From assembly GCA_041660565.1 (NCBI GenBank), contig JBAZWC010000002.1, forward strand, positions 217,836-281,835: a DNA stretch of 64,000 nt. The letters run 5' to 3'. Position numbers and translations under genes: made by a program. Below, piece after piece: positions 1 through 64,000 of the stretch. Position 1 is the stretch's first letter. Every line of letters starts with the position of its first letter. Source of the DNA: Patescibacteria group bacterium (GTDB lineage Bacteria > Patescibacteriota > UBA1384 > CAJBMM01). The notes under the pieces are model-generated. The model did no database searches. It was not told the DNA's origin and was given only the letters and a program-made list of their open reading frames with translations.

Positions 1-1
1 G

Positions 2-340
2 GTAGCAAAATATCAGGGTGATGTGCTTGCTGGCGCTATCGTCGCGCTGTGGCAAGGAAAGGCAAGTTATCTGTATGGCGCCTCATCAGACCAAAATCGA
101 AACGTGATGGCACCCTATCTGTTGCACTTTACTATCATCTCAGACGCCAAAAAGTTTGGGTGCTCGGTATATGATATGATCGGCGTCGCGCCGGAAAATG
201 CATCACCAAAACACCCGTGGCACGGTATATCGCGGTTTAAGCGCGAGTTTGGCGGCCAGACGGTGCACTATTTGGGTAGTTTTGATAAGGTTTATAACCC
301 GGTTTGGTATAAGTTGTACCAGCTTGGGAGAAAAAAATGA
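2..340 (+). CDS. FemAB-family peptidoglycan bridge-forming peptidyltransferase, C-terminal fragment (5' end lies outside the window)
   Basis: The reading frame is open from position 2. The C-terminal motif LYGASS, with conserved aromatic and basic residues, is typical of FemX/FemAB. The stop overlaps the start of the downstream Mur ligase gene (ATGA). Confidence 0.5.
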   Translation, partial: VAKYQGDVLAGAIVALWQGKASYLYGASSDQNRNVMAPYLLHFTIISDAKKFGCSVYDMIGVAPENASPKHPWHGISRFKREFGGQTVHYLGSFDKVYNPVWYKLYQLGRKK

Positions 341-1635
341 AAAATACGATTAAAAAAATAATTGGTCGAGGACCTCTCAAAGCGTATCACTCTGTTCGCT
401 CTGAGATAGTTTCACGTCAGTTCGGTCGGCCAGCAAAGCAGATGCAGGTAATTGGCATTACTGGCACGAACGGCAAAACCACCACCGCCAATTTAATTTC
501 CTCAATTTTCGAGACGGCCGGTTATCGAGTCGCTTTGTTGACCACTATTCAGTTTAGGATTAACGGCGAAGAGGTGGTTAACGGACAGAAGATGACCGCG
601 CCTTCTCCTCGCATACTAAATCAATTTTTAGCCAAAGCGCGCGATGCAGGGTGCAACTTATTTATCGTTGAGGCAACATCACACGCTCTAGACCAGCATC
701 GATTTGCCGGCATTAAGTTTGATTGTGGGGTGCTAACCAATATCACGCACGATCATTTGGATTATCACGGCACGTTTGATAGATACGTTGCGGCGAAGCG
801 CCAGCTGTTTAACGATTTAAGATTGTCGGTGGTCAATTTAGATGATCCAAATGGTGCGGAGTTTAACGATTTGCCGGCAGATTTGCACATTCCGTATAGT
901 CGTGACGTGACAAAACAACACGCTCTGGCTTTGTCCGAAGTTACAGCACAAGACGGATACTCAACCCTAACATTTAATCTGCCTAATTCAAACAGCCAGT
1001 TACAAGTGAACACTAGGCTGGTTGGGCAGTTTAATTGGCAGAATATTATGGCCGCGGTGGCGGTGGCGCTTGGCTTCGGTATTCCTACTCATATTATTCA
1101 AAACGGTATTGCTAAAATGACGGCAGTGCCCGGGCGAATGCAGAAAGTAGAGTGTGGTCAGCCATTTACGGTCATTATTGACTACGCTCATACGCCAGAC
1201 GCGTTAGAGAAAATGTACGATGCATTGAAACCGGTGCAAAATGATGGGGCGATACTATCGGTTTTGGGTGCGTGCGGTGAGCGAGACGTAACAAAACGCC
1301 CAATTTTGGGTCAAATTGCCGGGCGAGAGGCGAAATATGTGGTGATTACTAATGAAGATCCGTATTCGGAAGATCCGCAATCAATCATCGATAGCGTAGC
1401 TAGTGGAATTGAAAAGGATAATCCGCGACAAAGTGAGGGCGTAACGTACTGGCGTACTTTGGACCGTCGCGCCGCTATTCGCCATGCATTTTCGTTAGCA
1501 AAACCAAACGACGTTGTAACCATCACCGGAAAGGGTGCCGAAACCGCAATGGCGGTTAAGGGTGAGTTTGTGCCTTGGTCTGATAAAGAAGTGGTGATTG
1601 AAGAATTGGTTCGCGCCGGGTATGGGAACAGGTAA
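337..1635 (+). CDS. murE: Mur ligase family protein, MurE-like (UDP-MurNAc-tripeptide synthetase)
   Basis: P-loop GITGTNGKTTT, the DYAHTPDAL motif and a Mur ligase C-terminal domain. It is translationally coupled to the upstream FemAB gene. Confidence 0.55.
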   Translation: MKNTIKKIIGRGPLKAYHSVRSEIVSRQFGRPAKQMQVIGITGTNGKTTTANLISSIFETAGYRVALLTTIQFRINGEEVVNGQKMTAPSPRILNQFLAKARDAGCNLFIVEATSHALDQHRFAGIKFDCGVLTNITHDHLDYHGTFDRYVAAKRQLFNDLRLSVVNLDDPNGAEFNDLPADLHIPYSRDVTKQHALALSEVTAQDGYSTLTFNLPNSNSQLQVNTRLVGQFNWQNIMAAVAVALGFGIPTHIIQNGIAKMTAVPGRMQKVECGQPFTVIIDYAHTPDALEKMYDALKPVQNDGAILSVLGACGERDVTKRPILGQIAGREAKYVVITNEDPYSEDPQSIIDSVASGIEKDNPRQSEGVTYWRTLDRRAAIRHAFSLAKPNDVVTITGKGAETAMAVKGEFVPWSDKEVVIEELVRAGYGNR

Positions 1636-1695
1636 GGGCATAAAGCAAGTTTTCTACACAGTGTTTTTGTAATAACATAAGCTAGAGGGGCAAAA

Positions 1696-2451
1696 ATGAG
1701 AAGTATGGTTGAACATTTAGTACACGCCGGACTAACGTCTTTGCAGGCACGAGTTTATGTTAGTGCGCTTGAGCTTGGTGAGGCTGGTGCAACCGAATTG
1801 GCAGCAAAATCGGGTATTAAGCGTGTTACCGTTTACACCGCACTGAACGATTTGCTTGAAATGAACTTAATTACCTCTGACGATTTCGAAGCGGTGCGAG
1901 TATATAAACCAACTCCTCTTGAGAATCTGGATCAACATTTTATGATGCGAGCCAAAGAAGCAATTCAATCTTATCGTTTAATTCAAAGCTTGTTACCGGA
2001 TCTAAAACAGATCACCAAAGCTACGTTTACCGATCCAACTACCACTTTAATCGAAGGGTCGGTGGCCGTTAAGCAGTATATTGAGAGCGTTTTGCCCAAG
2101 GAGCTTTTGCATTCTGCTTACATTAACGATCAAGCGCACTACGAATTGGTCAAGCCTCTGGCTAAAAAGGCCATCGATTCCGAGTTTCGTCCCAAGGTAA
2201 TTGTGCCTAACTCGGTTAATGCCGATTTAATTGTTTATTTGGATCATCGTGTAGTACCGAATAAAAAAGTCCAATTTCCGGCCACTACTTTGATTTTTCA
2301 ACATCGCGTGGGCACTTTCCTAAGCGAAAATGGGATGATTCAGCTTTATTTGCAAAACGATGACCGCATTGCCGCTCAATACCAAGCTATTTTCGATCTT
2401 GAATGGCGGATTCTCTCCGGGGAACATTTAATTCTGCCTACGGCAGAATAG
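1696..2451 (+). CDS. TrmB-like HTH transcriptional regulator
   Basis: N-terminal winged HTH (LTSLQARVYVSALELGEAGATELAAKSGIKRVTVYTALNDL) resembling TrmB/archaeal-type sugar regulators. SD ctagagggg lies upstream. Confidence 0.4.
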   Translation: MRSMVEHLVHAGLTSLQARVYVSALELGEAGATELAAKSGIKRVTVYTALNDLLEMNLITSDDFEAVRVYKPTPLENLDQHFMMRAKEAIQSYRLIQSLLPDLKQITKATFTDPTTTLIEGSVAVKQYIESVLPKELLHSAYINDQAHYELVKPLAKKAIDSEFRPKVIVPNSVNADLIVYLDHRVVPNKKVQFPATTLIFQHRVGTFLSENGMIQLYLQNDDRIAAQYQAIFDLEWRILSGEHLILPTAE

Positions 2452-2471
2452 AATTTGAATTGCGTCACGAC

Positions 2472-2624
2472 CTGTCATTTCGACTCCCCGATGTTCAAAT
2501 CGGGGGTGGAGAAATCTCAAGAAAAAACTGGAAGGGACTCTTTCTCAGATTTCTCCCTCCGGGCGTAGTCTACGGGCGGAGCCAACGTAGTCGCTCGAGC
2601 CAGCTTCTAGGGTCGAAATGACAG
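2472..2624. repeat. MITE-like palindromic element, family A, copy 1 (termini CCTGTCATTTCGAC ... GTCGAAATGACAG)
   Basis: Inverted termini enclose a conserved inner pair GGAGAAATCT...AGATTTCTCC and the box GGAAGGGA(T/C)TCT. It sits in the trmB-like/polA intergenic region. ORF 2403-2621 is a translation artefact of it. Confidence 0.6.
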
Positions 2625-2675
2625 CTCTACGTGGTGCTCTTTGACTTTTGGTGATCAACTTAGTTTAATGGTGGT

Positions 2676-5270
2676 ATGCAAACACCAAAACCGACTTTAC
2701 TTCTAATTGATGGTAATGCCCTGATTCATCGTGCCTATCACGCGATACCATTAGGCATGAAAACGGCCAGTGGTGAGCTGACAAACGCCATTTATGGGTT
2801 TACTAGCTCGTTAATTACCGCCATCGCCACCGCCAAACCGTCATACGTGGTGGCGTGTTTTGATGTTAAAGGAGACACTTTTCGCCACAAGCAGTATCCG
2901 CAATATAAAGCTCAGCGCAAGCCGATGGAGCAGGAGTTGGTTGACCAAATTCCGCGTATTCACCAAATCGTCGAATCAATGCAAATTCCAATATTGACCC
3001 AAGTAGGCGTAGAAGCAGATGACCTAATCGGCACCATCGCCAAGCAACACGCAAATGGAACTCACGTTTACATCCTCACCGGCGATAAAGACACGCTGCA
3101 GCTACTTGACGACCATATTTCGGTCATCACGCTTGGCTCCGGCATCAATAAGTCCGAAATCATCACTCCCAAAGAACTTGAACACAAAATGGGGTTAACT
3201 CCGGCCGAAATAATCGTTTACAAAGCGTTGCGCGGAGATCCGTCTGATAATATTCCCGGCGTGGCCGGCATTGGTGATGTAACAGCGACCAAGCTGGTTA
3301 CGCATTATCATACCCTGGACAAGATTTACGCCGCGCTGGACGACGAAAATCAGCCGTTGTTGCAGGGTAAAGTGAAGCAGAATTTAATTGATCAAAAAGA
3401 GACAGCGTATTTGTCTGAGGTGCTGGCGACGATTGATACTAATATTAAGATTGATTTTGATTTGGACAAAGCCAAATGGGACGGCCGCGTAACGCCAGAG
3501 ACCGAGAAAATATTTAGCGATTTGCAGTTTCACAGTTTAATGACGCGATTGCGCGGGTTGCGAAGTGGTCATCTCGACACCGCGAGTGAATCGAACGGCG
3601 AGCGACCCCGTCTGGCTCAGATAAAAACGGAATCTCTCACTGCGTTCGAGACGGCAGGTGATAGTGTCGCATTGGTCTTAACCTATGAAGGAGATTCACC
3701 GCGACGCGGTCAAATTACCGGAGTCGCAATCGCCACCAGCGCAGATCAAGCATATATTTTAAAATGGGACGATAAATCAAAGTCGATATTAAATAAAATA
3801 CTGGCATCGGGCGTCGAAATAATTTCTCCAAATATCAAAAATGTCATTTTCTTACTCGAAAACGCCGAGTCGTCACTCAAGCAGCCGTATTTTGACGTAA
3901 ATCTTGCCATCAACCTAACACAAGACGAGGCTAGAATCGATAATGTGAAAACGTTAGAAGACGCCGCTCAAATTGCATGTCAATGTTTTGCTCTAAGAAA
4001 AAATTTGGGTGAAAAAATTGACGAATCTAAAATGACCAAGCTTTGGCAAGAAGTTGAGCTGCCGCTAATTCCGGTTATCGCTAAAATTGAAAACAACGGC
4101 ATATTAGTAGAGCCGCACAAGCTAAACGATTTATCAACTGAATTCACAGCGCAAATTGCCAAAGTGGAGAAAGAGATATGGCACCTGGCCGGCCAAGAGT
4201 TTAACATCGCCTCGCCTAGTCAATTAAGCGATATTCTGTTCAACAAGCTCCAAATTAGCGCTAAGGATGTTAAAAAAAACAAAACGGCGTATTCAACCGA
4301 TGCCGAGACGCTAGAGGTACTCCGGTCGGCGCATCCTGTGGTGGATTTGGTGTTGCGATATCGTGAATTAGCCAAGCTTAAAAACACCTATTTAGACGCG
4401 TTGCCGGCGTTAATTGACCCTAAAGACGGGCGAATTCACACCACCTACAATCAGCTCGGTGCGGCAACCGGCCGATTTTCGTCAACTGATCCGAATTTAC
4501 AGAACATCCCAATTCGATCCGAGTACGGTGATCAAATTCGTCAAGCTTTTGTGGCGGCGCCCAAAACAAAATTAGTTTCGGCCGATTACTCGCAAATTGA
4601 GCTGCGCGTTTTGGCGCATTTGTCTGGCGATCAGAATATGATTTCCGATTTTAATTCCGGTTTGGATATTCACACCGCTACGGCAGCCAAGATTCATCAA
4701 ATTGACCCAAAGTTGGTTACTAGTGAGTTACGACGGGCAGCTAAAACAATCAATTTTGGTATATTATATGGGTTGTCTGCGCATCGCTTGTCCGGCCAAC
4801 TTAGTATTAGCCATGCTGAAGCAAAACAGTTTATCGATCGATATTTTGCGTCCTACCCCGGTATCAAACAGTTTTTGGAAAAAGTAATTGAGCAGTCCAG
4901 GCGAGATGGCTATTACACTACTTTATTTGGACGCCGACGCATTTTCCCCGAGATCAATTCGGGCGCATGGGCGGTACGGGCGGGGGCAGAGCGCATGGCG
5001 ATGAACTTTCCAATGCAGGGCGCGGTGGCTGATATTTTGAAGATGGCGATGATCAAAGCTGGTCACGAATTTGCATTGCACCAAGATCAGATTAAGCCGG
5101 TGTTAACGATTCATGACGAGTTAATTTTTGAAGTAGCCGAGGCCGAAGTTGATTTTGTGGCTAAGAATTTGCCTCAAATTATGACTAGCGTGTGCAAATT
5201 GGATGTTCCGCTGGTAGCAGAGGTTAAAGTGGGTGAAAACTGGGGAAACATGAGCAAATTCGAACAATAG
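2676..5270 (+). CDS. polA: DNA polymerase I
   Basis: 864 aa with a 5'-3' exonuclease N-terminus (LLLIDGNALIHRAYHA), a central 3'-5' exo-like domain and the PolA palm motifs (DYSQIELR, RRAAKTINFGILYG). Confidence 0.9.
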   Translation: MQTPKPTLLLIDGNALIHRAYHAIPLGMKTASGELTNAIYGFTSSLITAIATAKPSYVVACFDVKGDTFRHKQYPQYKAQRKPMEQELVDQIPRIHQIVESMQIPILTQVGVEADDLIGTIAKQHANGTHVYILTGDKDTLQLLDDHISVITLGSGINKSEIITPKELEHKMGLTPAEIIVYKALRGDPSDNIPGVAGIGDVTATKLVTHYHTLDKIYAALDDENQPLLQGKVKQNLIDQKETAYLSEVLATIDTNIKIDFDLDKAKWDGRVTPETEKIFSDLQFHSLMTRLRGLRSGHLDTASESNGERPRLAQIKTESLTAFETAGDSVALVLTYEGDSPRRGQITGVAIATSADQAYILKWDDKSKSILNKILASGVEIISPNIKNVIFLLENAESSLKQPYFDVNLAINLTQDEARIDNVKTLEDAAQIACQCFALRKNLGEKIDESKMTKLWQEVELPLIPVIAKIENNGILVEPHKLNDLSTEFTAQIAKVEKEIWHLAGQEFNIASPSQLSDILFNKLQISAKDVKKNKTAYSTDAETLEVLRSAHPVVDLVLRYRELAKLKNTYLDALPALIDPKDGRIHTTYNQLGAATGRFSSTDPNLQNIPIRSEYGDQIRQAFVAAPKTKLVSADYSQIELRVLAHLSGDQNMISDFNSGLDIHTATAAKIHQIDPKLVTSELRRAAKTINFGILYGLSAHRLSGQLSISHAEAKQFIDRYFASYPGIKQFLEKVIEQSRRDGYYTTLFGRRRIFPEINSGAWAVRAGAERMAMNFPMQGAVADILKMAMIKAGHEFALHQDQIKPVLTIHDELIFEVAEAEVDFVAKNLPQIMTSVCKLDVPLVAEVKVGENWGNMSKFEQ

Positions 5271-5283
5271 AAACTTCCTGTTT

Positions 5284-5445
5284 CTGTCATTTCGACCCTG
5301 CGAGCATTGTCGAGCTGTTGGAGAAATCTTAATTAAGAATTTGAAATTTGAAGTTTGAAATTTGAAATTTTTAATTCTGGAAGGGATTCTATTCAGATTT
5401 CTCCGCCGCGGTCGTGTTGACACACTCCCCGAGTCGAAATGACAG
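5284..5445. repeat. family A element, copy 2 (contains the TTGAAAT heptamer tract 5336-5372)
   Basis: Termini are CTGTCATTTCGACCCTGCGAGCATTGTCGAGCTG at 5284 and GAGTCGAAATGACAGG at 5431-5446. The inner sequence matches copies 1 and 4. It ends 18 nt before the holA ATG. Confidence 0.6.
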
Positions 5446-5463
5446 GTGATAGAGGTAAAATTT

Positions 5464-6405
5464 ATGATTAAAAGCAATATTTATTTATTTTACGGTGAGG
5501 ATAGCGCGGCGATACGGGCTAAATTAAAGCAATGGACCGATAAGCTATCTAAGCAGACAGATTTATTATTAGACAGCATAGACTTAGATGCGTCTGAAGT
5601 TACTTTTGATCAAATTCAGAACGCCGTATCACTAGTGCCGTTGTTTTCCGGGAAAAGATTAGTAGTGGTACGCAACGTTTTTTCAGCGCCCAAAAATGTG
5701 GCCGAGAAAATGACGGCGTACTTGCCTAGTGTGCCAGAATCAACAGTGCTGGTATTAGTCGAAGAGGGCAAAATTGATCCAAAAGACGCTTTGCTTAATC
5801 AGCTTAAAAACAACTATAAGGTGGATTATTTTGCACCGGTTTCGTTGGCCAGCATTAACAAATCCGCTACGCTGATTATTCAAAAATCTGACATCAAAAT
5901 TAACTTTGCCGCCAAGAATTTACTATTAAATCGAATTGGATTAGACAGCTTTCGGTTGGCAAACGAGTTGGAAAAATTGCGTTTGTATGCAAATAGCAAA
6001 GAAATCACCACAGAAATGGTCGAGACGTTGGTGCCGGAAACGCTCGAATCGCGTATTTTTCAACTATCTGATGCTATTATGGGGAATCAAGTAAAAACTG
6101 CGTGTTCGCTTATGCTTAATGAGTTAAGATTTGGTGCTGATCCGTTAAAAATACTAGGGCTATTAATTAGCCTGGTGAGAAAACAACTAATAGTATCTGA
6201 TAATGCCCCGGGGAAGATGTCTGATGCTCAGATAAGTGTCAAAATGAACATCAAACCGTTCGTGATTCAGAAGATGAAAGCGACTGCGCAAAAGACTGGC
6301 CAAGTTAAGCTAATAAACTACTATACGCGGTTGTGTTTGGCAGATATCAACCTAAAACTCGGCCTTGAGGCCGAGCCGGTAATGCTGAATTTATGTAGAA
6401 TTTGA
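5464..6405 (+). CDS. holA: DNA polymerase III delta subunit
   Basis: MIKSNIYLFYGED N-terminus and delta-subunit fold motifs. The ATG at 5464 has SD agaggt 7 nt upstream. The ORF-track start at 5446 reads into the upstream repeat. Confidence 0.7.
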   Translation: MIKSNIYLFYGEDSAAIRAKLKQWTDKLSKQTDLLLDSIDLDASEVTFDQIQNAVSLVPLFSGKRLVVVRNVFSAPKNVAEKMTAYLPSVPESTVLVLVEEGKIDPKDALLNQLKNNYKVDYFAPVSLASINKSATLIIQKSDIKINFAAKNLLLNRIGLDSFRLANELEKLRLYANSKEITTEMVETLVPETLESRIFQLSDAIMGNQVKTACSLMLNELRFGADPLKILGLLISLVRKQLIVSDNAPGKMSDAQISVKMNIKPFVIQKMKATAQKTGQVKLINYYTRLCLADINLKLGLEAEPVMLNLCRI

Positions 6406-6410
6406 GAAGA

Positions 6411-6490
6411 CGGTTAGGGGGCTTAGGGTGATTAGGGGTATTGGGGGAAACCGTTTGTTTTCCCAATCACCCAAATGTCCCTAATTCCCC
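6411..6490. repeat. TTAGGG-rich long palindrome, family C, copy 1 (probable bidirectional terminator holA/rpsT)
   Basis: GGTTAGGGGGCTTAGGGTGATTAGGGGTATTGGGGG ... CCCAATCACCCAAATGTCCCTAATTCCCC. It lies between convergent genes. Confidence 0.55.
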
Positions 6491-6816
6491 TTATTGGTCT
6501 TTTTCTTTTTCGTGGCTGTTTTGGCCTTGGCTGAAACCGCTTTTTTGGTCGGTTTTACGACCGGAGACGTTGCTTTTGAAGCTAATCTTGAGAGTAATCG
6601 GCTAGCGGTGCGGCGATGTAGCAATTTGGTTTTTACCGCTTTGTCTAGCGAGCTTTGGGCCTGAGAAATCGCGTCGGTTGCGCTATCCGGGCTAACCAAC
6701 ACTAACTTGCGCGCCTCTTTTAGGGCACGTTTGTAGGTGTTTTTTAGCACGATGTTTTCGCTGGCACGGCGTTTGGCAACAGATACAGCTTTTTTGGCAG
6801 ATGATGTAATTGGCAT
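6481..6816 (-). CDS. rpsT: 30S ribosomal protein S20
   Basis: The N-terminus SAKKAVSVAKRRASENIVLKNTYKRALKEARK is a canonical S20. There is a Lys/Ala-rich C-terminal tail extension. Confidence 0.9.
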   Translation of the reverse strand: MPITSSAKKAVSVAKRRASENIVLKNTYKRALKEARKLVLVSPDSATDAISQAQSSLDKAVKTKLLHRRTASRLLSRLASKATSPVVKPTKKAVSAKAKTATKKKKTNKGN

Positions 6817-7073
6817 ATCTCAAAATCCTTTTGATGGTTGGTTTAACTAATATATTAACATATAAAATTGTCTTGTGCAAATATTTTATTAGTAATCGTC
6901 CACATTTATGGAAACCCTTCTCCTCACGAGGAGAAGGTGCCCGTAGGGCGGATGAGGAGCTCCTCACCCGGCTTGCAGCCACCCTCTCCTCAGTAAGGAG
7001 AGGGGACAAAGGCTATTGCTCTTTTGTCGCTTTTTTGCTATATTAATCTGTCAGCCAATTTGATAAAGGCAAT

Positions 7074-8225
7074 ATGGAATTAACTCCAAAACAACAAATC
7101 GTCGAGTTAGCAAAAGGGGCAAACAATATCTTAATCGTAACTCATGATCGCCCAGACGGCGATGGTCTTGGTAGTGCGTTGGGGCTTAAGCTGGCTTTAA
7201 CCAAGCTAAACAAATCGGTAACTATTGCTGCTGCAAACCCAGAGCATCAATTACATCATTTTTTACCCGGTATCACCGAAATTCAATCTCAAATTAGCGC
7301 TCACAAAGATCTAATTATCTCTATTGATACCGAGCAGACGCCGGTAAAAAAGGTGATGTATCAAAAATCACCCGATAACCAACTAAATATTATTGTGACG
7401 CCGGATCAAAATATTACTATTGATGCATCGCGTTTAACATTTTCGACCGGCCAATACGCGTGGGATCTGATTATTGCGCTTGACTGCGCCGATATTGAGC
7501 GAATTGGAGACGTTTATACTCAGAATCCGGATATGTTTTTCGATGTGCCGGTGGTAAATATTGACCATCATCCCGGAAATGACCATTGGGGTCGAGTAAA
7601 TTTGGTAGATATGACCGCTACATCCACCTCGGAAATACTGGTTTCGGTGATTGAATCTTTGGGTCGCGAACAGAATTTGCTTGATGAAGACACTGCTACC
7701 TGTTTGCTGTGCGGCATTATTAGCGATACCAACAGTTTTCAGAACAATAATACTACGCCGAAATCGTTTACGGTGGCAGCACAGTTAATTGCGGCCGGCG
7801 CCAGACAGCAAGAAATCATTCATAATCTGTTTCGCACCAAATCTTTGTCAACACTCAAGCTATGGGGAACAATTTTGGCGAATGTGCAAGAAGAAGCTGA
7901 TTTTGTGTGGTCTTACGCTACCGCAACCGAGATTGCGGATGCCGGCGCTGCTCCAGAGCAAACCAGCGGCATTATTGACGAATTGCTCAAGACTACTACC
8001 GGGTCTAGTTTCGCTTTGATGTTATCGGAGCGAGACGGGGGAGTTCATGGCTCGTTGCGCGCGATTAATAAAACGGTTGATGTTTCGGTGATCGCCAATC
8101 TTTTTGGGGGTGGTGGACATGCGGCCGCGGCTGCGTTTGATATTCCAAATACCACGCTTGCGGACAGTCAGGCATTAGTAATCGACAAAGTGAAACAGCT
8201 TCAAGCAGATCGGTCGGGGAAATAG
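7074..8225 (+). CDS. nrnA: DHH/DHHA1 phosphoesterase (NrnA-like oligoribonuclease/pAp phosphatase)
   Basis: DHH motif region ILIVTHDRPDGDGLGS, a DHH at NIDHHPGN, and the DHHA1 motif GGGHAAAAAF. Confidence 0.8.
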   Translation: MELTPKQQIVELAKGANNILIVTHDRPDGDGLGSALGLKLALTKLNKSVTIAAANPEHQLHHFLPGITEIQSQISAHKDLIISIDTEQTPVKKVMYQKSPDNQLNIIVTPDQNITIDASRLTFSTGQYAWDLIIALDCADIERIGDVYTQNPDMFFDVPVVNIDHHPGNDHWGRVNLVDMTATSTSEILVSVIESLGREQNLLDEDTATCLLCGIISDTNSFQNNNTTPKSFTVAAQLIAAGARQQEIIHNLFRTKSLSTLKLWGTILANVQEEADFVWSYATATEIADAGAAPEQTSGIIDELLKTTTGSSFALMLSERDGGVHGSLRAINKTVDVSVIANLFGGGGHAAAAAFDIPNTTLADSQALVIDKVKQLQADRSGK

Positions 8226-8248
8226 GGTGTTGCGGGGAAACCTAAAGC

Positions 8249-8348
8249 AAGAATTTGAAATTTGAAATTTGAAATTTTTAATGGTGGAAGGGATTCTTTC
8301 TTAGATTTCTCCACCCTCGAGACAATGCTCGAGGAGTCGAAATGACAG
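8249..8348. repeat. family A element, copy 4 (right half only)
   Basis: Heptamer tract, then GGAAGGGATTCTTTCTTAGATTTCTCCACCCTCGAGACAATGCTCGAGGAGTCGAAATGACAG. This is nearly the exact reverse complement of the left arm of copy 2. It lies upstream of the rpsO promoter. Confidence 0.55.
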
Positions 8349-8363
8349 TTTATGAGGCTTGTC

Positions 8364-8392
8364 TTGACCAAATCAACTATCAGTGATATAAC
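8364..8392 (+). promoter_or_regulatory. sigma-70-type promoter for rpsO-pnp (TTGACC - 17 nt - TATAAC)
   Basis: The -35 TTGACC is at 8364-8369. A 17-nt spacer follows. The -10 TATAAC is at 8387-8392, about 35 nt upstream of the rpsO ATG. Confidence 0.4.
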
Positions 8393-8428
8393 TAAGCAGT
8401 AGGATAACAAAAGTAATTAAGGATAAAC

Positions 8429-8683
8429 ATGGCAGAGAAGAATCTGATCAAGAAATATCAAACCCACAAAGAAGACACCGGATCAACATCGGTGCAGGTT
8501 GCGGTATTGACCGCTAAAATTAAAGAACTAACCGAGCATTTGCGCGAACATCGCAAAGATTTTGATAGCAGAGTCGGTTTGTTAAAAATGGTGGGCAAAC
8601 GTCGTCGCTTGCTTAATTACATGGCCAAAACCGATTTAGAAGGCTATGAAAAAATCATCGCAGATTTAGGTCTGCGTAAGTAA
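8429..8683 (+). CDS. rpsO: 30S ribosomal protein S15
   Basis: Canonical S15 sequence ([48 protein letters not shown]), with conserved rpsO-pnp synteny. Confidence 0.95.
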
Positions 8684-8820
8684 TACTTATCATTTAACAA
8701 ATTAATGTTTTTGGACAGTTTAGTCTAATTAGTCTTTAGCGAAATGGAGCAAGACCAAAAGTATTTCGTGCTTCATCCGATAAAGTCCAATTAGTACTAC
8801 TTGTCCTAAAGAAAGGGCAC

Positions 8821-10962
8821 ATGGACATAAAAACGATCAAGACCGAGCTCGGCGGCAAAGAGCTTTCTTTTGAGATAGGTAAATTTGCCGGATTAGCCGA
8901 TGGATCGGTAACAGTTCGATACGGTGACACGGTAGTATTAGCCACGGCAGTAATGGCGCCGGAAGCTAAAGATGGCACCGATTTCTTTCCACTCCAAGTA
9001 GAATATGAGGAACGATTGTACGCGGCCGGCAAAATTTCCGGTAGCCGCTTTATTAAACGTGAAGGTCGTCCGTCTGACCAAGCCATTTTAACCTCGCGCT
9101 TGATTGATCGCAGCGTACGCCCGATGTTTTCAAAATACGAACGTCGCGATGTTCAAGTAATTGTAACCGTGTTGTCTTTTGATAACGAAAATGACCCAGA
9201 CGTAGTCTCCATCGTTGCCGCTTCAGCCGCCTTGATGGCATCAACCGTGCCATTCCGCGGACCAATTGGTGCTGTGCGCGTTGGTTTAGTCGATGATAAA
9301 TTTATTATCAACCCAACTCGCAGCGAGCGAGAAAAAAGCTCGCTTGATTTAGTAGTTTCAGGAACATCCGAGCGAGTGGTGATGATTGAGGCCGGCGCTA
9401 ATCAAGTACCGGAAGAGACGGTAATTAAAGCAATCGCTTTTGCGCAAGAAAATCTTAAACCAACCTTAGAAATCCAGAAAAAATTAGTCGATATAATCAA
9501 TCCGGTCAATCAAACCGAAACCGGCCTAGACACCACCATGCACGATAAAGTGGCGGATTACGTTGGCGGACAGCTAGACGAAATTCTAACCATGGCCGAC
9601 AAAGAACAGCGCGAAACTAGTTTAGCTGCGTTTGAAACTCAAGTGCTGTCTAACTTTGATGGTGATTACAAACAAGTTGATCTAAAAGTGGCGTTTGCCA
9701 AAGTGGTAGAAAAGAAGCTGCGCGCTGCCATTTTAGACAAAGGTATCAGACCCGATGGCCGTCATCCTAAAGAAATTCGACCGTTATTTATCGAAGTCGG
9801 ATTGCTGCCTCGTACGCATGGTAGCGGTTTGTTTACTCGAGGCCAAACCCAAGCTCTAACCATCGCCACCCTAGGAGCGCCAGGCGAAGAGCAAATTATT
9901 GAAACGATGGACGAAGAAAGCACCAAGCGCTTTATGCATCACTACAACTTCCCACCTTTCTCAACCGGTGAAGTACGACCGGTGCGTGGTGCGTCTCGTC
10001 GCGAAATTGGCCACGGCGCCTTAGCCGAACGCGCGTTATATCCGGTTATCCCAGATCAACAAACATTCCCATACACCATTCGTTTAGTGTCCGAAGTGTT
10101 GTCTAGCAACGGCTCGTCATCGATGGCCTCAACCTGCGGCTCCACCTTAGCGTTAATGGACGCGGGCGTGCCAATTTTAGAGCCAGTTTCCGGTATTGCC
10201 ATGGGCTTGATGACAGACGAAAAAGGGAAATACTGCGTGCTATCCGACTTGCAAGGGTTGGAAGATTTCTCGGGCGATATGGATTTCAAAATCGCCGGCA
10301 CCAAAAATGGTATCACCGCAATTCAGCTAGACGTTAAAATTGCCGGGCTCACCCCCGAAATTATCCACGACACGGTGATGCAAGCCAAAGAAGGCCGAAT
10401 GTTTATTTTGGGTGAAATGCTTAAAGTGATCCCAGAAGTGCGCAAAGATTTATCACAATTTGCCCCGCGAATTACCGCTATTAAAATTGATCCGGAAAAA
10501 ATCGGCATCGTAATTGGTGGCGGCGGTAAAACGATCAACAAAATCGTCACCGAATGTGGCGGCAAAGAGATTACCAGCATCGACATTGATGATGACGGCA
10601 CCATTATGGTTTCGTCCACCGATCCCGAAATGTCTAAAAAAGCGATCAGCTGGATTGAAGGGCTAACCAAAGAAATTAAAATCGGTGAAAAATACACCGG
10701 TGAGGTAACCAATATCGTGAAAGACCGCATGCGCGGTAACGAAATTGGCGCAATTGTGCAAATTACCCCGAATCAAGATGGAATGGTGCATATTTCAGAA
10801 GTAGCACCGGAACGTATTGAAAAGGTGTCCGATGTGCTGAAAGTTGGCCAAACCGTTAACGTGGTTGTTACAGATATCGACAAAGAGCGTGGCCGCATTG
10901 GGCTCTCTATCAAACGATACGGCGAACAAAACCAGCCCGTTGAACAACGCTTCCACGAATAA
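8821..10962 (+). CDS. pnp: polynucleotide phosphorylase
   Basis: 713 aa with two RNase PH domains, then KH and S1 domains (GEVTNIVKDRMRGNEIGAIVQI). It follows rpsO. Confidence 0.95.
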   Translation: MDIKTIKTELGGKELSFEIGKFAGLADGSVTVRYGDTVVLATAVMAPEAKDGTDFFPLQVEYEERLYAAGKISGSRFIKREGRPSDQAILTSRLIDRSVRPMFSKYERRDVQVIVTVLSFDNENDPDVVSIVAASAALMASTVPFRGPIGAVRVGLVDDKFIINPTRSEREKSSLDLVVSGTSERVVMIEAGANQVPEETVIKAIAFAQENLKPTLEIQKKLVDIINPVNQTETGLDTTMHDKVADYVGGQLDEILTMADKEQRETSLAAFETQVLSNFDGDYKQVDLKVAFAKVVEKKLRAAILDKGIRPDGRHPKEIRPLFIEVGLLPRTHGSGLFTRGQTQALTIATLGAPGEEQIIETMDEESTKRFMHHYNFPPFSTGEVRPVRGASRREIGHGALAERALYPVIPDQQTFPYTIRLVSEVLSSNGSSSMASTCGSTLALMDAGVPILEPVSGIAMGLMTDEKGKYCVLSDLQGLEDFSGDMDFKIAGTKNGITAIQLDVKIAGLTPEIIHDTVMQAKEGRMFILGEMLKVIPEVRKDLSQFAPRITAIKIDPEKIGIVIGGGGKTINKIVTECGGKEITSIDIDDDGTIMVSSTDPEMSKKAISWIEGLTKEIKIGEKYTGEVTNIVKDRMRGNEIGAIVQITPNQDGMVHISEVAPERIEKVSDVLKVGQTVNVVVTDIDKERGRIGLSIKRYGEQNQPVEQRFHE

Positions 10963-10988
10963 ATAATTGAATTACGATGAGCGTCGTA

Positions 10989-11016
10989 GGGGCGGACTTG
11001 TAAGTCCGCCCTTTTG
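10989..11016 (+). terminator. rho-independent terminator of pnp (GGGGCGGAC-ttgtaa-GTCCGCCC followed by a TTTT run)
   Basis: A perfect 9-bp GC stem and T-run lie 27 nt after the pnp stop. A second hairpin (11028-11060) sits on the other side and serves the convergent minus-strand ORF. Confidence 0.6.
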
Positions 11017-11082
11017 GTATCTAAAAAAGAACCGCCCAGCGACTACAAGAGTCGGGGCGGTCGGTCGAGGTAATCCGCGCGG

Positions 11083-11421
11083 TCACTGTTCGCCGTAACC
11101 CCTGTACCACGCTTCCAGCTCGTAAGATCGGTCAGGCGCTTTTCTGCCTGTATGGGGTGTACGACGGGGCGCAAAAACGCTGGACGTCATGCCTGCCAGC
11201 AGTTCTTTAAAGGTAATCGCGTGCGCCATGTAGCCACAAGCCCGGAGTCCTTCTATCGAATTGAACTCAACGACTACGCGCACAAGCCCTTCGACTTGGG
11301 CGATTGGCGTCTCGGTGAGCTGGCATAGACCAGCGTCCCGAGCGTAGCGAAACGCCAGTATATCCGGCGATTTGCACCCTACTACGGTTTCTTGACGCAG
11401 AGGTACGCACATGGCCATCAC
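11083..11421 (-). CDS. hypothetical protein encoded in a GC-rich insert, 30 nt downstream of xerC
   Basis: 112-aa ORF in a roughly 60% GC segment (11040-11430) embedded in a roughly 45% GC context. No family is recognisable. It is co-directional with xerC. Confidence 0.3.
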   Translation of the reverse strand: MMAMCVPLRQETVVGCKSPDILAFRYARDAGLCQLTETPIAQVEGLVRVVVEFNSIEGLRACGYMAHAITFKELLAGMTSSVFAPRRTPHTGRKAPDRSYELEAWYRGYGEQ

Positions 11422-11451
11422 CCCGAAGCGAGATAGTTTTATAGTACAGTA

Positions 11452-12426
11452 TTATTCAGTTTTGTCAACAGGAGGTTCTTCTACTTTTTTATCATGAAAA
11501 GCAGTGTGGATGTCTTTTAAGTGTTGATTTGTTACGTGCGTGTAAATTTGCGTGGTATTCAACGAGGCGTGCCCCAACATCGCTTGAACATCGCGAATGT
11601 TGGCGCCATTCATCAACAAATCGGTGGCAAACGAGTGGCGCAAAGTATGCGGAGTGACAGTTTTAACAATGCCAGCCGCTTTGGCATATCCCTGCACAAT
11701 TCGTTCAATTGATCGGTCAGATAAGCGTAAGCTGCGGTCAAGTTGTTGCTCGGCCTCTGGGATCGGATCTTTTAACCGAATAAACACGGCGTTATCATCG
11801 TCGGTGCGGCTAATTAAATACTGGCGCAGATACTCGGTAGCCACCGCCGACAAAAAAACAATCCGTTCTTTGCGTCCCTTGCCAATCACCGCAAATTCGC
11901 CGCGTTCCAAATTAACCTGATCTCGATTAAGTGATGCAATTTCGGACACTCGCAATCCGGTCGAGAATAAGGTATGCAGCAATGCCAAGTCACGCGCACC
12001 TTTAATCGTTTTGGGGTTAGGCATCTGCAACAATCGCACCAATTCTTCGTGATCCAAAAACTGAATCTGGCGCGAGTCGTTCGCCGGTAAATCAATCTTC
12101 TCTGCTGCCATCGCCACCACATTTTTGCGATTTAAATAGCGCAAAAGTGATCGCAGCGCAATTAAATGATAGTTTTGAGTTGATTTTGACAGCGGTTCGT
12201 CTTTTTGATTTTTGAGACGATTCAAATACTGGCGAAATCGCAGCACCAAATCATCGGTAATTTGATCAACCGAGGTAACGTTTTGCTCTTCTGCCCAAGC
12301 GTTAAATCGGTTTAAATAATGCGAATAGCTCTCGATCGTGTGTAATGATCGATTTTTTTCAAGCTCCAAATGCTGCATAAAAGCATCAGTTGCGTCGGAT
12401 AATGTCATAAAAAAAGTATAACACAA
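11452..12426 (-). CDS. xerC: tyrosine site-specific recombinase XerC/XerD family
   Basis: N-terminal SAM-like domain and C-terminal catalytic motifs (R..HTLRHSFATDLL..GANIRDVQAMLGHASLNTTQIYTHV). Confidence 0.85.
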   Translation of the reverse strand: MCYTFFMTLSDATDAFMQHLELEKNRSLHTIESYSHYLNRFNAWAEEQNVTSVDQITDDLVLRFRQYLNRLKNQKDEPLSKSTQNYHLIALRSLLRYLNRKNVVAMAAEKIDLPANDSRQIQFLDHEELVRLLQMPNPKTIKGARDLALLHTLFSTGLRVSEIASLNRDQVNLERGEFAVIGKGRKERIVFLSAVATEYLRQYLISRTDDDNAVFIRLKDPIPEAEQQLDRSLRLSDRSIERIVQGYAKAAGIVKTVTPHTLRHSFATDLLMNGANIRDVQAMLGHASLNTTQIYTHVTNQHLKDIHTAFHDKKVEEPPVDKTE

Positions 12427-12439
12427 AGAGACGAATTTT

Positions 12440-12610
12440 AAATTTTCAATTTTTAATTAGATGCTTAGCATCGAAATCACTCGCGGTACGCTCGAGATTA
12501 TCAAATGAAAGGTAGCCAATTTTAAATGACTAAATAAGGAGCCGCCTTTTTAAAATTTAATCATTCGGTACTTATTCATTTAAAATTTAGCCTTTAAAAT
12601 TTAAAATTTT
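12440..12610. repeat. intergenic repeat, family B, copy 1 (about 170 bp)
   Basis: Near-identical to 18738-18910 and, in its 3' 125 bp, to 25185-25312. It starts with (TTTTAAT)n, has an internal imperfect inverted repeat TTTAAATGACTAAATAAGGA...CTTATTCATTTAAA, and ends TTTAGCCTTTAAAATTTAAAATT. Confidence 0.7.
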
Positions 12611-12666
12611 ATTGGCTTGTGTTATCCTAAATGTAGGAGGGCCAGAAACTGTAATTTCTGGGTGAA

Positions 12667-15600
12667 ATGCAGGTAAAATTTAATCTCCGGCAATTTGGCG
12701 TATCTTGCGCTTTACTTATGATAGTTATAAGCGCTGGTTTGATGTCGGCTAGGCCGGCTTTTGCAGGAACCAGCTTGAATGTACAAGCATCTTTAAGCGC
12801 TGATAACACTGTAACCGTAAAATTTGACCAATATGACAACGCTCAAACGTATAACATTTCTAGAGTAAGTGGCACTACCGTTGCTCCAATTAGCTCGGTT
12901 ATCGGATCTGTTGCATTTAGTGGCGGGGTCACAACTACCTCCCAAACACTATCTGGCGAGCCGGTGGGAGTGTGGGAATATCAAGTGGAAGCGTTTAGTA
13001 GCTCAACTGCCAGTGGTACGGCACTTTCCTCGCAAAAGTCATCTGCAATTACTATTTCGGCTGCGGCTGCTTCTGGCGACACAACAACCCCTGTGGATGA
13101 GAACACGGTTATACTTAATCCAACTACTATGATGGCGGATTGTGTAGCGGCCAAGAAAACTGTTGACGATGACAAGAGCAAAGCCAGTAGTTCTATCTCT
13201 AGGAGAAGTTTATACGATGCCATCAGTGATAACAGCGTTAAGGCAGTTTTCAAATGGACACTCAGCTTAGTTAATATTCTGGTACTAATCTTTCTGCTTG
13301 TGGTATCATTCTCCAGTATTTTACGTGTGCAAATAGACACCTATGCGGTCAAAAAAGTGCTGCCCGCGCTAATTATGGGCATCGTTTTGGCCAACTTTAG
13401 CTGGCTAATTTGTCGATTCTTAATCGAGGTCTCTACATTAATAACCAACTCACTGTTGGCACAGTATGGTGGCGCTGGCGAGCTGTTTAGAAAAATTGCC
13501 GAGAGCTACGGACTAAGAGACACCTTATGCACCACCGCTACCACCGGCAACTTTGCCAGCGGGCTGTTAGGCGTATTTGTTGGCACGGTTTTGGTGGTAG
13601 TAGCCGCTATCTTAATGCTAACGCTGTATATGCTACTGGTGGCACGCATCTGGATTATCACCTTGCTAATGATTTTAGCGCCGTTAGCGTTCATCTCGCT
13701 CGGCTTCCCGCTAACATCAAGCTATTTCAAAAAATGGTGGACGATGTTCTTTAACTGGGTGTTTATGACGCCGGCCGCATTCCTTATCCTCATATTAGCG
13801 GAAAGGGTGTCGATTATTGGCAAAGAAGCAAACTTAACTCGATATATTTTGACCACGGCGTTGTTGTACTTTGCCATTCAAGTGCCGTTTAAGATGGGGG
13901 GCGATTGGATGCGCCAGTGGGGTGGCTACGTCTCGCAATTCAAGAAAAAAGCGTATGAAGGAACTGCTAAAGCTGTCGATCATTCAACCAAAGGTACGCG
14001 TGAAGATTTAGCTAATCGGGCTAGGTTGATGTATCGCAATAGTGCGGTTGGGCAAGATGTCGGCCGCCGCATTGCCGGTATCCAAATGCGGCGAGACTTG
14101 CGCAAAAAAGAGCTGGATAACTTAAAAGCAAGAGATCGCGGAAATGCCCGTGATGCCGCGGTTAAGTCAAGAAAGCTGACTGCCGCTCAAGCGGCTCTAC
14201 AGGACGCCCAGCAAGTTGGTCCAAAGCGTAAAGAAATTGAAGACAATATGTTGAAGGCTTTCGGTGGAAATACAGCAAAATTAGAACAATTTAAATCTCT
14301 TACTGAAGACGAAAAGTCGCGTCGAGTAAACATGGCCCGATCTACCGATACGTCTCTGACAAAGAAGGAGCGGGACAAAGCGGCAAGAGCAGTAGCTAGT
14401 TTGAGTACAAAAATTGCCAGCTCGAGATCTAGGTTTTCTGCAGCTGAACTAGCTGACATCGACAAGCAGATGCCAGGGAATCTTGACGCACACAAAGCTG
14501 ATCAAGACAGAATAAAAGCCGCACAAGACCGTTTAGCGGCAACACAGAACAAAGTGTACGGTCGATCGTACGAAGCTGCTGAGAGCGCTCTAGAGTTAAT
14601 GAAAGGCGAGGAAGGCTCGAAAAAAACAAACCAAGCCGCCTTTGACGAAACAGAGCTTGGCAGGCAGCATATGAACTGGATGACTGAGTATGCGTTCAAG
14701 ATGGCCAAAATGGATGCCAGAACTCAGATTGCGAAAGAGCAACAATCAGGCCGATGGCTTAAGGCTTTTGGGGTTGATCCAAATAAACCCACCGCCGAAT
14801 TAATTCAATTGGCTAAGGAAATCGGGGCAGATCCAAAGGAGCTTGGCAAGGCAATCAGCGACAACTTTACACTGCGATCAGATGCAGCGGCGCTTAAAGA
14901 TCGCAACGCAAAAACAGACGAAGATAATTTGGTTAAGGTGGCTCGAGAACAACTGACTCTGCATAATACTGTGTATAAGGTTAGAAATTTACGCGATCAA
15001 ATGACTCAAACGCAAGGTTCGCTAGACGCTGCAATTATTTCTGGTGATAAAATTCAAGAGAAGCTTTTGACTGAGATGCTTAAAGTATTAAAATCACAAC
15101 ATGACGCTGCCGTTGTAGATCACGACTCGACAATTGATAAATTACGTACCGACAGTAACAACAATTTTTCTGCGCTTGCACCGCATCTTCAGCAGGTAAT
15201 GACTGAGGGCGCTGGTGGGACAATCGCAGGCGCTAAAGAACTTGATAGTGGTACTGTGTTGAGATTGGTTGGTCGTGTAAAGGCGTGGGAAACGGGTAAA
15301 GCCGCAAATAGATTAGATGATACTGGAATATTGGCTCTGTCGCAAAAGTTACAAGCCGGTAGCCCCGAGGATGAAATTACGCAGAAGCAGGTTGAGGCGT
15401 ATCGTGCAGGAAATTTTGCCGCCATAGATGATGATATTTCTAAGCGCGCGGATATAGTTTCAAAAATAAATATTTGGACAGCGGCTGTAAGTAAGACCCT
15501 GGGCGGAACTACAAATCCTGATAGCGATATGGTTTCTGAGATGAGCCTTAACCAACTCATAACACCGGAGACAAGGCACTCAGTGGCGCTTCAAATAGCA

Positions 15601-15786
15601 CGTTCTGCAAAAGGCAGAGGATTCTTTAAAGATAATGGAATTGATGTGGAAACTGCATCACCTGATTGGTATACTACCCCAGCTGCAATGAATGTTATGA
15701 ACAAGGCACTGACCAATAATAAGAGTCGTAGATTAGTAATTGGTGCGCTTAAACAAGTATTTACCACCCAAGGGAAAGGTAACTAA
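12667..15786 (+). CDS. giant membrane protein with a signal peptide, a Ser/Thr-rich exodomain, a VirB6/TrbL-like polytopic core and a roughly 580-aa charged coiled-coil tail
   Basis: The signal peptide is MQVKFNLRQFGVSCALLMIVISAGLMSARPAFAG. At least six TM helices fall between about aa 200 and 450 (ILAPLAFISLGFP...). A long K/R/E/D/Q-rich heptad-like C-terminus follows. The gene is first in an operon with the next two ORFs (3-nt and 12-nt gaps). Confidence 0.4.
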   Translation: MQVKFNLRQFGVSCALLMIVISAGLMSARPAFAGTSLNVQASLSADNTVTVKFDQYDNAQTYNISRVSGTTVAPISSVIGSVAFSGGVTTTSQTLSGEPVGVWEYQVEAFSSSTASGTALSSQKSSAITISAAAASGDTTTPVDENTVILNPTTMMADCVAAKKTVDDDKSKASSSISRRSLYDAISDNSVKAVFKWTLSLVNILVLIFLLVVSFSSILRVQIDTYAVKKVLPALIMGIVLANFSWLICRFLIEVSTLITNSLLAQYGGAGELFRKIAESYGLRDTLCTTATTGNFASGLLGVFVGTVLVVVAAILMLTLYMLLVARIWIITLLMILAPLAFISLGFPLTSSYFKKWWTMFFNWVFMTPAAFLILILAERVSIIGKEANLTRYILTTALLYFAIQVPFKMGGDWMRQWGGYVSQFKKKAYEGTAKAVDHSTKGTREDLANRARLMYRNSAVGQDVGRRIAGIQMRRDLRKKELDNLKARDRGNARDAAVKSRKLTAAQAALQDAQQVGPKRKEIEDNMLKAFGGNTAKLEQFKSLTEDEKSRRVNMARSTDTSLTKKERDKAARAVASLSTKIASSRSRFSAAELADIDKQMPGNLDAHKADQDRIKAAQDRLAATQNKVYGRSYEAAESALELMKGEEGSKKTNQAAFDETELGRQHMNWMTEYAFKMAKMDARTQIAKEQQSGRWLKAFGVDPNKPTAELIQLAKEIGADPKELGKAISDNFTLRSDAAALKDRNAKTDEDNLVKVAREQLTLHNTVYKVRNLRDQMTQTQGSLDAAIISGDKIQEKLLTEMLKVLKSQHDAAVVDHDSTIDKLRTDSNNNFSALAPHLQQVMTEGAGGTIAGAKELDSGTVLRLVGRVKAWETGKAANRLDDTGILALSQKLQAGSPEDEITQKQVEAYRAGNFAAIDDDISKRADIVSKINIWTAAVSKTLGGTTNPDSDMVSEMSLNQLITPETRHSVALQIARSAKGRGFFKDNGIDVETASPDWYTTPAAMNVMNKALTNNKSRRLVIGALKQVFTTQGKGN

Positions 15787-15788
15787 TC

Positions 15789-16634
15789 ATGGCTGATGAA
15801 AATACCACCACAACTCAAAATCTTGATCCGGATGATTATCTACTGGAGCTAGAAACAGATCCGGAAAGCGACTGCTATAAGCTTATTCAAGATCAAAAAT
15901 ACGATCAAATAATGCCGGTGCTGGCACCGCTACCGTTAAAAGTGCAAATTAGGGTTTGCGAGCTGTTGCGCGAAACGTTTATCGATCAAATGCGCCACCT
16001 GATCAACTCTACTCCAGCCGATATCTACCAAAAAATTACCGCTACTATTACTAAGACGAGTGGTGATGATCAGGCAAAACTGGCTCAAATTCGCGACCAC
16101 TATTTTGTGACAATTAGTATGTTGATGACCTTAAAAGCGCCGAGCACACAAAAACGTTTGGTCAAAATTGCCGCTCAAAAATATAACGCAGACACCTCTT
16201 ATCGTCAGATTGACATCGAACAACAGTTGGCCGAAACCATGTTGCGCGCGTTGCCAAATATTGCCGAGACAGAAACAGATTACATTCAAAAAATCGCCGA
16301 ATTTACCGGGGTCGAAATGAGCGATCAGCCGTTTACCGATTTTGTTTCTAAAGCGGTTGATGCGCTTTATTACATCGCTTTGCTAGACGATTTATTGTTG
16401 CTGAAAATTGGAACGCAGACCGGTGATGATAAGATCGACTTGACGGTGTTGCAATCACAGGGAGTGATTGAGTTCGTACGTATGGTGATGATGTTGCGTG
16501 ATCCGTTTTTGCAGGCGTTGTATAGCGAATCTGAGCTGAATACATCAGTTGCTGCGATGCCCGAAATTTCACCCGAGACGGTGAAGCAGACTCCAGCGCC
16601 CGAAACTGAAACAACTAATTATGATATCGTGTAA
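15789..16634 (+). CDS. acidic cytoplasmic hypothetical protein (operon partner of the VirB6-like and PrgI-like genes)
   Basis: The start lies 3 nt after the upstream stop. There are no TM segments and no recognisable domain. Confidence 0.45.
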   Translation: MADENTTTTQNLDPDDYLLELETDPESDCYKLIQDQKYDQIMPVLAPLPLKVQIRVCELLRETFIDQMRHLINSTPADIYQKITATITKTSGDDQAKLAQIRDHYFVTISMLMTLKAPSTQKRLVKIAAQKYNADTSYRQIDIEQQLAETMLRALPNIAETETDYIQKIAEFTGVEMSDQPFTDFVSKAVDALYYIALLDDLLLLKIGTQTGDDKIDLTVLQSQGVIEFVRMVMMLRDPFLQALYSESELNTSVAAMPEISPETVKQTPAPETETTNYDIV

Positions 16635-16645
16635 TTAGAGGAAAT

Positions 16646-17131
16646 ATGCAATACAAAGTGCCGCAAAATATCGATAAAGAGGACGAAATCGTTGGCCCGC
16701 TAACGCTGGTTCAATTTAGCTATTTGGCCATCGCCTTTGCCATTGACTTTTTGGCATTCAAATCTTTGCCATTGGCACTAAGTTTGATCATCATTCTGCC
16801 TCTTTCGGTATTGGCTTTTGCTTTGGCATTTTTGAAGATTCAAGATCGGCCGATGCTGACATTTTTGATGGCGGTGCTGCATTTTTCTCGTGATGATAAA
16901 GCCAGAGTGTGGAGTAAAACATCTGACCGCCCCATTTTGCAGATCGACAAAACGGTAGCGCCGGTGGTAGCTACCGATGCTACACAGCACAAACAGTTCG
17001 ATTCTGCTAAAGCCGAAGCACTGGCCAATGTCATTGACGCACGCGGTCAAGCCCCAGCACCTGCCACGCCCGAGCCGACTAAGATGCCGTTTACAAATGT
17101 AGATCAAAACATCTTGAAAAAGAACGATTAG
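16646..17131 (+). CDS. PrgI-family (VirB3-like) small membrane protein
   Basis: 161 aa. The N-terminus MQYKVPQNIDKEDEIVGPLTLVQFSYLAIAFAIDFLAF, followed by two TM helices, is typical of PrgI-family proteins from Gram-positive/CPR T4SS loci. Confidence 0.5.
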   Translation: MQYKVPQNIDKEDEIVGPLTLVQFSYLAIAFAIDFLAFKSLPLALSLIIILPLSVLAFALAFLKIQDRPMLTFLMAVLHFSRDDKARVWSKTSDRPILQIDKTVAPVVATDATQHKQFDSAKAEALANVIDARGQAPAPATPEPTKMPFTNVDQNILKKND

Positions 17132-17244
17132 GGTCATTGGGGTAGTTAGGGCAGTTGAATCCCCCTAACCGTACCTACCGCCTGACAGTCTCTCAAACAA
17201 TCTTGGCAAAGGGTTTGGCGTTTGTTACGCTACCAAAGTAAAGG

Positions 17245-17823
17245 ATGTGGGCAAGCGTGTTTTCGACTATCGACAGCCAGATTGTGCTGGCATTAAATCA
17301 TTTAGCCCTCACAAACGACTTGACCAAATTCGTCGTCGTTTTTTGTTCGAACGGTTTAATTGCGATTGTGGTCTCGGTGGCTATTATGTATTTTTTATTT
17401 AATTTTCCGCTTTCAGCCGGTCAGCGAGTCCGCCCGATTATCGGATACGCCGCAGTCAGCATTTTGCTGGCGATGGCGGCGGGCTACATCATCGAGACAT
17501 TTATTGGTCGCGCCCGCCCATTTGCGTTGCTAAGTGATATTTCGGTTATTGGATCAATCCCCAAAAACACCTCTATGCCCAGTTTGCATACGTTGGCTGC
17601 ATTTGCCTTTGCCGGTGCGTTTATTTTTTGGCGACCAAAGGTAAATCATGCATGGTGGTTAATTGCCGCCGCCACTTTGGTGGGATTATCGCGTATTGCG
17701 GCCGGTTTGCATTACCCAACCGACGTGTTAGTTGGAGCGGCCATTGGCATCACCTGCGCTTATCTGGTAGTATACGAAGGATCCCCGGTGTTTAGATGGC
17801 TTTCTAGAGGACAGCAAAGATAA
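17245..17823 (+). CDS. PAP2-family phosphatase (PgpB-like, membrane)
   Basis: Polytopic membrane protein with PAP2 motifs (SMPSLHT...SRIAAGLHYPTDVLVGAAIG). Confidence 0.7.
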   Translation: MWASVFSTIDSQIVLALNHLALTNDLTKFVVVFCSNGLIAIVVSVAIMYFLFNFPLSAGQRVRPIIGYAAVSILLAMAAGYIIETFIGRARPFALLSDISVIGSIPKNTSMPSLHTLAAFAFAGAFIFWRPKVNHAWWLIAAATLVGLSRIAAGLHYPTDVLVGAAIGITCAYLVVYEGSPVFRWLSRGQQR

Positions 17824-17932
17824 TTTGAAATTCGAAATTTGAAATTTTTAAACATTTGGGAATTTTTTATTTTAAATTCGGATCTTGTTCATTTCAAATT
17901 GTAAATTTTATATTTCAAATTCTGGAGGTACC

Positions 17933-18724
17933 GTGTCTTATTTACAAGCAATCGTTTTAGGATTAGTACAAGGATTAGGTGAGTTTTTGCCTATTTCCAG
18001 CTCGGCTCACCTGGTATTGGTCCCGTATATTTTTGGCTGGACCGCACACACGGATATTTTTGATGTAGCTTTGCACTTGGGCACGCTTTTAGCGGTGGTG
18101 ATCTTTTTTGCCAAAGACATTTGGCGTTTGCTTAAAGCCGGTTTAACTCAGGGCATCAAAACTGTTGATGGCAAGCTATTCTGGCTGATTATGGTGGCTA
18201 CCGTGCCAGCCGGATTGATTGGCTATCAATTTGAAGGCTTTGTTGACGATAAGTTGCGTACCGCTTACTTGGCCATTGCACTGGCGATGGCAATTATGGG
18301 TGTTGTACTATGGCTTGTCGATAAATATGCATCCAAAAAACTGGATGAAAATAAACTAACGTGGGGACAATCAATTTTAATTGGTGTTTCGCAGGCGCTT
18401 GCGTTGTTACCAGGTGTGTCTCGATCTGGTGCCACTATGACCACCGGTTTATTGTTTGGTCTAACCCGAGAATCGGCTGCCCGTTTTTCATTTTTGATGT
18501 CGGTGCCCATTATTGCCGGCGCCGGATTACTTAAATTAACTAAATTGCATGCATCAGACGTTGATGGGCAATTTATCGTTGGAGTGGTTGTGGCGGCAGT
18601 AGTTGGCTATCTAAGCATTCGCTGGTTATTAAATTATTTGAACAAAGGTCGTTTTGATATTTTTGCTTGGTATCGGTTTGGCTTTGCCGCACTTGTGATC
18701 ATCCTTCTTGTCGTCAGACGGTAA
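17933..18724 (+). CDS. uppP: undecaprenyl-diphosphate phosphatase
   Basis: The BacA/UppP N-terminus is LQAIVLGLVQGLGEFLPISSSAHL. A GTG start at 17933 has SD GGAGG 6 nt upstream. The ORF-track start at 17885 is over-extended. Confidence 0.9.
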   Translation: MSYLQAIVLGLVQGLGEFLPISSSAHLVLVPYIFGWTAHTDIFDVALHLGTLLAVVIFFAKDIWRLLKAGLTQGIKTVDGKLFWLIMVATVPAGLIGYQFEGFVDDKLRTAYLAIALAMAIMGVVLWLVDKYASKKLDENKLTWGQSILIGVSQALALLPGVSRSGATMTTGLLFGLTRESAARFSFLMSVPIIAGAGLLKLTKLHASDVDGQFIVGVVVAAVVGYLSIRWLLNYLNKGRFDIFAWYRFGFAALVIILLVVRR

Positions 18725-18737
18725 CCAAGGGTATAAT

Positions 18738-18910
18738 TTCAAATTTTTAATTTTTAATTAGATGTTTAGCATCGAAATCACTCGCGGAACGCTCGAGATT
18801 ATCAAATGAAAAGTTGCCAATTTCTAAATGACTAAATAAAGAACCATTTAAAATTTAATCATTCGGTACTTATTCATTTAAAATTTAGCCTTTAAAATTT
18901 AAAATTCAAA
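18738..18910. repeat. family B, copy 2
   Basis: More than 90% identical to copy 1 by eye. It lies between uppP and dedA. Confidence 0.7.
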
Positions 18911-18921
18911 TCGGGGTCAAA

Positions 18922-19530
18922 ATGATAAACGTTTTAGTCAATTTTGTTACCAATGTCATTGGGCAAGTAGGATACGCCGGGGTTTTTGGCTTAATGCTAT
19001 TGGAGTCGGCGAACATTCCTATTCCGTCCGAGGCCATCATGCCGTTTGCGGGCTTTCTGGTGGCCCGTGGAGACCTTAACATCTGGTGGGTGGTACTAAT
19101 TGGCACCTTGGGTAATCTGGTGGGTTCTATGCTGTCCTACTGGGTTGGCGCTACCGGCGGGCGCACTCTAATTGATAAGTACGGCAAATACGTACGGCTT
19201 AACCATCATCACCTTGACCTGACCGAAAAATGGTTTGCCAAATATGGCGAATCGTCGGTCTTTTTTGGCCGCTGGATGCCGGTGGTTCGCACTTTTGTTT
19301 CTTTACCCGCTGGTTTAGCTAAAATGAACTTTACCAAATTCTCAATTTATACCTTCCTTGGTGCGCTGCCGTTCTGCTATCTGTTAACTTGGATAGGGTA
19401 TAAATTGGGGCAAAACTGGGAACAAATTCGTCCATACTTCCACTATTTGGATTTGCTGGTGCTTTTTGTAGTGATAATTTGGCTGCTAAATCTTTTGCTT
19501 AAAAAACGTACTAAACCTGTTGCCAATTAG
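18922..19530 (+). CDS. dedA: DedA/TVP38 family membrane protein
   Basis: DedA signature (GVFGLMLLESANIPIPSEAIMPFAGFLVARGDLN...GRWMPVVRTFVSLPAG). Confidence 0.8.
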   Translation: MINVLVNFVTNVIGQVGYAGVFGLMLLESANIPIPSEAIMPFAGFLVARGDLNIWWVVLIGTLGNLVGSMLSYWVGATGGRTLIDKYGKYVRLNHHHLDLTEKWFAKYGESSVFFGRWMPVVRTFVSLPAGLAKMNFTKFSIYTFLGALPFCYLLTWIGYKLGQNWEQIRPYFHYLDLLVLFVVIIWLLNLLLKKRTKPVAN

Positions 19531-19713
19531 TCTGATTGGATAAATTGGATTTTTTGGTGTGTGGAATTTTTTTGTCATATAGATTCCGGGTCGAGCCCGG
19601 AATGACAAACTCCAAAAACCAGTTGACGTGCTCTTATTTATATGACATACTGCGGCTAACACTCGGGGTACACTCAAGCGCCCCACTGACAACAGAATCC
19701 GGAGGGTGGAACG

Positions 19714-20133
19714 ATGCAAGCTAAGATCGTCCTGATCATCGTGATGGTCTTTCTGGTAGCCATTTGCGGCATGACTGCGCTGGACTACTCGCGTCACACC
19801 GGGGCGTCGTTGCTGGAGATCACAGTTACCGGCGCCGAGATTGAGTCGGTGGGCAATGGCGGTACCGCATCGTCTTTGTCCGCCGACAAGACGGTTGCGC
19901 ACATGGCTTTCGTCGGCGACAGGTGTGTTACCTCACTAGAGGTCAAGCCGAAGGATGACTTAACTACTGAATACCAAGTTCGGATAACGGTGATTGACCA
20001 GTCCGGGCGGAACTCGTCCAGCCGTGACTTCACCATGAAGCCCGAGGACGAAGGGTTCAACCTGGAGGTGCGGGTCTTTCCGCCTGAGCCCGGGCAGATC
20101 CGGATTGTGGTTGCCCCGCCTTCGATCGATTAG
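19714..20133 (+). CDS. GC-rich signal-anchored small secreted protein (hypothetical)
   Basis: 139 aa with an N-terminal hydrophobic anchor (IVLIIVMVFLVAICGMTAL). SD GGAGGG lies 8 nt upstream. The segment is about 60% GC. The stop region overlaps the over-extended ORF-track call of the peptidase. Confidence 0.45.
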   Translation: MQAKIVLIIVMVFLVAICGMTALDYSRHTGASLLEITVTGAEIESVGNGGTASSLSADKTVAHMAFVGDRCVTSLEVKPKDDLTTEYQVRITVIDQSGRNSSSRDFTMKPEDEGFNLEVRVFPPEPGQIRIVVAPPSID

Positions 20134-20203
20134 TGCGAGCAACGGGCTCGGGTGGCAATGCGCCGCCCGGGCCTATCTTTTTGCCCTTAAATCTGCTTTA
20201 ATT

Positions 20204-21469
20204 ATGTTAATGAAATACGAACTAAATACATTATCAAATGGCGTCAAAGTTTTACAGATCCCAGTCGCCGGCGTCAAATCTGTCACTGCTCTGGTGCTTT
20301 TTGGCGTTGGTTCGCGCTATGAAAATCAACCGATAAACGGTTTGTCACACTTTTTGGAACACTTATTTTTTAAGGGCTCCAAAAAACGCCCCACCGCCGA
20401 GCAGATTTCGATTGCGGTAGATGAAGTGGGCGGCGAAATGAACGCTTTTACCAGCAAAGAATACACCGGTTATTACATTAAAGCGGCATCGCAGTTTGGC
20501 GAGCTGGCGTTAGACGTTTTGTCTGATATGTTGCTTAACCCGCTGTTAAAAGAGGATGAAATCGATCGCGAACGTGGGGTGATTATCGAAGAAATTAAGA
20601 TGTACGAAGATCAGCCAATGATGTATGTGGGTGAGCTTTTCGAAAATCAACTTTTTGGCGATACCCCGCTAGGTTGGGACACTATTGGCACTCGCCAGAA
20701 CATTAAGGCGATGCAGAAAAAGCAGATTAACGATTATCGTCAAAACTTTTACACTGCGGATAATATGTTAGTGGTAGTGGCCGGTGATATCGCGCAAACT
20801 ACGCCGCATTTGGAAAAGTACTTTGCTCAGTTTTCCGGATCGCGCCATCAAAATTATCAGAAATGGGCGCTTGAATCGCGTTCAGCATATAAAATGCACG
20901 TCAAACCAACCGAACAGACACATTTGTGGCTAGGTTTTTTGGGCTTGCCTGCCAATCATCCCGACAAATACGTGTTAAAGGTGATTTCGGCCATTTTGGG
21001 TGGGGGGATGAGTTCGCGGTTGTTCCTCTCGGTGCGCGAGCGCCAAGGTTTGGCATATTATGTTCGTGCCGCATCTGAGCACTACCTAGACAGTGGTTAC
21101 TTGGTTGCCTCGGCCGGCGTAGCGACAGAAAAAGTGGAACAGGCAGTAAAGGCGATTTTGCTTGAGTTCCAAAAATTGCGCGATGAAAAAGTTAGCGCGA
21201 CCGAATTAAACAAGGTAAAACAATATCTTAAAGGTAAATTGTTGTTAAAAATTGAACAGACCGATGAGTTGGCTGGAATGCTTGGAATGCAACAGTTATT
21301 GCAGGGTGAAATTAAAACGCCTGAAGAGATAAATCAGTTAATCGACGCGGTGACATTGGATGATATTTCTCGCGTTGCCAAGCAAATTATCACACAGCAA
21401 AATCTTTGTGGCGCGTTTATCTCGTCTGAGGATTTCAGTAGTTGGCTAGACATTAATCTAAAAATATAA
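20204..21469 (+). CDS. M16-family (insulinase/pitrilysin-like) zinc peptidase
   Basis: HxxEH motif SHFLEHLFFKG and the M16 architecture. The plausible start MLMKYEL is at 20204. The ORF-track start at 20105 overlaps the upstream gene. Confidence 0.85.
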   Translation: MLMKYELNTLSNGVKVLQIPVAGVKSVTALVLFGVGSRYENQPINGLSHFLEHLFFKGSKKRPTAEQISIAVDEVGGEMNAFTSKEYTGYYIKAASQFGELALDVLSDMLLNPLLKEDEIDRERGVIIEEIKMYEDQPMMYVGELFENQLFGDTPLGWDTIGTRQNIKAMQKKQINDYRQNFYTADNMLVVVAGDIAQTTPHLEKYFAQFSGSRHQNYQKWALESRSAYKMHVKPTEQTHLWLGFLGLPANHPDKYVLKVISAILGGGMSSRLFLSVRERQGLAYYVRAASEHYLDSGYLVASAGVATEKVEQAVKAILLEFQKLRDEKVSATELNKVKQYLKGKLLLKIEQTDELAGMLGMQQLLQGEIKTPEEINQLIDAVTLDDISRVAKQIITQQNLCGAFISSEDFSSWLDINLKI

Positions 21470-21547
21470 CCAATTAATCCAATTAGATTTTATTATATAG
21501 ATTCCAAAGTCGAGCCCGGAATGACAAAAAAATATAAGGAGCAGAAT

Positions 21548-22141
21548 ATGCAACATCCAAAAGAAGAGCGAACGGTCGTTTTAGTAAAGCCCGATGGGGT
21601 TATGCGCGGTTTGGTGGGCGAGGTTTTAACTCGTTTTGAAAAACGCGGTTTGAAGATTTTAGGTTTGAAAATGGTATATCCGTCTCGTGAACACGCTGCG
21701 GCACACTATTCGGGCTCCGAAGAGTGGTTGCGTGGGATGGGCAATAAGACGCTTGAGGCGTTTGCCAAATATGGCATAGACGTAACTGCAGAAATGGGCA
21801 CTGCCGACGCATTGGAAATTGGTAAAAAGGTGCAGCAATGGAACGTTGACTACTTGGCAATGGGTCCGGTAGTGGCAATCGTTCTGCAGGGTATGCACGC
21901 TATCACCACCGTGCGCAAAATTGTGGGAAGTACTTTGCCGGTGTTAGCCGATCCTGGTACCATCAGGGGCGATTTTTCGGTTGATTCAAATGTTGCCGGC
22001 AATTTTGATAAGCGCGCGATTCACAATATCGTTCACGCCTCTGGTGATCCATCCGAAGCCGGGCACGAAATTGCGCACTGGTTCAAAGAGGAAGAACTAA
22101 TTAAATATTCTCGCGCCGACGAACAGATAATGTTTGGATAA
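21548..22141 (+). CDS. ndk: nucleoside diphosphate kinase (with an internal insertion of about 30 aa)
   Basis: VVLVKPDGVMRGLVGEVLTRFEKRGLKI and the NIVHASGDPSEAGHEIAHWF active-site region. The ATG at 21548 has SD AAGGAG upstream. The ORF-track start at 21521 is over-extended. Confidence 0.9.
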   Translation: MQHPKEERTVVLVKPDGVMRGLVGEVLTRFEKRGLKILGLKMVYPSREHAAAHYSGSEEWLRGMGNKTLEAFAKYGIDVTAEMGTADALEIGKKVQQWNVDYLAMGPVVAIVLQGMHAITTVRKIVGSTLPVLADPGTIRGDFSVDSNVAGNFDKRAIHNIVHASGDPSEAGHEIAHWFKEEELIKYSRADEQIMFG

Positions 22142-22184
22142 AAAAATAACCCAACGTGGGTTAAGACGTGTGATTAAAAAGAAG

Positions 22185-22215
22185 AACGGTCGGGCACAGA
22201 GTGCGCCCGACCGTT
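22185..22215. terminator. bidirectional hairpin terminator between ndk and the convergent GC-rich gene
   Basis: aacggtcgggcac-agagt-gcgcccgaccgtt forms a 12-13 bp GC-rich stem between convergent genes. Confidence 0.5.
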
Positions 22216-22250
22216 GTCGTGCTTGGTGCTAGAGAGGCCGGCACCCGGGG

Positions 22251-22751
22251 CTAGACCGTGTATGCCCGGTTGCCGCCGTGCAGCGGTTCGTGTCGCCCGA
22301 TGTTCGCGTTGACGTCGCTCAGGTAGAAGGTATGGTTTCCGCCGTTACAAGGTGCCCGCAGAGCGGGCGCGGGACGAACGCCGGATCTGGCTGTCGCGTA
22401 GATGCCGTGGCCGTCGATGGCCATGCTGTTCGTCGCGTTGATCGTCGCCCAATGGTTGTACGTGTCGCCGATGTTCACCTTGACGCCGTTGGCCGGCGGG
22501 CCGGTGTCGATCGCGTTGAGGCCGGTGACCGGGGCCGTGTCGAAGTCGCCCGTCGCCGTCGTGCAGATGTCAGTCGCTGTCCATAGATTGTACGTCGAAT
22601 CGGCCGTCGCCAAAGTCGTCAAGGTGACGACGGTCGGCGGCGAGCTGTCGACGGCGAACGCGGTGTCGTTCCGCACCGTTGCCGTAGCGGGCAACGTGAA
22701 CAGGACGAGCATCGCGAACACCGCCGTCACGAGAGCGAGCACATTCCTCAT
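22251..22751 (-). CDS. GC-rich secreted hypothetical protein (signal peptide; Thr/Asn/Gly-rich)
   Basis: 166 aa. The signal peptide is MRNVLALVTAVFAMLVLFTLPATA. A strong SD AAGGAGGG lies 8 nt upstream on the minus strand. The segment is about 65% GC. The plus-strand ORFs overlapping it are judged antisense artefacts. Confidence 0.5.
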   Translation of the reverse strand: MRNVLALVTAVFAMLVLFTLPATATVRNDTAFAVDSSPPTVVTLTTLATADSTYNLWTATDICTTATGDFDTAPVTGLNAIDTGPPANGVKVNIGDTYNHWATINATNSMAIDGHGIYATARSGVRPAPALRAPCNGGNHTFYLSDVNANIGRHEPLHGGNRAYTV

Positions 22752-22933
22752 GGGCTTGTCCCTCCTTGGGGTGGGGTGTTCGACTTGTCTTGTACTAGGA
22801 TATTTGCATTATAGCGCAAACGCTACAGTGTGTCAAGAGTTTTAAAGAGTGTTTTTGGAGGTAAAATTAGCAATTTAATGCTTACGCCGTGACGAAACGG
22901 AGATATTTGGATAAAAACATTCCCCCCGCGGCA

Positions 22934-23161
22934 TCATTTTGCCTCGGGGGTGGGGTTCGTAAACAGCTCTTGGTTGCAGTAGGCGCAGCGTGCTCTGCGG
23001 TCTTGTCTAGAGAGGTGGATTCGAGTGCCGTCGCGCAATTGAAGGTGATATCGCCGTGGCCCACAGTGACCGCATTTCGACATATTTGGGGCAATGGTGT
23101 AGAACTGATCCCAGAAACTCCTTTCTCTGACAATGATAATCTCTGGATCGATTTCAGGCAT
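22934..23161 (-). CDS. small zinc-ribbon protein (CxxC...CxxC), GC-rich
   Basis: 75 aa with CGHCG and CAYC motifs. SD GGAGG lies 7 nt upstream of the ATG. It is adjacent to the 22251-22751 gene in the same GC-rich island. Confidence 0.45.
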   Translation of the reverse strand: MPEIDPEIIIVRERSFWDQFYTIAPNMSKCGHCGPRRYHLQLRDGTRIHLSRQDRRARCAYCNQELFTNPTPEAK

Positions 23162-23271
23162 CCGATTTCCTCCGCGGAGTGGTCATTACTAAGTATAGAA
23201 TAGGACGATTTAGCAAATTGTCAAATTCCAATACAAAAATCCGGAAATTAATCCAAGGGAGATTATTTTAC

Positions 23272-23439
23272 CTGTCATCTCGACCCTGTGAGCGTTGTCG
23301 AACTGTTGGCTTCCTGCCCTCTTAGGGCGTAAGCCCGGAGGGAGAGATCCCGCCAGTAGCTAGATCAATACGGGATTTCTCCATCAAGCGGGCGGACATA
23401 TGAGTCCGCCCCTACACCAAGAGATTGTCGAAATGACAA
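23272..23439. repeat. family A element, copy 3 (GC-rich interior)
   Basis: Termini are CCTGTCATCTCGACCCTGTGAGCGTTGTCGAACTG and GTCGAAATGACAA. The interior retains GGAGAGATCCC...GGGATTTCTCC and carries a GGGCGGAC-atatga-GTCCGCCC hairpin. Confidence 0.55.
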
Positions 23440-23483
23440 TTACTGGGATTATGCCTAACTTTGAATTGTGTTATATTTGTTGT

Positions 23484-24611
23484 ATGAGTAACCTAGTTTG
23501 GCCGATTATTATTTCTACGCTAGTTAGCTTTGTGCTGACCTATTTGGTTAAGCAATATGCGTTAAAACACCATTTAGCCATGCCAATTCGTGCTCGCGAT
23601 GTCCACACCAAACAGATTCCGCGCCTTGGCGGCTTGGCAATTTTTGGCGCATTTTTAATTGTGGTGATAATTTATCAAGTTGCGAGCCAGAATAATTTTT
23701 CCGGTTTTGGCTTTCCGTTTGCCATTTTTGGCATTAGTATTGATAAACGATTGTTAGCGGTTCTGATTGCGTCTGTCGTTTTAGTCGCGACGATGGCTTA
23801 CGACGATATTAAAGGTCTAAAACCATATCAAAAATTATCGGCGCAGATTTTGGTGGCGTTAATCATTATTGCCGGCGGAATTGGCATCCGTTATATCAAT
23901 AATCCGTTTGGCGGGCTGGAATTTAGGCTTGACCAGTGGCAAATTCCCGTTCAAATTGGGGCAGCCACTTATCATTTTGTGGTGCTGGCTGATTTGCTTG
24001 CCGTGGCGTGGTTATTATTGTTGATGAATGTGGTTAATTTTAGTGATGGCGTGGATGGCCTAGCCGGCACTATGACTGCGATTGCGTTACTTGTGCTGAT
24101 GCTTTTAAGCTTACGCGACCCTGTTAATCAACCGGCCACCGCGTTGTTGTCATCGATTGGTTTTGGCGCAGTGCTCGGGTTTTTGTTTTGGAACTGGCCA
24201 CCTGCCAAAATTTTTATGGGAGACAGCGGGGCGATGTTTTTGGGGTTCCTAATTGGGGTGATTGGGCTGATTGCCGGTGGAAAGATTGCCACCATTTTAG
24301 TGGTTTTGGCCTTGCCAATATTGGATGCGCTGCTGGTGATTTTCACTCGCCTAATTCACGGTTATAACCCGCTTACTCATCCCGATCAGAGCCATTTGCA
24401 TCATCGATTTTTGCACGCAAACTTTTCGGCTCGCCAAACATTAACCGTGCTGGGTGTTTTTTGCGCCACCTTTGGCATAATCGCTTTGAAATATACCGGG
24501 TTGGTTAAAGCGGAAATGTTTGGTATAGCTGTAATCGCACTGGTGATTATAATCATCGCGTTGAGTGCAAAGAGCCGTAATGATAATTCGAAATTGTCAT
24601 CTGCCAATTAG
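23484..24611 (+). CDS. MraY/WecA-family polyprenyl-phosphate N-acetylhexosamine-1-phosphate transferase (glycosyltransferase family 4)
   Basis: Polytopic membrane protein with the family motifs (VVNFSDGVDGLAG, GDSGAMFLGF). The start MSNLVWPI is at 23484, downstream of the repeat element. The ORF-track start at 23400 translates the repeat. Confidence 0.75.
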   Translation: MSNLVWPIIISTLVSFVLTYLVKQYALKHHLAMPIRARDVHTKQIPRLGGLAIFGAFLIVVIIYQVASQNNFSGFGFPFAIFGISIDKRLLAVLIASVVLVATMAYDDIKGLKPYQKLSAQILVALIIIAGGIGIRYINNPFGGLEFRLDQWQIPVQIGAATYHFVVLADLLAVAWLLLLMNVVNFSDGVDGLAGTMTAIALLVLMLLSLRDPVNQPATALLSSIGFGAVLGFLFWNWPPAKIFMGDSGAMFLGFLIGVIGLIAGGKIATILVVLALPILDALLVIFTRLIHGYNPLTHPDQSHLHHRFLHANFSARQTLTVLGVFCATFGIIALKYTGLVKAEMFGIAVIALVIIIIALSAKSRNDNSKLSSAN

Positions 24612-24671
24612 TCCAATTGGGGGACGACTGTGGGACGTGGATATTTTTTTGATCTGTGCTAAGCTGATAGT

Positions 24672-25178
24672 ATGTTAGACATTCATTTTGATGGACAGCA
24701 AAAGGACGAAGAAGTGGTGGCGATGTTTCATCGTAGTATTTGGGTTTATTTTAAGTGGATCGTAGCTATTATCATCTGCCTGATGTTCTCAATTGTTGTA
24801 CTGATTTTAAGTAATTTCCATACTCCGGGATTGTATATCGCCGGTTTGCTATTTTTTGCTGTGGTTTATCTGATTGTTCGGACATGGTACATTTGGTCGA
24901 ACAATTTATTCATCGTTACTAATATGCGGGTGATTGGTCTGGTGCAAAACAGTGTTTTTGAGCGTCAGCTAAAAGAATCTTACCTTGATAGTATTTGTCA
25001 GGTGACGGCGGTGGTTAAGGGTGTGATGCCGAATATGTTTGGCTATGGGCAAGTGCTGGTGCAAACAGAGGAAGTGATGATTTTGGAAGGAATAGAGACG
25101 CCGTTTGATGCCAAACATGCTATTTTTATGGCTATTGATCAATCAAAAAGAGCTAACCCGAATCTTAAAAGAGACTAG
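24672..25178 (+). CDS. membrane protein with a bacterial PH-like (bPH/YdbT-like) domain
   Basis: Two TM helices precede a domain resembling bPH_2 (VTNMRVIGLVQNSVFERQLKESYLDSI). Confidence 0.4.
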   Translation: MLDIHFDGQQKDEEVVAMFHRSIWVYFKWIVAIIICLMFSIVVLILSNFHTPGLYIAGLLFFAVVYLIVRTWYIWSNNLFIVTNMRVIGLVQNSVFERQLKESYLDSICQVTAVVKGVMPNMFGYGQVLVQTEEVMILEGIETPFDAKHAIFMAIDQSKRANPNLKRD

Positions 25179-25184
25179 GAAACG

Positions 25185-25312
25185 AATTTTTAATTTTTAA
25201 TTTTTAATTTCAAATGAAAGGAAGCCAATTTTTAAATGACTAAATAAGGAACCATTTAAAATTTAATCATTCGGTACTTATTCATTTAAAATTTAGCCTT
25301 TAAAATTTATAA
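25185..25312. repeat. family B, copy 3 (lacks the roughly 45-bp GCATCGAAATCACTCGCGG...GAGATTATC module)
   Basis: It abuts the dnaE stop codon and is convergent with the bPH-membrane gene. Confidence 0.65.
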
Positions 25313-28300
25313 TTATCTAACCTCGGTCTGGTGTGGGCCAACTAATCGCGCAATTTGATCTAACAAGCTGAAGTCAATTTTTACTGTCAGCCTTGGTTTA
25401 ATTTCTTTTTGGTCCGGTAGATGCAAGATGAAGGCATTTACGCCGTTATGTAGTGACAAAACGTGTTTTAGCTCGGACAAAGTTTTGGTACTGGTGTCTT
25501 CGGGAATGGTGATATGCAAAATAGCGGATTCGGGAAACATCTGCACCGGTTTTTCACTCGCTCCGGTTGTGGGTGCTGCGGCGCGTCCGTTTTGGCTTTT
25601 GCCGTTACCGTTTTTATATGACGTAAGTGCGGGCAAATCTATACCATCCACTGACCGCGCCTCGGTGATATCCCACGCCGCGTTGACTAAAATTTTTAAG
25701 CTGCCATCTTTATCGTTCACCTTGCCATCTGCCACTATAATGCGGTCATTTTGCCATAAATCCTTGGTTTCGGCATATAAATTGGGGAAGATGATTAGCT
25801 CAATATTGGTAGTAGCGTCTTCCACTTTCACAAACGCCATTGCTTGGTTGGATTTGGTGATAATCGATTTGACACTGGTGATCATACCGATAATGCGCAC
25901 CGATTTATCTACCATATTTTGTTTAATTTCACCGATTTTAATGATGTCGTGCCCCGAAATTGAGTTCAAATCTGACATTGGGTGCTCTGAAAGGTAAATG
26001 CCAAGCAGGTCTTTTTCCCATTGCATAATTTGTTGTTTGGTGGCGGGAGCGGTTGGGGTTAAATTAAGCAAAACCATCTCTTCGTTTTCGTCTGAGCCAA
26101 ACAACCCAATTTGGCTGTGATGATCTTTGTGAATACCGGTGGCGTACTTTAGAATTGCTTCGATATTAACAAACAAGGTGTTTCGGTCTGAAAAACTATC
26201 CAAAGCGCCCGCTTGCGTCAAGCTCTCCAATGTTTTTCGGTTGATTACTTTTCCATCAGTCCTTTTGATAAAATCAGTCAAACTAGTAAACAAACCATTT
26301 TTTTTGCGCTCTTTGACGATCACCTCTGCCACGCCGTGCCCCACATTCTTAATTGCTCCTAGCCCAAACCGAATATTCTCGTTTTTATGTTGATCGTTCG
26401 GGACTACGCCAAAATCCGGAAAAGACTCGTTGATGTCCGGAGGCAGCACCTTAATGCCCATTCGATTGCACTCGTTTAGGGCGAACGATACTTTTTCAAT
26501 GTCACGGCTTTGCTCCGAGGTTAGCCATGCCGCCATAAACTGGCTGGGATAGTGCATTTTAAGATACGCGGTTTGGTACGCAATCATCCCGTAAGAGGTG
26601 GCGTGCGCTTTATTAAATCCGTAACGGGCGAACGGCTCTACGAAGTCGAATAGCTTTTCGGCCAAGCTTTTGGTGATGCCGTTTTGCACCCCTTTTTCAA
26701 TCCATTTATGCCGCTGTTCCAATAATAATTCTTTGATTTTTTTACCAATCGCTTTGCGCAGAACATCGGCTTCGCCGTATGAAAATCCGCACAAATCGCG
26801 AGCAATGCGCAAAATTTGTTCCTGATAAACGGCAATACCGTATGTTTCTTTTAGAATTGGCTCGAGCTTGGGATGAAGATAGGTGACTTTTTTGGTGCCA
26901 TGTTTGCCGGCAATATAATCTGGAATTAATTCGATTGGTCCGGGACGATATAGCGCCACCATCGCAATAATATCGTTGATGACGGTTGGTTTTAGCTCTT
27001 TTAAGTACCGTTTCATCCCATCTGACTCTAATTGGAACACCCCAGACGACTCGCCGCGAGAAAGCAGCTGGTACGTTTCTTTGTCATCAAGCGGTATTTC
27101 GGCGGTAATTATATCAACATCTCGAGTGGCTTTGATGATCTCCAGCGCCCGCTCAATGATGGACAGGTTGGCTAGACCCAAGAAGTCCATTTTAACCAAA
27201 CCAACTGCCTCTAACTCTTTCATGGCAAATTGAGTCACGATGCCAGACTGCTCTTTATCGCCGATACGTTGCACCGGTACATAGTTGGTGATGTCTTTGT
27301 CCGAGATAACTACGCCAGCGGCGTGCACCGAGGCGTGGCGAGCCACTCCTTCTACCTTGCCCGCCAGATCAATCAGCTTTTTAATTGCGGGCTCGTTGTT
27401 GTAGCGATATTTTAACTCAACGTTGGTTTCTAGCGCGATATCCAGTGTTGACCCGAGCGGGATCAGTTTAGAAACCGCATCTACTTCGCCATACGGCATG
27501 CCCAAAACTCGCCCCACGTCGCGGATGCTGTTTTTGGCTGCAATCGTACCAAAGGTAATAATCTGTGCCACCTTGTCGGCGCCGTATTTTTCGGTGACGT
27601 ATGCGATTAATTCGCCGCGTCTGGTATCGGCGATATCCAAGTCAACATCTGGCCAGTCAATACGTTCTTGGTTTAGAAATCGTTCAAAGATTAGACCGTA
27701 CTTTAACGGATCGATGTCGGTAATGTTGATTAAATACGAGACTAATGAGCCAGCGGCTGATCCACGAGTGTTGGTAAAAATGCCCATTTCCTTGGCTTTG
27801 TTGTTGTAGTCTGCCACCATCAGCATATAGCTGGCAAAGCCGGTTTTGCCGATGACATCAAGCTCATATTCAAGTCGGGTTTTGTACTCTTCATCTAAAT
27901 TGGACGGGTATTCCGAGCGTTCGCTGGGTTGATTAGTCTTGACCACTTTAGCCCATAATCCGGCAATACATCTCTCGCGCAGATAATCATCCGGTTTTGC
28001 CCCACCCGGTATTGGAAACGCCGGAAAGATATATTGACCGGTCTTGATTTCGAATTGGCACATATCGGCAATTTTGCGGGTGTTTGATATTGCCTCTGGC
28101 AAATCTGCAAAATTGGCGGACATTTCATCACTCGTTAGCATTGATATATCAATGTAGCGACCATCTTGTTTCATTGACATTCGATTTTGATCTGCCATAA
28201 ACTTGCCGGTTTGAATACACAGCAATGCATCTTGCGCCTCGGCATCATCATGCTCTAAATAATGGACATCATTTGTGGCCACTAGCCCGAGCTGGTGTTT

Positions 28301-28888
28301 TTGCGCCAAGCTGGTTAGATGCCGATTGGCTAAGACTTGCGCTGGAAGCTCTGGGTGGTGCTGTAGCTCGACAAACAGTCGCTCATGCCCAAAGATCTCC
28401 AGATACTGTTTTAACGCCTCGTCGGCCTTTTCGGGGTCATCCTGACCGGCCGGACGCGCCACTTCGCCTTGCAAACAGGCGGTCAGACAAATTAGCCCCT
28501 CGTTGTACTGCTTGAGCAGGTTTTTGTCCACGCGGGGTTTGTAATAGTAACCATCTAAATGGGCAATGCTGATTAATTTTAGTAAATTATGATAACCGGT
28601 TTCATTTTGACACAGCACGATTAGGTGATAAGGATTTTTATCAAGCTGACTGACTTTTTCGGTGTGCGTGCGTGGCGCAACATACAACTCGCAGCCGATG
28701 ATTGGTTTGACACCGGCTTTTTTGGCCACTTTACTAAACTCTACCGCCCCGTAAAGCACCCCATGGTCGGTTAAGGCCAATGTGTCCATATTCAATTTTT
28801 TGGCATGGTCAACCAATTTGGGTACGGTACCAAGCCCGTCAAGCAGGCTGTAGTGAGAGTGAACATGAAGATGAGTGAAGTCAGACAT
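25313..28888 (-). CDS. dnaE: DNA polymerase III alpha subunit
   Basis: The PHP domain begins MSDFTHLHVHSHYSLLDG, and the full DnaE architecture follows, including the C-terminal OB fold. The chosen start at 28888 is the conserved PHP N-terminus. The ORF-track start at 28978 is a GTG with SD GGGAGA and would add 30 aa translated from a TTAGGG repeat. Confidence 0.9.
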   Translation of the reverse strand: MSDFTHLHVHSHYSLLDGLGTVPKLVDHAKKLNMDTLALTDHGVLYGAVEFSKVAKKAGVKPIIGCELYVAPRTHTEKVSQLDKNPYHLIVLCQNETGYHNLLKLISIAHLDGYYYKPRVDKNLLKQYNEGLICLTACLQGEVARPAGQDDPEKADEALKQYLEIFGHERLFVELQHHPELPAQVLANRHLTSLAQKHQLGLVATNDVHYLEHDDAEAQDALLCIQTGKFMADQNRMSMKQDGRYIDISMLTSDEMSANFADLPEAISNTRKIADMCQFEIKTGQYIFPAFPIPGGAKPDDYLRERCIAGLWAKVVKTNQPSERSEYPSNLDEEYKTRLEYELDVIGKTGFASYMLMVADYNNKAKEMGIFTNTRGSAAGSLVSYLINITDIDPLKYGLIFERFLNQERIDWPDVDLDIADTRRGELIAYVTEKYGADKVAQIITFGTIAAKNSIRDVGRVLGMPYGEVDAVSKLIPLGSTLDIALETNVELKYRYNNEPAIKKLIDLAGKVEGVARHASVHAAGVVISDKDITNYVPVQRIGDKEQSGIVTQFAMKELEAVGLVKMDFLGLANLSIIERALEIIKATRDVDIITAEIPLDDKETYQLLSRGESSGVFQLESDGMKRYLKELKPTVINDIIAMVALYRPGPIELIPDYIAGKHGTKKVTYLHPKLEPILKETYGIAVYQEQILRIARDLCGFSYGEADVLRKAIGKKIKELLLEQRHKWIEKGVQNGITKSLAEKLFDFVEPFARYGFNKAHATSYGMIAYQTAYLKMHYPSQFMAAWLTSEQSRDIEKVSFALNECNRMGIKVLPPDINESFPDFGVVPNDQHKNENIRFGLGAIKNVGHGVAEVIVKERKKNGLFTSLTDFIKRTDGKVINRKTLESLTQAGALDSFSDRNTLFVNIEAILKYATGIHKDHHSQIGLFGSDENEEMVLLNLTPTAPATKQQIMQWEKDLLGIYLSEHPMSDLNSISGHDIIKIGEIKQNMVDKSVRIIGMITSVKSIITKSNQAMAFVKVEDATTNIELIIFPNLYAETKDLWQNDRIIVADGKVNDKDGSLKILVNAAWDITEARSVDGIDLPALTSYKNGNGKSQNGRAAAPTTGASEKPVQMFPESAILHITIPEDTSTKTLSELKHVLSLHNGVNAFILHLPDQKEIKPRLTVKIDFSLLDQIARLVGPHQTEVR

Positions 28889-28892
28889 AAGA

Positions 28893-28985
28893 AGGTTTCT
28901 TTCGTTCGGGGGATTAGGGACATTAGGGAAGTTGGGGATTTTGGGAGTGCCTTTGGCTCCCCCAATGCCCCTAATCACCCCAATC
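28893..28985. repeat. family C, copy 3 (between divergent dnaE and the methyltransferase gene)
   Basis: GGGGGATTAGGGACATTAGGGAAGTTGGGGATTTTGGGAG...CTCCCCCAATGCCCCTAATCACCCCAATCTCCCTAAT. Confidence 0.55.
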
Positions 28986-29013
28986 TCCCTAATTTGTGTT
29001 ATAATTATTCATA

Positions 29014-30117
29014 ATGAATAATTGGTTTGCAATCACGGGCAAAACACCCGATTTATCTTTAGCCGAGCTGCGCGCGCTAAAACTAGACGTTGCGCCTTTT
29101 AGCGTATCGAAACAGGTGATCAATGGCAAGGGGGATTTTCCTTCAGTCGAGACGTGGAATCGACTGGGCGGCGTGGTCAAAGCCGGAGTTTGGGTGGCGG
29201 AATGTACATCAGCTCGACTAGAAGATAAGTTGATTGAAGTCCTGTCATTTCCATCCCCAGATTCGGGTCGCATTGACTTTGGTTTATCATTTTATCCTAC
29301 TACTTACAATCCGAAACAGATTGAACGATTGTCGCTGTCAATCAAAAAACAACTTAAATCATCTACCAAGCAGCCGGTAAGGGTTTATCTGCCTACCGAC
29401 GGAATAATTTCGCCCGTTATTACCGCAAAAGAACTGTTGCCCAAGGGTGGCAAAGAATTGGTGATAATGTTGGAGCACGGTCAGATTCAAATTGGTGAAG
29501 TGGGTTGGGTGCACCGGTTTGAAGATTGGTCCAAGCGCGAATTTGGCGACAAGCAGGTTGACGCCAAAAGCGGGTTATTGCCGCAAAAATTAGCCCGCAT
29601 GATGGTCAATTTGACCGGTTTAAACGCCGGAGACGTGACGATTTACGATCCTTTCTGCGGAGATGGCACGGTGTTAATGGAGGCTTCTGAGCTTGGATTT
29701 AATATTCTAGGGTCAGACATTAGCCCAACCGCTGTTGAACACAGCAAAACAAACACGAGGTCCGACAATTTTATGGTAGAAGACGCGCGCATTACTCGTC
29801 CCAAAATTAGTACTAGCGAAATGGCCATCGTAACCGAACCGTATTTGGGGCCGGTAAATGCAGAGATAAATCAATCAAATCACATCGTGAATCAATTAAC
29901 TGAACTGTATTATCAATCGTTAAAGCAATGGCGATCGTTCTTGAAACCCGGCGCAGCGGTAGTGATGGTATTCCCGGTAATTTCAAATCTTTCCACCTTT
30001 GCAAAAATCGTTGACAGGTTAAGTAGTTTAGGATATAGTACCTCTATAGGTCCGCTACGATATGAACGCGTAGGTCAATTAGTGCAACGTGACATCGTAC
30101 GGCTAACGGTAATATAA
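29014..30117 (+). CDS. putative RNA (N2-guanine/N6-adenine type) methyltransferase, Trm11/RlmL-like
   Basis: SAM-binding motif IYDPFCGDGTVLMEASELGFNILGSDIS, preceded by a substrate-binding-like N-terminal domain. Confidence 0.45.
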   Translation: MNNWFAITGKTPDLSLAELRALKLDVAPFSVSKQVINGKGDFPSVETWNRLGGVVKAGVWVAECTSARLEDKLIEVLSFPSPDSGRIDFGLSFYPTTYNPKQIERLSLSIKKQLKSSTKQPVRVYLPTDGIISPVITAKELLPKGGKELVIMLEHGQIQIGEVGWVHRFEDWSKREFGDKQVDAKSGLLPQKLARMMVNLTGLNAGDVTIYDPFCGDGTVLMEASELGFNILGSDISPTAVEHSKTNTRSDNFMVEDARITRPKISTSEMAIVTEPYLGPVNAEINQSNHIVNQLTELYYQSLKQWRSFLKPGAAVVMVFPVISNLSTFAKIVDRLSSLGYSTSIGPLRYERVGQLVQRDIVRLTVI

Positions 30118-30228
30118 GCAAAATTCTAAATTCCAAGTTCCAAATTCTAAATAAATTCTAAATAAAAAATTCAAATAGTTTAGAATTTAGTGCTTAGTGC
30201 TTAGAATTTACGACTGTAAGGAGTATCT

Positions 30229-30534
30229 GTGGCTCATAAAAAAGCCGGTGGTTCAACTCGGTTAGGTAGAGACAGCCAATCAAAACGATTGGGAGTTAAG
30301 GTTTTTGGTGACCAAATGGCCACAGCCGGTGCTATTATTATTCGTCAAACCGGTCAAAAATTTCGTGCAGGAGAGAATGTCGGTGTTGGAACCGATTTTT
30401 CGTTGTATGCAAAGACAGCTGGAAAAGTAAAATTCAGTAATAAAAAAATGGTTCGCTTCACTGGATTGCTCAAAGACACTCGAATTGTATCAGTTGAGCC
30501 GTTCAAACCGGTTGCCAAAAAGGAAAGTAAATAA
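30229..30534 (+). CDS. rpmA: 50S ribosomal protein L27
   Basis: [28 protein letters not shown] is a canonical L27 sequence. The GTG start has SD TAAGGAG 5 nt upstream. Confidence 0.9.
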
Positions 30535-31133
30535 TGGACAAATTAGCTACAGTTGCACAGTCTTCACTAAAGCAAAACCCACCGTTAGTAAAACCCGGTG
30601 ATACGGTTAAAGTGTATCAAATTGTTCGCGAAGGAACGAAAGAGCGCGTGCAGATTTTTGAAGGCGTGGTGCTATCGGTTAAGGGCGGTACAGGCATCTC
30701 GGCTACGTTTACGGTTCGTAAAATTTCCTTTGGATACGGCGTCGAACGCACTTTCCCATTGCACTCACCTCGTGTGCTAAAAGTTGAACGCATTAAATCA
30801 TCTAATACTCGTCGATCAAAACTTTATTATCTGCGCGAGCTAACCGGTAAAGCGGCCAGATTAAAGAATGAAAAAATGGATTACTGTCTTTGGGAAGAAA
30901 AAGGGGCAGAGGAAAAATTAGAGCAGATTGAAGAAGCGGTGGCCGAAGAAGCCGAAGCCAGAGCGGAAGAAAAAGCTGAAGAAGCTGGTGACGTGGTTGT
31001 TGAAGAGACAGTGGCACAGACCGATGAAGAGAAAGCAGCCATTGCAGCCGGGGTTGAAAACGAAGTCAAATCAGACGACGAAACACCAACTGAAGTAACT
31101 CGTCATGAAGAACAAGACAAAGTAGAAAAATAA
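30534..31133 (+). CDS. rplS: 50S ribosomal protein L19 with an acidic tail extension of about 80 aa
   Basis: L19 core (VKPGDTVKVYQIVREGTKERVQIFEGVVLSVKGGTGISATFTVRKISFGYGVERTFPLHSPRV) followed by a Glu/Ala/Lys-rich tail. Confidence 0.9.
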   Translation: MDKLATVAQSSLKQNPPLVKPGDTVKVYQIVREGTKERVQIFEGVVLSVKGGTGISATFTVRKISFGYGVERTFPLHSPRVLKVERIKSSNTRRSKLYYLRELTGKAARLKNEKMDYCLWEEKGAEEKLEQIEEAVAEEAEARAEEKAEEAGDVVVEETVAQTDEEKAAIAAGVENEVKSDDETPTEVTRHEEQDKVEK

Positions 31134-31186
31134 CCAAAAATTTTAAAAAAGGTCCCAGATGGACCTTTTTTTGGTATAATAAACTC

Positions 31187-31537
31187 ATGGAAAATAAGCA
31201 AGTCGGTAGAATTGGTGAAGATATCGCGACGGATTTTTTGCGCAAATTGCATTTCAAAATCATTGGTCGTAATGTGATTCGGGCAGGGGTTGAGGCTGAT
31301 ATTCTGGCTGAGGATGGTAAATGTGTGGTTATTGTTGAAGTCAAAACCAAAACCAGTGATGAATACGGTTTGCCGCAAGAAATGGTTGGCCCGGCCAAGC
31401 AACACCAGCTAATCCGATTTGCCAAAAGCTATTTATCTGAGTATGGTGAGGTGGCAATACGGATAGACGTTGTCGCCGTCACCTTAACTAACGATGAGCC
31501 GGTTATTGAACATCTAAAAAATTGTGTGGGAGAATAA
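31187..31537 (+). CDS. yraN: YraN-family (UPF0102) endonuclease
   Basis: 116 aa with the UPF0102 motifs (GEDIATDFLRKLHFKIIGRNV...VVIVEVKTK...RIDVVAV). Confidence 0.65.
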   Translation: MENKQVGRIGEDIATDFLRKLHFKIIGRNVIRAGVEADILAEDGKCVVIVEVKTKTSDEYGLPQEMVGPAKQHQLIRFAKSYLSEYGEVAIRIDVVAVTLTNDEPVIEHLKNCVGE

Positions 31538-31538
31538 T

Positions 31539-33062
31539 ATGTCTGAGCAAATCAAATATCGCACTCGTGTTGCCCCTAGTCCAACCGGTGATCCGCACGT
31601 TGGCTTGTTGCGTAACGCTTTATATAACTATTTTTTGGCGCGTCAAAGCGGCGGGCAGTTTATTTTGCGGATCGAGGATACAGACCAAGCGCGTGAGGTT
31701 GAAGGCTCAATTGATCGCATTTTAGCAGCCTTGAATTGGATTGGTACCGTGCCAGACGAAGGCCCGTTTAAGCAATCCGATTATAAAGATGAATATCTAA
31801 AATTAGCTAAAGAATTGATTAACAAAGGCCACGCGTACTACTGTTTTTGCTCATCAGAGCGCCTTGACCAGTTGCGCGCAGAACAGGCTAAAAATCACCA
31901 AGCGCCACGTTATGACCGCAAATGCCGTGAATTAGATAAAGCCGAGTCTGAAAAGCGATCACTTACCGAGCCTCACGTAATTAGAATGAAAATGCCGGAT
32001 GATGAAGAAATTGTGCTACGCGACGCAGTAAAAGGCGAGGTTAAATTTAATTCAAACGAAATTGACGATCAGGTGATAATTAAATCCGATGGTTTTCCCA
32101 CTTATCATTTGGCCTCGGTGGTGGACGATCATCTAATGAAAATTAATTTAATGCTCCGGTCCGACGAATGGTTGTCGTCTTCGCCTAAACATTTGATGTT
32201 GTACCGATATTTTGGCTGGGATTTGCCTACTTTTGCCCATTTACCGTTAATTCTGAACCTCGATCGGACTAAAATTTCTAAACGTAAAAATGACACTTCG
32301 GTATTGTCGTATAAGGCCAAGGGTTATCACCCCTTAGCCATGGCGCACTTTTTAATGTTTTGCGGTTGGAATCCGGAAAAAACGCAGGACACGTATTCCT
32401 TTGCCGATTATGAAAAACTTTTTTCGCTCGATCGGGTGGGCAAGTCGCCGGCGGTGTTTGATATCAAAAAATTGGATTGGCTAAGCCATCAATATTTCAA
32501 TCAAGATAAAATTGACGATGTTTTTGCCGCGTATTTGGTTTGGTTAGGTGATAAGGCGGAGAATACCGAAGTTGAAGAGTTATTTATCAAGCTTGCCCGT
32601 GAAAATCATTCTGCTGCACAAGCAATGCTTGATATAGTACGCATGCGCGCAGATTATTTTACGCAGTATTCAGCTACCGCGGCCACTTTTTTCAATCAAG
32701 ATAAATTAGGCCAACTATCTGCAGTCGACTTATTGCAGGACGGGAAAATTGATAAAGTCGAGGCGATTAAGGCGCTTGAATTAGTGAAGCAGTCGATTTC
32801 AAAAATTGAAAAATCTTGGTACGACGAAAAATCAGCCGAGAAGCGGTCTAAACAACTAAATGAATACTTTCGTCAGGTACAGCCAGCAGAGCTTTCTCCA
32901 GCGGCCTATTTGCATCCAACTCGGGTAGCCATTACCGGCGAGAAACAATCAATGAATATGTTTGAATATCTATCGGTTTATTTGTTGATGGACAAAGGTG
33001 TGGCAGAGATTGAACATCGTCTTGATCACGCAGCCGCAATTTTGAAAAATGAAAATAATTAG
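31539..33062 (+). CDS. gltX: glutamyl-tRNA synthetase
   Basis: TRVAPSPTGDPHVG (HIGH-type motif) and KISKRK (KMSKS). The start at 31539 overlaps the yraN stop. Confidence 0.9.
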   Translation: MSEQIKYRTRVAPSPTGDPHVGLLRNALYNYFLARQSGGQFILRIEDTDQAREVEGSIDRILAALNWIGTVPDEGPFKQSDYKDEYLKLAKELINKGHAYYCFCSSERLDQLRAEQAKNHQAPRYDRKCRELDKAESEKRSLTEPHVIRMKMPDDEEIVLRDAVKGEVKFNSNEIDDQVIIKSDGFPTYHLASVVDDHLMKINLMLRSDEWLSSSPKHLMLYRYFGWDLPTFAHLPLILNLDRTKISKRKNDTSVLSYKAKGYHPLAMAHFLMFCGWNPEKTQDTYSFADYEKLFSLDRVGKSPAVFDIKKLDWLSHQYFNQDKIDDVFAAYLVWLGDKAENTEVEELFIKLARENHSAAQAMLDIVRMRADYFTQYSATAATFFNQDKLGQLSAVDLLQDGKIDKVEAIKALELVKQSISKIEKSWYDEKSAEKRSKQLNEYFRQVQPAELSPAAYLHPTRVAITGEKQSMNMFEYLSVYLLMDKGVAEIEHRLDHAAAILKNENN

Positions 33063-33855
33063 TCAGATCAAAAACCTATTTCGATCGTACGATACCGTAT
33101 CAAAGGTGATTCGGCACGATCAAATGTGGCAAAGTGCCAATGTGTCCGGTGCGGTCAAAATTGACCCGATCAGTCGCGACGACAAAAAACTTAATGTTTT
33201 GATTTTGTCACCAAGCCCGGGTGACGAAATTTTGGGATGCGGCGGGGCGTTAGCTCGGCACTTATTGCGTCAAGACGCGGTTCGGGTAATTACCTTAACC
33301 GATGGTAGTCGAGGCACGCCATCCGGAGTGCGTGACGCCCAGTTAATCAAGGGGCGTGAATCTGAATCTAAACAAGCATTGGCGGTTTTGGGTGAGGCCA
33401 AGGTGGATTTTTGGCGATTTGAAAACGGCAAACTTAAGGCAAATCCAACTACGTTAGGCTTATTGAAGCAGATAATGATCGAAGCACATGTGGATCGAAT
33501 TTATGCGCCGTGGTGGGGCGATGATAATCAAGATCATCAGCAGACAATCGAAATTCTGTCTCAATCATTACAGGCTGCGCCGCAAAACTGCGAAATTTGG
33601 CAATATGAAACTTCATCACCGCTTTTGCCGAATCGTATTGTGCCAATTGACAACGTGTTTGATGTAAAAATTCAAGCGATTCGAAAACATATCAGTCAGT
33701 TAAAATTACGGCGTTTTGATCACGCTATTGCCGGATTAAACGATTATCGTGGTGAAATGCACAATCAAAAACAGCCCGCTGAGGCATTTTTGGTATTGTC
33801 TGCTAAGCAATTTTCCGAATTATATGGTCATTTTGACGATAAAATTGATAAATAA
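33049..33855 (+). CDS. PIG-L/LmbE-family N-acetylglucosaminyl deacetylase
   Basis: LILSPSPGDEILGCGGALARH matches the PIG-L zinc-binding motif. It overlaps the gltX end. Confidence 0.65.
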   Translation: MKIISQIKNLFRSYDTVSKVIRHDQMWQSANVSGAVKIDPISRDDKKLNVLILSPSPGDEILGCGGALARHLLRQDAVRVITLTDGSRGTPSGVRDAQLIKGRESESKQALAVLGEAKVDFWRFENGKLKANPTTLGLLKQIMIEAHVDRIYAPWWGDDNQDHQQTIEILSQSLQAAPQNCEIWQYETSSPLLPNRIVPIDNVFDVKIQAIRKHISQLKLRRFDHAIAGLNDYRGEMHNQKQPAEAFLVLSAKQFSELYGHFDDKIDK

Positions 33856-34967
33856 ACGTCCAGAGTTTCTTTTGCACATTTATCCCAACTAAACTTGGCT
33901 AGCTGATCTATCTCTCTTGCGCGCAATGATTTATCTAAATCATGATCCTGGGTGATCTTTTGCATCGCCTCAGCTAGCTTTGCTACATCTTTTGTTGGAA
34001 AATATATCGCTGCGTCTCCGGCTACCTCTGGCAGCGAAGAGTTGTTAGCTACAATTACCGGTGTGTTATAGCTGTATGCTTCTAGCACCGGCAGACCAAA
34101 GCCTTCGTACTCCGACGGCACAACGAACGCGCATGCATTCTTATATAAGGAGGCCAAAACGTCATCTGGCGCAAACCCGGGTGCTAAAATATCCGCTTTA
34201 AATTCCGAATTTTTGATCGCATCCAATACCTCTAGCGTAGCCATTTTTTGACTACCAAGCAGCACTAACCGATGCGGCAATTTTGTCTCGCGCTTAAATT
34301 GCTCAAAAGCGCGTACCAAAGTTAAAATACCTTTATGTGGCCGCCACTGGCTAACAAATAAAAAGTACGGTTGATTGGTTTTAAGATAGTTCTGAGCCAG
34401 TTCGAGGTGATTTTTAGGTAATTTGTATGGATCGGGGCCGCCCTCGTAAACAACCGCAATTTTATCGGATTTTACATGAAAATATTTTTGGATATCGTTT
34501 TTGGTGTAGTTAGAAATGGCAATCACTTTGGTTGCTTTGGTTGATGCGTGCTTAAAAATATATCGGAACGCTACCCGACGAACCGGTTTCTGTTTTTTCT
34601 GTCCGCCCGGAAAGAAAAACAGGGTCATATCGTGAATGGTAGTCACAAATGGACGAAGATAGCCAATTGGATGATTAAAGTTCAAAAAATGCACCAGATC
34701 AAAATGATGTTGATTTAATATTTGCAGGAATTTTGTTTGTTCAGATAGGGAATAGTGGATAATTGGTACCACCAGCGGGGTAAAGTTTGCTTGATCGATG
34801 TCCCATTCCGGCATATCGTCGGCGGTTAATAACACGGTGTAGTGATTAGTTTTATCAAGCTCAGCCAGGTGTTTGATTAGTTCGCGAGTGTAGCGGCCAA
34901 GCCCACCGGTTTCGCTTCGCCAAAACCGCGCATCTAAACAGATTGAATATGGTGGTTGATCTTTCAT
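33828..34967 (-). CDS. glycosyltransferase family 1 (GT4-type)
   Basis: C-terminal EX7E-type motif region EGFGLPVLEAYSYNTPVIVANNSSLPEVAGD. Confidence 0.75.
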   Translation of the reverse strand: MKDQPPYSICLDARFWRSETGGLGRYTRELIKHLAELDKTNHYTVLLTADDMPEWDIDQANFTPLVVPIIHYSLSEQTKFLQILNQHHFDLVHFLNFNHPIGYLRPFVTTIHDMTLFFFPGGQKKQKPVRRVAFRYIFKHASTKATKVIAISNYTKNDIQKYFHVKSDKIAVVYEGGPDPYKLPKNHLELAQNYLKTNQPYFLFVSQWRPHKGILTLVRAFEQFKRETKLPHRLVLLGSQKMATLEVLDAIKNSEFKADILAPGFAPDDVLASLYKNACAFVVPSEYEGFGLPVLEAYSYNTPVIVANNSSLPEVAGDAAIYFPTKDVAKLAEAMQKITQDHDLDKSLRAREIDQLAKFSWDKCAKETLDVYLSILSSK

Positions 34968-35100
34968 TTCCTAGATTATACCACAGATTTGTTAATAATC
35001 CGTAGGGGCGGACCTATGTGTCCGCCCGCATAGTATTGTTTATTGTAGAGTTTTGTGGTATAACAACACTGCAAGCACTCTACGTTTCAGGAGACAGTCC

Positions 35101-35784
35101 ATGAAAGCGTTTGGCAAGGTCGTTTTGGCTTTTGCGCTAGTGCTCGCTCTACTCCTTCCGTCCGCCTGCTTCGCGCAGGCGCCGACTACTACTCCCAAGG
35201 TGGCTGTTCTTCCTTGGGTCTTCACCGAGAACGGGCGGGCGACTAACTCGACCAAATCCTCGGCGGTTACCACTGTCGAGAAGATGGTGGTGGACCTGCT
35301 GGCGAAGGTTGGGCTCGAGCGTGTGGACGACGGCAAGGTTACGGGGGTATGGTCGCGCGATCTGGGCAAAGAGTTGCCAACCGGCGCCGCCTTCCCTGAC
35401 GACCGAGACTTACTCGCATTGGGTCAGAAGCTGGACGTCGACTACGTCATGGTCGGCAACTGCGCCTGGCGCGTGAGGTCCGTCTGGGTGGGGTTTGGCC
35501 CCAAGACCAAGGCGGAGTGCGAGGTGTCGGTTCGCGTTATCGACGTCAAAGCTGGCGTTGTTGACTACAAGACGGTGGCCAACTCCGACTCCACCAAAAA
35601 GGAGGACCCGCTCGCCATCGCCGGGACACTGCTGATTACACCAATCTTCACCTTCGTCAGTGGCGGTCCGAAGACCCCTCATATGCAGAGGTCCGGGGGA
35701 TTCGCCACGGCTAAGGCGGTCGGTGGGTGGGCGACCAAGTTCGCGACGACCGGGCAGAAGATCAAGATCGACGACAAGAAGTAG
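35101..35784 (+). CDS. GC-rich secreted protein, paralog A (CsgG/LpoB/TolB-N-like AVLPW motif)
   Basis: The signal peptide ends ...ACFA|QAP. Conserved motifs are KVAVLPWVFTENG, DYVMVGNCAWR and KAECEVSVRVIDVKAGV. The ATG at 35101 has SD CAGGAG. An extended -10 TGgTATAAC is at 35056-35064. An identical terminator hairpin is at 35805-35839. Confidence 0.5.
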   Translation: MKAFGKVVLAFALVLALLLPSACFAQAPTTTPKVAVLPWVFTENGRATNSTKSSAVTTVEKMVVDLLAKVGLERVDDGKVTGVWSRDLGKELPTGAAFPDDRDLLALGQKLDVDYVMVGNCAWRVRSVWVGFGPKTKAECEVSVRVIDVKAGVVDYKTVANSDSTKKEDPLAIAGTLLITPIFTFVSGGPKTPHMQRSGGFATAKAVGGWATKFATTGQKIKIDDKK

Positions 35785-35804
35785 GCGTGTGGGCGCCGGC
35801 ACAA

Positions 35805-35839
35805 AACGGCTCGGATGCAGTGCATTCCGAGCCGTTTTT
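35805..35839 (+). terminator. rho-independent terminator of paralog A (identical copy at 36618-36653 after paralog B)
   Basis: AACGGCTCGGATGCAGTGCATTCCGAGCCGTT followed by TTTT. A 32-45 bp identical segment is duplicated after both paralogs. Confidence 0.65.
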
Positions 35840-35958
35840 CATTTAGTTACGTGAAATTTCTTCATTATCATATTCGATTTAGGTGTTACGTATTGAATAT
35901 TATTTATTTTTATGGTATAAAATAGTTTGCATGCACACTACGCTTCGGGAGGCTGTCC

Positions 35959-36594
35959 GTGAAATGGTTCTGCCATGTCGTGCTTGTTCTTGTTATGTGT
36001 TCGTCTGCGTGCTTTGCGAAGGCGCCAACAGGATCGCTCAAGGTGGCGGTGCTACCGTGGGTCTTCACCGAGAATGGGCAGGAGACCACCGTGGCAAAGT
36101 GCCCCGCGGTGACGGCCGTCAAGGGTATGGTGACAATACTGTTGCCCAAGGCGCGGCTCATTTGTCTGGACGAAGCCAAGGTCACGGGTGTCTGGATGCG
36201 CGATATGGGCAAGAAGCTACCTTCCGGCACCGCCTTCCCCGATGATCGTTCGCTGGTGGCTTTGGGTAAGAAGCTGGGCGTAGACTACGTGATGGTTGGC
36301 AACTGTGCCTGGCGGATGCAATCGCCTTGGGTGGAGCGGGGACCGAATTCCAAGGTAGAATGCGCCGTCAGCGTGCGGATCGTCAACGTCAAGACCGGCG
36401 TTGAGGCCTACAAGAACACCGCGAGCACCAACTCGTCCCGCAAGGAAGCTCCACTCACGATCACCCGTGACATGCAGATCTCCTCAATGGTGATCAACAG
36501 TGGCCCCAAGACTCCGCGCATGGGGCTAACGGGCGGATTTGCGGCGGCCAAGGCGCTTAACCCGTGGGTGTCCAAGTTCGCCGGCAAGAAGTAA
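35959..36594 (+). CDS. GC-rich secreted protein, paralog B (about 55-60% identical to paralog A)
   Basis: GTG start with SD GGGAGG 6 nt upstream. It has the same motifs as paralog A. Its own promoter is TTGAAT - 17 nt - TGgTATAAA (35893-35921). The terminator at 36618-36650 is near-identical to that of paralog A. Confidence 0.5.
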   Translation: MKWFCHVVLVLVMCSSACFAKAPTGSLKVAVLPWVFTENGQETTVAKCPAVTAVKGMVTILLPKARLICLDEAKVTGVWMRDMGKKLPSGTAFPDDRSLVALGKKLGVDYVMVGNCAWRMQSPWVERGPNSKVECAVSVRIVNVKTGVEAYKNTASTNSSRKEAPLTITRDMQISSMVINSGPKTPRMGLTGGFAAAKALNPWVSKFAGKK

Positions 36595-36732
36595 GGCGTC
36601 ACGTGGACGCCGACACAAAACGGCTCGGATGCAGTGCATTCCGAGCCGTTATTCATTTTATAGTCGAATTGGCTTGCCATTCCGAAGCCTTCTTGACCTT
36701 CCGTAGCTTTGGCGAAGGAGGTGGCGAAGGAT

Positions 36733-36807
36733 GGCTGGGGAGGAAGGATTCGAACCTTCGATCTTCTGCTCCAGAGGCAGACGCCGTACCGCTTGGCCAC
36801 TCCCCAA
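36733..36807 (-). tRNA. tRNA-Gln (anticodon CTG), CCA encoded
   Basis: Reverse complement: UGGGGAG-UG-GCCAAGCGGUA...UCUGC-CUCUGGA-GCAGA...GGUUCGAAUCC...CUCCCCA-G-CCA. Cloverleaf with a 7-bp acceptor stem, anticodon CUG and a T-loop GGTTCGAATCC. Confidence 0.8.
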
Positions 36808-36915
36808 TAATGCTATTATTATACTCAAAATGCGTCATATTTGCAATATTTAATATAAAATATGCCCCACGGTGTTGGTTGCCGTGGGGCTAGTGTGTGA
36901 GTGATGTACGCTGCG

Positions 36916-38484
36916 TCACTTCTTGACGAGGGCGGCCACGATTTTATCCGCGGCCACCAGCGTCTCCAACTTGGATGTGGCCTCAGATATCAGAGACTCC
37001 GTTGCCGCCAGCTCGTCGCGTTGTCGCTGTGCCAACGCGGTTCGATCGTCTATGACCCGGGTCAAGCGGTTGATTGCCTGCTGGAGCTTGTCGGGTGCGG
37101 GTGTGGCGGGCGTGTTCTGCGGGTGTGGCGTGGGTGGCACTGGTGACGCGCCGTTATGCCCCGCCTGGTTAAGACGGTCCATGGCCAGAGCGATCAAGTC
37201 GTACTCGTGGCCAGGTTTCAGCGTCAGATCGTCCTCGAGGGTAGCCGCCCCGCCTTTGAGGTTTGTCATTACCTTGATGGGCGTCGCGAATACCAGGGGT
37301 TGATTGAGACCGGGTCTAGCGAAGGCGTGCTTGCTCCGTAGTAAGCAGTTGGTTGCTGATGTTACTTCACGGCTCGACGCGCCGATCTGTTTGCCGATTC
37401 GAACGGAGCGCACTTTACCGCCGTTCTCAAAGATCTCCTTGATCAGGTGGTATGCTACTTTGATCTGGACAGGCCCGGTTAGAATCACCGGATCCCCGGT
37501 TAACTCAGGCATCGAATATCGTGCCGGTGCGGTGTCTGCCATTGCGTTGTCTCCTGGGAGTGCGCTGGGTTGGTCTTGGGGTGGTGATGGTGCAACTTCG
37601 TCGTCTGGAGTCAGCGTTTGATCGAGCGGAGTCTGGCAGGTACCGTGCGCCCCGTTTCGGTGTTGAGAGTGGGTGATGAAAGGCTGGGTCATGTCTGTGC
37701 CATCCGTTGCACACGCCATGTCTTGTAACCACCCGTTGTTAAGCAAGCGCTTTCTTGCTTGCCGTTCCAGTTGGTACACCCTCGACTCTGACCGGCGCAA
37801 GACTTCACCGATCTCTTTGTATGTCATCCCGCCGAAGTAGTAGCAGAGAGCTACCTTTCTTTCATTACTCGGTAGGGTATTTACAGCTTGCAGGATGACG
37901 CGACGTGCTTCATTATCCTCGGCTTCCGCTGCTACATCAACCTGCTTGTCTCGAACCATATCTGCGATGGTAATGGTTTCCTCGGTGTCAACCGGTTTGT
38001 CGATCCTGACAAGGGAAGTGCGTTCTTTCTCTGCGCACAAGCCAAGGTAGGATTTGATGTCTAGCTTCAACTCACGCGCAACCTCGTCATCTGTCGGAGG
38101 CCGACCCATCATTGATTCCAAACGGGCTATAACAGCTTCGATCACCTTGATGTTCTCACGTACGGTACGGGGAACCCAGTCTTCTTCGCGCAGTCCTTCC
38201 AGGATCGCTCCTCGAATTAGCGCGATGGCGTAGGTTTCGAACTTAACCATTCGGGTCAGATCAAATTGGTCCACTGCCTTGATTAGACCAATTGCGCCAT
38301 AACCCGCTATGTCGCCTATCTCCATCGTTGGTGGCAGACACGGTATCATTCTACCAGCCGATACTTTGGCTAGGTAAGAGTAGTGGGTGATCAACGCGGC
38401 TCGAGCCCGTGGATCACCCCATTGCTTGAACCGGCGCCAGTTTTCACTGATGCTTTCGGGGCGATCCTGAATTGCCGTGGCCAC
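36916..38484 (-). CDS. FliA/WhiG-type (sigma-28 family) RNA polymerase sigma factor with a Pro-rich C-terminal extension of about 270 aa
   Basis: Region 2 (GDIAGYGAIGLIKAVDQFDLTRMVKFETYAIALIRGAILEGLREEDWVPRTVR), region 3, and region 4 (LPSNERKVALCYYFGGMTYKEIGEVLRRSESRVYQLERQARKRL). The extension has PPQDQP/PPTPHP linkers and a C-terminal coiled coil. The GTG start has SD GGAGG 5 nt upstream. The segment is about 62% GC. Confidence 0.65.
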   Translation of the reverse strand: MATAIQDRPESISENWRRFKQWGDPRARAALITHYSYLAKVSAGRMIPCLPPTMEIGDIAGYGAIGLIKAVDQFDLTRMVKFETYAIALIRGAILEGLREEDWVPRTVRENIKVIEAVIARLESMMGRPPTDDEVARELKLDIKSYLGLCAEKERTSLVRIDKPVDTEETITIADMVRDKQVDVAAEAEDNEARRVILQAVNTLPSNERKVALCYYFGGMTYKEIGEVLRRSESRVYQLERQARKRLLNNGWLQDMACATDGTDMTQPFITHSQHRNGAHGTCQTPLDQTLTPDDEVAPSPPQDQPSALPGDNAMADTAPARYSMPELTGDPVILTGPVQIKVAYHLIKEIFENGGKVRSVRIGKQIGASSREVTSATNCLLRSKHAFARPGLNQPLVFATPIKVMTNLKGGAATLEDDLTLKPGHEYDLIALAMDRLNQAGHNGASPVPPTPHPQNTPATPAPDKLQQAINRLTRVIDDRTALAQRQRDELAATESLISEATSKLETLVAADKIVAALVKK

Positions 38485-38641
38485 GTTGTCCTCCGTGTTG
38501 AGTCGGGAATTGCGGCTGTTTCGGTTAGAAAGGTACGCGGTGGATTTGACATCGATACTTTATCAGATTTGGTGGTTAGCGTCAATTATTGCAGAGTTAC
38601 TGACCGCGCATTAATGACAAAATCTGTGCTACAATTGGCGT

Positions 38642-39211
38642 ATGACAGGGAAGACACATCAAGTTATTGGCATAACGGTTGGGTTAGGGTCGTTTTTGAT
38701 TCTTAATCCGGCCGAATACGGCCCCGCCACCTTTGCGGCGGTGCTGGTTATTTCGTCCCTCGGATCGCTACTACCGGATATCGACTCTGCTGGTGGCGAT
38801 ATTTGGCACACTTTGCCGTTTGGTCACACCATCGGCAAAATATCCGATCCCATTTTGGCTCATCGCAACATTACCCACTCCATTTTAGGATTTGCTTTAA
38901 TTACTTACGGATTTAATCTGCTGCTCAACCTCGCCCCAACCTATTGGGGGCTTAACACGCATTACATTTTAATCGCGCTAATCGCTGGATACGGTAGCCA
39001 TTTGGTCGCAGATATGATAACTGTAGAGGGGATTCCGTTGCTCTGGCCAATCCAAAAGATGTTTGGCATTCCGCCCAAGCCGTTTGATGGTGTGCGTATT
39101 GTCACCGGCAAATGGTTTGAAAACCTAGTCATCTTCCCGGCAGTTAATTTAGTGTTAATTATTCTGGTCGCATCAAAGTGGGATGTGATTAAAACAATTT
39201 TATTAAAATAA
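38642..39211 (+). CDS. YdjM-like membrane-bound metal-dependent hydrolase (DUF457)
   Basis: Polytopic protein with multiple conserved His/Asp residues (HQVIGITVG..., NITHSILGF, GSHLVADMIT). Confidence 0.5.
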   Translation: MTGKTHQVIGITVGLGSFLILNPAEYGPATFAAVLVISSLGSLLPDIDSAGGDIWHTLPFGHTIGKISDPILAHRNITHSILGFALITYGFNLLLNLAPTYWGLNTHYILIALIAGYGSHLVADMITVEGIPLLWPIQKMFGIPPKPFDGVRIVTGKWFENLVIFPAVNLVLIILVASKWDVIKTILLK

Positions 39212-39277
39212 ATCATCAATTATAAAATGCCAATTGAGCCAATTAATCCAATTTGACCAATTGAGAATGAGGAAATT

Positions 39278-40258
39278 ATGGTACAACCGATACTTGTAAC
39301 CGGGGGAGCGGGGTACATTGGCAGCCAAACCGTGCAAGCGCTGCTTGACGCCGGTAAATCGGTGGTAGTGGTGGATAATTTGTCGGCCGGATCACGTCGG
39401 CTTGTGCCCGATGGTGTCGCGTTCGAGCAGGCAGATACGCGTGACGTTACCGAAATGAATCGTATAATGAAGCAATATCATCCCAGTGCGGTGATGCATT
39501 TTGCCGCGCACTTGGCGGTGGGCGAATCGGTTGAAAAGCCAATAGAATATTACGATAACAACGTGGTTGGGGTGATTAGACTGTTAGATGCGATGCGTCA
39601 GAATAACGTTAAGCGGTTTATTTTCTCATCTACCTGTGCCATTTTTGGTCAACCAAAGACCGTGCCAGTGTCCGAATACCTGCCCCCGAATCCCGAAAGC
39701 CCGTACGGGCAGACCAAATTAGCGGTGGAACAGCTGCTGCCCTGGGCGGAAAAAGCCTATGGTATCAAATGGACTGCGCTGCGTTATTTTAATGCCGCTG
39801 GAGCAGCCCACAACGGCACATTAGGGTTGATCCAATCAAACCCTAGTCAACTGATCCCCAAAGCCATTACAGCGCTTTTAGCAGACCAAGAAGTCGAACT
39901 GTACGGCACAGATTGGCCGACGCCCGATGGCACGTGCGTTCGCGACTACATCCACGTTGAAGATTTGGCCAGCGCGCATATTTTAGCGTTGAATCGGTTG
40001 GAAAAAGGGGGAGAAAGCACGGTTTATAATTTGGGCACCGGTACGGGAACCAGCGTAAAGCAGATTTTGGATGCAATTGAAAAAGCATCGGGCAAAAAGT
40101 TGAAAATAAAAATGATGCCTAGGCGTTTGGGTGATCCGGCTAAGGTGTGGGCAGATAACACCAAGGCGGTTAAAGAGCTCGGCTGGCAACCGAAATATAC
40201 GGACATCAACGACATCGTCAAAACCGCCTGGAGTTGGCACTCAAAATTATCCAAATAG
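39278..40258 (+). CDS. galE: UDP-glucose 4-epimerase
   Basis: ILVTGGAGYIGSQTV Rossmann motif, the catalytic SSTCAIFG and YGQTK (YxxxK) motifs. SD GAGGA lies upstream. Confidence 0.85.
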   Translation: MVQPILVTGGAGYIGSQTVQALLDAGKSVVVVDNLSAGSRRLVPDGVAFEQADTRDVTEMNRIMKQYHPSAVMHFAAHLAVGESVEKPIEYYDNNVVGVIRLLDAMRQNNVKRFIFSSTCAIFGQPKTVPVSEYLPPNPESPYGQTKLAVEQLLPWAEKAYGIKWTALRYFNAAGAAHNGTLGLIQSNPSQLIPKAITALLADQEVELYGTDWPTPDGTCVRDYIHVEDLASAHILALNRLEKGGESTVYNLGTGTGTSVKQILDAIEKASGKKLKIKMMPRRLGDPAKVWADNTKAVKELGWQPKYTDINDIVKTAWSWHSKLSK

Positions 40259-40297
40259 AGATTTGCCTTTTGGGGGCGCTAGATTTAATATATAAAT

Positions 40298-40810
40298 ATG
40301 ATATTTCTTAAGAAAAACTTAACTTTTATTTTAGGAATTTCGATCCCGATATTAATGATTATCGCGGTGGCGTTAAGCGTGTATATACCCTCGTTATTCA
40401 ACCAGCCAAAATATAATTTTATTTATTCCAGCGGGTACTCTTACTCGGGCGCCTCGTATTCGGTGGAGAAAGGTAAGTTGGTTACACCAGCTACTCCAAC
40501 TCCAAAAGTATATTCGGACACTCAAAGTTATTCGACAAACTATTCGTACTCAACCACTGATACCACAAAGTTGTTTTTATACGATGTAACAAAGAATCAA
40601 AGCACCGAAGTTACCGCCGAAGAAGTTCAGGGTATGCAGTTAAATTCTAGTACCACGTCCTTGGATGGCTATACAATCACCAGCGGTTTGTCGGGTGAAA
40701 ATTTATTGTCGTATGGCACCAAATACATTAAAGGCCACGGAGTAAGCAAGCAGATCAATCTTGACAGTGAAAGTAAATACTCCTTTAAATTTATTGGATG
40801 GGTAGAGTAA
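40298..40810 (+). CDS. signal-anchored Ser/Tyr/Thr-rich secreted protein (hypothetical)
   Basis: N-terminal TM anchor followed by low-complexity YSYS/STT-rich sequence. Confidence 0.35.
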   Translation: MIFLKKNLTFILGISIPILMIIAVALSVYIPSLFNQPKYNFIYSSGYSYSGASYSVEKGKLVTPATPTPKVYSDTQSYSTNYSYSTTDTTKLFLYDVTKNQSTEVTAEEVQGMQLNSSTTSLDGYTITSGLSGENLLSYGTKYIKGHGVSKQINLDSESKYSFKFIGWVE

Positions 40811-40811
40811 G

Positions 40812-41795
40812 ATGGCAACAAAAGAAGAGATTTTAGATTACATTAAACTGTTGGCCGAGCAAAAAGTGGTGAGCAAAGAAGAGCTTAATTTAGCGTTTGA
40901 TTCGGGCAACGGTGGCCAAATAGACGGTACGACTCCCAAAAAGCTTAACATCTCTGAAGTGCTGTATTTCTTGGGTGGTGGGATTGTGTTTTTGGGCATC
41001 GCTATCATGATCGCGCAAAACTGGGTAGGCTTAAGCAGCTTTACAAAAATATTAGCAACACTTGGGTCCGGTATCGCCGCCTATGCGGTTGGTTACGTAT
41101 TCAGTCGAGATCATCGTACCGAAGCAGTTAGCTCCGCATTCTATTTATTGTCTGCGCTGGTTTTGCCAATTGGATTATGGGTGGTTTTTGGCGGCTCACC
41201 CACGTTCGATCCTAAGCATGGTATCCAAGCGATCATCGCCGCAATATTACTAGCATTATTCTTGGGATCATATCTGGCATTCCGCAAGAATTTATTTGCC
41301 TTGTTTAGCGTTATGTATGGAACGTGGTTGTTCTTTAGCCTAACTTCTATGATGGCAAGCGGGAATGCATATTTGTACGGTGTAAATTTTTATCAATACC
41401 GCGCCCTCGCGTTGGGTGTGTCCTATATGCTACTTGGAAACGCTTTTTCCAAGAACTCACTAATATCGATTCACGGATACCTTTACAGCTTTGGAATACT
41501 TGGGTTTCTTGGCTCGGCATTGTCACTATGCAACTGGTGGTCAAGCGAAAATCTATTTTGGGTGTTTGCTTTTCCGCTCTTAGTATTGGGGGCAATCTCT
41601 ATTAGTGTTCGTATCAAGAGCAAAGCATTTTTGGTTTTTGGCACAATTTATCTAATGATTTATATTTTGTTGGTTACGGCAAGATACTTCTCCACTGGCC
41701 TTGGTTGGCCACTTTCACTGGTGATGGCCGGGTTAGCGTTGATTGGTATTGTTTTTGCCGCTGTCTCGGTTAAAAAGAAATATCTAACCAAGTAA
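40812..41795 (+). CDS. polytopic membrane protein (DUF2157-like)
   Basis: Soluble N-terminal helix-rich segment followed by about eight TM helices. It is adjacent to and coupled with the upstream ORF (1-nt gap). Confidence 0.4.
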   Translation: MATKEEILDYIKLLAEQKVVSKEELNLAFDSGNGGQIDGTTPKKLNISEVLYFLGGGIVFLGIAIMIAQNWVGLSSFTKILATLGSGIAAYAVGYVFSRDHRTEAVSSAFYLLSALVLPIGLWVVFGGSPTFDPKHGIQAIIAAILLALFLGSYLAFRKNLFALFSVMYGTWLFFSLTSMMASGNAYLYGVNFYQYRALALGVSYMLLGNAFSKNSLISIHGYLYSFGILGFLGSALSLCNWWSSENLFWVFAFPLLVLGAISISVRIKSKAFLVFGTIYLMIYILLVTARYFSTGLGWPLSLVMAGLALIGIVFAAVSVKKKYLTK

Positions 41796-41895
41796 ATTTT
41801 ATATTTTATGCTTAAAGTCCGATTGCCAACCGGACTATTTAGCGTATAATAAATATATCTGTACCTGCCCTTATCTCTTTCTTCGGGAGAAAGTA

Positions 41896-42330
41896 ATGCG
41901 CGCGTTTGGCTCGTGGTTTTCCAGTGTCTGGATGAGCCTAAAGGGTTGGCGTCCGTTCCAATCTCGGACTGCGCAATATCGCGTCCAGGCCGAGGTTGTG
42001 GCAGACTGGGTGGCGAGTCAGGTTAGGTTGATGCTTCAGATCAAACCTGGTTCAGACCTAGACTGGGACATCTCGCACTTCTCACTCTATTTGGCTCGCG
42101 CCATTGCGGAGGAACTGGGGCGAGAGGACGGCATACTCTCAATCGTCAATACCGAGAGCACCCGGCCAATCCCTATCTTTGCCAGAGCACTTACGCTGGC
42201 TCGTATCAATCAGCGGAGGGTGGTCAATTCTATCCCTTGTTGTCGGATTCGAATTGTTCCCGGCTGGGTCAAGGCGTATAGCCTAGAGGACCATGAAGCC
42301 GCCCCAAAGACGTTGCAATGTCCCGACTAG
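41896..42330 (+). CDS. GC-rich hypothetical cytoplasmic protein
   Basis: 144 aa in a roughly 60% GC segment. SD GGGAG lies 6 nt upstream. No family is recognised. Confidence 0.35.
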   Translation: MRAFGSWFSSVWMSLKGWRPFQSRTAQYRVQAEVVADWVASQVRLMLQIKPGSDLDWDISHFSLYLARAIAEELGREDGILSIVNTESTRPIPIFARALTLARINQRRVVNSIPCCRIRIVPGWVKAYSLEDHEAAPKTLQCPD

Positions 42331-42426
42331 CCCTGTCCTACCGGCCGCCCCGCGCTTTCTGCGAGGCGGCTCTGCTTTGTTGTACTAATATCTAAATAGT
42401 GATATAATAACATCACCGGCTAGGAA

Positions 42427-42750
42427 TTGTTGCCGGAATTCATCCCAAGGGGGATAACGGTCTTGTCAGAAACCGAAATACGCTCACAGCCAATGGTGTG
42501 CAAGTGCGGCACGGCGGCAGTAGTACATCCCGACTCAGAGAAGGGGGTCGGAAAGAAGAACTGGGTGCAATGCCCAAGGTGTAAGGCGGAGTGGTATCCG
42601 CGATGGTGCTGGAACTGCGGTACCAATGTCGACAGTCGCGTTGATGGGCAGTGTAATAGCTGCGCCTGGCGGATTTGCCCAAGCTGTGGTGCGTGCAAGA
42701 ACTCGATAGATCGAGATAAGTGCAAGAAGCAAATGGAAACAACCTATTAG
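42427..42750 (+). CDS. GC-rich Cys-rich multi-zinc-ribbon small protein
   Basis: Five CxxC pairs (CKCG, CPRC, CWNCG, CNSC, CPSCGAC). The start is uncertain. The TTG at 42460 has SD AAGGGGGA, and the ORF-track call is a TTG at 42427. Confidence 0.4.
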   Translation: MLPEFIPRGITVLSETEIRSQPMVCKCGTAAVVHPDSEKGVGKKNWVQCPRCKAEWYPRWCWNCGTNVDSRVDGQCNSCAWRICPSCGACKNSIDRDKCKKQMETTY

Positions 42751-42848
42751 TTCCAACCTATGGATCACAAAGCCGGTATGCAACGTCGCGTGCCGGTTAT
42801 TATTTTCTTGAAGGTTGTCCGAAGTAACGATTTATTATTGAATGTGAA

Positions 42849-43739
42849 TTATATAGGCCACCCTTTTTTGAACGCATTCCAATATGCATCAATAAACATT
42901 TTTTGAAGCTGATCGCGGTGAAACTCGCTTTCGTATTGGACTAATAATGACGACCCACCCTGTCCTGTGATTTGATACGTATCAACCAAAGTCATTCCCC
43001 ATGACGCGACATCTTGTGGTCGGGTATCAAGGTGGCAGAAGCCGACTGGATATGCGTCGTGAACAATAGAACAACGCATTTGATAAAAATTTTTGGATAG
43101 TTTTATTAGAAATTTGTTAAGTGACGCAATATTTATGCTGTCGATATAATTGATGCAGCAGCAACTTGCGCCAGTGCCATTGATGTTTGAAAAACAATAT
43201 TTTTCTGCATAGTGTCGGTTTTTGCGTATCAGTGAATTGTACACAAGATGTCGGGTAGTTCTTCTTTCAAGAGGGAAAATCCCTGGTTTTGCGAATTGAT
43301 AACCTTTTAGTAATAGTCTTTTATCGGTCTCACTGAGGCATTCGATCATGAATCTGGTAAAACGAGCAGGTTTGCTATTCCTGTACCTTTTGATGCTCTG
43401 TCCCTTTATTTTCCCCGGGCTAAATTTTCCTGCACTACGGGGTGATATAGCTTCTGAAGTAATTATCGAGGCAAGCAAAGGTATTGTTCTCGCTTTTTCG
43501 CTCAGTTCGTTTTGAGTTACTCCTTGCCAAAAAGATAATGCAAAAAAGAAGGAGAGCAAATCCTTGTGTCTATTAATGTAACTTTTCGAGGCTTCAAAAA
43601 TTTCCTGCTGGGTTTTACCAAAGATCGTTTGCAATAGCTTTGAGCATTTTTTTGAATGGTTCAATCGTTCCTGTTGAGTAACGCCTGTCTTGTGTTTGAC
43701 CGGATCAATGGCAAAATATGGGTTCAATATAGTTCGCAT
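42849..43739 (-). CDS. AT-rich hypothetical protein with an Rx4H motif (possible HEPN/Abi-like), immediately downstream of tRNA-Glu
   Basis: 296 aa at about 40% GC, lower than both the core and the neighbouring GC islands. The C-terminal MRCSIVHDAY fits the HEPN Rx4-6H signature. It is co-oriented with and 95 nt downstream of tRNA-Glu. Confidence 0.35.
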   Translation of the reverse strand: MRTILNPYFAIDPVKHKTGVTQQERLNHSKKCSKLLQTIFGKTQQEIFEASKSYINRHKDLLSFFFALSFWQGVTQNELSEKARTIPLLASIITSEAISPRSAGKFSPGKIKGQSIKRYRNSKPARFTRFMIECLSETDKRLLLKGYQFAKPGIFPLERRTTRHLVYNSLIRKNRHYAEKYCFSNINGTGASCCCINYIDSINIASLNKFLIKLSKNFYQMRCSIVHDAYPVGFCHLDTRPQDVASWGMTLVDTYQITGQGGSSLLVQYESEFHRDQLQKMFIDAYWNAFKKGWPI

Positions 43740-43833
43740 TTGTTGGTCTCGTTCGAGGGATTAAGAATACGATTACATTATGAGAAACATTGTATTCATA
43801 ATTTAAATATTGAGGATTAATATGTTATAAAGC

Positions 43834-43908
43834 TGGTAGCCTCACGGGGAATTGAACCCCGGTTTGCAGGATGAGAACCTACTGTCCTAACCACTAGACG
43901 ATGAGGCC
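43834..43908 (-). tRNA. tRNA-Glu (anticodon CTC), CCA encoded
   Basis: Reverse complement: GGCCUCA-UC-GUCU-AGUGGUUAG-GACA-G-UAGGU-UCUCAU-CCUGC-AAAC-CGGGG-UUCAAUU-CCCCG-UGAGGCU-A-CCA. Cloverleaf with anticodon CUC. Confidence 0.8.
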
Positions 43909-43937
43909 ATAACTATTAGATTATAACATTTTTACCA

Positions 43938-44462
43938 CTATTTTGCAAAAACGTTAATTGAATCTAAAATATATTCCAGTTCAGGGGCGAAGGGGTGGCT
44001 AGCTGATCGTAATTGATCTACCTCGTCTTTTGCATAAAACTGCACATCATCTACTTCATCGGGACTAAGTGAAAACGGTCCATTATGAATTGCCTTAAAA
44101 ACCGCGATCGATTTGTGGAGCGGTTTGTCTTGGCGTGTATCTATATACCAGTTCATATCTAACATCTCGATTTTTGTATCAATTCCGATTTCTTCGAACA
44201 ACTCGCGCTTAGCCGCGTCTTCGTAACTTTCATCTGATTTAACGTGCCCCCCGGCGGCGGTGCCAAAATGTCCACCGAATATTTTACGGTTTTTACTCAT
44301 TTTGGTAAGCAAAATTTTGCCATCATTATTAAAAATAAGCACGTGGACAATGCGGTGGGGTAGTCTTTCGGCGTAGATTTGTGCCCGCGTTGCCTTGCCA
44401 ACCACATTATCATCCAAATCAATTACATCTAATAGCTCGTCGTTCATAAAATAAAGGTACAA
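43938..44462 (-). CDS. NUDIX hydrolase
   Basis: Nudix box GGHVKSDESYEDAAKRELFEEIGI. Confidence 0.8.
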   Translation of the reverse strand: MYLYFMNDELLDVIDLDDNVVGKATRAQIYAERLPHRIVHVLIFNNDGKILLTKMSKNRKIFGGHFGTAAGGHVKSDESYEDAAKRELFEEIGIDTKIEMLDMNWYIDTRQDKPLHKSIAVFKAIHNGPFSLSPDEVDDVQFYAKDEVDQLRSASHPFAPELEYILDSINVFAK

Positions 44463-44542
44463 TAAATGGAAGTTTTTTTATAGGGAGTATTGTTTAAAAA
44501 TTGAGATTTGAGATTTGTTGCGATATACTAATATCGTAACAA

Positions 44543-44866
44543 ATGAGGGGCATGGGACTGATTGTCGGACCAAATAGTTTTATCTCTTGGTGGGTGTTTG
44601 CCGTACCCAAACGCCTGTATCTTTGGGGTATGCGCGTTGTTGGCATGGTGGGCGACACTTTTGCCGTTAAGCAAATGGCCACTCACATTGGCGAGCCGAT
44701 TTTCCAAGATCCAACCTGGCAGGGGCGCTTAATAGGCATCTTTATACGCTTTTTTCGATTAATTGTTGGCTTGCTTCTTGAAGGCGTATTCTTTGTTTTG
44801 GTTTGCGCGGTGGTGATTGGTTGGTATTTATTGCCGTTCTTGGCAGTGTACGAGGTGATCAGATGA
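44543..44866 (+). CDS. small membrane protein, translationally coupled (ATGA) to the downstream Clp-like ATPase
   Basis: 107-aa ORF with two TM helices. Its stop overlaps the clpC start codon. The true start is uncertain. Confidence 0.3.
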   Translation: MRGMGLIVGPNSFISWWVFAVPKRLYLWGMRVVGMVGDTFAVKQMATHIGEPIFQDPTWQGRLIGIFIRFFRLIVGLLLEGVFFVLVCAVVIGWYLLPFLAVYEVIR

Positions 44867-47370
44867 CCGAAGCACCAAATCAATTGCAATTTAAACAAAC
44901 TGCCGCCGAATTTGTGAGCGGATGGAACAGTAGCCGCGCCTTGGCCGGTATTGGTCAGGTAATTGGATTCGGATCTTTGTTGGTTAGTATGCTGGCGTTG
45001 GCTTTGCAAACTTATCGTGGCTGGCTGGATGGGGAGATGCCCATTGTTTCATTGTTTGGCGGCTCTGCGTTGGCGCGGATGATGTGGGTTTTGATTCTAT
45101 TAGACATTGTGGCGGTCTATTTATTGGATGAAATTAGACGTCGAAAAACATATACCTCGAGGGACGATGTATACAACTTTTTAGATCAAAATAGCCGTTC
45201 TTTCCTTGCCCAAGCCTTATCTGTTGCCGACAAAAACAAACAAAAATTAACGGTAAATATGGCGTTGCATTTAATGTTGCAGTCCGGTTCCATGCGATAT
45301 TATTTGGCAAAATTAGAAATTGTTTCGGACTCGGTGTATGAGGCGGTCAAGCAACAAATACCGCTTGATTCGGTGCCTCAGTCTAAAAACGCTATGGAAA
45401 TGGATAACACTTTTCAGCAATATCTATTAGATAGCGCAAATCGTGCCGCGGCCAGAGGCGATAGTTCATTTGGCTTGCCGGACATCTTTTTAACGATTTT
45501 AGAAAAAGACGCCAACATTGCGCAGTTCTTTAGTAAAATTGACATTACGCCTAAGCGTTTTGCGGTGGTGATTAACGATTCGTCAACTCGCGATCATTTA
45601 CTGTCAACTTTTGATCAATTAAAGCAACAGCGCATGCACACCGGGCCGGTTAATCGCGCTTGGACATCTACCCCCACGCCGATGTTGAATCAATTTGGTC
45701 AAGATTTGACTGTTACCGCCTCGGCCGGTGCCATCCCGCTGGTTACAGTGCGACAAAAAGAGGTTGATGAAGCCATTCGAGTGTTGGCGCGTGCTACCAA
45801 AAACAGCTTGTTGTTGGTGGGCGAGCCGGGGGCGGGTAAAGCAACCGTGGTGGATCGCATTGCATTTCAAATGTTGTCCGGGTCCGTGCCCAAAGAGTTA
45901 CAAGATAAACGTTTAGTGCAGCTAGATGCGGCAGCGTTGCATGGATCGCCCGAAGGATTTTCGGTGGCGTTTGAGCAGCTGTTGGCTGAAACCGAGCGTT
46001 CGGGTAACGTCATCTTGTTTATTCCCAGTTTGCAAGATTTAGCTAGCGAGCAAACATCCGGAGTTGCGGTTGCTGAATTGTTATTGCCATTGCTTGATCG
46101 CGCTAGAATGCAGGTGATTGGCGCTACTACCATCAAGCAGTATCGCGAGGAAATTGAGCCCAATGTTAGCTTTGCCAAAGCGTTTGGGGTGGTGCAGATT
46201 AACGAAATGTCGCCGGATCAGGCTATGACCGTGCTAGAAGAAACGGCGTTAGAGCTTGAGGGCCAGCACCACGTTAAAATTTCGCTCAAAGCAATTGAAG
46301 CCGCGGTTACCTTATCCGCTAAATTTATTCACGACCGGGTGCTGCCCGAGAAGGCGATTGATATTTTGGATGAGGCATCAGCGATGGCCAGTGCTGCCAA
46401 AAAAGCCGAGGTAACCGAAGCTGACGTGCAGACAGTAATCAGCCAAAAAACCAATGTGCCAACCGAGGCGATAGGTCAGAATGAGCAATCAACCTTACTA
46501 GATTTGGAGAAGATTATTGGGTCCAGGGTGGTGGGTCAGGTTGAGGCGGTACAGGCGGTGTCTAAGGCGCTACGAAGGGCTAGGGCGGGCTTATCTGATA
46601 GTAATAGACCAATTGGCACCTTCTTGTTTGTGGGGCCAACTGGCGTGGGTAAGACCGAATTGGCCAAGGCGTTAGCTTCTAGTTATTTTAAGGGTGAGGA
46701 TACAATGGTGCGGTTGGATATGTCCGAATTTCAGTCGGCCGCTTCGTTAGTCGATTTAATTGGCCAGAATAATAAAGAAGGCGTGTTAACCGGACCGGTG
46801 CGCAATCGTCCGTTCTGTTTATTACTGCTAGATGAGTTTGAAAAAGCCTGTGATGAAGTGCGCAACTTATTCCTATCCATATTTGACGACGGGCGCATTA
46901 CCGATGGCAACGGCCACTTAATTGACTTTAAAAACTGTATAATTATTGCCACATCTAACGCCGGTTCACTCGAGATACAGCAGGCGATACAGTCAAACGT
47001 GCCTTACACCGACATTCAGAAAAAGCTTGGTTCAACTTTATTGCCGCAGATTTTTCGCCCCGAGCTACTCAACCGTTTTGACGGCATTATTGTGTTCAAA
47101 CCTCTCACCGCTGACGAAATTCTCAAGATTGCCAAATTACAAGTCGAAGCGGTAATTAAGCAGACAGAAGCCACGTCTGGGGTAAAACTGGCTGTTACCG
47201 ACGCGGTGATACAAAAACTAGCCACCGATGGTTTTGATCCTACGATGGGTGGGCGTCCGCTACGTCGAGTAGTTCAAGACGAGTTGGAATCGCCATTAGC
47301 CAACAAAATCATCGCCGGCAACGCCAAGCGTGGCGACCAAATTACGATTGATGTTGGAGACCTCGGGTAG
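44863..47370 (+). CDS. ClpC/ClpB-like double-AAA+ chaperone ATPase with an N-terminal two-TM membrane anchor
   Basis: Walker A GEPGAGKAT in NBD1 and GPTGVGKT in NBD2, plus a ClpB_D2-small C-terminus. About 90 aa with two hydrophobic helices precede the Clp N-domain. The ATG at 44863 has SD GAGGTG. Confidence 0.8.
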   Translation: MTEAPNQLQFKQTAAEFVSGWNSSRALAGIGQVIGFGSLLVSMLALALQTYRGWLDGEMPIVSLFGGSALARMMWVLILLDIVAVYLLDEIRRRKTYTSRDDVYNFLDQNSRSFLAQALSVADKNKQKLTVNMALHLMLQSGSMRYYLAKLEIVSDSVYEAVKQQIPLDSVPQSKNAMEMDNTFQQYLLDSANRAAARGDSSFGLPDIFLTILEKDANIAQFFSKIDITPKRFAVVINDSSTRDHLLSTFDQLKQQRMHTGPVNRAWTSTPTPMLNQFGQDLTVTASAGAIPLVTVRQKEVDEAIRVLARATKNSLLLVGEPGAGKATVVDRIAFQMLSGSVPKELQDKRLVQLDAAALHGSPEGFSVAFEQLLAETERSGNVILFIPSLQDLASEQTSGVAVAELLLPLLDRARMQVIGATTIKQYREEIEPNVSFAKAFGVVQINEMSPDQAMTVLEETALELEGQHHVKISLKAIEAAVTLSAKFIHDRVLPEKAIDILDEASAMASAAKKAEVTEADVQTVISQKTNVPTEAIGQNEQSTLLDLEKIIGSRVVGQVEAVQAVSKALRRARAGLSDSNRPIGTFLFVGPTGVGKTELAKALASSYFKGEDTMVRLDMSEFQSAASLVDLIGQNNKEGVLTGPVRNRPFCLLLLDEFEKACDEVRNLFLSIFDDGRITDGNGHLIDFKNCIIIATSNAGSLEIQQAIQSNVPYTDIQKKLGSTLLPQIFRPELLNRFDGIIVFKPLTADEILKIAKLQVEAVIKQTEATSGVKLAVTDAVIQKLATDGFDPTMGGRPLRRVVQDELESPLANKIIAGNAKRGDQITIDVGDLG

Positions 47371-47375
47371 GAAGC

Positions 47376-47470
47376 ACCAAAAACGGTTAGGGAGATTAGG
47401 GACTTTAGGGATTTTGGGAGACCATCGGTTATCCCAACCGCCCTAATCACCCTAAAACCCCTAACCGTCT
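47376..47470. repeat. family C, copy 4 (between convergent clpC-like and response regulator genes)
   Basis: CGGTTAGGGAGATTAGGGACTTTAGGGATTTTGGGAG ... TCCCAACCGCCCTAATCACCCTAAAACCCCTAACCG. Confidence 0.55.
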
Positions 47471-47483
47471 TTAGAATTTTGGC

Positions 47484-47870
47484 TTAGACGGCTGGTTTTT
47501 GTTCCGGCCCTAGATAGCGATTTAACACTTCTACTACCATGCCTGGCTCATACTCAGCTTTAACTAGATAATTTACAGCGCCAAGTGACTTAGCTTTCTC
47601 ACCGCTGGTATGTTCGGGCAAGTTGGTGGTCATAAATACCGGAATACTCTGTGTCTCTGGGTCTTCTTTTAGTATCTTTAACACATCAAAACCGTTAATC
47701 TTTGGCATAATAATATCTAGCAAAATGATGTCAGGCTTCTCATGTTTGGCAATTTCAATACCCGCAGTGCCAGATAGGGCAGTAAATACTTTGTACTGGC
47801 TTTGCTCCAGTTTAATCTTGTACATCTCAATAATGGCTGGTTCGTCATCGATGATTAGAATGCTGTGCAT
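47484..47870 (-). CDS. single-domain response regulator (CheY-like receiver)
   Basis: MHSILIIDDEP...DIILLDIIMPKINGFDVLKILKED...K. Confidence 0.85.
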   Translation of the reverse strand: MHSILIIDDEPAIIEMYKIKLEQSQYKVFTALSGTAGIEIAKHEKPDIILLDIIMPKINGFDVLKILKEDPETQSIPVFMTTNLPEHTSGEKAKSLGAVNYLVKAEYEPGMVVEVLNRYLGPEQKPAV

Positions 47871-47962
47871 AATATTTTCTCCTTCTCATTATCAATATAT
47901 GGACAATTTATTATAAAGTAAAGCCGGTTAAGACTTTAGGCGAATCAAGAAACTCAAGGGAT

Positions 47963-49243
47963 TTACCTTGGGAGTGAAAAGAAGAATGTTGATCCTTGAT
48001 TCTCTTTGCTCTCTACCCAAATTTTGCCTTGATGGCGGGTAATGATTACTTTGGCGATGTACAGACCAAGACCGGTTCCGCGAGTGTCCATAGATAGCAC
48101 ATTGCCGCTGCGGAAAAAGCGTTGGAACAATTTGGGAATATCGGCCGATGGTATACCAACCCCGTTATCACTAACCGAAACTACCACGTCTTTTGGCCTA
48201 GTCTCAATTTTAACCACAATTTTGCCTCTAGGATTGGTGTATTTGATGGCGTTATCAATTAAGTTCTGCACCACTTGAGTAATTTTTTCTCCATCCATAT
48301 TTAGAGTAGGAGTGCTACTAGAAGGTTTTTCAAAAACGATGTCAATTTTACGCTCAACCGCCAGTGTTTTCATCTCTTCCACCGCACTTTGTACTACTGC
48401 GGTAATGTTAGTCTGGGAAAAGTTAAGCACAATTTTGCGTTCTTCTAACCTGGAAATTGATAATAGCTCGGTAATGAGATTAACCATTTTTTTAGTAGAT
48501 TCCAATGTCTGATTTAGAAAATAATGCTGTTTTTCGTTAATCTTGCCTAAATCACCTTGCATCAACATGGATAAATGGCCGCGAATAATTGAAAGTGGGG
48601 TGAATAATTGGTGTGAGGTCATAGAAACAAACTCGTGTTCCATTGATTCAGCCTCGTGAATTTTGGTCAGATCTCGAATCAAAATCAAACTAGCGCCTCT
48701 GTGACCCGGGAATTTTTTAGCTTTGGTGCATCGTACGCCCACATCAATATGTTGACCGTCTTTGGTTAACATCTGCACTTCTTCGTAATGCGTTGGATTC
48801 TCCTCGGTTAAAAAACCAAGACCAAATGCAATACCGGTCTCTTTGTATTTCTCGGTGCGGAAGATATCGGGGCAGTAATGGCCAACCGCGTCAGCGGCGG
48901 TATATCCCGAAATATCTGTCATAGCCTCGTTAATGCGTAAAATGTTATTATTCTTATCTAAAACAATGATGCCATCGTGAGTTAGGGCAAAAAAGGCCAT
49001 ATGGCGATCACGCTGAAATCTTAGTTCTCGGCTGTCTTCTTCTAGCTGTTTTTGATCGTTAACGCTGCCTTTGCCTGATTCTAAAGCCCGAATTGTCCAA
49101 TACGCCGCTAGCAATATTGCTAATACGGCGCTAAGCTTCTCTTCTAGCGAATAATCTTGCGCTATAATACCAAAATAGACGTAGGTAAGAGTTAGTATCC
49201 AAATTAATGCGTCAAACGCACTGCGAATTTGTCTAGGTGTCAT
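47963..49243 (-). CDS. sensor histidine kinase (membrane anchor + PAS + HisKA + HATPase_c)
   Basis: PAS (FFALTHDGIIVLDKNNNILRINEAMTDISGY), H-box MTSHQLFTP, and the N/G1/G2 boxes (NLIDNAIKYT, DNGVGIP, GTGLGLYIAK). Confidence 0.85.
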   Translation of the reverse strand: MTPRQIRSAFDALIWILTLTYVYFGIIAQDYSLEEKLSAVLAILLAAYWTIRALESGKGSVNDQKQLEEDSRELRFQRDRHMAFFALTHDGIIVLDKNNNILRINEAMTDISGYTAADAVGHYCPDIFRTEKYKETGIAFGLGFLTEENPTHYEEVQMLTKDGQHIDVGVRCTKAKKFPGHRGASLILIRDLTKIHEAESMEHEFVSMTSHQLFTPLSIIRGHLSMLMQGDLGKINEKQHYFLNQTLESTKKMVNLITELLSISRLEERKIVLNFSQTNITAVVQSAVEEMKTLAVERKIDIVFEKPSSSTPTLNMDGEKITQVVQNLIDNAIKYTNPRGKIVVKIETRPKDVVVSVSDNGVGIPSADIPKLFQRFFRSGNVLSMDTRGTGLGLYIAKVIITRHQGKIWVESKENQGSTFFFSLPR

Positions 49244-49299
49244 ATTTTTATTATAGGGTGGTAGCGTAGAAAAGTATAGGGACGTGATTCAATTCACCT

Positions 49300-50088
49300 T
49301 TGCTAAAGATTCTGGTACGATTAATAGGTAATATTTGGAGAAGGATGGGGCAGTTTTTCAACGTGCTATTGTGGGAATTCTACGGAATCGGATACGACGC
49401 TATTTCGGTATCTTTACCTCATCGATACCTGCGACAAGAAGTAATTAAATTGATTGATGCTCAGGGTCGCGTCCATTCCGTAATGGATGTAGGGTGTGGG
49501 ACGGGCACTCTTTTACTTGAACTTTCCTCGCATCATTCTGAGATCAAGCTATCGGGGATTGATTTTTCATGGGTGATGCTTACTCTGGCTCGGATCAAAA
49601 AATTTTTGTGGAACAGAAAAATAACATTCTCTCGATTATCAATTAGCGAATTAGATCAAGTATCAAATGAGAGTGCTAACGTTGTTGTTTCGGTTAACGC
49701 AATTTTCGCCACAAATGACCCAGCCCCCGTTTTAACACAGATTAATCGAATATTAACCACAAACGGCAGGTTGGTTTTAGTTACCCCGTCTGATAACTTT
49801 AGTTTTGGTAGAATGTTGAAATTGCATCGACAAATTTTTAGAAAACTCACCGTTATTCAAAAAATTGCACTCAGTTTGTTCACAATTTTAACAATACCGC
49901 TATGGATCATTGTTTGCGTTGCCAACGTGATTATTGATGTGTTAGCGACAAGGGGACATTACCAGTTTGGCAAGTTAGACGACGTTGTTAACGTGGTGTC
50001 TAACGCTGGTTTTAAGATTATTTCTCAAACTGCTTTTCTTGATGGCCAAGAGCTAACAGTTGTAGCACAAAAGATGGGTGCAGTATGA
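49300..50088 (+). CDS. class I SAM-dependent methyltransferase
   Basis: Motif I VMDVGCGTGTLLLEL. First gene of a coupled three-gene operon (ATGA overlaps). Confidence 0.6.
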   Translation: MLKILVRLIGNIWRRMGQFFNVLLWEFYGIGYDAISVSLPHRYLRQEVIKLIDAQGRVHSVMDVGCGTGTLLLELSSHHSEIKLSGIDFSWVMLTLARIKKFLWNRKITFSRLSISELDQVSNESANVVVSVNAIFATNDPAPVLTQINRILTTNGRLVLVTPSDNFSFGRMLKLHRQIFRKLTVIQKIALSLFTILTIPLWIIVCVANVIIDVLATRGHYQFGKLDDVVNVVSNAGFKIISQTAFLDGQELTVVAQKMGAV

Positions 50089-50420
50089 TTACTGACATAT
50101 GGAACATGGCAATCGATCAATATCATGTTAATCCGATAATCTTTATTGTTATTTATGTCGTTACCTACATACCTTGCTGGTTGATTGTGTTTAAAATCGT
50201 CAAAATGTTTAAGCATAAAAATACCGAATCGTTGTATTTCTACATTTTGTTGGAATTGGCTTTGCTACTTATGCCGTATCTATATGTATTATTATTTGGG
50301 CGTAATTTACCCATTTGGGCCTATCTGCTCCTATTTGTACTAATTATTATGTCAGTTAACAGTACGTATCGGTATTGCGTTAAATTACTCAAAAATAAAA
50401 AAACAGGGAAACAAATATGA
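50085..50420 (+). CDS. small polytopic membrane protein
   Basis: Three TM helices. Its start and stop codons overlap both neighbours. Confidence 0.4.
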   Translation: MITDIWNMAIDQYHVNPIIFIVIYVVTYIPCWLIVFKIVKMFKHKNTESLYFYILLELALLLMPYLYVLLFGRNLPIWAYLLLFVLIIMSVNSTYRYCVKLLKNKKTGKQI

Positions 50421-51952
50421 GTGTTCAAGATATTATATTAAACCGGCCAAAGCTGGCTTGTTGGCTACTTTCCAAACTGCCCGCCGCGTATTGGTCAAAA
50501 GAGGGAGAAAAGCTGGCGTGTGATATTGCCAATCAAACTATCCGCGAAGTTAAAGCATATCAACAATTTTTATCAGACCACAGTAAAAGCATAAAATCAG
50601 TATCATCGATTAGAGATTTTGAAACCCTACCGGTAATGGATAAAGATAATTATATCGCTAAATACAAAACTGACGATACTTTGATACAGAACCATATATC
50701 GGAAAATTATGCCATTGAAAGAAGCTCTGGTCATAGCGGCGAAGCGCAATACTGGCCAAGAGACGCTGTAGTTGACAGTTTTTTTGCAAAATATATCGAA
50801 ATTGCCTTCAACCAGGCCTACAAAATTAGCCAAAAATCATCTTTGGTGGTTTTAACCTTTGCTTTGGGTACATGGACAACCGGCGAAAAAACAGCCGACG
50901 CATTAAGAAAACTCGCTGCTACGGGTAGATATCGGTTGTCAGTAATTACTCCGGGGGCAAATTTGGCTGAATCGGTCGAAATTTTACAGAGATTATCAAA
51001 TCAGTATGATCAGACAATCATTATTGGGTATCCGCCGTTTGTTAGATCGATTGTTGACGGTGCTATCGAAGCTGGGATAGATTTATCGAAGTTAAATATT
51101 AAAATTGGGCTTGGTGGTGAAGGTCATTCTTTGTTCTGGAAGAAAGATATATCAAAAAAACTTCATATTTCATCTAACGATTTGACGTCCATCTCAAGCG
51201 CATATGGAGCCGCCGATGTCGGTATAGGGATCGGTAGAGAATATCCGATTTCAATATTGATTAGGCAGTTGGCATCGGATAATAAAAAATTAGCCAATGA
51301 TTTATTCGGACAGTCTGATGTTCTGCCGGGTTTATATCAGTTCAACAACTCGTCATACGTTGAGGCGGTAAATGGAGAGTTGATTTTTACTGCCATGAAC
51401 GGTATCCCGGTGGTAAGATATAATATCCACGACCGCGGTGGGGTGATAAAATACAATCAGATGCTGAAGATATTGCTTGAGCATGGCATCGACATCAGAA
51501 AAATGCTTCAGGAACGCCATTATACATCGGCTGATGTATGGCGTTTGCCGTTCTTTTACGTATTTGGACGCACTGATGGTACGATTTCGTTCGGGGGCGC
51601 GAATATTTATCCAGAGAACATTGAAAACGCTTTGATTTCAAGTAATCAAAGTCAGCTGGTAAGCGCGTTCAAATTAGGTGTTGAAAAATCAAAATCAGGA
51701 AAAGAATGCCTAGTTGTTCACATCGAACTAAAGCAGAAAAGTTCGGTTGAATCTGAGGGTGAAAAAAAACGTCTCGCGACTACATTACATCAGGTGGTGG
51801 TGGAAAAACTAAAAGAGATCAATACTGATTATAGTGACGTATATCAGTTTGATCCCAAGTCTGCCGACATCGAAATTCGAGTATGCGATTATGGAACCAG
51901 CCCGTTTATGTTGGACAATAAAAAGATTAAAAGAAACTACCTATTAAAATAA
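50417..51952 (+). CDS. adenylate-forming enzyme of the PaaK/CapK/F390-synthetase-like (ANL) family
   Basis: The ERSSGHSGEAQYWPRD region resembles the SSGTTG-P adenylation motif of PaaK-like ligases. The length and C-terminal domain fit that family. Confidence 0.4.
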   Translation: MSVQDIILNRPKLACWLLSKLPAAYWSKEGEKLACDIANQTIREVKAYQQFLSDHSKSIKSVSSIRDFETLPVMDKDNYIAKYKTDDTLIQNHISENYAIERSSGHSGEAQYWPRDAVVDSFFAKYIEIAFNQAYKISQKSSLVVLTFALGTWTTGEKTADALRKLAATGRYRLSVITPGANLAESVEILQRLSNQYDQTIIIGYPPFVRSIVDGAIEAGIDLSKLNIKIGLGGEGHSLFWKKDISKKLHISSNDLTSISSAYGAADVGIGIGREYPISILIRQLASDNKKLANDLFGQSDVLPGLYQFNNSSYVEAVNGELIFTAMNGIPVVRYNIHDRGGVIKYNQMLKILLEHGIDIRKMLQERHYTSADVWRLPFFYVFGRTDGTISFGGANIYPENIENALISSNQSQLVSAFKLGVEKSKSGKECLVVHIELKQKSSVESEGEKKRLATTLHQVVVEKLKEINTDYSDVYQFDPKSADIEIRVCDYGTSPFMLDNKKIKRNYLLK

Positions 51953-51959
51953 GAGAAAT

Positions 51960-54071
51960 ATGTTACAGATTTTATTATTAACCATCGTTTCAGCGGTCAA
52001 CATATACCTTGCCTTTTTGGTTTGTCTAAAAGGTAAAGATAAAGTAATAAACTACTATTTTGGTGTGCTAGTAACTTTTATGGTGCTGTGGATGGTGACA
52101 AACTATCTATGTGACAATCCGATTATGCCGGCATGGGCTCTGTTTTGGAATAGATTGACCTTTGCTGTGGCCAGTGGATTAATTATGTCTTTCTTCCTTT
52201 TCTCTTGGAACTTTCCTCGAAATATCTTTGATTTTGGCCGTCATGTTACTACGATTGGGGTCATCTTGACTTTGGTTGTGGCCACGTTGTCGGTTTCAAC
52301 CAACACTATTATCAAATCGGTTGATTATTACAGCTGGGGAACAAACGCCGTTCCGGGTACGCTATATCCTTTATTTTTAATCCTTTTTGCGGTCTTTGTC
52401 GGCTTGGGTTTTTATAGTCAAATTGTAAAATTCATCCGATCTCGCGGTAAATCACGGTCTCAGCTAGCCTTTTTGTTTTTAGGATTACTACTCTCGGCGG
52501 TTGGTGTTAGTGTGTTTGGCATAATTATCCCAATCATCACCGGTTTGACGAACTATGGTAAGACTGGAGTGTACTCGCTGGTTATCTTCACCGCTCTAAC
52601 TTCGTACGCTATCATTGAGCATCATCTTTTCGATATTAGGTTTATTATCAAGCGCACCATTGTTTACTCGGTGCTGCTATCGTTTGTGTTAATGACCTAC
52701 GCGTTAGTTGTATTCTTTTCATCTCAAATAATCGGTGGAGACCTGTCGTTTGGTATCAAATCGTTCGCGCCAAACATTATCGCAGCGTTGTTAATAGCCG
52801 TTGGATTTGATCCGCTGAAACAATGGTTGTCCAAAGTAACTGACAAATATCTGTTCAAAGGTGAATACGATACACAAGAAGTGGCAAAAAAACTGGCCAA
52901 GCAGCTCTCAAATGTGGTCAGCTTAGATGAGGCATTGGACACTACAATGTCAATTGTGGCTGACGAAATGCGCATCAGTAGAGTGGCAACGATCATATTA
53001 CGTCGTATCGAAAAAGATACGGTGGTAAAGCGAGTTAAATCAACTGGTTATAGCAATGTGGTTAAATTGGAAGATAAGCCAATTGGATTTCTGGTTGACT
53101 ATTTGACTAAACATCCGGTAATGGTGGTTGTTGAAGACTTACGCGATGATCTTAGCAAGACCGCTATCAATCGCACTGTCATCAATGGAGTGATCTCGCA
53201 AATTGATCAATTTCAGGCGGTGGTGGCGCTGCCAATTCAGGTTAGTGGGGCGGTTATTGGTATTATGCTGGTTGGCGAAAAGTTGTCCGGTGACAGCTTT
53301 GATGAAGAAGACTTTGACACTTTAGAGCTGGTGGCGAATCAAACCGCGTTGTCAATTGAGAAAGCTCAATTTTATGAGGAAGATAAGTTAAAATCTGAAT
53401 TTATTTCTATCGCTTCTCATGAACTGCTCACCCCAACCGCAGCGATTGAAGGATATTTGTCGATGTTGCTGGACGAAAAGGCGGTGCCAACCAAAGAGCA
53501 GGCACATTTATATGCCACGCAGGCGTATCAAAGTAGTCGTCGTTTGGCCGATTTAGTCAAAGATTTGCTTTCTATCTCTCGAATTGAGAGTGGTAGATTA
53601 AAGATTACGGCAGTACCGATGGATTTGGTGCCAAGCATTGAACAAGCAACATCGGAATTAGCTAATATCGCCAAGGAAAAAGGATTGAAGCTAACCTTTG
53701 TTAAGCCGGGTGCTGGTTTGCCAAAGGTAGTCGCAGATCCCGATCGGGTGTTACAGATCTGCGTGAATTTAATTAGTAACGCCATTAAATATTCAATGAA
53801 GGGTGAAATAAAAGTATCGGCTGTGCCTAAAAAAGATCATGTTTTAGTATCTGTGCAAGATAATGGCATTGGTATTTCAAAGACAGATCAACAGCATTTG
53901 TTTGAGAAATTTCATCGCATTGATAATGCTAAAACAAGCGGGATTATGGGAACAGGCTTGGGGTTGTACATCACCAAAAATTTGGTAACATTGCTTGGTG
54001 GTGAGATGAAAGTGGTAAGCGAACCGGACAAAGGTAGCGTGTTTAGCTTTACTCTACCAATGTCAAAATGA
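51960..54071 (+). CDS. membrane sensor histidine kinase (7TM receptor-like N-terminus + GAF + HisKA + HATPase_c)
   Basis: Seven N-terminal TM helices, a GAF-like region, H-box IASHELLTPTAAIEGY, NLISNAIKYS and GTGLGLYITK. Confidence 0.8.
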   Translation: MLQILLLTIVSAVNIYLAFLVCLKGKDKVINYYFGVLVTFMVLWMVTNYLCDNPIMPAWALFWNRLTFAVASGLIMSFFLFSWNFPRNIFDFGRHVTTIGVILTLVVATLSVSTNTIIKSVDYYSWGTNAVPGTLYPLFLILFAVFVGLGFYSQIVKFIRSRGKSRSQLAFLFLGLLLSAVGVSVFGIIIPIITGLTNYGKTGVYSLVIFTALTSYAIIEHHLFDIRFIIKRTIVYSVLLSFVLMTYALVVFFSSQIIGGDLSFGIKSFAPNIIAALLIAVGFDPLKQWLSKVTDKYLFKGEYDTQEVAKKLAKQLSNVVSLDEALDTTMSIVADEMRISRVATIILRRIEKDTVVKRVKSTGYSNVVKLEDKPIGFLVDYLTKHPVMVVVEDLRDDLSKTAINRTVINGVISQIDQFQAVVALPIQVSGAVIGIMLVGEKLSGDSFDEEDFDTLELVANQTALSIEKAQFYEEDKLKSEFISIASHELLTPTAAIEGYLSMLLDEKAVPTKEQAHLYATQAYQSSRRLADLVKDLLSISRIESGRLKITAVPMDLVPSIEQATSELANIAKEKGLKLTFVKPGAGLPKVVADPDRVLQICVNLISNAIKYSMKGEIKVSAVPKKDHVLVSVQDNGIGISKTDQQHLFEKFHRIDNAKTSGIMGTGLGLYITKNLVTLLGGEMKVVSEPDKGSVFSFTLPMSK

Positions 54072-54127
54072 AAAATGTGATAGTATATAGTTAGTCGGAA
54101 GCGACATGGTAATAAGCAGGAGGGAAA

Positions 54128-54520
54128 ATGTCTGAATTAAACGGTAAAACAGTGTTAGTGGTGGACGATGACGAGTCGTTGCGTCAGATGTACCGTTTGC
54201 GTCTAGAAGCGTCCGGATACGCCGTTGTAGAGGCAACCAATGGGGAAGAAGCGATGGCTAGAGCAGTAGATACCCAGCCAAGCTGTATTTTACTAGACAT
54301 TATGATGCCAAGAGTAAACGGCTTTGACGTGTTAGACATTCTTAAGACAACCGCATCAACTAAAAAAATTCCGGTGGTGGTATTGACTGCTTTAATGCAA
54401 GACGACGCTCGTAAGCGCGTACAAAACGCCGGTGCGGCGGCTTGTCTGGTTAAATCCGAAGTAGTACCGGCGCAAGTGGTAGCTACGATTGACGCCGTGT
54501 TAGCCAAACCAACAACATAA
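54128..54520 (+). CDS. single-domain response regulator (CheY-like)
   Basis: VLVVDDDES...ILLDIMMPRVNGFDVLDILK...K. Confidence 0.85.
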   Translation: MSELNGKTVLVVDDDESLRQMYRLRLEASGYAVVEATNGEEAMARAVDTQPSCILLDIMMPRVNGFDVLDILKTTASTKKIPVVVLTALMQDDARKRVQNAGAAACLVKSEVVPAQVVATIDAVLAKPTT

Positions 54521-54579
54521 CAATTATCCTTTTGACAGTGGGGGGTTAAGGGGTTTTGCAGAAGTAATAAGGAGAGTTT

Positions 54580-54957
54580 ATGTCAGTGATACTATTGGCC
54601 GATGACGATAAAACGTTGCGAGATATGTATCGAATACCTTTGACCAGAGCGGGACACGTAGTTCACGAGGCGATAGATGGGTTAGCGGTTATCGAAATTG
54701 TCAAAACTATTCATTTCGATCTAATTTTACTAGACATTATGATGCCAAAAATGAACGGCTTGGACGTTTTGAAACTATTGCGTTCAGATGATGCCACAAA
54801 GCATGTTCCAATAATTATTTTAACCGCGTTGGCACAAGATTTAAGCCAAACCAGCGCTAGTGAGATTAAGGCAGACCGATATTTTTCCAAAGCAGACACT
54901 ACGCCAAACCAGTTGGTGCAATGCGTTAGCGAGCTTTTAGCTCAAAAGCCGAATTAA
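54580..54957 (+). CDS. single-domain response regulator (CheY-like)
   Basis: ILLADDDKT...LILLDIMMPKMNGLDVLKLLR. Paralog of the preceding gene. Confidence 0.85.
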   Translation: MSVILLADDDKTLRDMYRIPLTRAGHVVHEAIDGLAVIEIVKTIHFDLILLDIMMPKMNGLDVLKLLRSDDATKHVPIIILTALAQDLSQTSASEIKADRYFSKADTTPNQLVQCVSELLAQKPN

Positions 54958-54975
54958 GTATTTATCTCAAATTTA

Positions 54976-55239
54976 TTATTGCCCGACGAACGGATTTTCA
55001 CGGCCGGAGGTGTTTGGCGTTAATTGTGCACTAACATCTATATGCAATCTGCCCGTAACCAACGCCATATTGGTGGTATCTAGTTTAGACGTGCTTACGC
55101 TTTCCACAACATCGGACGATAAATCTTCGGACTGTTTGGTCAACAAGCTGGTGTAATAAATACTGCCATTAATTAACAGCAAAGCGATGATCGCAATGAC
55201 AATTATTACCGCTTTACTTTGATTTTTAGCTTCTTCCAT
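54976..55239 (-). CDS. small single-TM protein at the end of the pilMNO operon (PilP-position)
   Basis: 87 aa with one TM helix. It lies 12 nt downstream of pilO. Confidence 0.3.
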   Translation of the reverse strand: MEEAKNQSKAVIIVIAIIALLLINGSIYYTSLLTKQSEDLSSDVVESVSTSKLDTTNMALVTGRLHIDVSAQLTPNTSGRENPFVGQ

Positions 55240-55251
55240 ATCGATTCCTAC

Positions 55252-55812
55252 TTACTTTACGTAATAAAAACTGAATTTAATATCAGCGGATAAATTATTG
55301 GCATCACTCTCGGTTGGAATAATGGTTACAGATGTAATTGTAAGAATTCTATCTAGAGTTTCGCTTTCGGTTAATAGAAGTTTGATGTTTGGGTACGTGC
55401 CATTTACGCTCATCGATCCGGTTAGTTCTTTGTAATAGCTACTGGTTGATGCGGTGGTAGCCGCGGTATTTTTGGTAGTGCTGGTTAGCGGGGATAAGTT
55501 AATATCATTTACTTTTAGTTGGTGGCTGTTGGCCAGAGTTTCAAGGGTAAGCAAAAGAGTGTCATAATCGGGCGTTTTCGGGATAGCTAGTGTAGTAATA
55601 TTTTGGGCCTGAGTAATGTCAGTCTGGCTTTTGTTAAGTTTTATTAGATCATTTAATTTATCTTGGCTTTGGATATACTGCTGATTTTTATTTTTTAATT
55701 CCGTGATACTGTTGTTAACTCCCGATACAAAAGGTTTGATACCAAAAACTGTGCCACCACCAAGAATGGCGATGTAGATGATGGTGATTAATACGACGCG
55801 ATAATTAATCAT
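55252..55812 (-). CDS. pilO: type IV pilus assembly protein PilO-like
   Basis: N-terminal TM helix, then a coiled coil and an alpha/beta domain. Its position after pilN with a 1-nt overlap supports the call. Confidence 0.55.
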   Translation of the reverse strand: MINYRVVLITIIYIAILGGGTVFGIKPFVSGVNNSITELKNKNQQYIQSQDKLNDLIKLNKSQTDITQAQNITTLAIPKTPDYDTLLLTLETLANSHQLKVNDINLSPLTSTTKNTAATTASTSSYYKELTGSMSVNGTYPNIKLLLTESETLDRILTITSVTIIPTESDANNLSADIKFSFYYVK

Positions 55813-56411
55813 TATTTCACCTTTGGTGTTTGGTAGCCGGCGTTTAGGGTGAAAGTGAATGGGGCGGTGGTGTCAACTGATGTGTCGGCGGTAATAGTGT
55901 AGGTAATCCCAGTAAACGCCGCGTTGTTCTCTAAGGCCCGTTTGAAATCAACAATACTTGATCGTTGTTTTGCTGTTCCGCCAATGGTAATTTGAACCGG
56001 AGCGGCAGTAACAGCCGGAGTCGCACTCTTTGTTGTGGTAGCAACTGTTTTATTTACCGTAATCGTTTTTATTATTACATCGCTGCCAATCACGGCCGAA
56101 ATCTGATCTAAGATTGTGTTAGGTTTGATCTGCTTGTCAAGAATAGTTTTGATTGCTTTGAGGCCGGTGTTTGCGCTTGAGACGTTTGATTCCAGATCTT
56201 TGTACACCAAGGTTTTATTTTCGATAGTTTCTATTTGATTATTGAAACTGTTAATTTTTTCAGCAATGGTAATTCGAACCGTGGTTAAAGCTACCACAAA
56301 CCCAGCTAAAATGACCAAAATGGCGAAAAATCCGATCGAAATATAGGTCATCAAATTTACTGATAATCTTTTCTGTTTCTGAGATTGTGGTAAAAGGTTA
56401 ATGTCGCTCAT
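55812..56411 (-). CDS. pilN: type IV pilus assembly protein PilN-like
   Basis: Short cytoplasmic N-terminus (SDINLLP) that would bind PilM, then a TM helix and a periplasmic-type domain. Confidence 0.55.
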   Translation of the reverse strand: MSDINLLPQSQKQKRLSVNLMTYISIGFFAILVILAGFVVALTTVRITIAEKINSFNNQIETIENKTLVYKDLESNVSSANTGLKAIKTILDKQIKPNTILDQISAVIGSDVIIKTITVNKTVATTTKSATPAVTAAPVQITIGGTAKQRSSIVDFKRALENNAAFTGITYTITADTSVDTTAPFTFTLNAGYQTPKVK

Positions 56412-56420
56412 TTTCTCACC

Positions 56421-57446
56421 TTAATATGGCCTCATACTTAATCCAAGCGATACCGCGTACTGTAAATTTACTTCAGTGGTGCCGGTAACCAGCGGCAAAC
56501 CGGGTTCGCACTGAATATGCATTGACCCGACAACGGCCGGAATAATACCAGGGATGGTTGACCCCTGCCCAACCAGAATTGCACGCTTAATTTTGTCGGC
56601 TTGATAGTCTCTGGTTTCGTGAAAACGGTTGGCAGAAACTGCTTCTTGAACAATTGGGGCAACGGCACTGGAAACTACACTGTCAATTGAACTGCTTTTA
56701 TGATTGGATAAATAGTCCCTAACCTCGTTTTCAGGTTGGTTCAGTTTTTCACCAATGGTTTTTAGTAATTGCGCTTCGCCGATGTTTAAGGAGGTGGTTA
56801 ACCACACGTTGCCGTGGTCCGAAATAGTCATACGGGTAGATTCAGATCCGATCTCAATAATCTGAATCGCGTCGGTACTACCGGCGGGTAGTAGCGATCG
56901 GGTGATTGCGGTAGATTTTGTTTCCAAAGCCGATAGCTCAAACCCAGCCTGGTTGGTTATGTCTATCAAGCTGTCAACCATCTGTTTGGGAGCGGCAAAT
57001 ATGGCCACATCAATTTGTTGTTTGTCTGGATGCAACGCCAGTGGGGTGTAATCAATATACATTTCGTCAATTGGCATCGGAATAAACTGGCTGGTTTCAA
57101 ACGGGATTGCTTTTTGGAGCTCGTTTGGAGGCAAGTTTGGCATTTGGATTACTTTGGAAAAAATGTAAATCTCGGGTAACGCGGCCACCAGTGTTTTGGC
57201 GGTAATGCGGTGCGGGGTGGCGTTTTGCAAGGCAGATTTAATTGTTTCAATTAGTGCGTCCGGATTGGCAATAGTGCCTTTTTCAAGCGTTTTTTTAGGT
57301 AGTTCGGCGATACCTAAACTGACCAGGCGAGAATGTTGCCTTGGTCGTTTTAGTTGAGCTACTCTAACCGAGTGTTGCCCAATGTCTAAGCCGACTACTT
57401 CGGTTCGTAATCCTAAGAACGATGATAAACTCAAATACCCCTCCAT
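56421..57446 (-). CDS. pilM: type IV pilus assembly ATPase-like protein PilM (actin-like fold)
   Basis: VVGLDIGQHSVRVAQL N-terminal motif and the actin/FtsA-like architecture. Confidence 0.75.
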   Translation of the reverse strand: MEGYLSLSSFLGLRTEVVGLDIGQHSVRVAQLKRPRQHSRLVSLGIAELPKKTLEKGTIANPDALIETIKSALQNATPHRITAKTLVAALPEIYIFSKVIQMPNLPPNELQKAIPFETSQFIPMPIDEMYIDYTPLALHPDKQQIDVAIFAAPKQMVDSLIDITNQAGFELSALETKSTAITRSLLPAGSTDAIQIIEIGSESTRMTISDHGNVWLTTSLNIGEAQLLKTIGEKLNQPENEVRDYLSNHKSSSIDSVVSSAVAPIVQEAVSANRFHETRDYQADKIKRAILVGQGSTIPGIIPAVVGSMHIQCEPGLPLVTGTTEVNLQYAVSLGLSMRPY

Positions 57447-57497
57447 AAATAGTATAACAATAGAAATTACAAATCACAATTTTTAATTTTTAACCTT

Positions 57498-58877
57498 TTA
57501 TGGATTTAACTCTTCCCGCCAGGAGAGCAAGGCGTATTGGCCGGTAAGGGGGAAGCTGGGTGGGGGCGCATATAATAGATATTGGTCGTAGGTTTGAGTG
57601 GTGGTGCGGTATCCGGAAATCACGTTATTACCATTTACCCATGTCCAGTTCCAGTAGTTAAAACATCCAATAGATCCATAAACTGTGATGGCATTACGAA
57701 TATTGTATATACCCTGACCGCAATTATCGTTCCAGCAAATTGGACGATAAACTCGTCCGTTTTGCGCCAGCATAGCAGCGTTAATTTCTAATGTGTTTGG
57801 AGAAAGTGGCCCCACTTTGACATCTCGTTGCGCAGCTAAACCAAGGGCATCGGTACCATCTTTAGCGGTATAGACCAGGTTATTGGTGATGGTAATATCA
57901 CGATAGGTGGCCACTGCGGCCGGTAGGGTGGCCGCTGCAATAGTATATCGCCCATGAACTGTGCCACTAACCCAAACGTGATCCGCAGCGAATATGATGC
58001 CATTTGCCGGGGCGGGCTGGTTTACTAACGCGGTAGTGCTGAATTGGTTCAAAGTAGAGTTTGTAACGGTGGCTAAATTATAGGTGCCGTTGGCTAAAAA
58101 TTGAATGTAATACCCGAGCCCGGTCGATTTTCCAAGCGATTTTCCACCACTAGCCGCGCTGGTTTGTAACGAAAGAAAATCCGCCGTGATGTTTTGGAAG
58201 TTTATACGTGGTACCGGATAGATCCATTGATCGGTTGGTCCGCCGCTGCCCCAGACGCCGTTATGGGTGGTGTGACCATCGCCGCCAAACTGTGTAGCCG
58301 GGACATAACTAGCGTTTGCCGAGCTAACAATACCGTTGTTGGTTCCGTCGTAATGAATACCGGTGTTGGAATGAACCGGACCGTTGGTGTTTTCGCTATC
58401 ACCAAACCAAATTTCGTTATTGGTTACGACCGCATATTGACTAAAGGATGGTATACCTAAAACCGCTTTGACCGTTCTAGTGGTGGATGATCCGTTTAGC
58501 GTTCCGGTGGATTCGACAGTAGTAACTGTGCTTCCGTTTACCGGTGGGGTAATTAATAACGAATACGATCCAATGTTTTTACCGGTATTGTCTATGTACT
58601 GATGGACATAGGGGCCGTAAGGGGCACCACCCTGTGGTGCGCCATTGCCATCGGTGTAGTCGGCGTTATTGTGAGACAAATGCCACAGATAGTAACTCAC
58701 CCCGGCCTCAGAGATCCCTAGTGCGTCAATTTTATTCTGGCTGGTTTTGCTACTTTTACGTTGCATTATTGCAACTTCAACCAGGGCTACACTTAGGGTA
58801 ATAAATGCAGCACATAGGATCAAGATGATTGGGAGATAGAACGATTTGCGTTTGGATATTACTTTTTTGTTCATCAT
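57498..58877 (-). CDS. PilX-like pilus-associated protein with an N-terminal TM anchor
   Basis: The N-terminus KRKSFYLPIILILCAAFITLSVALVEVAIMQ resembles the PilX N-terminal domain. A large Thr/Asn/Gly-rich beta-rich exodomain follows. Confidence 0.35.
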   Translation of the reverse strand: MMNKKVISKRKSFYLPIILILCAAFITLSVALVEVAIMQRKSSKTSQNKIDALGISEAGVSYYLWHLSHNNADYTDGNGAPQGGAPYGPYVHQYIDNTGKNIGSYSLLITPPVNGSTVTTVESTGTLNGSSTTRTVKAVLGIPSFSQYAVVTNNEIWFGDSENTNGPVHSNTGIHYDGTNNGIVSSANASYVPATQFGGDGHTTHNGVWGSGGPTDQWIYPVPRINFQNITADFLSLQTSAASGGKSLGKSTGLGYYIQFLANGTYNLATVTNSTLNQFSTTALVNQPAPANGIIFAADHVWVSGTVHGRYTIAAATLPAAVATYRDITITNNLVYTAKDGTDALGLAAQRDVKVGPLSPNTLEINAAMLAQNGRVYRPICWNDNCGQGIYNIRNAITVYGSIGCFNYWNWTWVNGNNVISGYRTTTQTYDQYLLYAPPPSFPLTGQYALLSWREELNP

Positions 58878-58902
58878 GATTCCAAATTTGTCTGATAAGT
58901 TT

Positions 58903-59475
58903 TTATAGATTTGTTTTAAGGTTGCGTAAGTTAACTTTTGTGCTTGAGGTGGTGGTGTAGGTTGAATTGTAGGTGGAAAAGATGGTTGACGATACCGTAA
59001 CTAAGTGTACCGCAGGTAATGAAATTGGTAAATTCAGTGTCCCCATTTCTGATTCGTATTGAAACAGAGGTGTGGCTGGGTTAGTAACAAAATGGGTGTT
59101 GATGGTTCTAGTAGTCGCGGTGCCGGGGTCATAAGTATAGGTGCTACCAGATGCCACTCCAATTATAGTGGAAAGAGTGATGTTTGCGCCGGTTTTGGTG
59201 ATGGTGACTTGTGTTGGAGTGGCGTCGGCAGGGGCAAAATAGGATAGCACGGTGATCTGTGAAGCATCTGCTGACACAACTTGATAAGTTCCACGAAGCG
59301 CATTGGCAATTCGTGTGGTTAATGTGTCTGCCTCAGTTTTGGTTAGCGAAAGATACTGTCCGCGATAGTAGAGCGTGTAGGTATTACGAACGAAAGCAAT
59401 TAAAATAGAGCCAATTATGGTCAAAATGGCTACCGTAACTAACAACTCGACTAAACTAAAAGATTTTGTTTTCAT
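58903..59475 (-). CDS. type IV pilin-like protein
   Basis: Class III leader MKTKS|FSLVELLVTVAILTIIGSIL, with Glu at +5 and an N-terminal hydrophobic helix. Confidence 0.55.
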   Translation of the reverse strand: MKTKSFSLVELLVTVAILTIIGSILIAFVRNTYTLYYRGQYLSLTKTEADTLTTRIANALRGTYQVVSADASQITVLSYFAPADATPTQVTITKTGANITLSTIIGVASGSTYTYDPGTATTRTINTHFVTNPATPLFQYESEMGTLNLPISLPAVHLVTVSSTIFSTYNSTYTTTSSTKVNLRNLKTNL

Positions 59476-60821
59476 TCGATAACTATTGCCTCTGTTTGAC
59501 GCGCCGTGTGGCCTTGGGCATCACGATATATCAGATCGTAACTGCCAAGTGTTAGCGCCGAAAAATCGACTGTGCCACTGACAAGCGTGTTGTTTTGACC
59601 CACTGTCAGGCCGGTGTTGAATGGAATTTCCGCATCTGAACCGCGCTGAAGTGAGAACTCGGGTAAAGTTAAGTTGGCGCCAGATATTTCGATACTTACC
59701 CCAGCCGCAGCCGTGAATTGGTTTGGGTTAATATTTGAAATGCGCACGTCAGTTGGATCAATGGTGAAGTCACAGTTAACGGTAATGGCGCTATTAGGTG
59801 AAACGATAATGGGCAAGGTTGGGGAACAAGTTTTAATAAAAAATCCGATGGGAGGAGTAATGTTATAGCTATCGAACTCCAAATTACTAATCTGGACAAT
59901 CGGGTTGATTACAAATAATACCTGATTTTTAACCACATCTGGATTCTGTCCGATTAGTTTTTGCCCCACTAGCGCCGCGTCTCCACCGAAAACTACCACA
60001 CCGGTAATGTTAATGGTTAATGATGAGGTCAGGTCTATTGATAGTGTTACCTCAGTTGGTTGTTGCAGTAGGATTGTAGCATCTGGATTGGTTGGGCTTG
60101 GATTGGCAACTGAAATAGGGGTGGTTGAATCAGAGCTGTAGTTAACTTTTGAAGCAACAATGTGATAATTACCGGCTGGGGTTAGATTTGGGATGAAAAC
60201 ACCTCCGGCGGCATCGGTGGTGGTAGTGACATTAACGGGTGGGTTAACGGATGCGTTGGTTAAAACGATTGTTGCATCTGGAACCGGGCTGCCATTGGCA
60301 TCCAAAACTTTTAATTTTAATACGCCGGTATTAGAGGCGGTCTCAGCGGCTCTGGAGGCAATATCGGTTGAAAGCGTGGCTAGAACGGATGAATCGGTGT
60401 CTAGCACGGTAATGGTAACCCGTTTGTAATCAGCCGGATTAAGATCTCCGCTCCCAACCAAACTGTCATAAGCATCGTCAACATATCTAATGTCGGTGTG
60501 CACAACAAACTGAAATTTGTCTCTAGTAACCGATTCTTGATCTAAAATGTTGCCCTGTGGCACAATCGGGCCGTTTTGAGTGGCCAAGCTATCATATGAA
60601 AGGTTGCGAATATGCTCTAGCTTCTCATTTACTAGCTGCCCAGCGGCGGCAACTCTAGACGATTGATTAACGGTCTTGATACTACTCGCCATCGCCATTA
60701 TTACCACCGTAGAGATAAGCGAAAGAATCGCCATATCAATCACAACCTCAATAAGGGTGACAGCTTTTCTGGTTGATGATAGTTTAATGTGAAGCCTCAT
60801 ATTCATCCGATTCCAAGTCAT
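59472..60821 (-). CDS. minor pilin-like protein with carboxypeptidase-regulatory-like Ig domains
   Basis: Prepilin-like N-terminal helix KAVTLIEVVIDMAILSLISTVVIM. The exodomain is beta-sandwich-like (GSPVPDATIVLTNASV...GNYHIVASKVNYSSD). The start is ambiguous between the TTG at 60836 and the ATG at 60821. Confidence 0.45.
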   Translation of the reverse strand: MTWNRMNMRLHIKLSSTRKAVTLIEVVIDMAILSLISTVVIMAMASSIKTVNQSSRVAAAGQLVNEKLEHIRNLSYDSLATQNGPIVPQGNILDQESVTRDKFQFVVHTDIRYVDDAYDSLVGSGDLNPADYKRVTITVLDTDSSVLATLSTDIASRAAETASNTGVLKLKVLDANGSPVPDATIVLTNASVNPPVNVTTTTDAAGGVFIPNLTPAGNYHIVASKVNYSSDSTTPISVANPSPTNPDATILLQQPTEVTLSIDLTSSLTINITGVVVFGGDAALVGQKLIGQNPDVVKNQVLFVINPIVQISNLEFDSYNITPPIGFFIKTCSPTLPIIVSPNSAITVNCDFTIDPTDVRISNINPNQFTAAAGVSIEISGANLTLPEFSLQRGSDAEIPFNTGLTVGQNNTLVSGTVDFSALTLGSYDLIYRDAQGHTARQTEAIVIE

Positions 60822-60868
60822 TTCCCAATTGGTCAAATTGGTCCAATTGGATAAATTGGATTTTGTAT

Positions 60869-62089
60869 TTATGTGATTGATGATGTGAGTGAATAAATTG
60901 GCAGTAATATGGCAATCACAATCGAGCCAATAACCCCACCCATTATTAACATCAGCGCCGGTTCGAGTAATGTAGTTAGGTTTCGGGTTAAGTTATCCAC
61001 CTCTTTTTCCATAAAATTAGCTAAATTATTAAAGATAACATCGGTATTTCCGCTTTTTTCACCTACCGCAGTCAGCTGGACCATCATTCTAGGCATGTGT
61101 GGTTGTTTTTTTAATGCTGCCGAAATATCTAACCCGTTTTCAACGTCTTTGCCAGCTTTTTCTATCTCAACCCTGAATATATCATTGCCAACAACGTCTT
61201 TTGAGGTTGAAAATATCTCTTGCATTGGCAACCCGGCGCCAAGCAAAGTGGCAAAAATGCGGGAAAATCTGGCTAAACTAACCTTCCGAATAAGGGTGCC
61301 AAAAATTGGAATATTAATCTTAATTAGGTCAATGCGATGTTTGCCCTTGGCGGTGCGATAGTAGAAACGATAGCCGAAAAATACCCCAACAAGGGCGATA
61401 ATAATAATGTATCCCTGGCGGCGGATAACGTCTGCTAATCCAATTACCATACGCGTAACCAAGGGTAGCTTGGCATTATTTTCAATAAATACCGCCTGTA
61501 TTTGAGGCACAATGAACAACATAATAAGAGTGACAATAACCACCATCGCGACTAAAACAAAAATCGGGTATGCCATTGCACCTTTTATTTTGGCTTTGAT
61601 ATCGTTATCTTTTTCCATCTGAATTGTCAGCCGGTCTAGCACCTCATCTACTTTTCCGCTTTTTTCTCCGGCTTTTAGAATGCTCACGTAAACCGTATCA
61701 AAGATGTCCGGATGTTTGGCAAACGCCTGAGATAACGCCAAGCCACCTTCAACATCTGCGGTGATGGTTTTAATGATCTGGGCAAACTTTTTGTTATTTG
61801 TTTCTTCTTGCAGAGATCCGAGCGCTTGGCTAATTGGTAGCCCGGCCTTGGTCATAATGGAGAGCTGCTGAGTAAAAACAAATTTGTCTTTATCACCGAT
61901 TCTGTTAAACAATGACCCCCCAGCCTTTTTAGCCGACTTAGATGAGGATAAATTGCCCTCAGAAATATCTAAAATTATTAAATTTTTATCTCGCAATTTT
62001 TTAATCGCGTCACTTTTCGAATCCGCAGAAATTACGCCATTGGATTTCTGGCCCTTTGAATCACGGGTGATGTATCTAAAATCAGCCAT
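60869..62089 (-). CDS. pilC: type IV pilus platform protein PilC (GspF family)
   Basis: Two GspF repeats and three TM helices. It lies 1 nt downstream of pilB. Confidence 0.85.
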   Translation of the reverse strand: MADFRYITRDSKGQKSNGVISADSKSDAIKKLRDKNLIILDISEGNLSSSKSAKKAGGSLFNRIGDKDKFVFTQQLSIMTKAGLPISQALGSLQEETNNKKFAQIIKTITADVEGGLALSQAFAKHPDIFDTVYVSILKAGEKSGKVDEVLDRLTIQMEKDNDIKAKIKGAMAYPIFVLVAMVVIVTLIMLFIVPQIQAVFIENNAKLPLVTRMVIGLADVIRRQGYIIIIALVGVFFGYRFYYRTAKGKHRIDLIKINIPIFGTLIRKVSLARFSRIFATLLGAGLPMQEIFSTSKDVVGNDIFRVEIEKAGKDVENGLDISAALKKQPHMPRMMVQLTAVGEKSGNTDVIFNNLANFMEKEVDNLTRNLTTLLEPALMLIMGGVIGSIVIAILLPIYSLTSSIT

Positions 62090-62090
62090 C

Positions 62091-63764
62091 TTACTCCTTT
62101 GTCACTCGCCATACTTCTTCTAATGTGGTTAACCCATCAAGCGCTTTTAAGATTCCGTCTTGAATCATGGTAATCATGCCATCTGCAACGGCTTGTTTTT
62201 GGATGACGCTACCCGAAACGCGTTCCAATGCCAATTTTTTCACCGTTTCGTTGATTTCCAGCACTTCAAAGATACCGATTCTGCCTTTATAGCCAGTGTT
62301 TTGACACAGATCGCATCCCTTGCCGCGATAGAAAGCGATCTCTTTTTTAGCCACTTCTTTTCGGGGGATTTCTGGCATCTCGCTAATAATTTTATTCACT
62401 AATTCTTCTTCGGATTTATCTGCCGCTACTTTTTGTTTGCAGTCTTGGCATACTTGGCGCGCCAGACGTTGGCCGACCACAGTGTTGATAGAAGAGGTGA
62501 TTAGGAACGGCTCGATGGCCATATCGATTAAACGTGGGATTGCACCGGCAGCATCGTTAGTGTGCAAGGTTGAAAGGACAATGTGCCCCGTTAGCGATGC
62601 TTGGATGCCCATTTCGGCAGTTTCTTTATCACGAATTTCTCCCACCATAATAATGTTTGGGTCTTGACGCACAATCGCTCGCAAACCGTTGGCAAAGGTG
62701 TAGCCAATGTCGGCATTAATCTGGCTTTGGTTTACGCCAGCCATGCGGTACTCCACCGGATCTTCAATAGTCAAAACGTTCACTCCGGGATTCATAATTT
62801 GAGTTAGCAGCGCGTAAAGAGTAGTGGTTTTCCCAGATCCGGTTGGCCCGGTCACCAGCGTCATACCGTGGCTTTTGGATACCGCACTGTCTAGGGTTTT
62901 ACGTGATTCGCCCCTTAAACCAAGCTGATCAAGCGTCAAAATTCCGACGCTTTTATCTAAAATACGTAACACGATTTTTTCGCCCGTAACCACCGGAATA
63001 GTGGACATACGAAAATCGATATCTCGGCGGTCGATAATCAGCTGAATACGGCCATCTTGTGGCAATCTTTGCTCGTCAATTTTTAGGTTAGCTAAAATCT
63101 TTAGTCGTGAAGCTACCGCTGCTTGAATTTCTTTGGGCAGCGTGACCTTTTTATGCAAAATGCCATCAAGCCTAAACCGAACAATCACTTCTTTTTCATC
63201 CGGTTCAATATGAATGTCCGAAGCTTTTTCTCGCACCGCTTTTTTTAATAATGAGTAAACAATGCGGGCTGTGGGAGCGTTTTCGTTCTCGGGTTCTTCA
63301 TCTACCTGCTTAATTTCTTGCTTTTTCTCTACTCCTAAATCGGCGTCAGAAATAGCGTCTTCCAGATCGGCCTGAAAACCGGAATATTGATCTAAAATAT
63401 GACCAACATCATCGGTTGTACACAGCTTTGGCTTAACCGCGTAGCCGGTCTTGCGTTTAATTAGCTCTATTGTCTCCACATCCTGCGGATCTACCATCGC
63501 CACGTTTAGAGCGTTATTTTCGAGCGATATTGGCACCGCTTGGAACTTGCGAGCGATGTGTTCGGGAATTAAGTTAAGGATTTCTTTGGGGACGTTAACT
63601 TGACTAAGGTCTGCGTATTCAATATTAACTGTGCCGGCGCTTAAAAATTTCTCCGCTTCAGACGCGGACGTGTCTTTAACCAGGTCAGCTTGTGATAAAA
63701 CTGGCGGAATATTTGCGTTTATTGGCACCGGTGTGCCGTTATTTTGATCGGTCTGATCTGCCAT
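62091..63764 (-). CDS. pilB: type IV pilus assembly ATPase PilB (GspE family)
   Basis: Walker A GPTGSGKTT, Asp/His boxes and a tetracysteine motif (CQDC...CDLC). Confidence 0.9.
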   Translation of the reverse strand: MADQTDQNNGTPVPINANIPPVLSQADLVKDTSASEAEKFLSAGTVNIEYADLSQVNVPKEILNLIPEHIARKFQAVPISLENNALNVAMVDPQDVETIELIKRKTGYAVKPKLCTTDDVGHILDQYSGFQADLEDAISDADLGVEKKQEIKQVDEEPENENAPTARIVYSLLKKAVREKASDIHIEPDEKEVIVRFRLDGILHKKVTLPKEIQAAVASRLKILANLKIDEQRLPQDGRIQLIIDRRDIDFRMSTIPVVTGEKIVLRILDKSVGILTLDQLGLRGESRKTLDSAVSKSHGMTLVTGPTGSGKTTTLYALLTQIMNPGVNVLTIEDPVEYRMAGVNQSQINADIGYTFANGLRAIVRQDPNIIMVGEIRDKETAEMGIQASLTGHIVLSTLHTNDAAGAIPRLIDMAIEPFLITSSINTVVGQRLARQVCQDCKQKVAADKSEEELVNKIISEMPEIPRKEVAKKEIAFYRGKGCDLCQNTGYKGRIGIFEVLEINETVKKLALERVSGSVIQKQAVADGMITMIQDGILKALDGLTTLEEVWRVTKE

Positions 63765-64000
63765 ACAAAAAGCCCCTCTATTAAAAGAATAACAGAAAAA
63801 ATTTCTAAGTTCTAATTTCTAATGTCAAATGTCACGGTCTGTCATTCCGGACTAGATCCGGAATCTATATAAACAAAGAACCCGGCGCTCGCATCGTGGC
63901 GGCGCCGGGTGGTAGGACTAGGACTTGGCGTAGGGGACAAGAAACCCCTTGCAGTTGGTGGCATGAAGCAACTTTGCGTCCTGAATGCTGACTAGAACTT

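Follow-up and report, generated by a model that had tools for sequence, protein, structure and literature searches.

A candidate exchangeable enzyme cassette and 7TM sensor input on a conserved kinase-regulator set beside type IV pilus genes in Patescibacteria

Results

Gene content and organization of the island

We analysed a 64,000-nt stretch of DNA (the window) from a MAG named only as 'Patescibacteria group bacterium'. A preliminary description had assigned it to Saccharibacteria; its nearest named species representative is instead Candidatus Berkelbacteria. The gene content described for positions 47484-54957 is real, as ORF and domain analysis finds 8/8 genes at their coordinates: two HisKA-type sensor kinases, three receiver-only response regulators, and a methyltransferase, 3-TM protein and PaaK-fold ligase set (Table 1). 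No two-component genes were found in the approximately 56 kb of the window outside this island. HK1, with RR1 downstream, and the methyltransferase operon are transcribed divergently. Both ATGA overlaps previously reported for the cassette are present, at 50085 (methyltransferase/3-TM protein) and 50417 (3-TM protein/ligase), and the distance from the ligase stop to the HK2 ATG is 7 nt rather than the 8 nt given earlier. Type IV pilus genes lie directly beside the island, as had been noted: RR3 and the pilB-pilC-pilin-pilMNO operon meet tail to tail, the pilus operon ending 18 nt from the RR3 stop. The pilus genes and the island are convergent, hence adjacent without being co-transcribed.

Table 1. 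Features of the island and of the adjoining pilus operon (window coordinates)
Feature	Position	Strand	Description
RR1	47484-47870	-	128 aa, REC only; Pfam Response_reg E=5e-23, no further domain
HK1	47963-49243	-	426 aa; two N-terminal TM helices, PAS, HisKA, HATPase_c (Pfam)
Methyltransferase	49345-50088 (ORF opens TTG 49300)	+	Class-I SAM methyltransferase; 247 aa from ATG 49345
3-TM membrane protein	50085-50420	+	111 aa; ATGA overlap with both neighbours
Ligase	50417-51952	+	PaaK-fold adenylate-forming ligase, 511 aa; clade tied to HisKA_7TM sensors
HK2	51960-54071	+	703 aa; HisKA_7TM, GAF, HisKA, HATPase_c (Pfam)
RR2	54128-54520	+	130 aa, REC only; Pfam REC E=9e-23
RR3	54580-54957	+	125 aa, REC only; Pfam REC E=2e-22; last operon gene
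Type IV pilus operon	54976-63764	-	Pfam T2SSE+MshEN, T2SSF, N_methyl, PilM_2, PilN, PilO
87-aa TM protein	54976-55239	-	
pilO	55252-55812	-	
pilN	55812-56411	-	
pilM	56421-57446	-	
459-aa protein		-	In pilus operon; no assigned name
Pilin-like gene	58903-59475	-	
454-aa protein		-	In pilus operon; CarboxypepD_reg
pilC	60869-62089	-	
pilB	62091-63764	-	With MshEN domain

Kinases, regulators and methyltransferase

The best NCBIfam matches of HK1 are PnpS, PhoR and WalK, each below its cut-off, and its H-box reads SHQLFTP in the translation. In HK2, the HisKA_7TM domain (residues ~1-225) is followed by two more helices (226-300), a GAF domain (~305-469) and the HisKA and HATPase_c domains. The AF2 model of HK2 residues 1-470 has a pLDDT of 83.6, and a Foldseek search with it returned GAF domains and weak matches to class-A GPCR bundles; no CqsS-type match for the N-terminus was found in NCBIfam. 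HK2 orthologues occur at 11 further loci besides the window, with 34-52% identity over residues 1-470.

In Pfam, RR1, RR2 and RR3 each consist of a receiver domain only, which upholds the claim that none has a DNA-binding output, and each retains an intact acidic pocket together with the phospho-acceptor Asp, the Thr and the Lys. RR1 is 39-40% identical to RR2 and RR3, and its orthologues adjoin HK1 in L001, L010, L168 and L090. An RR2 orthologue directly follows HK2 in L001, L010, L168, L169, L170 and L090 (E=1e-55 to 1e-62); the RR3 orthologues, present in the same loci, form a group distinct from RR2. The best PDB matches of RR2 and RR3 are generic (RR468, CheY, and the receiver domains of RpaA, PhoB and YycF), and PDB matching revealed no specific similarity of the regulators to known pilus regulators.

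The methyltransferase matches Methyltransf_31/25/11/23/12 in Pfam (E=1e-12 to 1e-15); CheR is not among its Pfam or NCBIfam matches, which are instead generic Methyltransf_31/25/11 and UbiE-like models. Because a Shine-Dalgarno sequence (GGAGAAGG) precedes ATG 49345 and the homologues are 241-245 aa long, this ATG is most likely the true start and TTG 49300 is less likely. The 3-TM protein has no match in Pfam, NCBIfam or PADLOC and is kept in L001, L010 and L003. A relationship to SemiSWEET was ruled out for it (hhalign probability 0.2%).

The island had been likened to a chemosensory circuit. A pathway of the Che or Pil-Chp type, with CheY-like proteins fed by a chemotaxis-style kinase and the methyltransferase serving as CheR, is contradicted already by the domain content, and we regard it as highly improbable. 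Single-domain receivers are CheY-like at the domain level, and Pseudomonas pili are controlled by the CheY-like PilG and PilH, but both kinases here are HisKA-type rather than CheA-type, the receivers are generic, the methyltransferase matches only UbiE-like and Methyltransf_11/25/31 models, and CheA, CheW, MCP, CheB and CheR domains had no match in the ORFs of the island and its flanks.

A ligase clade that adjoins 7TM sensors across phyla

The AF2 model of the ligase (pLDDT 86.5) has as its top Foldseek matches PaaK1 2y27, BT_0428, PaaK-family AMP ligases, AjiA1, ClxA and HCL, and the ligase shares a two-domain fold with these PaaK-type enzymes (PaaK1 2y27, BT_0428 4r1l, 6siw, AjiA1 6wuq and ClxA 9s45). 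The earlier label 'PaaK-like' thus holds at the level of fold (TM 0.77 against 2y27, normalised to target) and fails at the level of sequence, where identity is 15% and the NCBIfam PaaK equivalog models, which have cut-offs of 646-700, give 41-44 bits. The ligase has no PF00501 (AMP-binding) match in a Pfam search and is about 70-80 residues longer than PaaK. ANL-type adenylation motifs are kept in 35 homologues, and most are invariant: SSGxSG 103-108 (S103 invariant; S104, G105 and G108 at >=90%), YGAAD 263-267, RYxIxD 334-339, GR 384-385 and K505. With the ANL motifs, PaaK fold and phospho-acceptor residues kept, the ligase and the regulators look active.

Unlike PaaK, the ligase has no paa catabolic context; its constant neighbour is a 7TM sensor. 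A HisKA_7TM (PF16927) sensor adjoins the ligase in 20/20 loci of the close ligase clade (35-54% identity; the window, L001-L003, L007, L009-L019, L168 and L170-L172), a count whose loci are not fully independent because many come from related MAGs. The clade spans Patescibacteria, Coriobacteriia/Actinomycetota and other MAGs, and the outputs of its linked sensors vary between HisKA/HATPase kinases, GAF plus HD-GYP (with HDxGK, HHE and GYP motifs present) and PAS-GAF-SpoIIE/PP2C. In the sister ligase clade (cyanobacteria, Chloroflexota and others), an HMM built from the ligase-linked 7TM sensors matched 0/72 loci. A class-I methyltransferase (10 loci) or a ThiF-family protein (8 loci) neighbours the ligase, usually just upstream. 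In several Actinomycetota loci, sensor and ligase are convergent and therefore not co-transcribed. Ligase and 7TM distances are modestly correlated (Mantel r=0.32; NJ trees without support values).

The constant 7TM neighbour strongly backs the earlier suggestion of a small-molecule step tied to sensing, and it does not agree with a housekeeping CoA ligase in a scattered genomic context, which the preliminary description had named as the observation that would speak against it. The same strict adjacency could also be expected if the ligase and the methyltransferase or ThiF protein acylated, adenylylated or methylated the sensor or another protein, for example a pilin, as adaptation or maturation with CheR/CheB-like logic. 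Enzymes of the ThiF type typically activate the C-termini of proteins or peptides, and LuxE-type ANL enzymes acylate proteins. However, the methyltransferase is a generic class-I enzyme of the small-molecule type, not CheR- or PrmA-like, no gene for a carrier, a ubiquitin-like protein or a precursor peptide was seen next to the ThiF genes, and the cassettes that replace this one (macrolide-type glycosyltransferase, arginine decarboxylase and alpha-oxoamine synthase) act on small molecules. We consider such covalent modification very unlikely.

The 7TM domain of HK2 varies with the enzyme cassette

The genes preceding the kinase differ among loci. The methyltransferase-3-TM protein-ligase cassette of the window is found in L001 and L010, a methyltransferase-ligase cassette in L168, and ThiF-ligase variants in L002, L003, L170, L171 and L172. 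In L090, the cassette is an MGT-type glycosyltransferase gene whose end overlaps the kinase start by ATGA; L169 has a pyruvoyl arginine decarboxylase and a 183-aa protein, and L109 an alpha-oxoamine synthase.

We compared window HK2, as the reference, domain by domain with six close orthologues. The kinase core is 66-69% identical, the GAF domain 51-62% and residues 226-300 61-77%. The 7TM identity is 47-50% where the cassette is the same, 33% with the methyltransferase-ligase cassette and 22-25% with the glycosyltransferase, arginine decarboxylase and LIG-ThiF-Acg cassettes. By this measure, the 7TM domain is the only HK2 domain that tracks the cassette. The window 7TM also scores well against ligase-linked HD-GYP sensors outside the kinase group (L007b, 94 bits; L013, a Coriobacteriia MAG, 82 bits; L009, 70 bits; L007b and L009 are unclassified metagenome contigs) and against distant ligase-linked Patescibacteria (L002, 112; L003, 86; L171, 85 bits); the scores are lower against the closest kinase orthologues with other cassettes (L169, 49; L170, 44; L090, 39; L109, 36 bits). 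By these scores, 7TM similarity goes with the ligase and not with the kinase. L170 is an exception: a ligase is present, yet its 7TM is as far from that of the window as in the non-ligase loci. L170 also has a divergent ligase and a different gene order.

A pairing of ligase and 7TM domain regardless of the output domain would also suit a transceptor, in which the 7TM domain (with the 3-TM protein, SemiSWEET or MFS) imports an exogenous, possibly host-derived carboxylic acid, the ligase traps it by adenylation or thioesterification, and the methyltransferase or ThiF protein processes it. The sensor would then respond to uptake or occupancy and not to a signal made by the cell, with the output still passing through receiver-only regulators to pili. 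Patescibacteria lack most biosynthesis and rely on host metabolites, vectorial acylation, in which a transporter works together with an acyl-CoA synthetase, is well established, and small transporter-like genes (3-TM protein, SemiSWEET, MFS) accompany the Patescibacteria cassettes. HK2 residues 1-470 weakly match the 'putative transporter' family MAB_1171c (E=3e-4), but at 20 bits against a cut-off of 100; the AF2 model is a compact helical bundle that gives no evidence of a pore; and the glycosyltransferase, arginine decarboxylase and alpha-oxoamine synthase are more suggestive of synthesis or tailoring than of trapping. We therefore consider a transceptor somewhat unlikely.

Kinase, regulator and pilMNO genes remain neighbours

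In 11/12 Patescibacteria loci, an HK2 orthologue precedes one or two REC-only genes, beyond which pilO-pilN-pilM lies in convergent orientation, an arrangement that favours the proposed link to pili. Related MAGs contribute to this count too, which is therefore not one of fully independent loci. The left flanks of these 11 loci differ, with at least five left-hand contexts. The single counter-example is L172, where an MFS-ThiF-ligase-kinase-regulator series is followed by dnaX and dnaB and a pilus neighbour is absent. No kinase or regulator is near pilM in about 60 more distant pilM loci.

These observations bear on whether the neighbours are linked at all. The gap between HK1 and HK2 could be a hotspot at which unrelated metabolic genes insert, the target of the kinases and regulators could be something other than pili, reached through other protein partners, and the pilus adjacency could be inherited synteny. 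The highly variable cassette content, the convergent and separately transcribed pilus operon, L172, and the missing kinase near most Patescibacteria pilM loci are consistent with this. Nevertheless, pilMNO persists on the right across the different left-hand contexts, the ligase-7TM adjacency recurs across phyla and outputs and is missing from the sister clade, and start/stop overlaps couple the methyltransferase, 3-TM protein and ligase in the window and the cassette and kinase in L090, the ligase-HK2 gap also being short. Moreover, the 7TM domain alone co-varies with the cassette inside one protein, a pattern that a hotspot for unrelated cargo would not give. Unlinked neighbours are thus an unlikely explanation.

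Discussion

A proposed input module and its mechanism

Domain content, operon structure, the ligase-7TM and kinase-regulator-pilMNO associations and the 7TM-cassette co-variation are all established by sequence comparison. The pattern suggests that the 7TM sensor domain and the preceding small-molecule enzyme genes are exchanged together, whereas kinase, regulators and, in 11/12 loci, pilus neighbourhood stay constant. Our tentative reading is that a conserved kinase-regulator chassis, which probably controls pili, carries a swappable input made up of the enzyme cassette and the 7TM sensor. The chassis would consist of the GAF, HisKA and HATPase domains of HK2, RR2, RR3 and, in this sub-lineage, the divergent PAS-kinase pair HK1/RR1, and would be anchored tail to tail at the pilMNO end of the pilus operon. 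The input module would combine the HisKA_7TM domain with the cassette encoded directly upstream of HK2, here the SAM methyltransferase, the 3-TM protein and the PaaK-fold ligase.

From this arrangement we infer a chemistry, a ligand made by the cassette, a phosphotransfer and a pilus target. The ligase would convert a carboxylic acid to an acyl-adenylate and join it to an acceptor, and the methyltransferase would tailor the product, a role that a ThiF-type adenylyltransferase may fill in other lineages. The small membrane protein could carry the substrate or product across the membrane, and the cognate 7TM domain would read the amphiphilic product within the membrane. HK2 would then autophosphorylate and phosphorylate RR2 and RR3. 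Because these regulators have no DNA-binding output, they would work through contacts with other proteins, the pilus motor or platform (PilB, PilC, PilM) being the most plausible target.

Comparison with known systems

PilG and PilH of Pil-Chp and other single-domain receivers control type IV pili, and the island likewise has receiver-only regulators beside pilus genes, for which the expected action is protein contact with the pilus motor, not transcription. The island regulators are not specifically similar in sequence to PilG or PilH, and the island kinase is HisKA-type, unlike the CheA-like ChpA; the island and its flanks gave no MCP or CheW match. In the Xanthomonas rpf cluster, the acyl-CoA ligase RpfB and the synthase RpfF are encoded with the sensor kinase RpfC and the HD-GYP regulator RpfG. 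The island similarly clusters an adenylate-forming ligase with a membrane-embedded sensor, and the HD-GYP output also occurs in its non-Patescibacteria relatives, although there it is joined to the sensor and not to a receiver. RpfB is FadD-type (Pfam AMP-binding), unlike the PaaK-fold ligase of the island, and an RpfF-like enoyl-CoA hydratase is absent from the island. The Ralstonia phcBSRQ operon encodes the methyltransferase PhcB, which makes 3-OH fatty-acid methyl esters, the sensor kinase PhcS and the regulators PhcR and PhcQ. Likened by gene content, each system has one operon that holds a SAM methyltransferase, a membrane-bound sensor kinase and a pair of response regulators, and the signal of the island would also be a neutral carboxylic-acid ester. 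The island adds an ANL ligase and a small membrane protein, and its regulators are receiver-only.

CqsA/CqsS of Vibrio, LqsA/LqsS of Legionella and the CPR pairs of a CqsA homologue next to a sensory kinase (Bernard et al., 2020; PMC7567580) resemble the island in that an enzyme gene lies directly beside a multi-helix membrane-sensor kinase. Homologues of CqsA, LuxI and PpyS are missing from the window, whose cassette is a methyltransferase, 3-TM protein and PaaK-fold ligase, although the alpha-oxoamine synthase in the cassette position of L109 belongs to the family that includes CqsA. Unlike CqsS, HK2 has a Pfam HisKA_7TM sensor followed by GAF, with no CqsS-type NCBIfam match, and the island regulators lack an Hpt or LuxO-type continuation. 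PMC7567580 mentions RpfB and RpfF in CPR; pili, a methyltransferase and, RpfB excepted, a CoA ligase are not mentioned, and neither pilus adjacency nor domain-level swapping is described there. The same study provides the precedent for our reading, as synthase-like genes beside sensor kinases in CPR genomes were proposed to be complete quorum-sensing systems (PMC7567580).

Gene content of the signalling island

We annotated the island from an ORF listing combined with Pfam and NCBIfam scans, which recovered all eight genes of the preliminary description at their coordinates: two sensor kinases (HK1 and HK2), three regulators (RR1, RR2 and RR3), a methyltransferase, a small membrane protein (MEM) and a ligase. 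The plus-strand genes are tightly spaced; both ATGA overlaps within the methyltransferase, MEM and ligase set are genuine, and the distance from the ligase stop to the HK2 start is 7 nt rather than the 8 nt given before. For the methyltransferase, ATG 49345, with GGAGAAGG ahead of it, is the probable start rather than TTG 49300, because the length of the homologues (241-245 aa) agrees better with it. Consensus scans of 47300-55400 gave little guidance: they found 27 promoter-like sites where 21±5 were expected, and 11 terminator-like sites where 7±2.5 were expected.

Features of the window and of relatives' loci (L-numbers) compared with it
Feature	Locus	Coordinates	Strand	Description
RR1	window	47484-47870	minus	receiver domain only
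HK1	window	47963-49243	minus	two N-terminal hydrophobic helices, PAS, HisKA, HATPase_c
Methyltransferase	window	start ATG 49345 (probable)	plus	class-I SAM methyltransferase
MEM	window		plus	111 aa, three predicted TM helices, no family match
Ligase	window		plus	511 aa
HK2	window		plus	703 aa; HisKA_7TM, GAF, HisKA, HATPase_c
RR2	window		plus	130 aa, receiver-only
RR3	window		plus	125 aa, receiver-only
Convergent gap	window	54958-54975		18 nt, RR3 stop to pilus operon end
87-aa protein	window	54976-55239	minus	one N-terminal TM helix, C-terminal ENPF motif
PilB	window	62091-63764	minus	N-terminal MshEN domain (E=7e-19)
ClpB-like double-AAA+ ATPase	window	44803-47370	plus	855 aa, TTG start; ~300 N-terminal residues without domain match
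GC-rich segment	window	36000-38500		GC 57% vs about 44% for the window
tRNA-Gln	window	36732-36806		adjoins the sigma-70-family gene
Sigma-70-family gene	window	36916-38484	minus	regions 2, 3 and 4 in first ~250 aa; Pro/Thr/Ala-rich C-terminal extension of about 270 aa
ThiF and Acg genes	L170	2729-4938		ThiF-family protein (394 aa), then Acg-family FMN oxidoreductase (NF047509, 205 bits, cut-off 199)
Radical-SAM gene	L109	4829-7086		separate GNAT gene follows
Radical-SAM gene	L007	1225-3369		fused to B12-binding and GNAT-like domains
Radical-SAM gene	L002	3704-4774
Radical-SAM gene	L003	3431-4414
Stand-alone 7TM protein	L014	7641-8789	minus	382 aa, on the other side of the ligase cassette
Two 7TM-GAF-HD-GYP sensors	L007	4420-6915 / 9822-12296		flank methyltransferase-ligase; one present as separate 7TM and GAF-HD genes
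Ligase homologue and two Ser/Thr protein kinase genes	L005/L006	4008-7872		Trichormus variabilis, cyanobacterial sister clade

The kinase translations contain the H-boxes SHELLTP and SHQLFTP as well as N, G1, F and G2 boxes, and Pfam detects HisKA and HATPase_c at E=3e-12 and E=4e-32 in HK1 and at E=4e-14 and E=9e-29 in HK2. RR1, RR2 and RR3 each match Response_reg at E about 1e-22 and carry DD(D/E), LLDI(M/I)MP, (L/T)T(A/N) and (V/S)K(A/S) motifs, as expected of receivers with an acidic pocket, a phospho-acceptor Asp and the conserved Thr/Ser and Lys. By domain and motif content, the island encodes the HisKA kinases and receiver domains of a two-component system, and no further kinase or receiver genes are found elsewhere in the 64-kb window. 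The regulators lack a DNA-binding output, as the preliminary description had stated: all are 125-130 aa and receiver-only in Pfam, and these sizes are kept in their orthologues. A PilS/PilR-type pilin regulator was rejected, since the regulators carry neither a sigma-54 activator AAA+ domain nor a DNA-binding domain. A PDB sequence search with RR2 and RR3 gave generic receivers only, with no specific regulator family and no specific similarity to PilG or PilH. A PhoR/Pho assignment was also rejected, since the best NCBIfam matches of HK1 (PnpS, PhoR and WalK) all fall short of their cut-offs and RR1 lacks a DNA-binding domain; HK1 and RR1 could be a second, PAS-based input to the same receiver pool. 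MEM is not a divergent SemiSWEET (hhalign probability 0.2%), and PADLOC defence models showed generic methyltransferase, HATPase and REC similarity only, with no system assigned.

The island had been described as a possible chemosensory-like circuit in a member of the Saccharibacteria. Pfam scans of the island and flanking ORFs found no CheA-type kinase (Hpt, P3-P5), CheW or MCP. The methyltransferase matches Methyltransf_31/25/11/23/12 and UbiE/BioC-like models, and CheR is absent among the matches listed (all 12 in Pfam, the best 25 of 36 in NCBIfam). With CheA, CheW and MCP missing from these ORFs and no CheR-type match for the methyltransferase, we rejected a Che or Pil-Chp pathway, and 'chemosensory-like' does not apply in that sense. 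The assignment to Saccharibacteria is not established, because the source record reads 'Patescibacteria group bacterium' MAG and, among named species representatives, a Candidatus Berkelbacteria genome (L010) that has the identical gene order comes closest.

On the left of the island, the ClpB-like gene is conserved next to RR1 in L001, L010, L168 and L090. Farther left, the GC-rich segment, which holds the sigma-70-family gene, may be acquired DNA.

A PaaK-fold ligase clade is paired with HisKA_7TM sensors

The ligase shows only a weak AMP-binding_C_2 match in Pfam, and its PaaK matches in NCBIfam are far below threshold (NF041878, 44.4 bits, cut-off 700; TIGR02155, 41.0 bits, cut-off 646.3). 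We therefore rejected its identity as PaaK, the phenylacetate-CoA ligase equivalog. The fold tells in favour of the 'PaaK-like' label: an AlphaFold model built on 35 homologues (pLDDT 86.5) has PaaK1 2y27 as its best Foldseek match (E=8e-22, target-normalised TM 0.77, 15% identity), and a profile search matches PaaK structures at E=8e-16. The label thus holds for the fold and fails for the equivalog. Foldseek matches also include the PaaK-family AMP ligases 6siw, AjiA1 and ClxA, which make amides or esters. Across the 35 homologues, S103 is invariant, S104, G105 and G108 are conserved at 90% or more, and Y263, G264, D267, R334, Y335, D339, G384, R385 and K505 are also conserved; we take these residues to correspond to the ANL motifs A3 P-loop, A5, A7 Asp, A8 hinge GRxD and A10 Lys. 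The modelled structure places the ligase in the PaaK-fold/ANL adenylate-forming superfamily, and an active adenylate-forming enzyme is expected because the adenylation motifs are invariant or nearly so.

The N-terminus of HK2 belongs, by profile and model, to the HisKA_7TM family: residues 7-226 match PF16927 at 39.6 bits (cut-off 28.6), and the AF2 model has seven TM helices, the fourth of which is followed by a short beta hairpin. Foldseek of this N-terminal model returned GAF matches and weak class-A GPCR bundles (E about 1e-3, TM 0.38-0.5); we took the latter as shared seven-helix topology and rejected GPCR homology. NCBIfam searches of sensor N-termini gave only sub-threshold LIC10906 and MAB_1171c matches, and no CqsS- or PrsK-type family.

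We collected ligase loci from homologue contexts in metagenomes and from a scan of one genome per species, used the window proteins and a 7TM-region HMM to search the resulting 89 loci, and added further loci through HK2 homologues. The close ligase clade (35-54% identity) comprises 20 distinct loci, and the results show a HisKA_7TM protein adjacent in 20/20; where organisms are named, they are Patescibacteria, Coriobacteriia/Actinomycetota and a Eubacteriales MAG. Since related organisms contributed many of these MAG or metagenome contigs, the counts are not independent events. The 7TM HMM found no such sensor in any of 72 sister-clade loci (31-36% identity; cyanobacteria, Chloroflexota, Chthonomonadaceae and Dongia). 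This argues against a housekeeping ligase with a scattered context, which would have told against the preliminary description. The sensors have three kinds of output, namely a HisKA/HATPase kinase, GAF plus HD-GYP (judged bona fide by its HDxGK, HHE and GYP motifs) and PAS-GAF-SpoIIE/PP2C; the same 7TM adjacency despite varied outputs thus indicates that the ligase is tied to the sensor domain and not to a particular output. The ligase neighbour, usually just upstream, is a class-I methyltransferase in 10 loci and a ThiF-family adenylyltransferase in 8. A mirror-tree comparison of ligase and 7TM reaches significance, though the correlation is weak (r=0.32) and relatedness confounds it, and the trees are unsupported NJ trees.

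Some loci have a second HisKA_7TM protein across the ligase cassette, as in L014 and L007. In Trichormus variabilis the two Ser/Thr protein kinase genes take the place of a 7TM sensor beside the distant ligase homologue, which could be a coincidence or a different signalling association.

The HK2-type kinase and its regulators adjoin pilMNO

The island lies immediately beside the type IV pilus genes, as had been described, in convergent orientation. The minus-strand pilus operon reads, in order, pilB (with MshEN), pilC, a CarboxypepD_reg protein, a pilin-like gene, a 459-aa unknown, pilM, pilN, pilO and the 87-aa membrane protein. The consensus scans placed no promoter- or terminator-like site in the convergent gap, which has no terminator-like hairpin, and the transcripts of the RR3 and pilus operons may overlap. 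The 87-aa protein has orthologues at the same position in L001, L010, L090, L168, L169 and L170 and no family match except weak YmgD; it may be a miniature PilP-like component.

Searches through pilM, the ligase or the N-terminal 470 residues of HK2 yielded 12 distinct Patescibacteria HK2-type loci. Eleven of them have the kinase, next one or two receiver-only genes, and after these pilO-pilN-pilM in convergent orientation, while the left flank varies (HK1-RR1-ClpB, GreA plus radical-SAM, sugar dehydrogenases, DnaB plus TyrRS, and others). No kinase or regulator lies near pilM in about 60 more distant loci (23-28% identity), and the kinase-pilM pairing is therefore specific to one lineage. The conserved adjacency supports, and does not prove, a functional link with pili. 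The earlier proposal that the regulators are linked to pili is supported by these 11 loci and not by L172, where MFS-ThiF-ligase-kinase-RR is followed by dnaX and dnaB.

The 7TM domain varies with the enzyme cassette

The genes directly upstream of the HK2-type kinase, the cassette, differ between loci.

Cassettes directly upstream of the HK2-type kinase in the 12 loci
Cassette	Loci	Beside pilMNO
Methyltransferase-MEM-ligase	window, L001, L010	yes
Methyltransferase-ligase	L168	yes
SemiSWEET-ThiF-ligase	L002	yes
MEM-ligase-SemiSWEET-ThiF	L003	yes
Ligase-ThiF-Acg-type FMN oxidoreductase	L170	yes
MFS-ThiF-ligase	L171	yes
MFS-ThiF-ligase	L172	no
Macrolide-type (MGT) glycosyltransferase, ATGA overlap with kinase start	L090	yes
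Pyruvoyl arginine decarboxylase and 183-aa protein	L169	yes
Alpha-oxoamine synthase (AONS/KBL/SPT/CqsA family)	L109	yes

We measured the identity to window HK2 for each domain in six close orthologues. It is 66-69% for the kinase core, 51-62% for GAF and 61-77% for residues 226-300, and for the 7TM domain (residues 1-225) it is 47-50% with the same cassette, 33% with the methyltransferase-ligase cassette and 22-25% with other cassettes. L090 is the closest relative by pilM (63%), GAF and linker, yet its 7TM is the most divergent. With the window 7TM as reference, the closest kinase orthologues with other cassettes score 36-49 bits. Ligase-linked sensors outside the kinase group score better, with 85-112 bits for distant ligase-bearing Patescibacteria, 82 bits for the HD-GYP sensor of a Coriobacteriia MAG (L013), and 94 and 70 bits for those on unclassified metagenome contigs (L007b and L009). 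L170 is an exception, with a divergent 481-aa ligase, a different gene order and a 7TM that has also diverged.

Two observations speak against enzymes and sensors being unrelated neighbours: ligase and 7TM are associated across phyla, and within the kinase it is the 7TM domain that co-varies with the cassette. The simplest reading of these comparisons is that the 7TM domain and the cassette are exchanged together, as one unit, before a conserved GAF-kinase-regulator chassis. The swap junction would lie near residue 225, with breakpoints predicted at the YAIIEHHLFDIR motif.

Both the ThiF and the Acg gene of L170 match the fused Rv1355c-type protein, and the pair looks like that protein split in two. 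The radical-SAM genes within a few kb of the sensor in four loci may encode further tailoring enzymes.

Discussion

The comparative pattern is well supported by sequence, and from it we infer a function in an uncultivated organism. The cassette would make or convert a membrane-partitioning small molecule, in the window an acyl-adenylate-derived conjugate that is afterwards methylated, and the cognate 7TM domain would sense it. HK2 would then phosphorylate RR2 and RR3, which would act on the pilus machinery by protein contact because they have no output domain. Amphiphilic or small-molecule products would fit the enzymes of the alternative cassettes: a glycosyltransferase of the small-molecule type, an enzyme that condenses acyl-CoA with an amino acid, and a decarboxylase. 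Two other roles for the enzymes are possible, a transceptor or substrate-trapping arrangement and covalent modification. Returning to a sensed product, we tentatively propose, as an idea more apt to fail than to hold, that cassette and 7TM are interchangeable signal-maker and signal-reader modules through which a lineage's own lipid-like molecule, self-made or host-derived, switches type IV pili. If so, candidates for the molecule are acyl conjugates or esters, glycosides, amino-ketones and amines, and pilus switching would govern host attachment or motility. Such a system would amount to a chemical 'dialect', not described before, that governs an episymbiotic lifestyle, and its ligase-7TM module would be reused in other phyla for c-di-GMP (HD-GYP) or PP2C phosphatase signalling. 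MshEN is a domain type known to bind c-di-GMP, and HD-GYP is a c-di-GMP hydrolase; the MshEN domain of PilB and the HD-GYP outputs of the non-Patescibacteria sensors may be a thematic link of the module to c-di-GMP or pilus control.

Among the organelles through which cultivated Patescibacteria interact with hosts, type IV pili are the best documented, and the control of their extension and retraction is a stated open question (PMC11623550). The locus supplies candidate pilus regulators, namely two receiver-only proteins and a kinase with 7TM and GAF domains, all conserved next to pilMNO, together with a testable idea on the HK2 input. Full-text literature searches found no ligand or partner of HisKA_7TM, a domain mentioned in two census or review papers only, and the strict ligase-clade pairing and the '7TM plus cassette' swapping offer a route to de-orphan it.

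Homologues of CqsA, LuxI and PpyS adjacent to sensory kinases in CPR are candidate quorum-sensing systems, in a paper with no mention of PaaK-type ligases, methyltransferases or pili (Bernard et al. 2020, PMC7567580). Two-component systems, receiver-only regulators near pili and synthase-receptor pairs are already known kinds. In the searchable literature we found no paper on a link of PaaK-type ligases to HisKA_7TM or on two-component systems tied to pili in Patescibacteria, and no description of the dedicated cross-phylum pairing of the ligase clade with HisKA_7TM or of putative cassette-plus-7TM swapping on a pilus-abutting Patescibacteria chassis. Precedents are cqsA-cqsS, phcBSRQ (a methyltransferase, a kinase and two regulators) and the rpf cluster (a ligase, a sensor and an HD-GYP regulator). 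No CqsA-, LuxI-, LuxM-, RpfF- or AfsA-type autoinducer synthase model is among the Pfam and NCBIfam matches listed for the three genes of the window cassette; the alpha-oxoamine synthase of L109, the sole relative to have one, matches CqsA at E=1e-25 vs AONS/KBL at E=1e-67. The likeness to CqsA/CqsS-, LuxM/LuxN- and PhcB/PhcS-type pairs lies in an enzyme that stands beside a membrane-sensor kinase and co-varies with its sensor domain: the adjacency of ligase and 7TM sensor recurs in 20/20 loci, and the 7TM domain, not the rest of the kinase, tracks the cassette.
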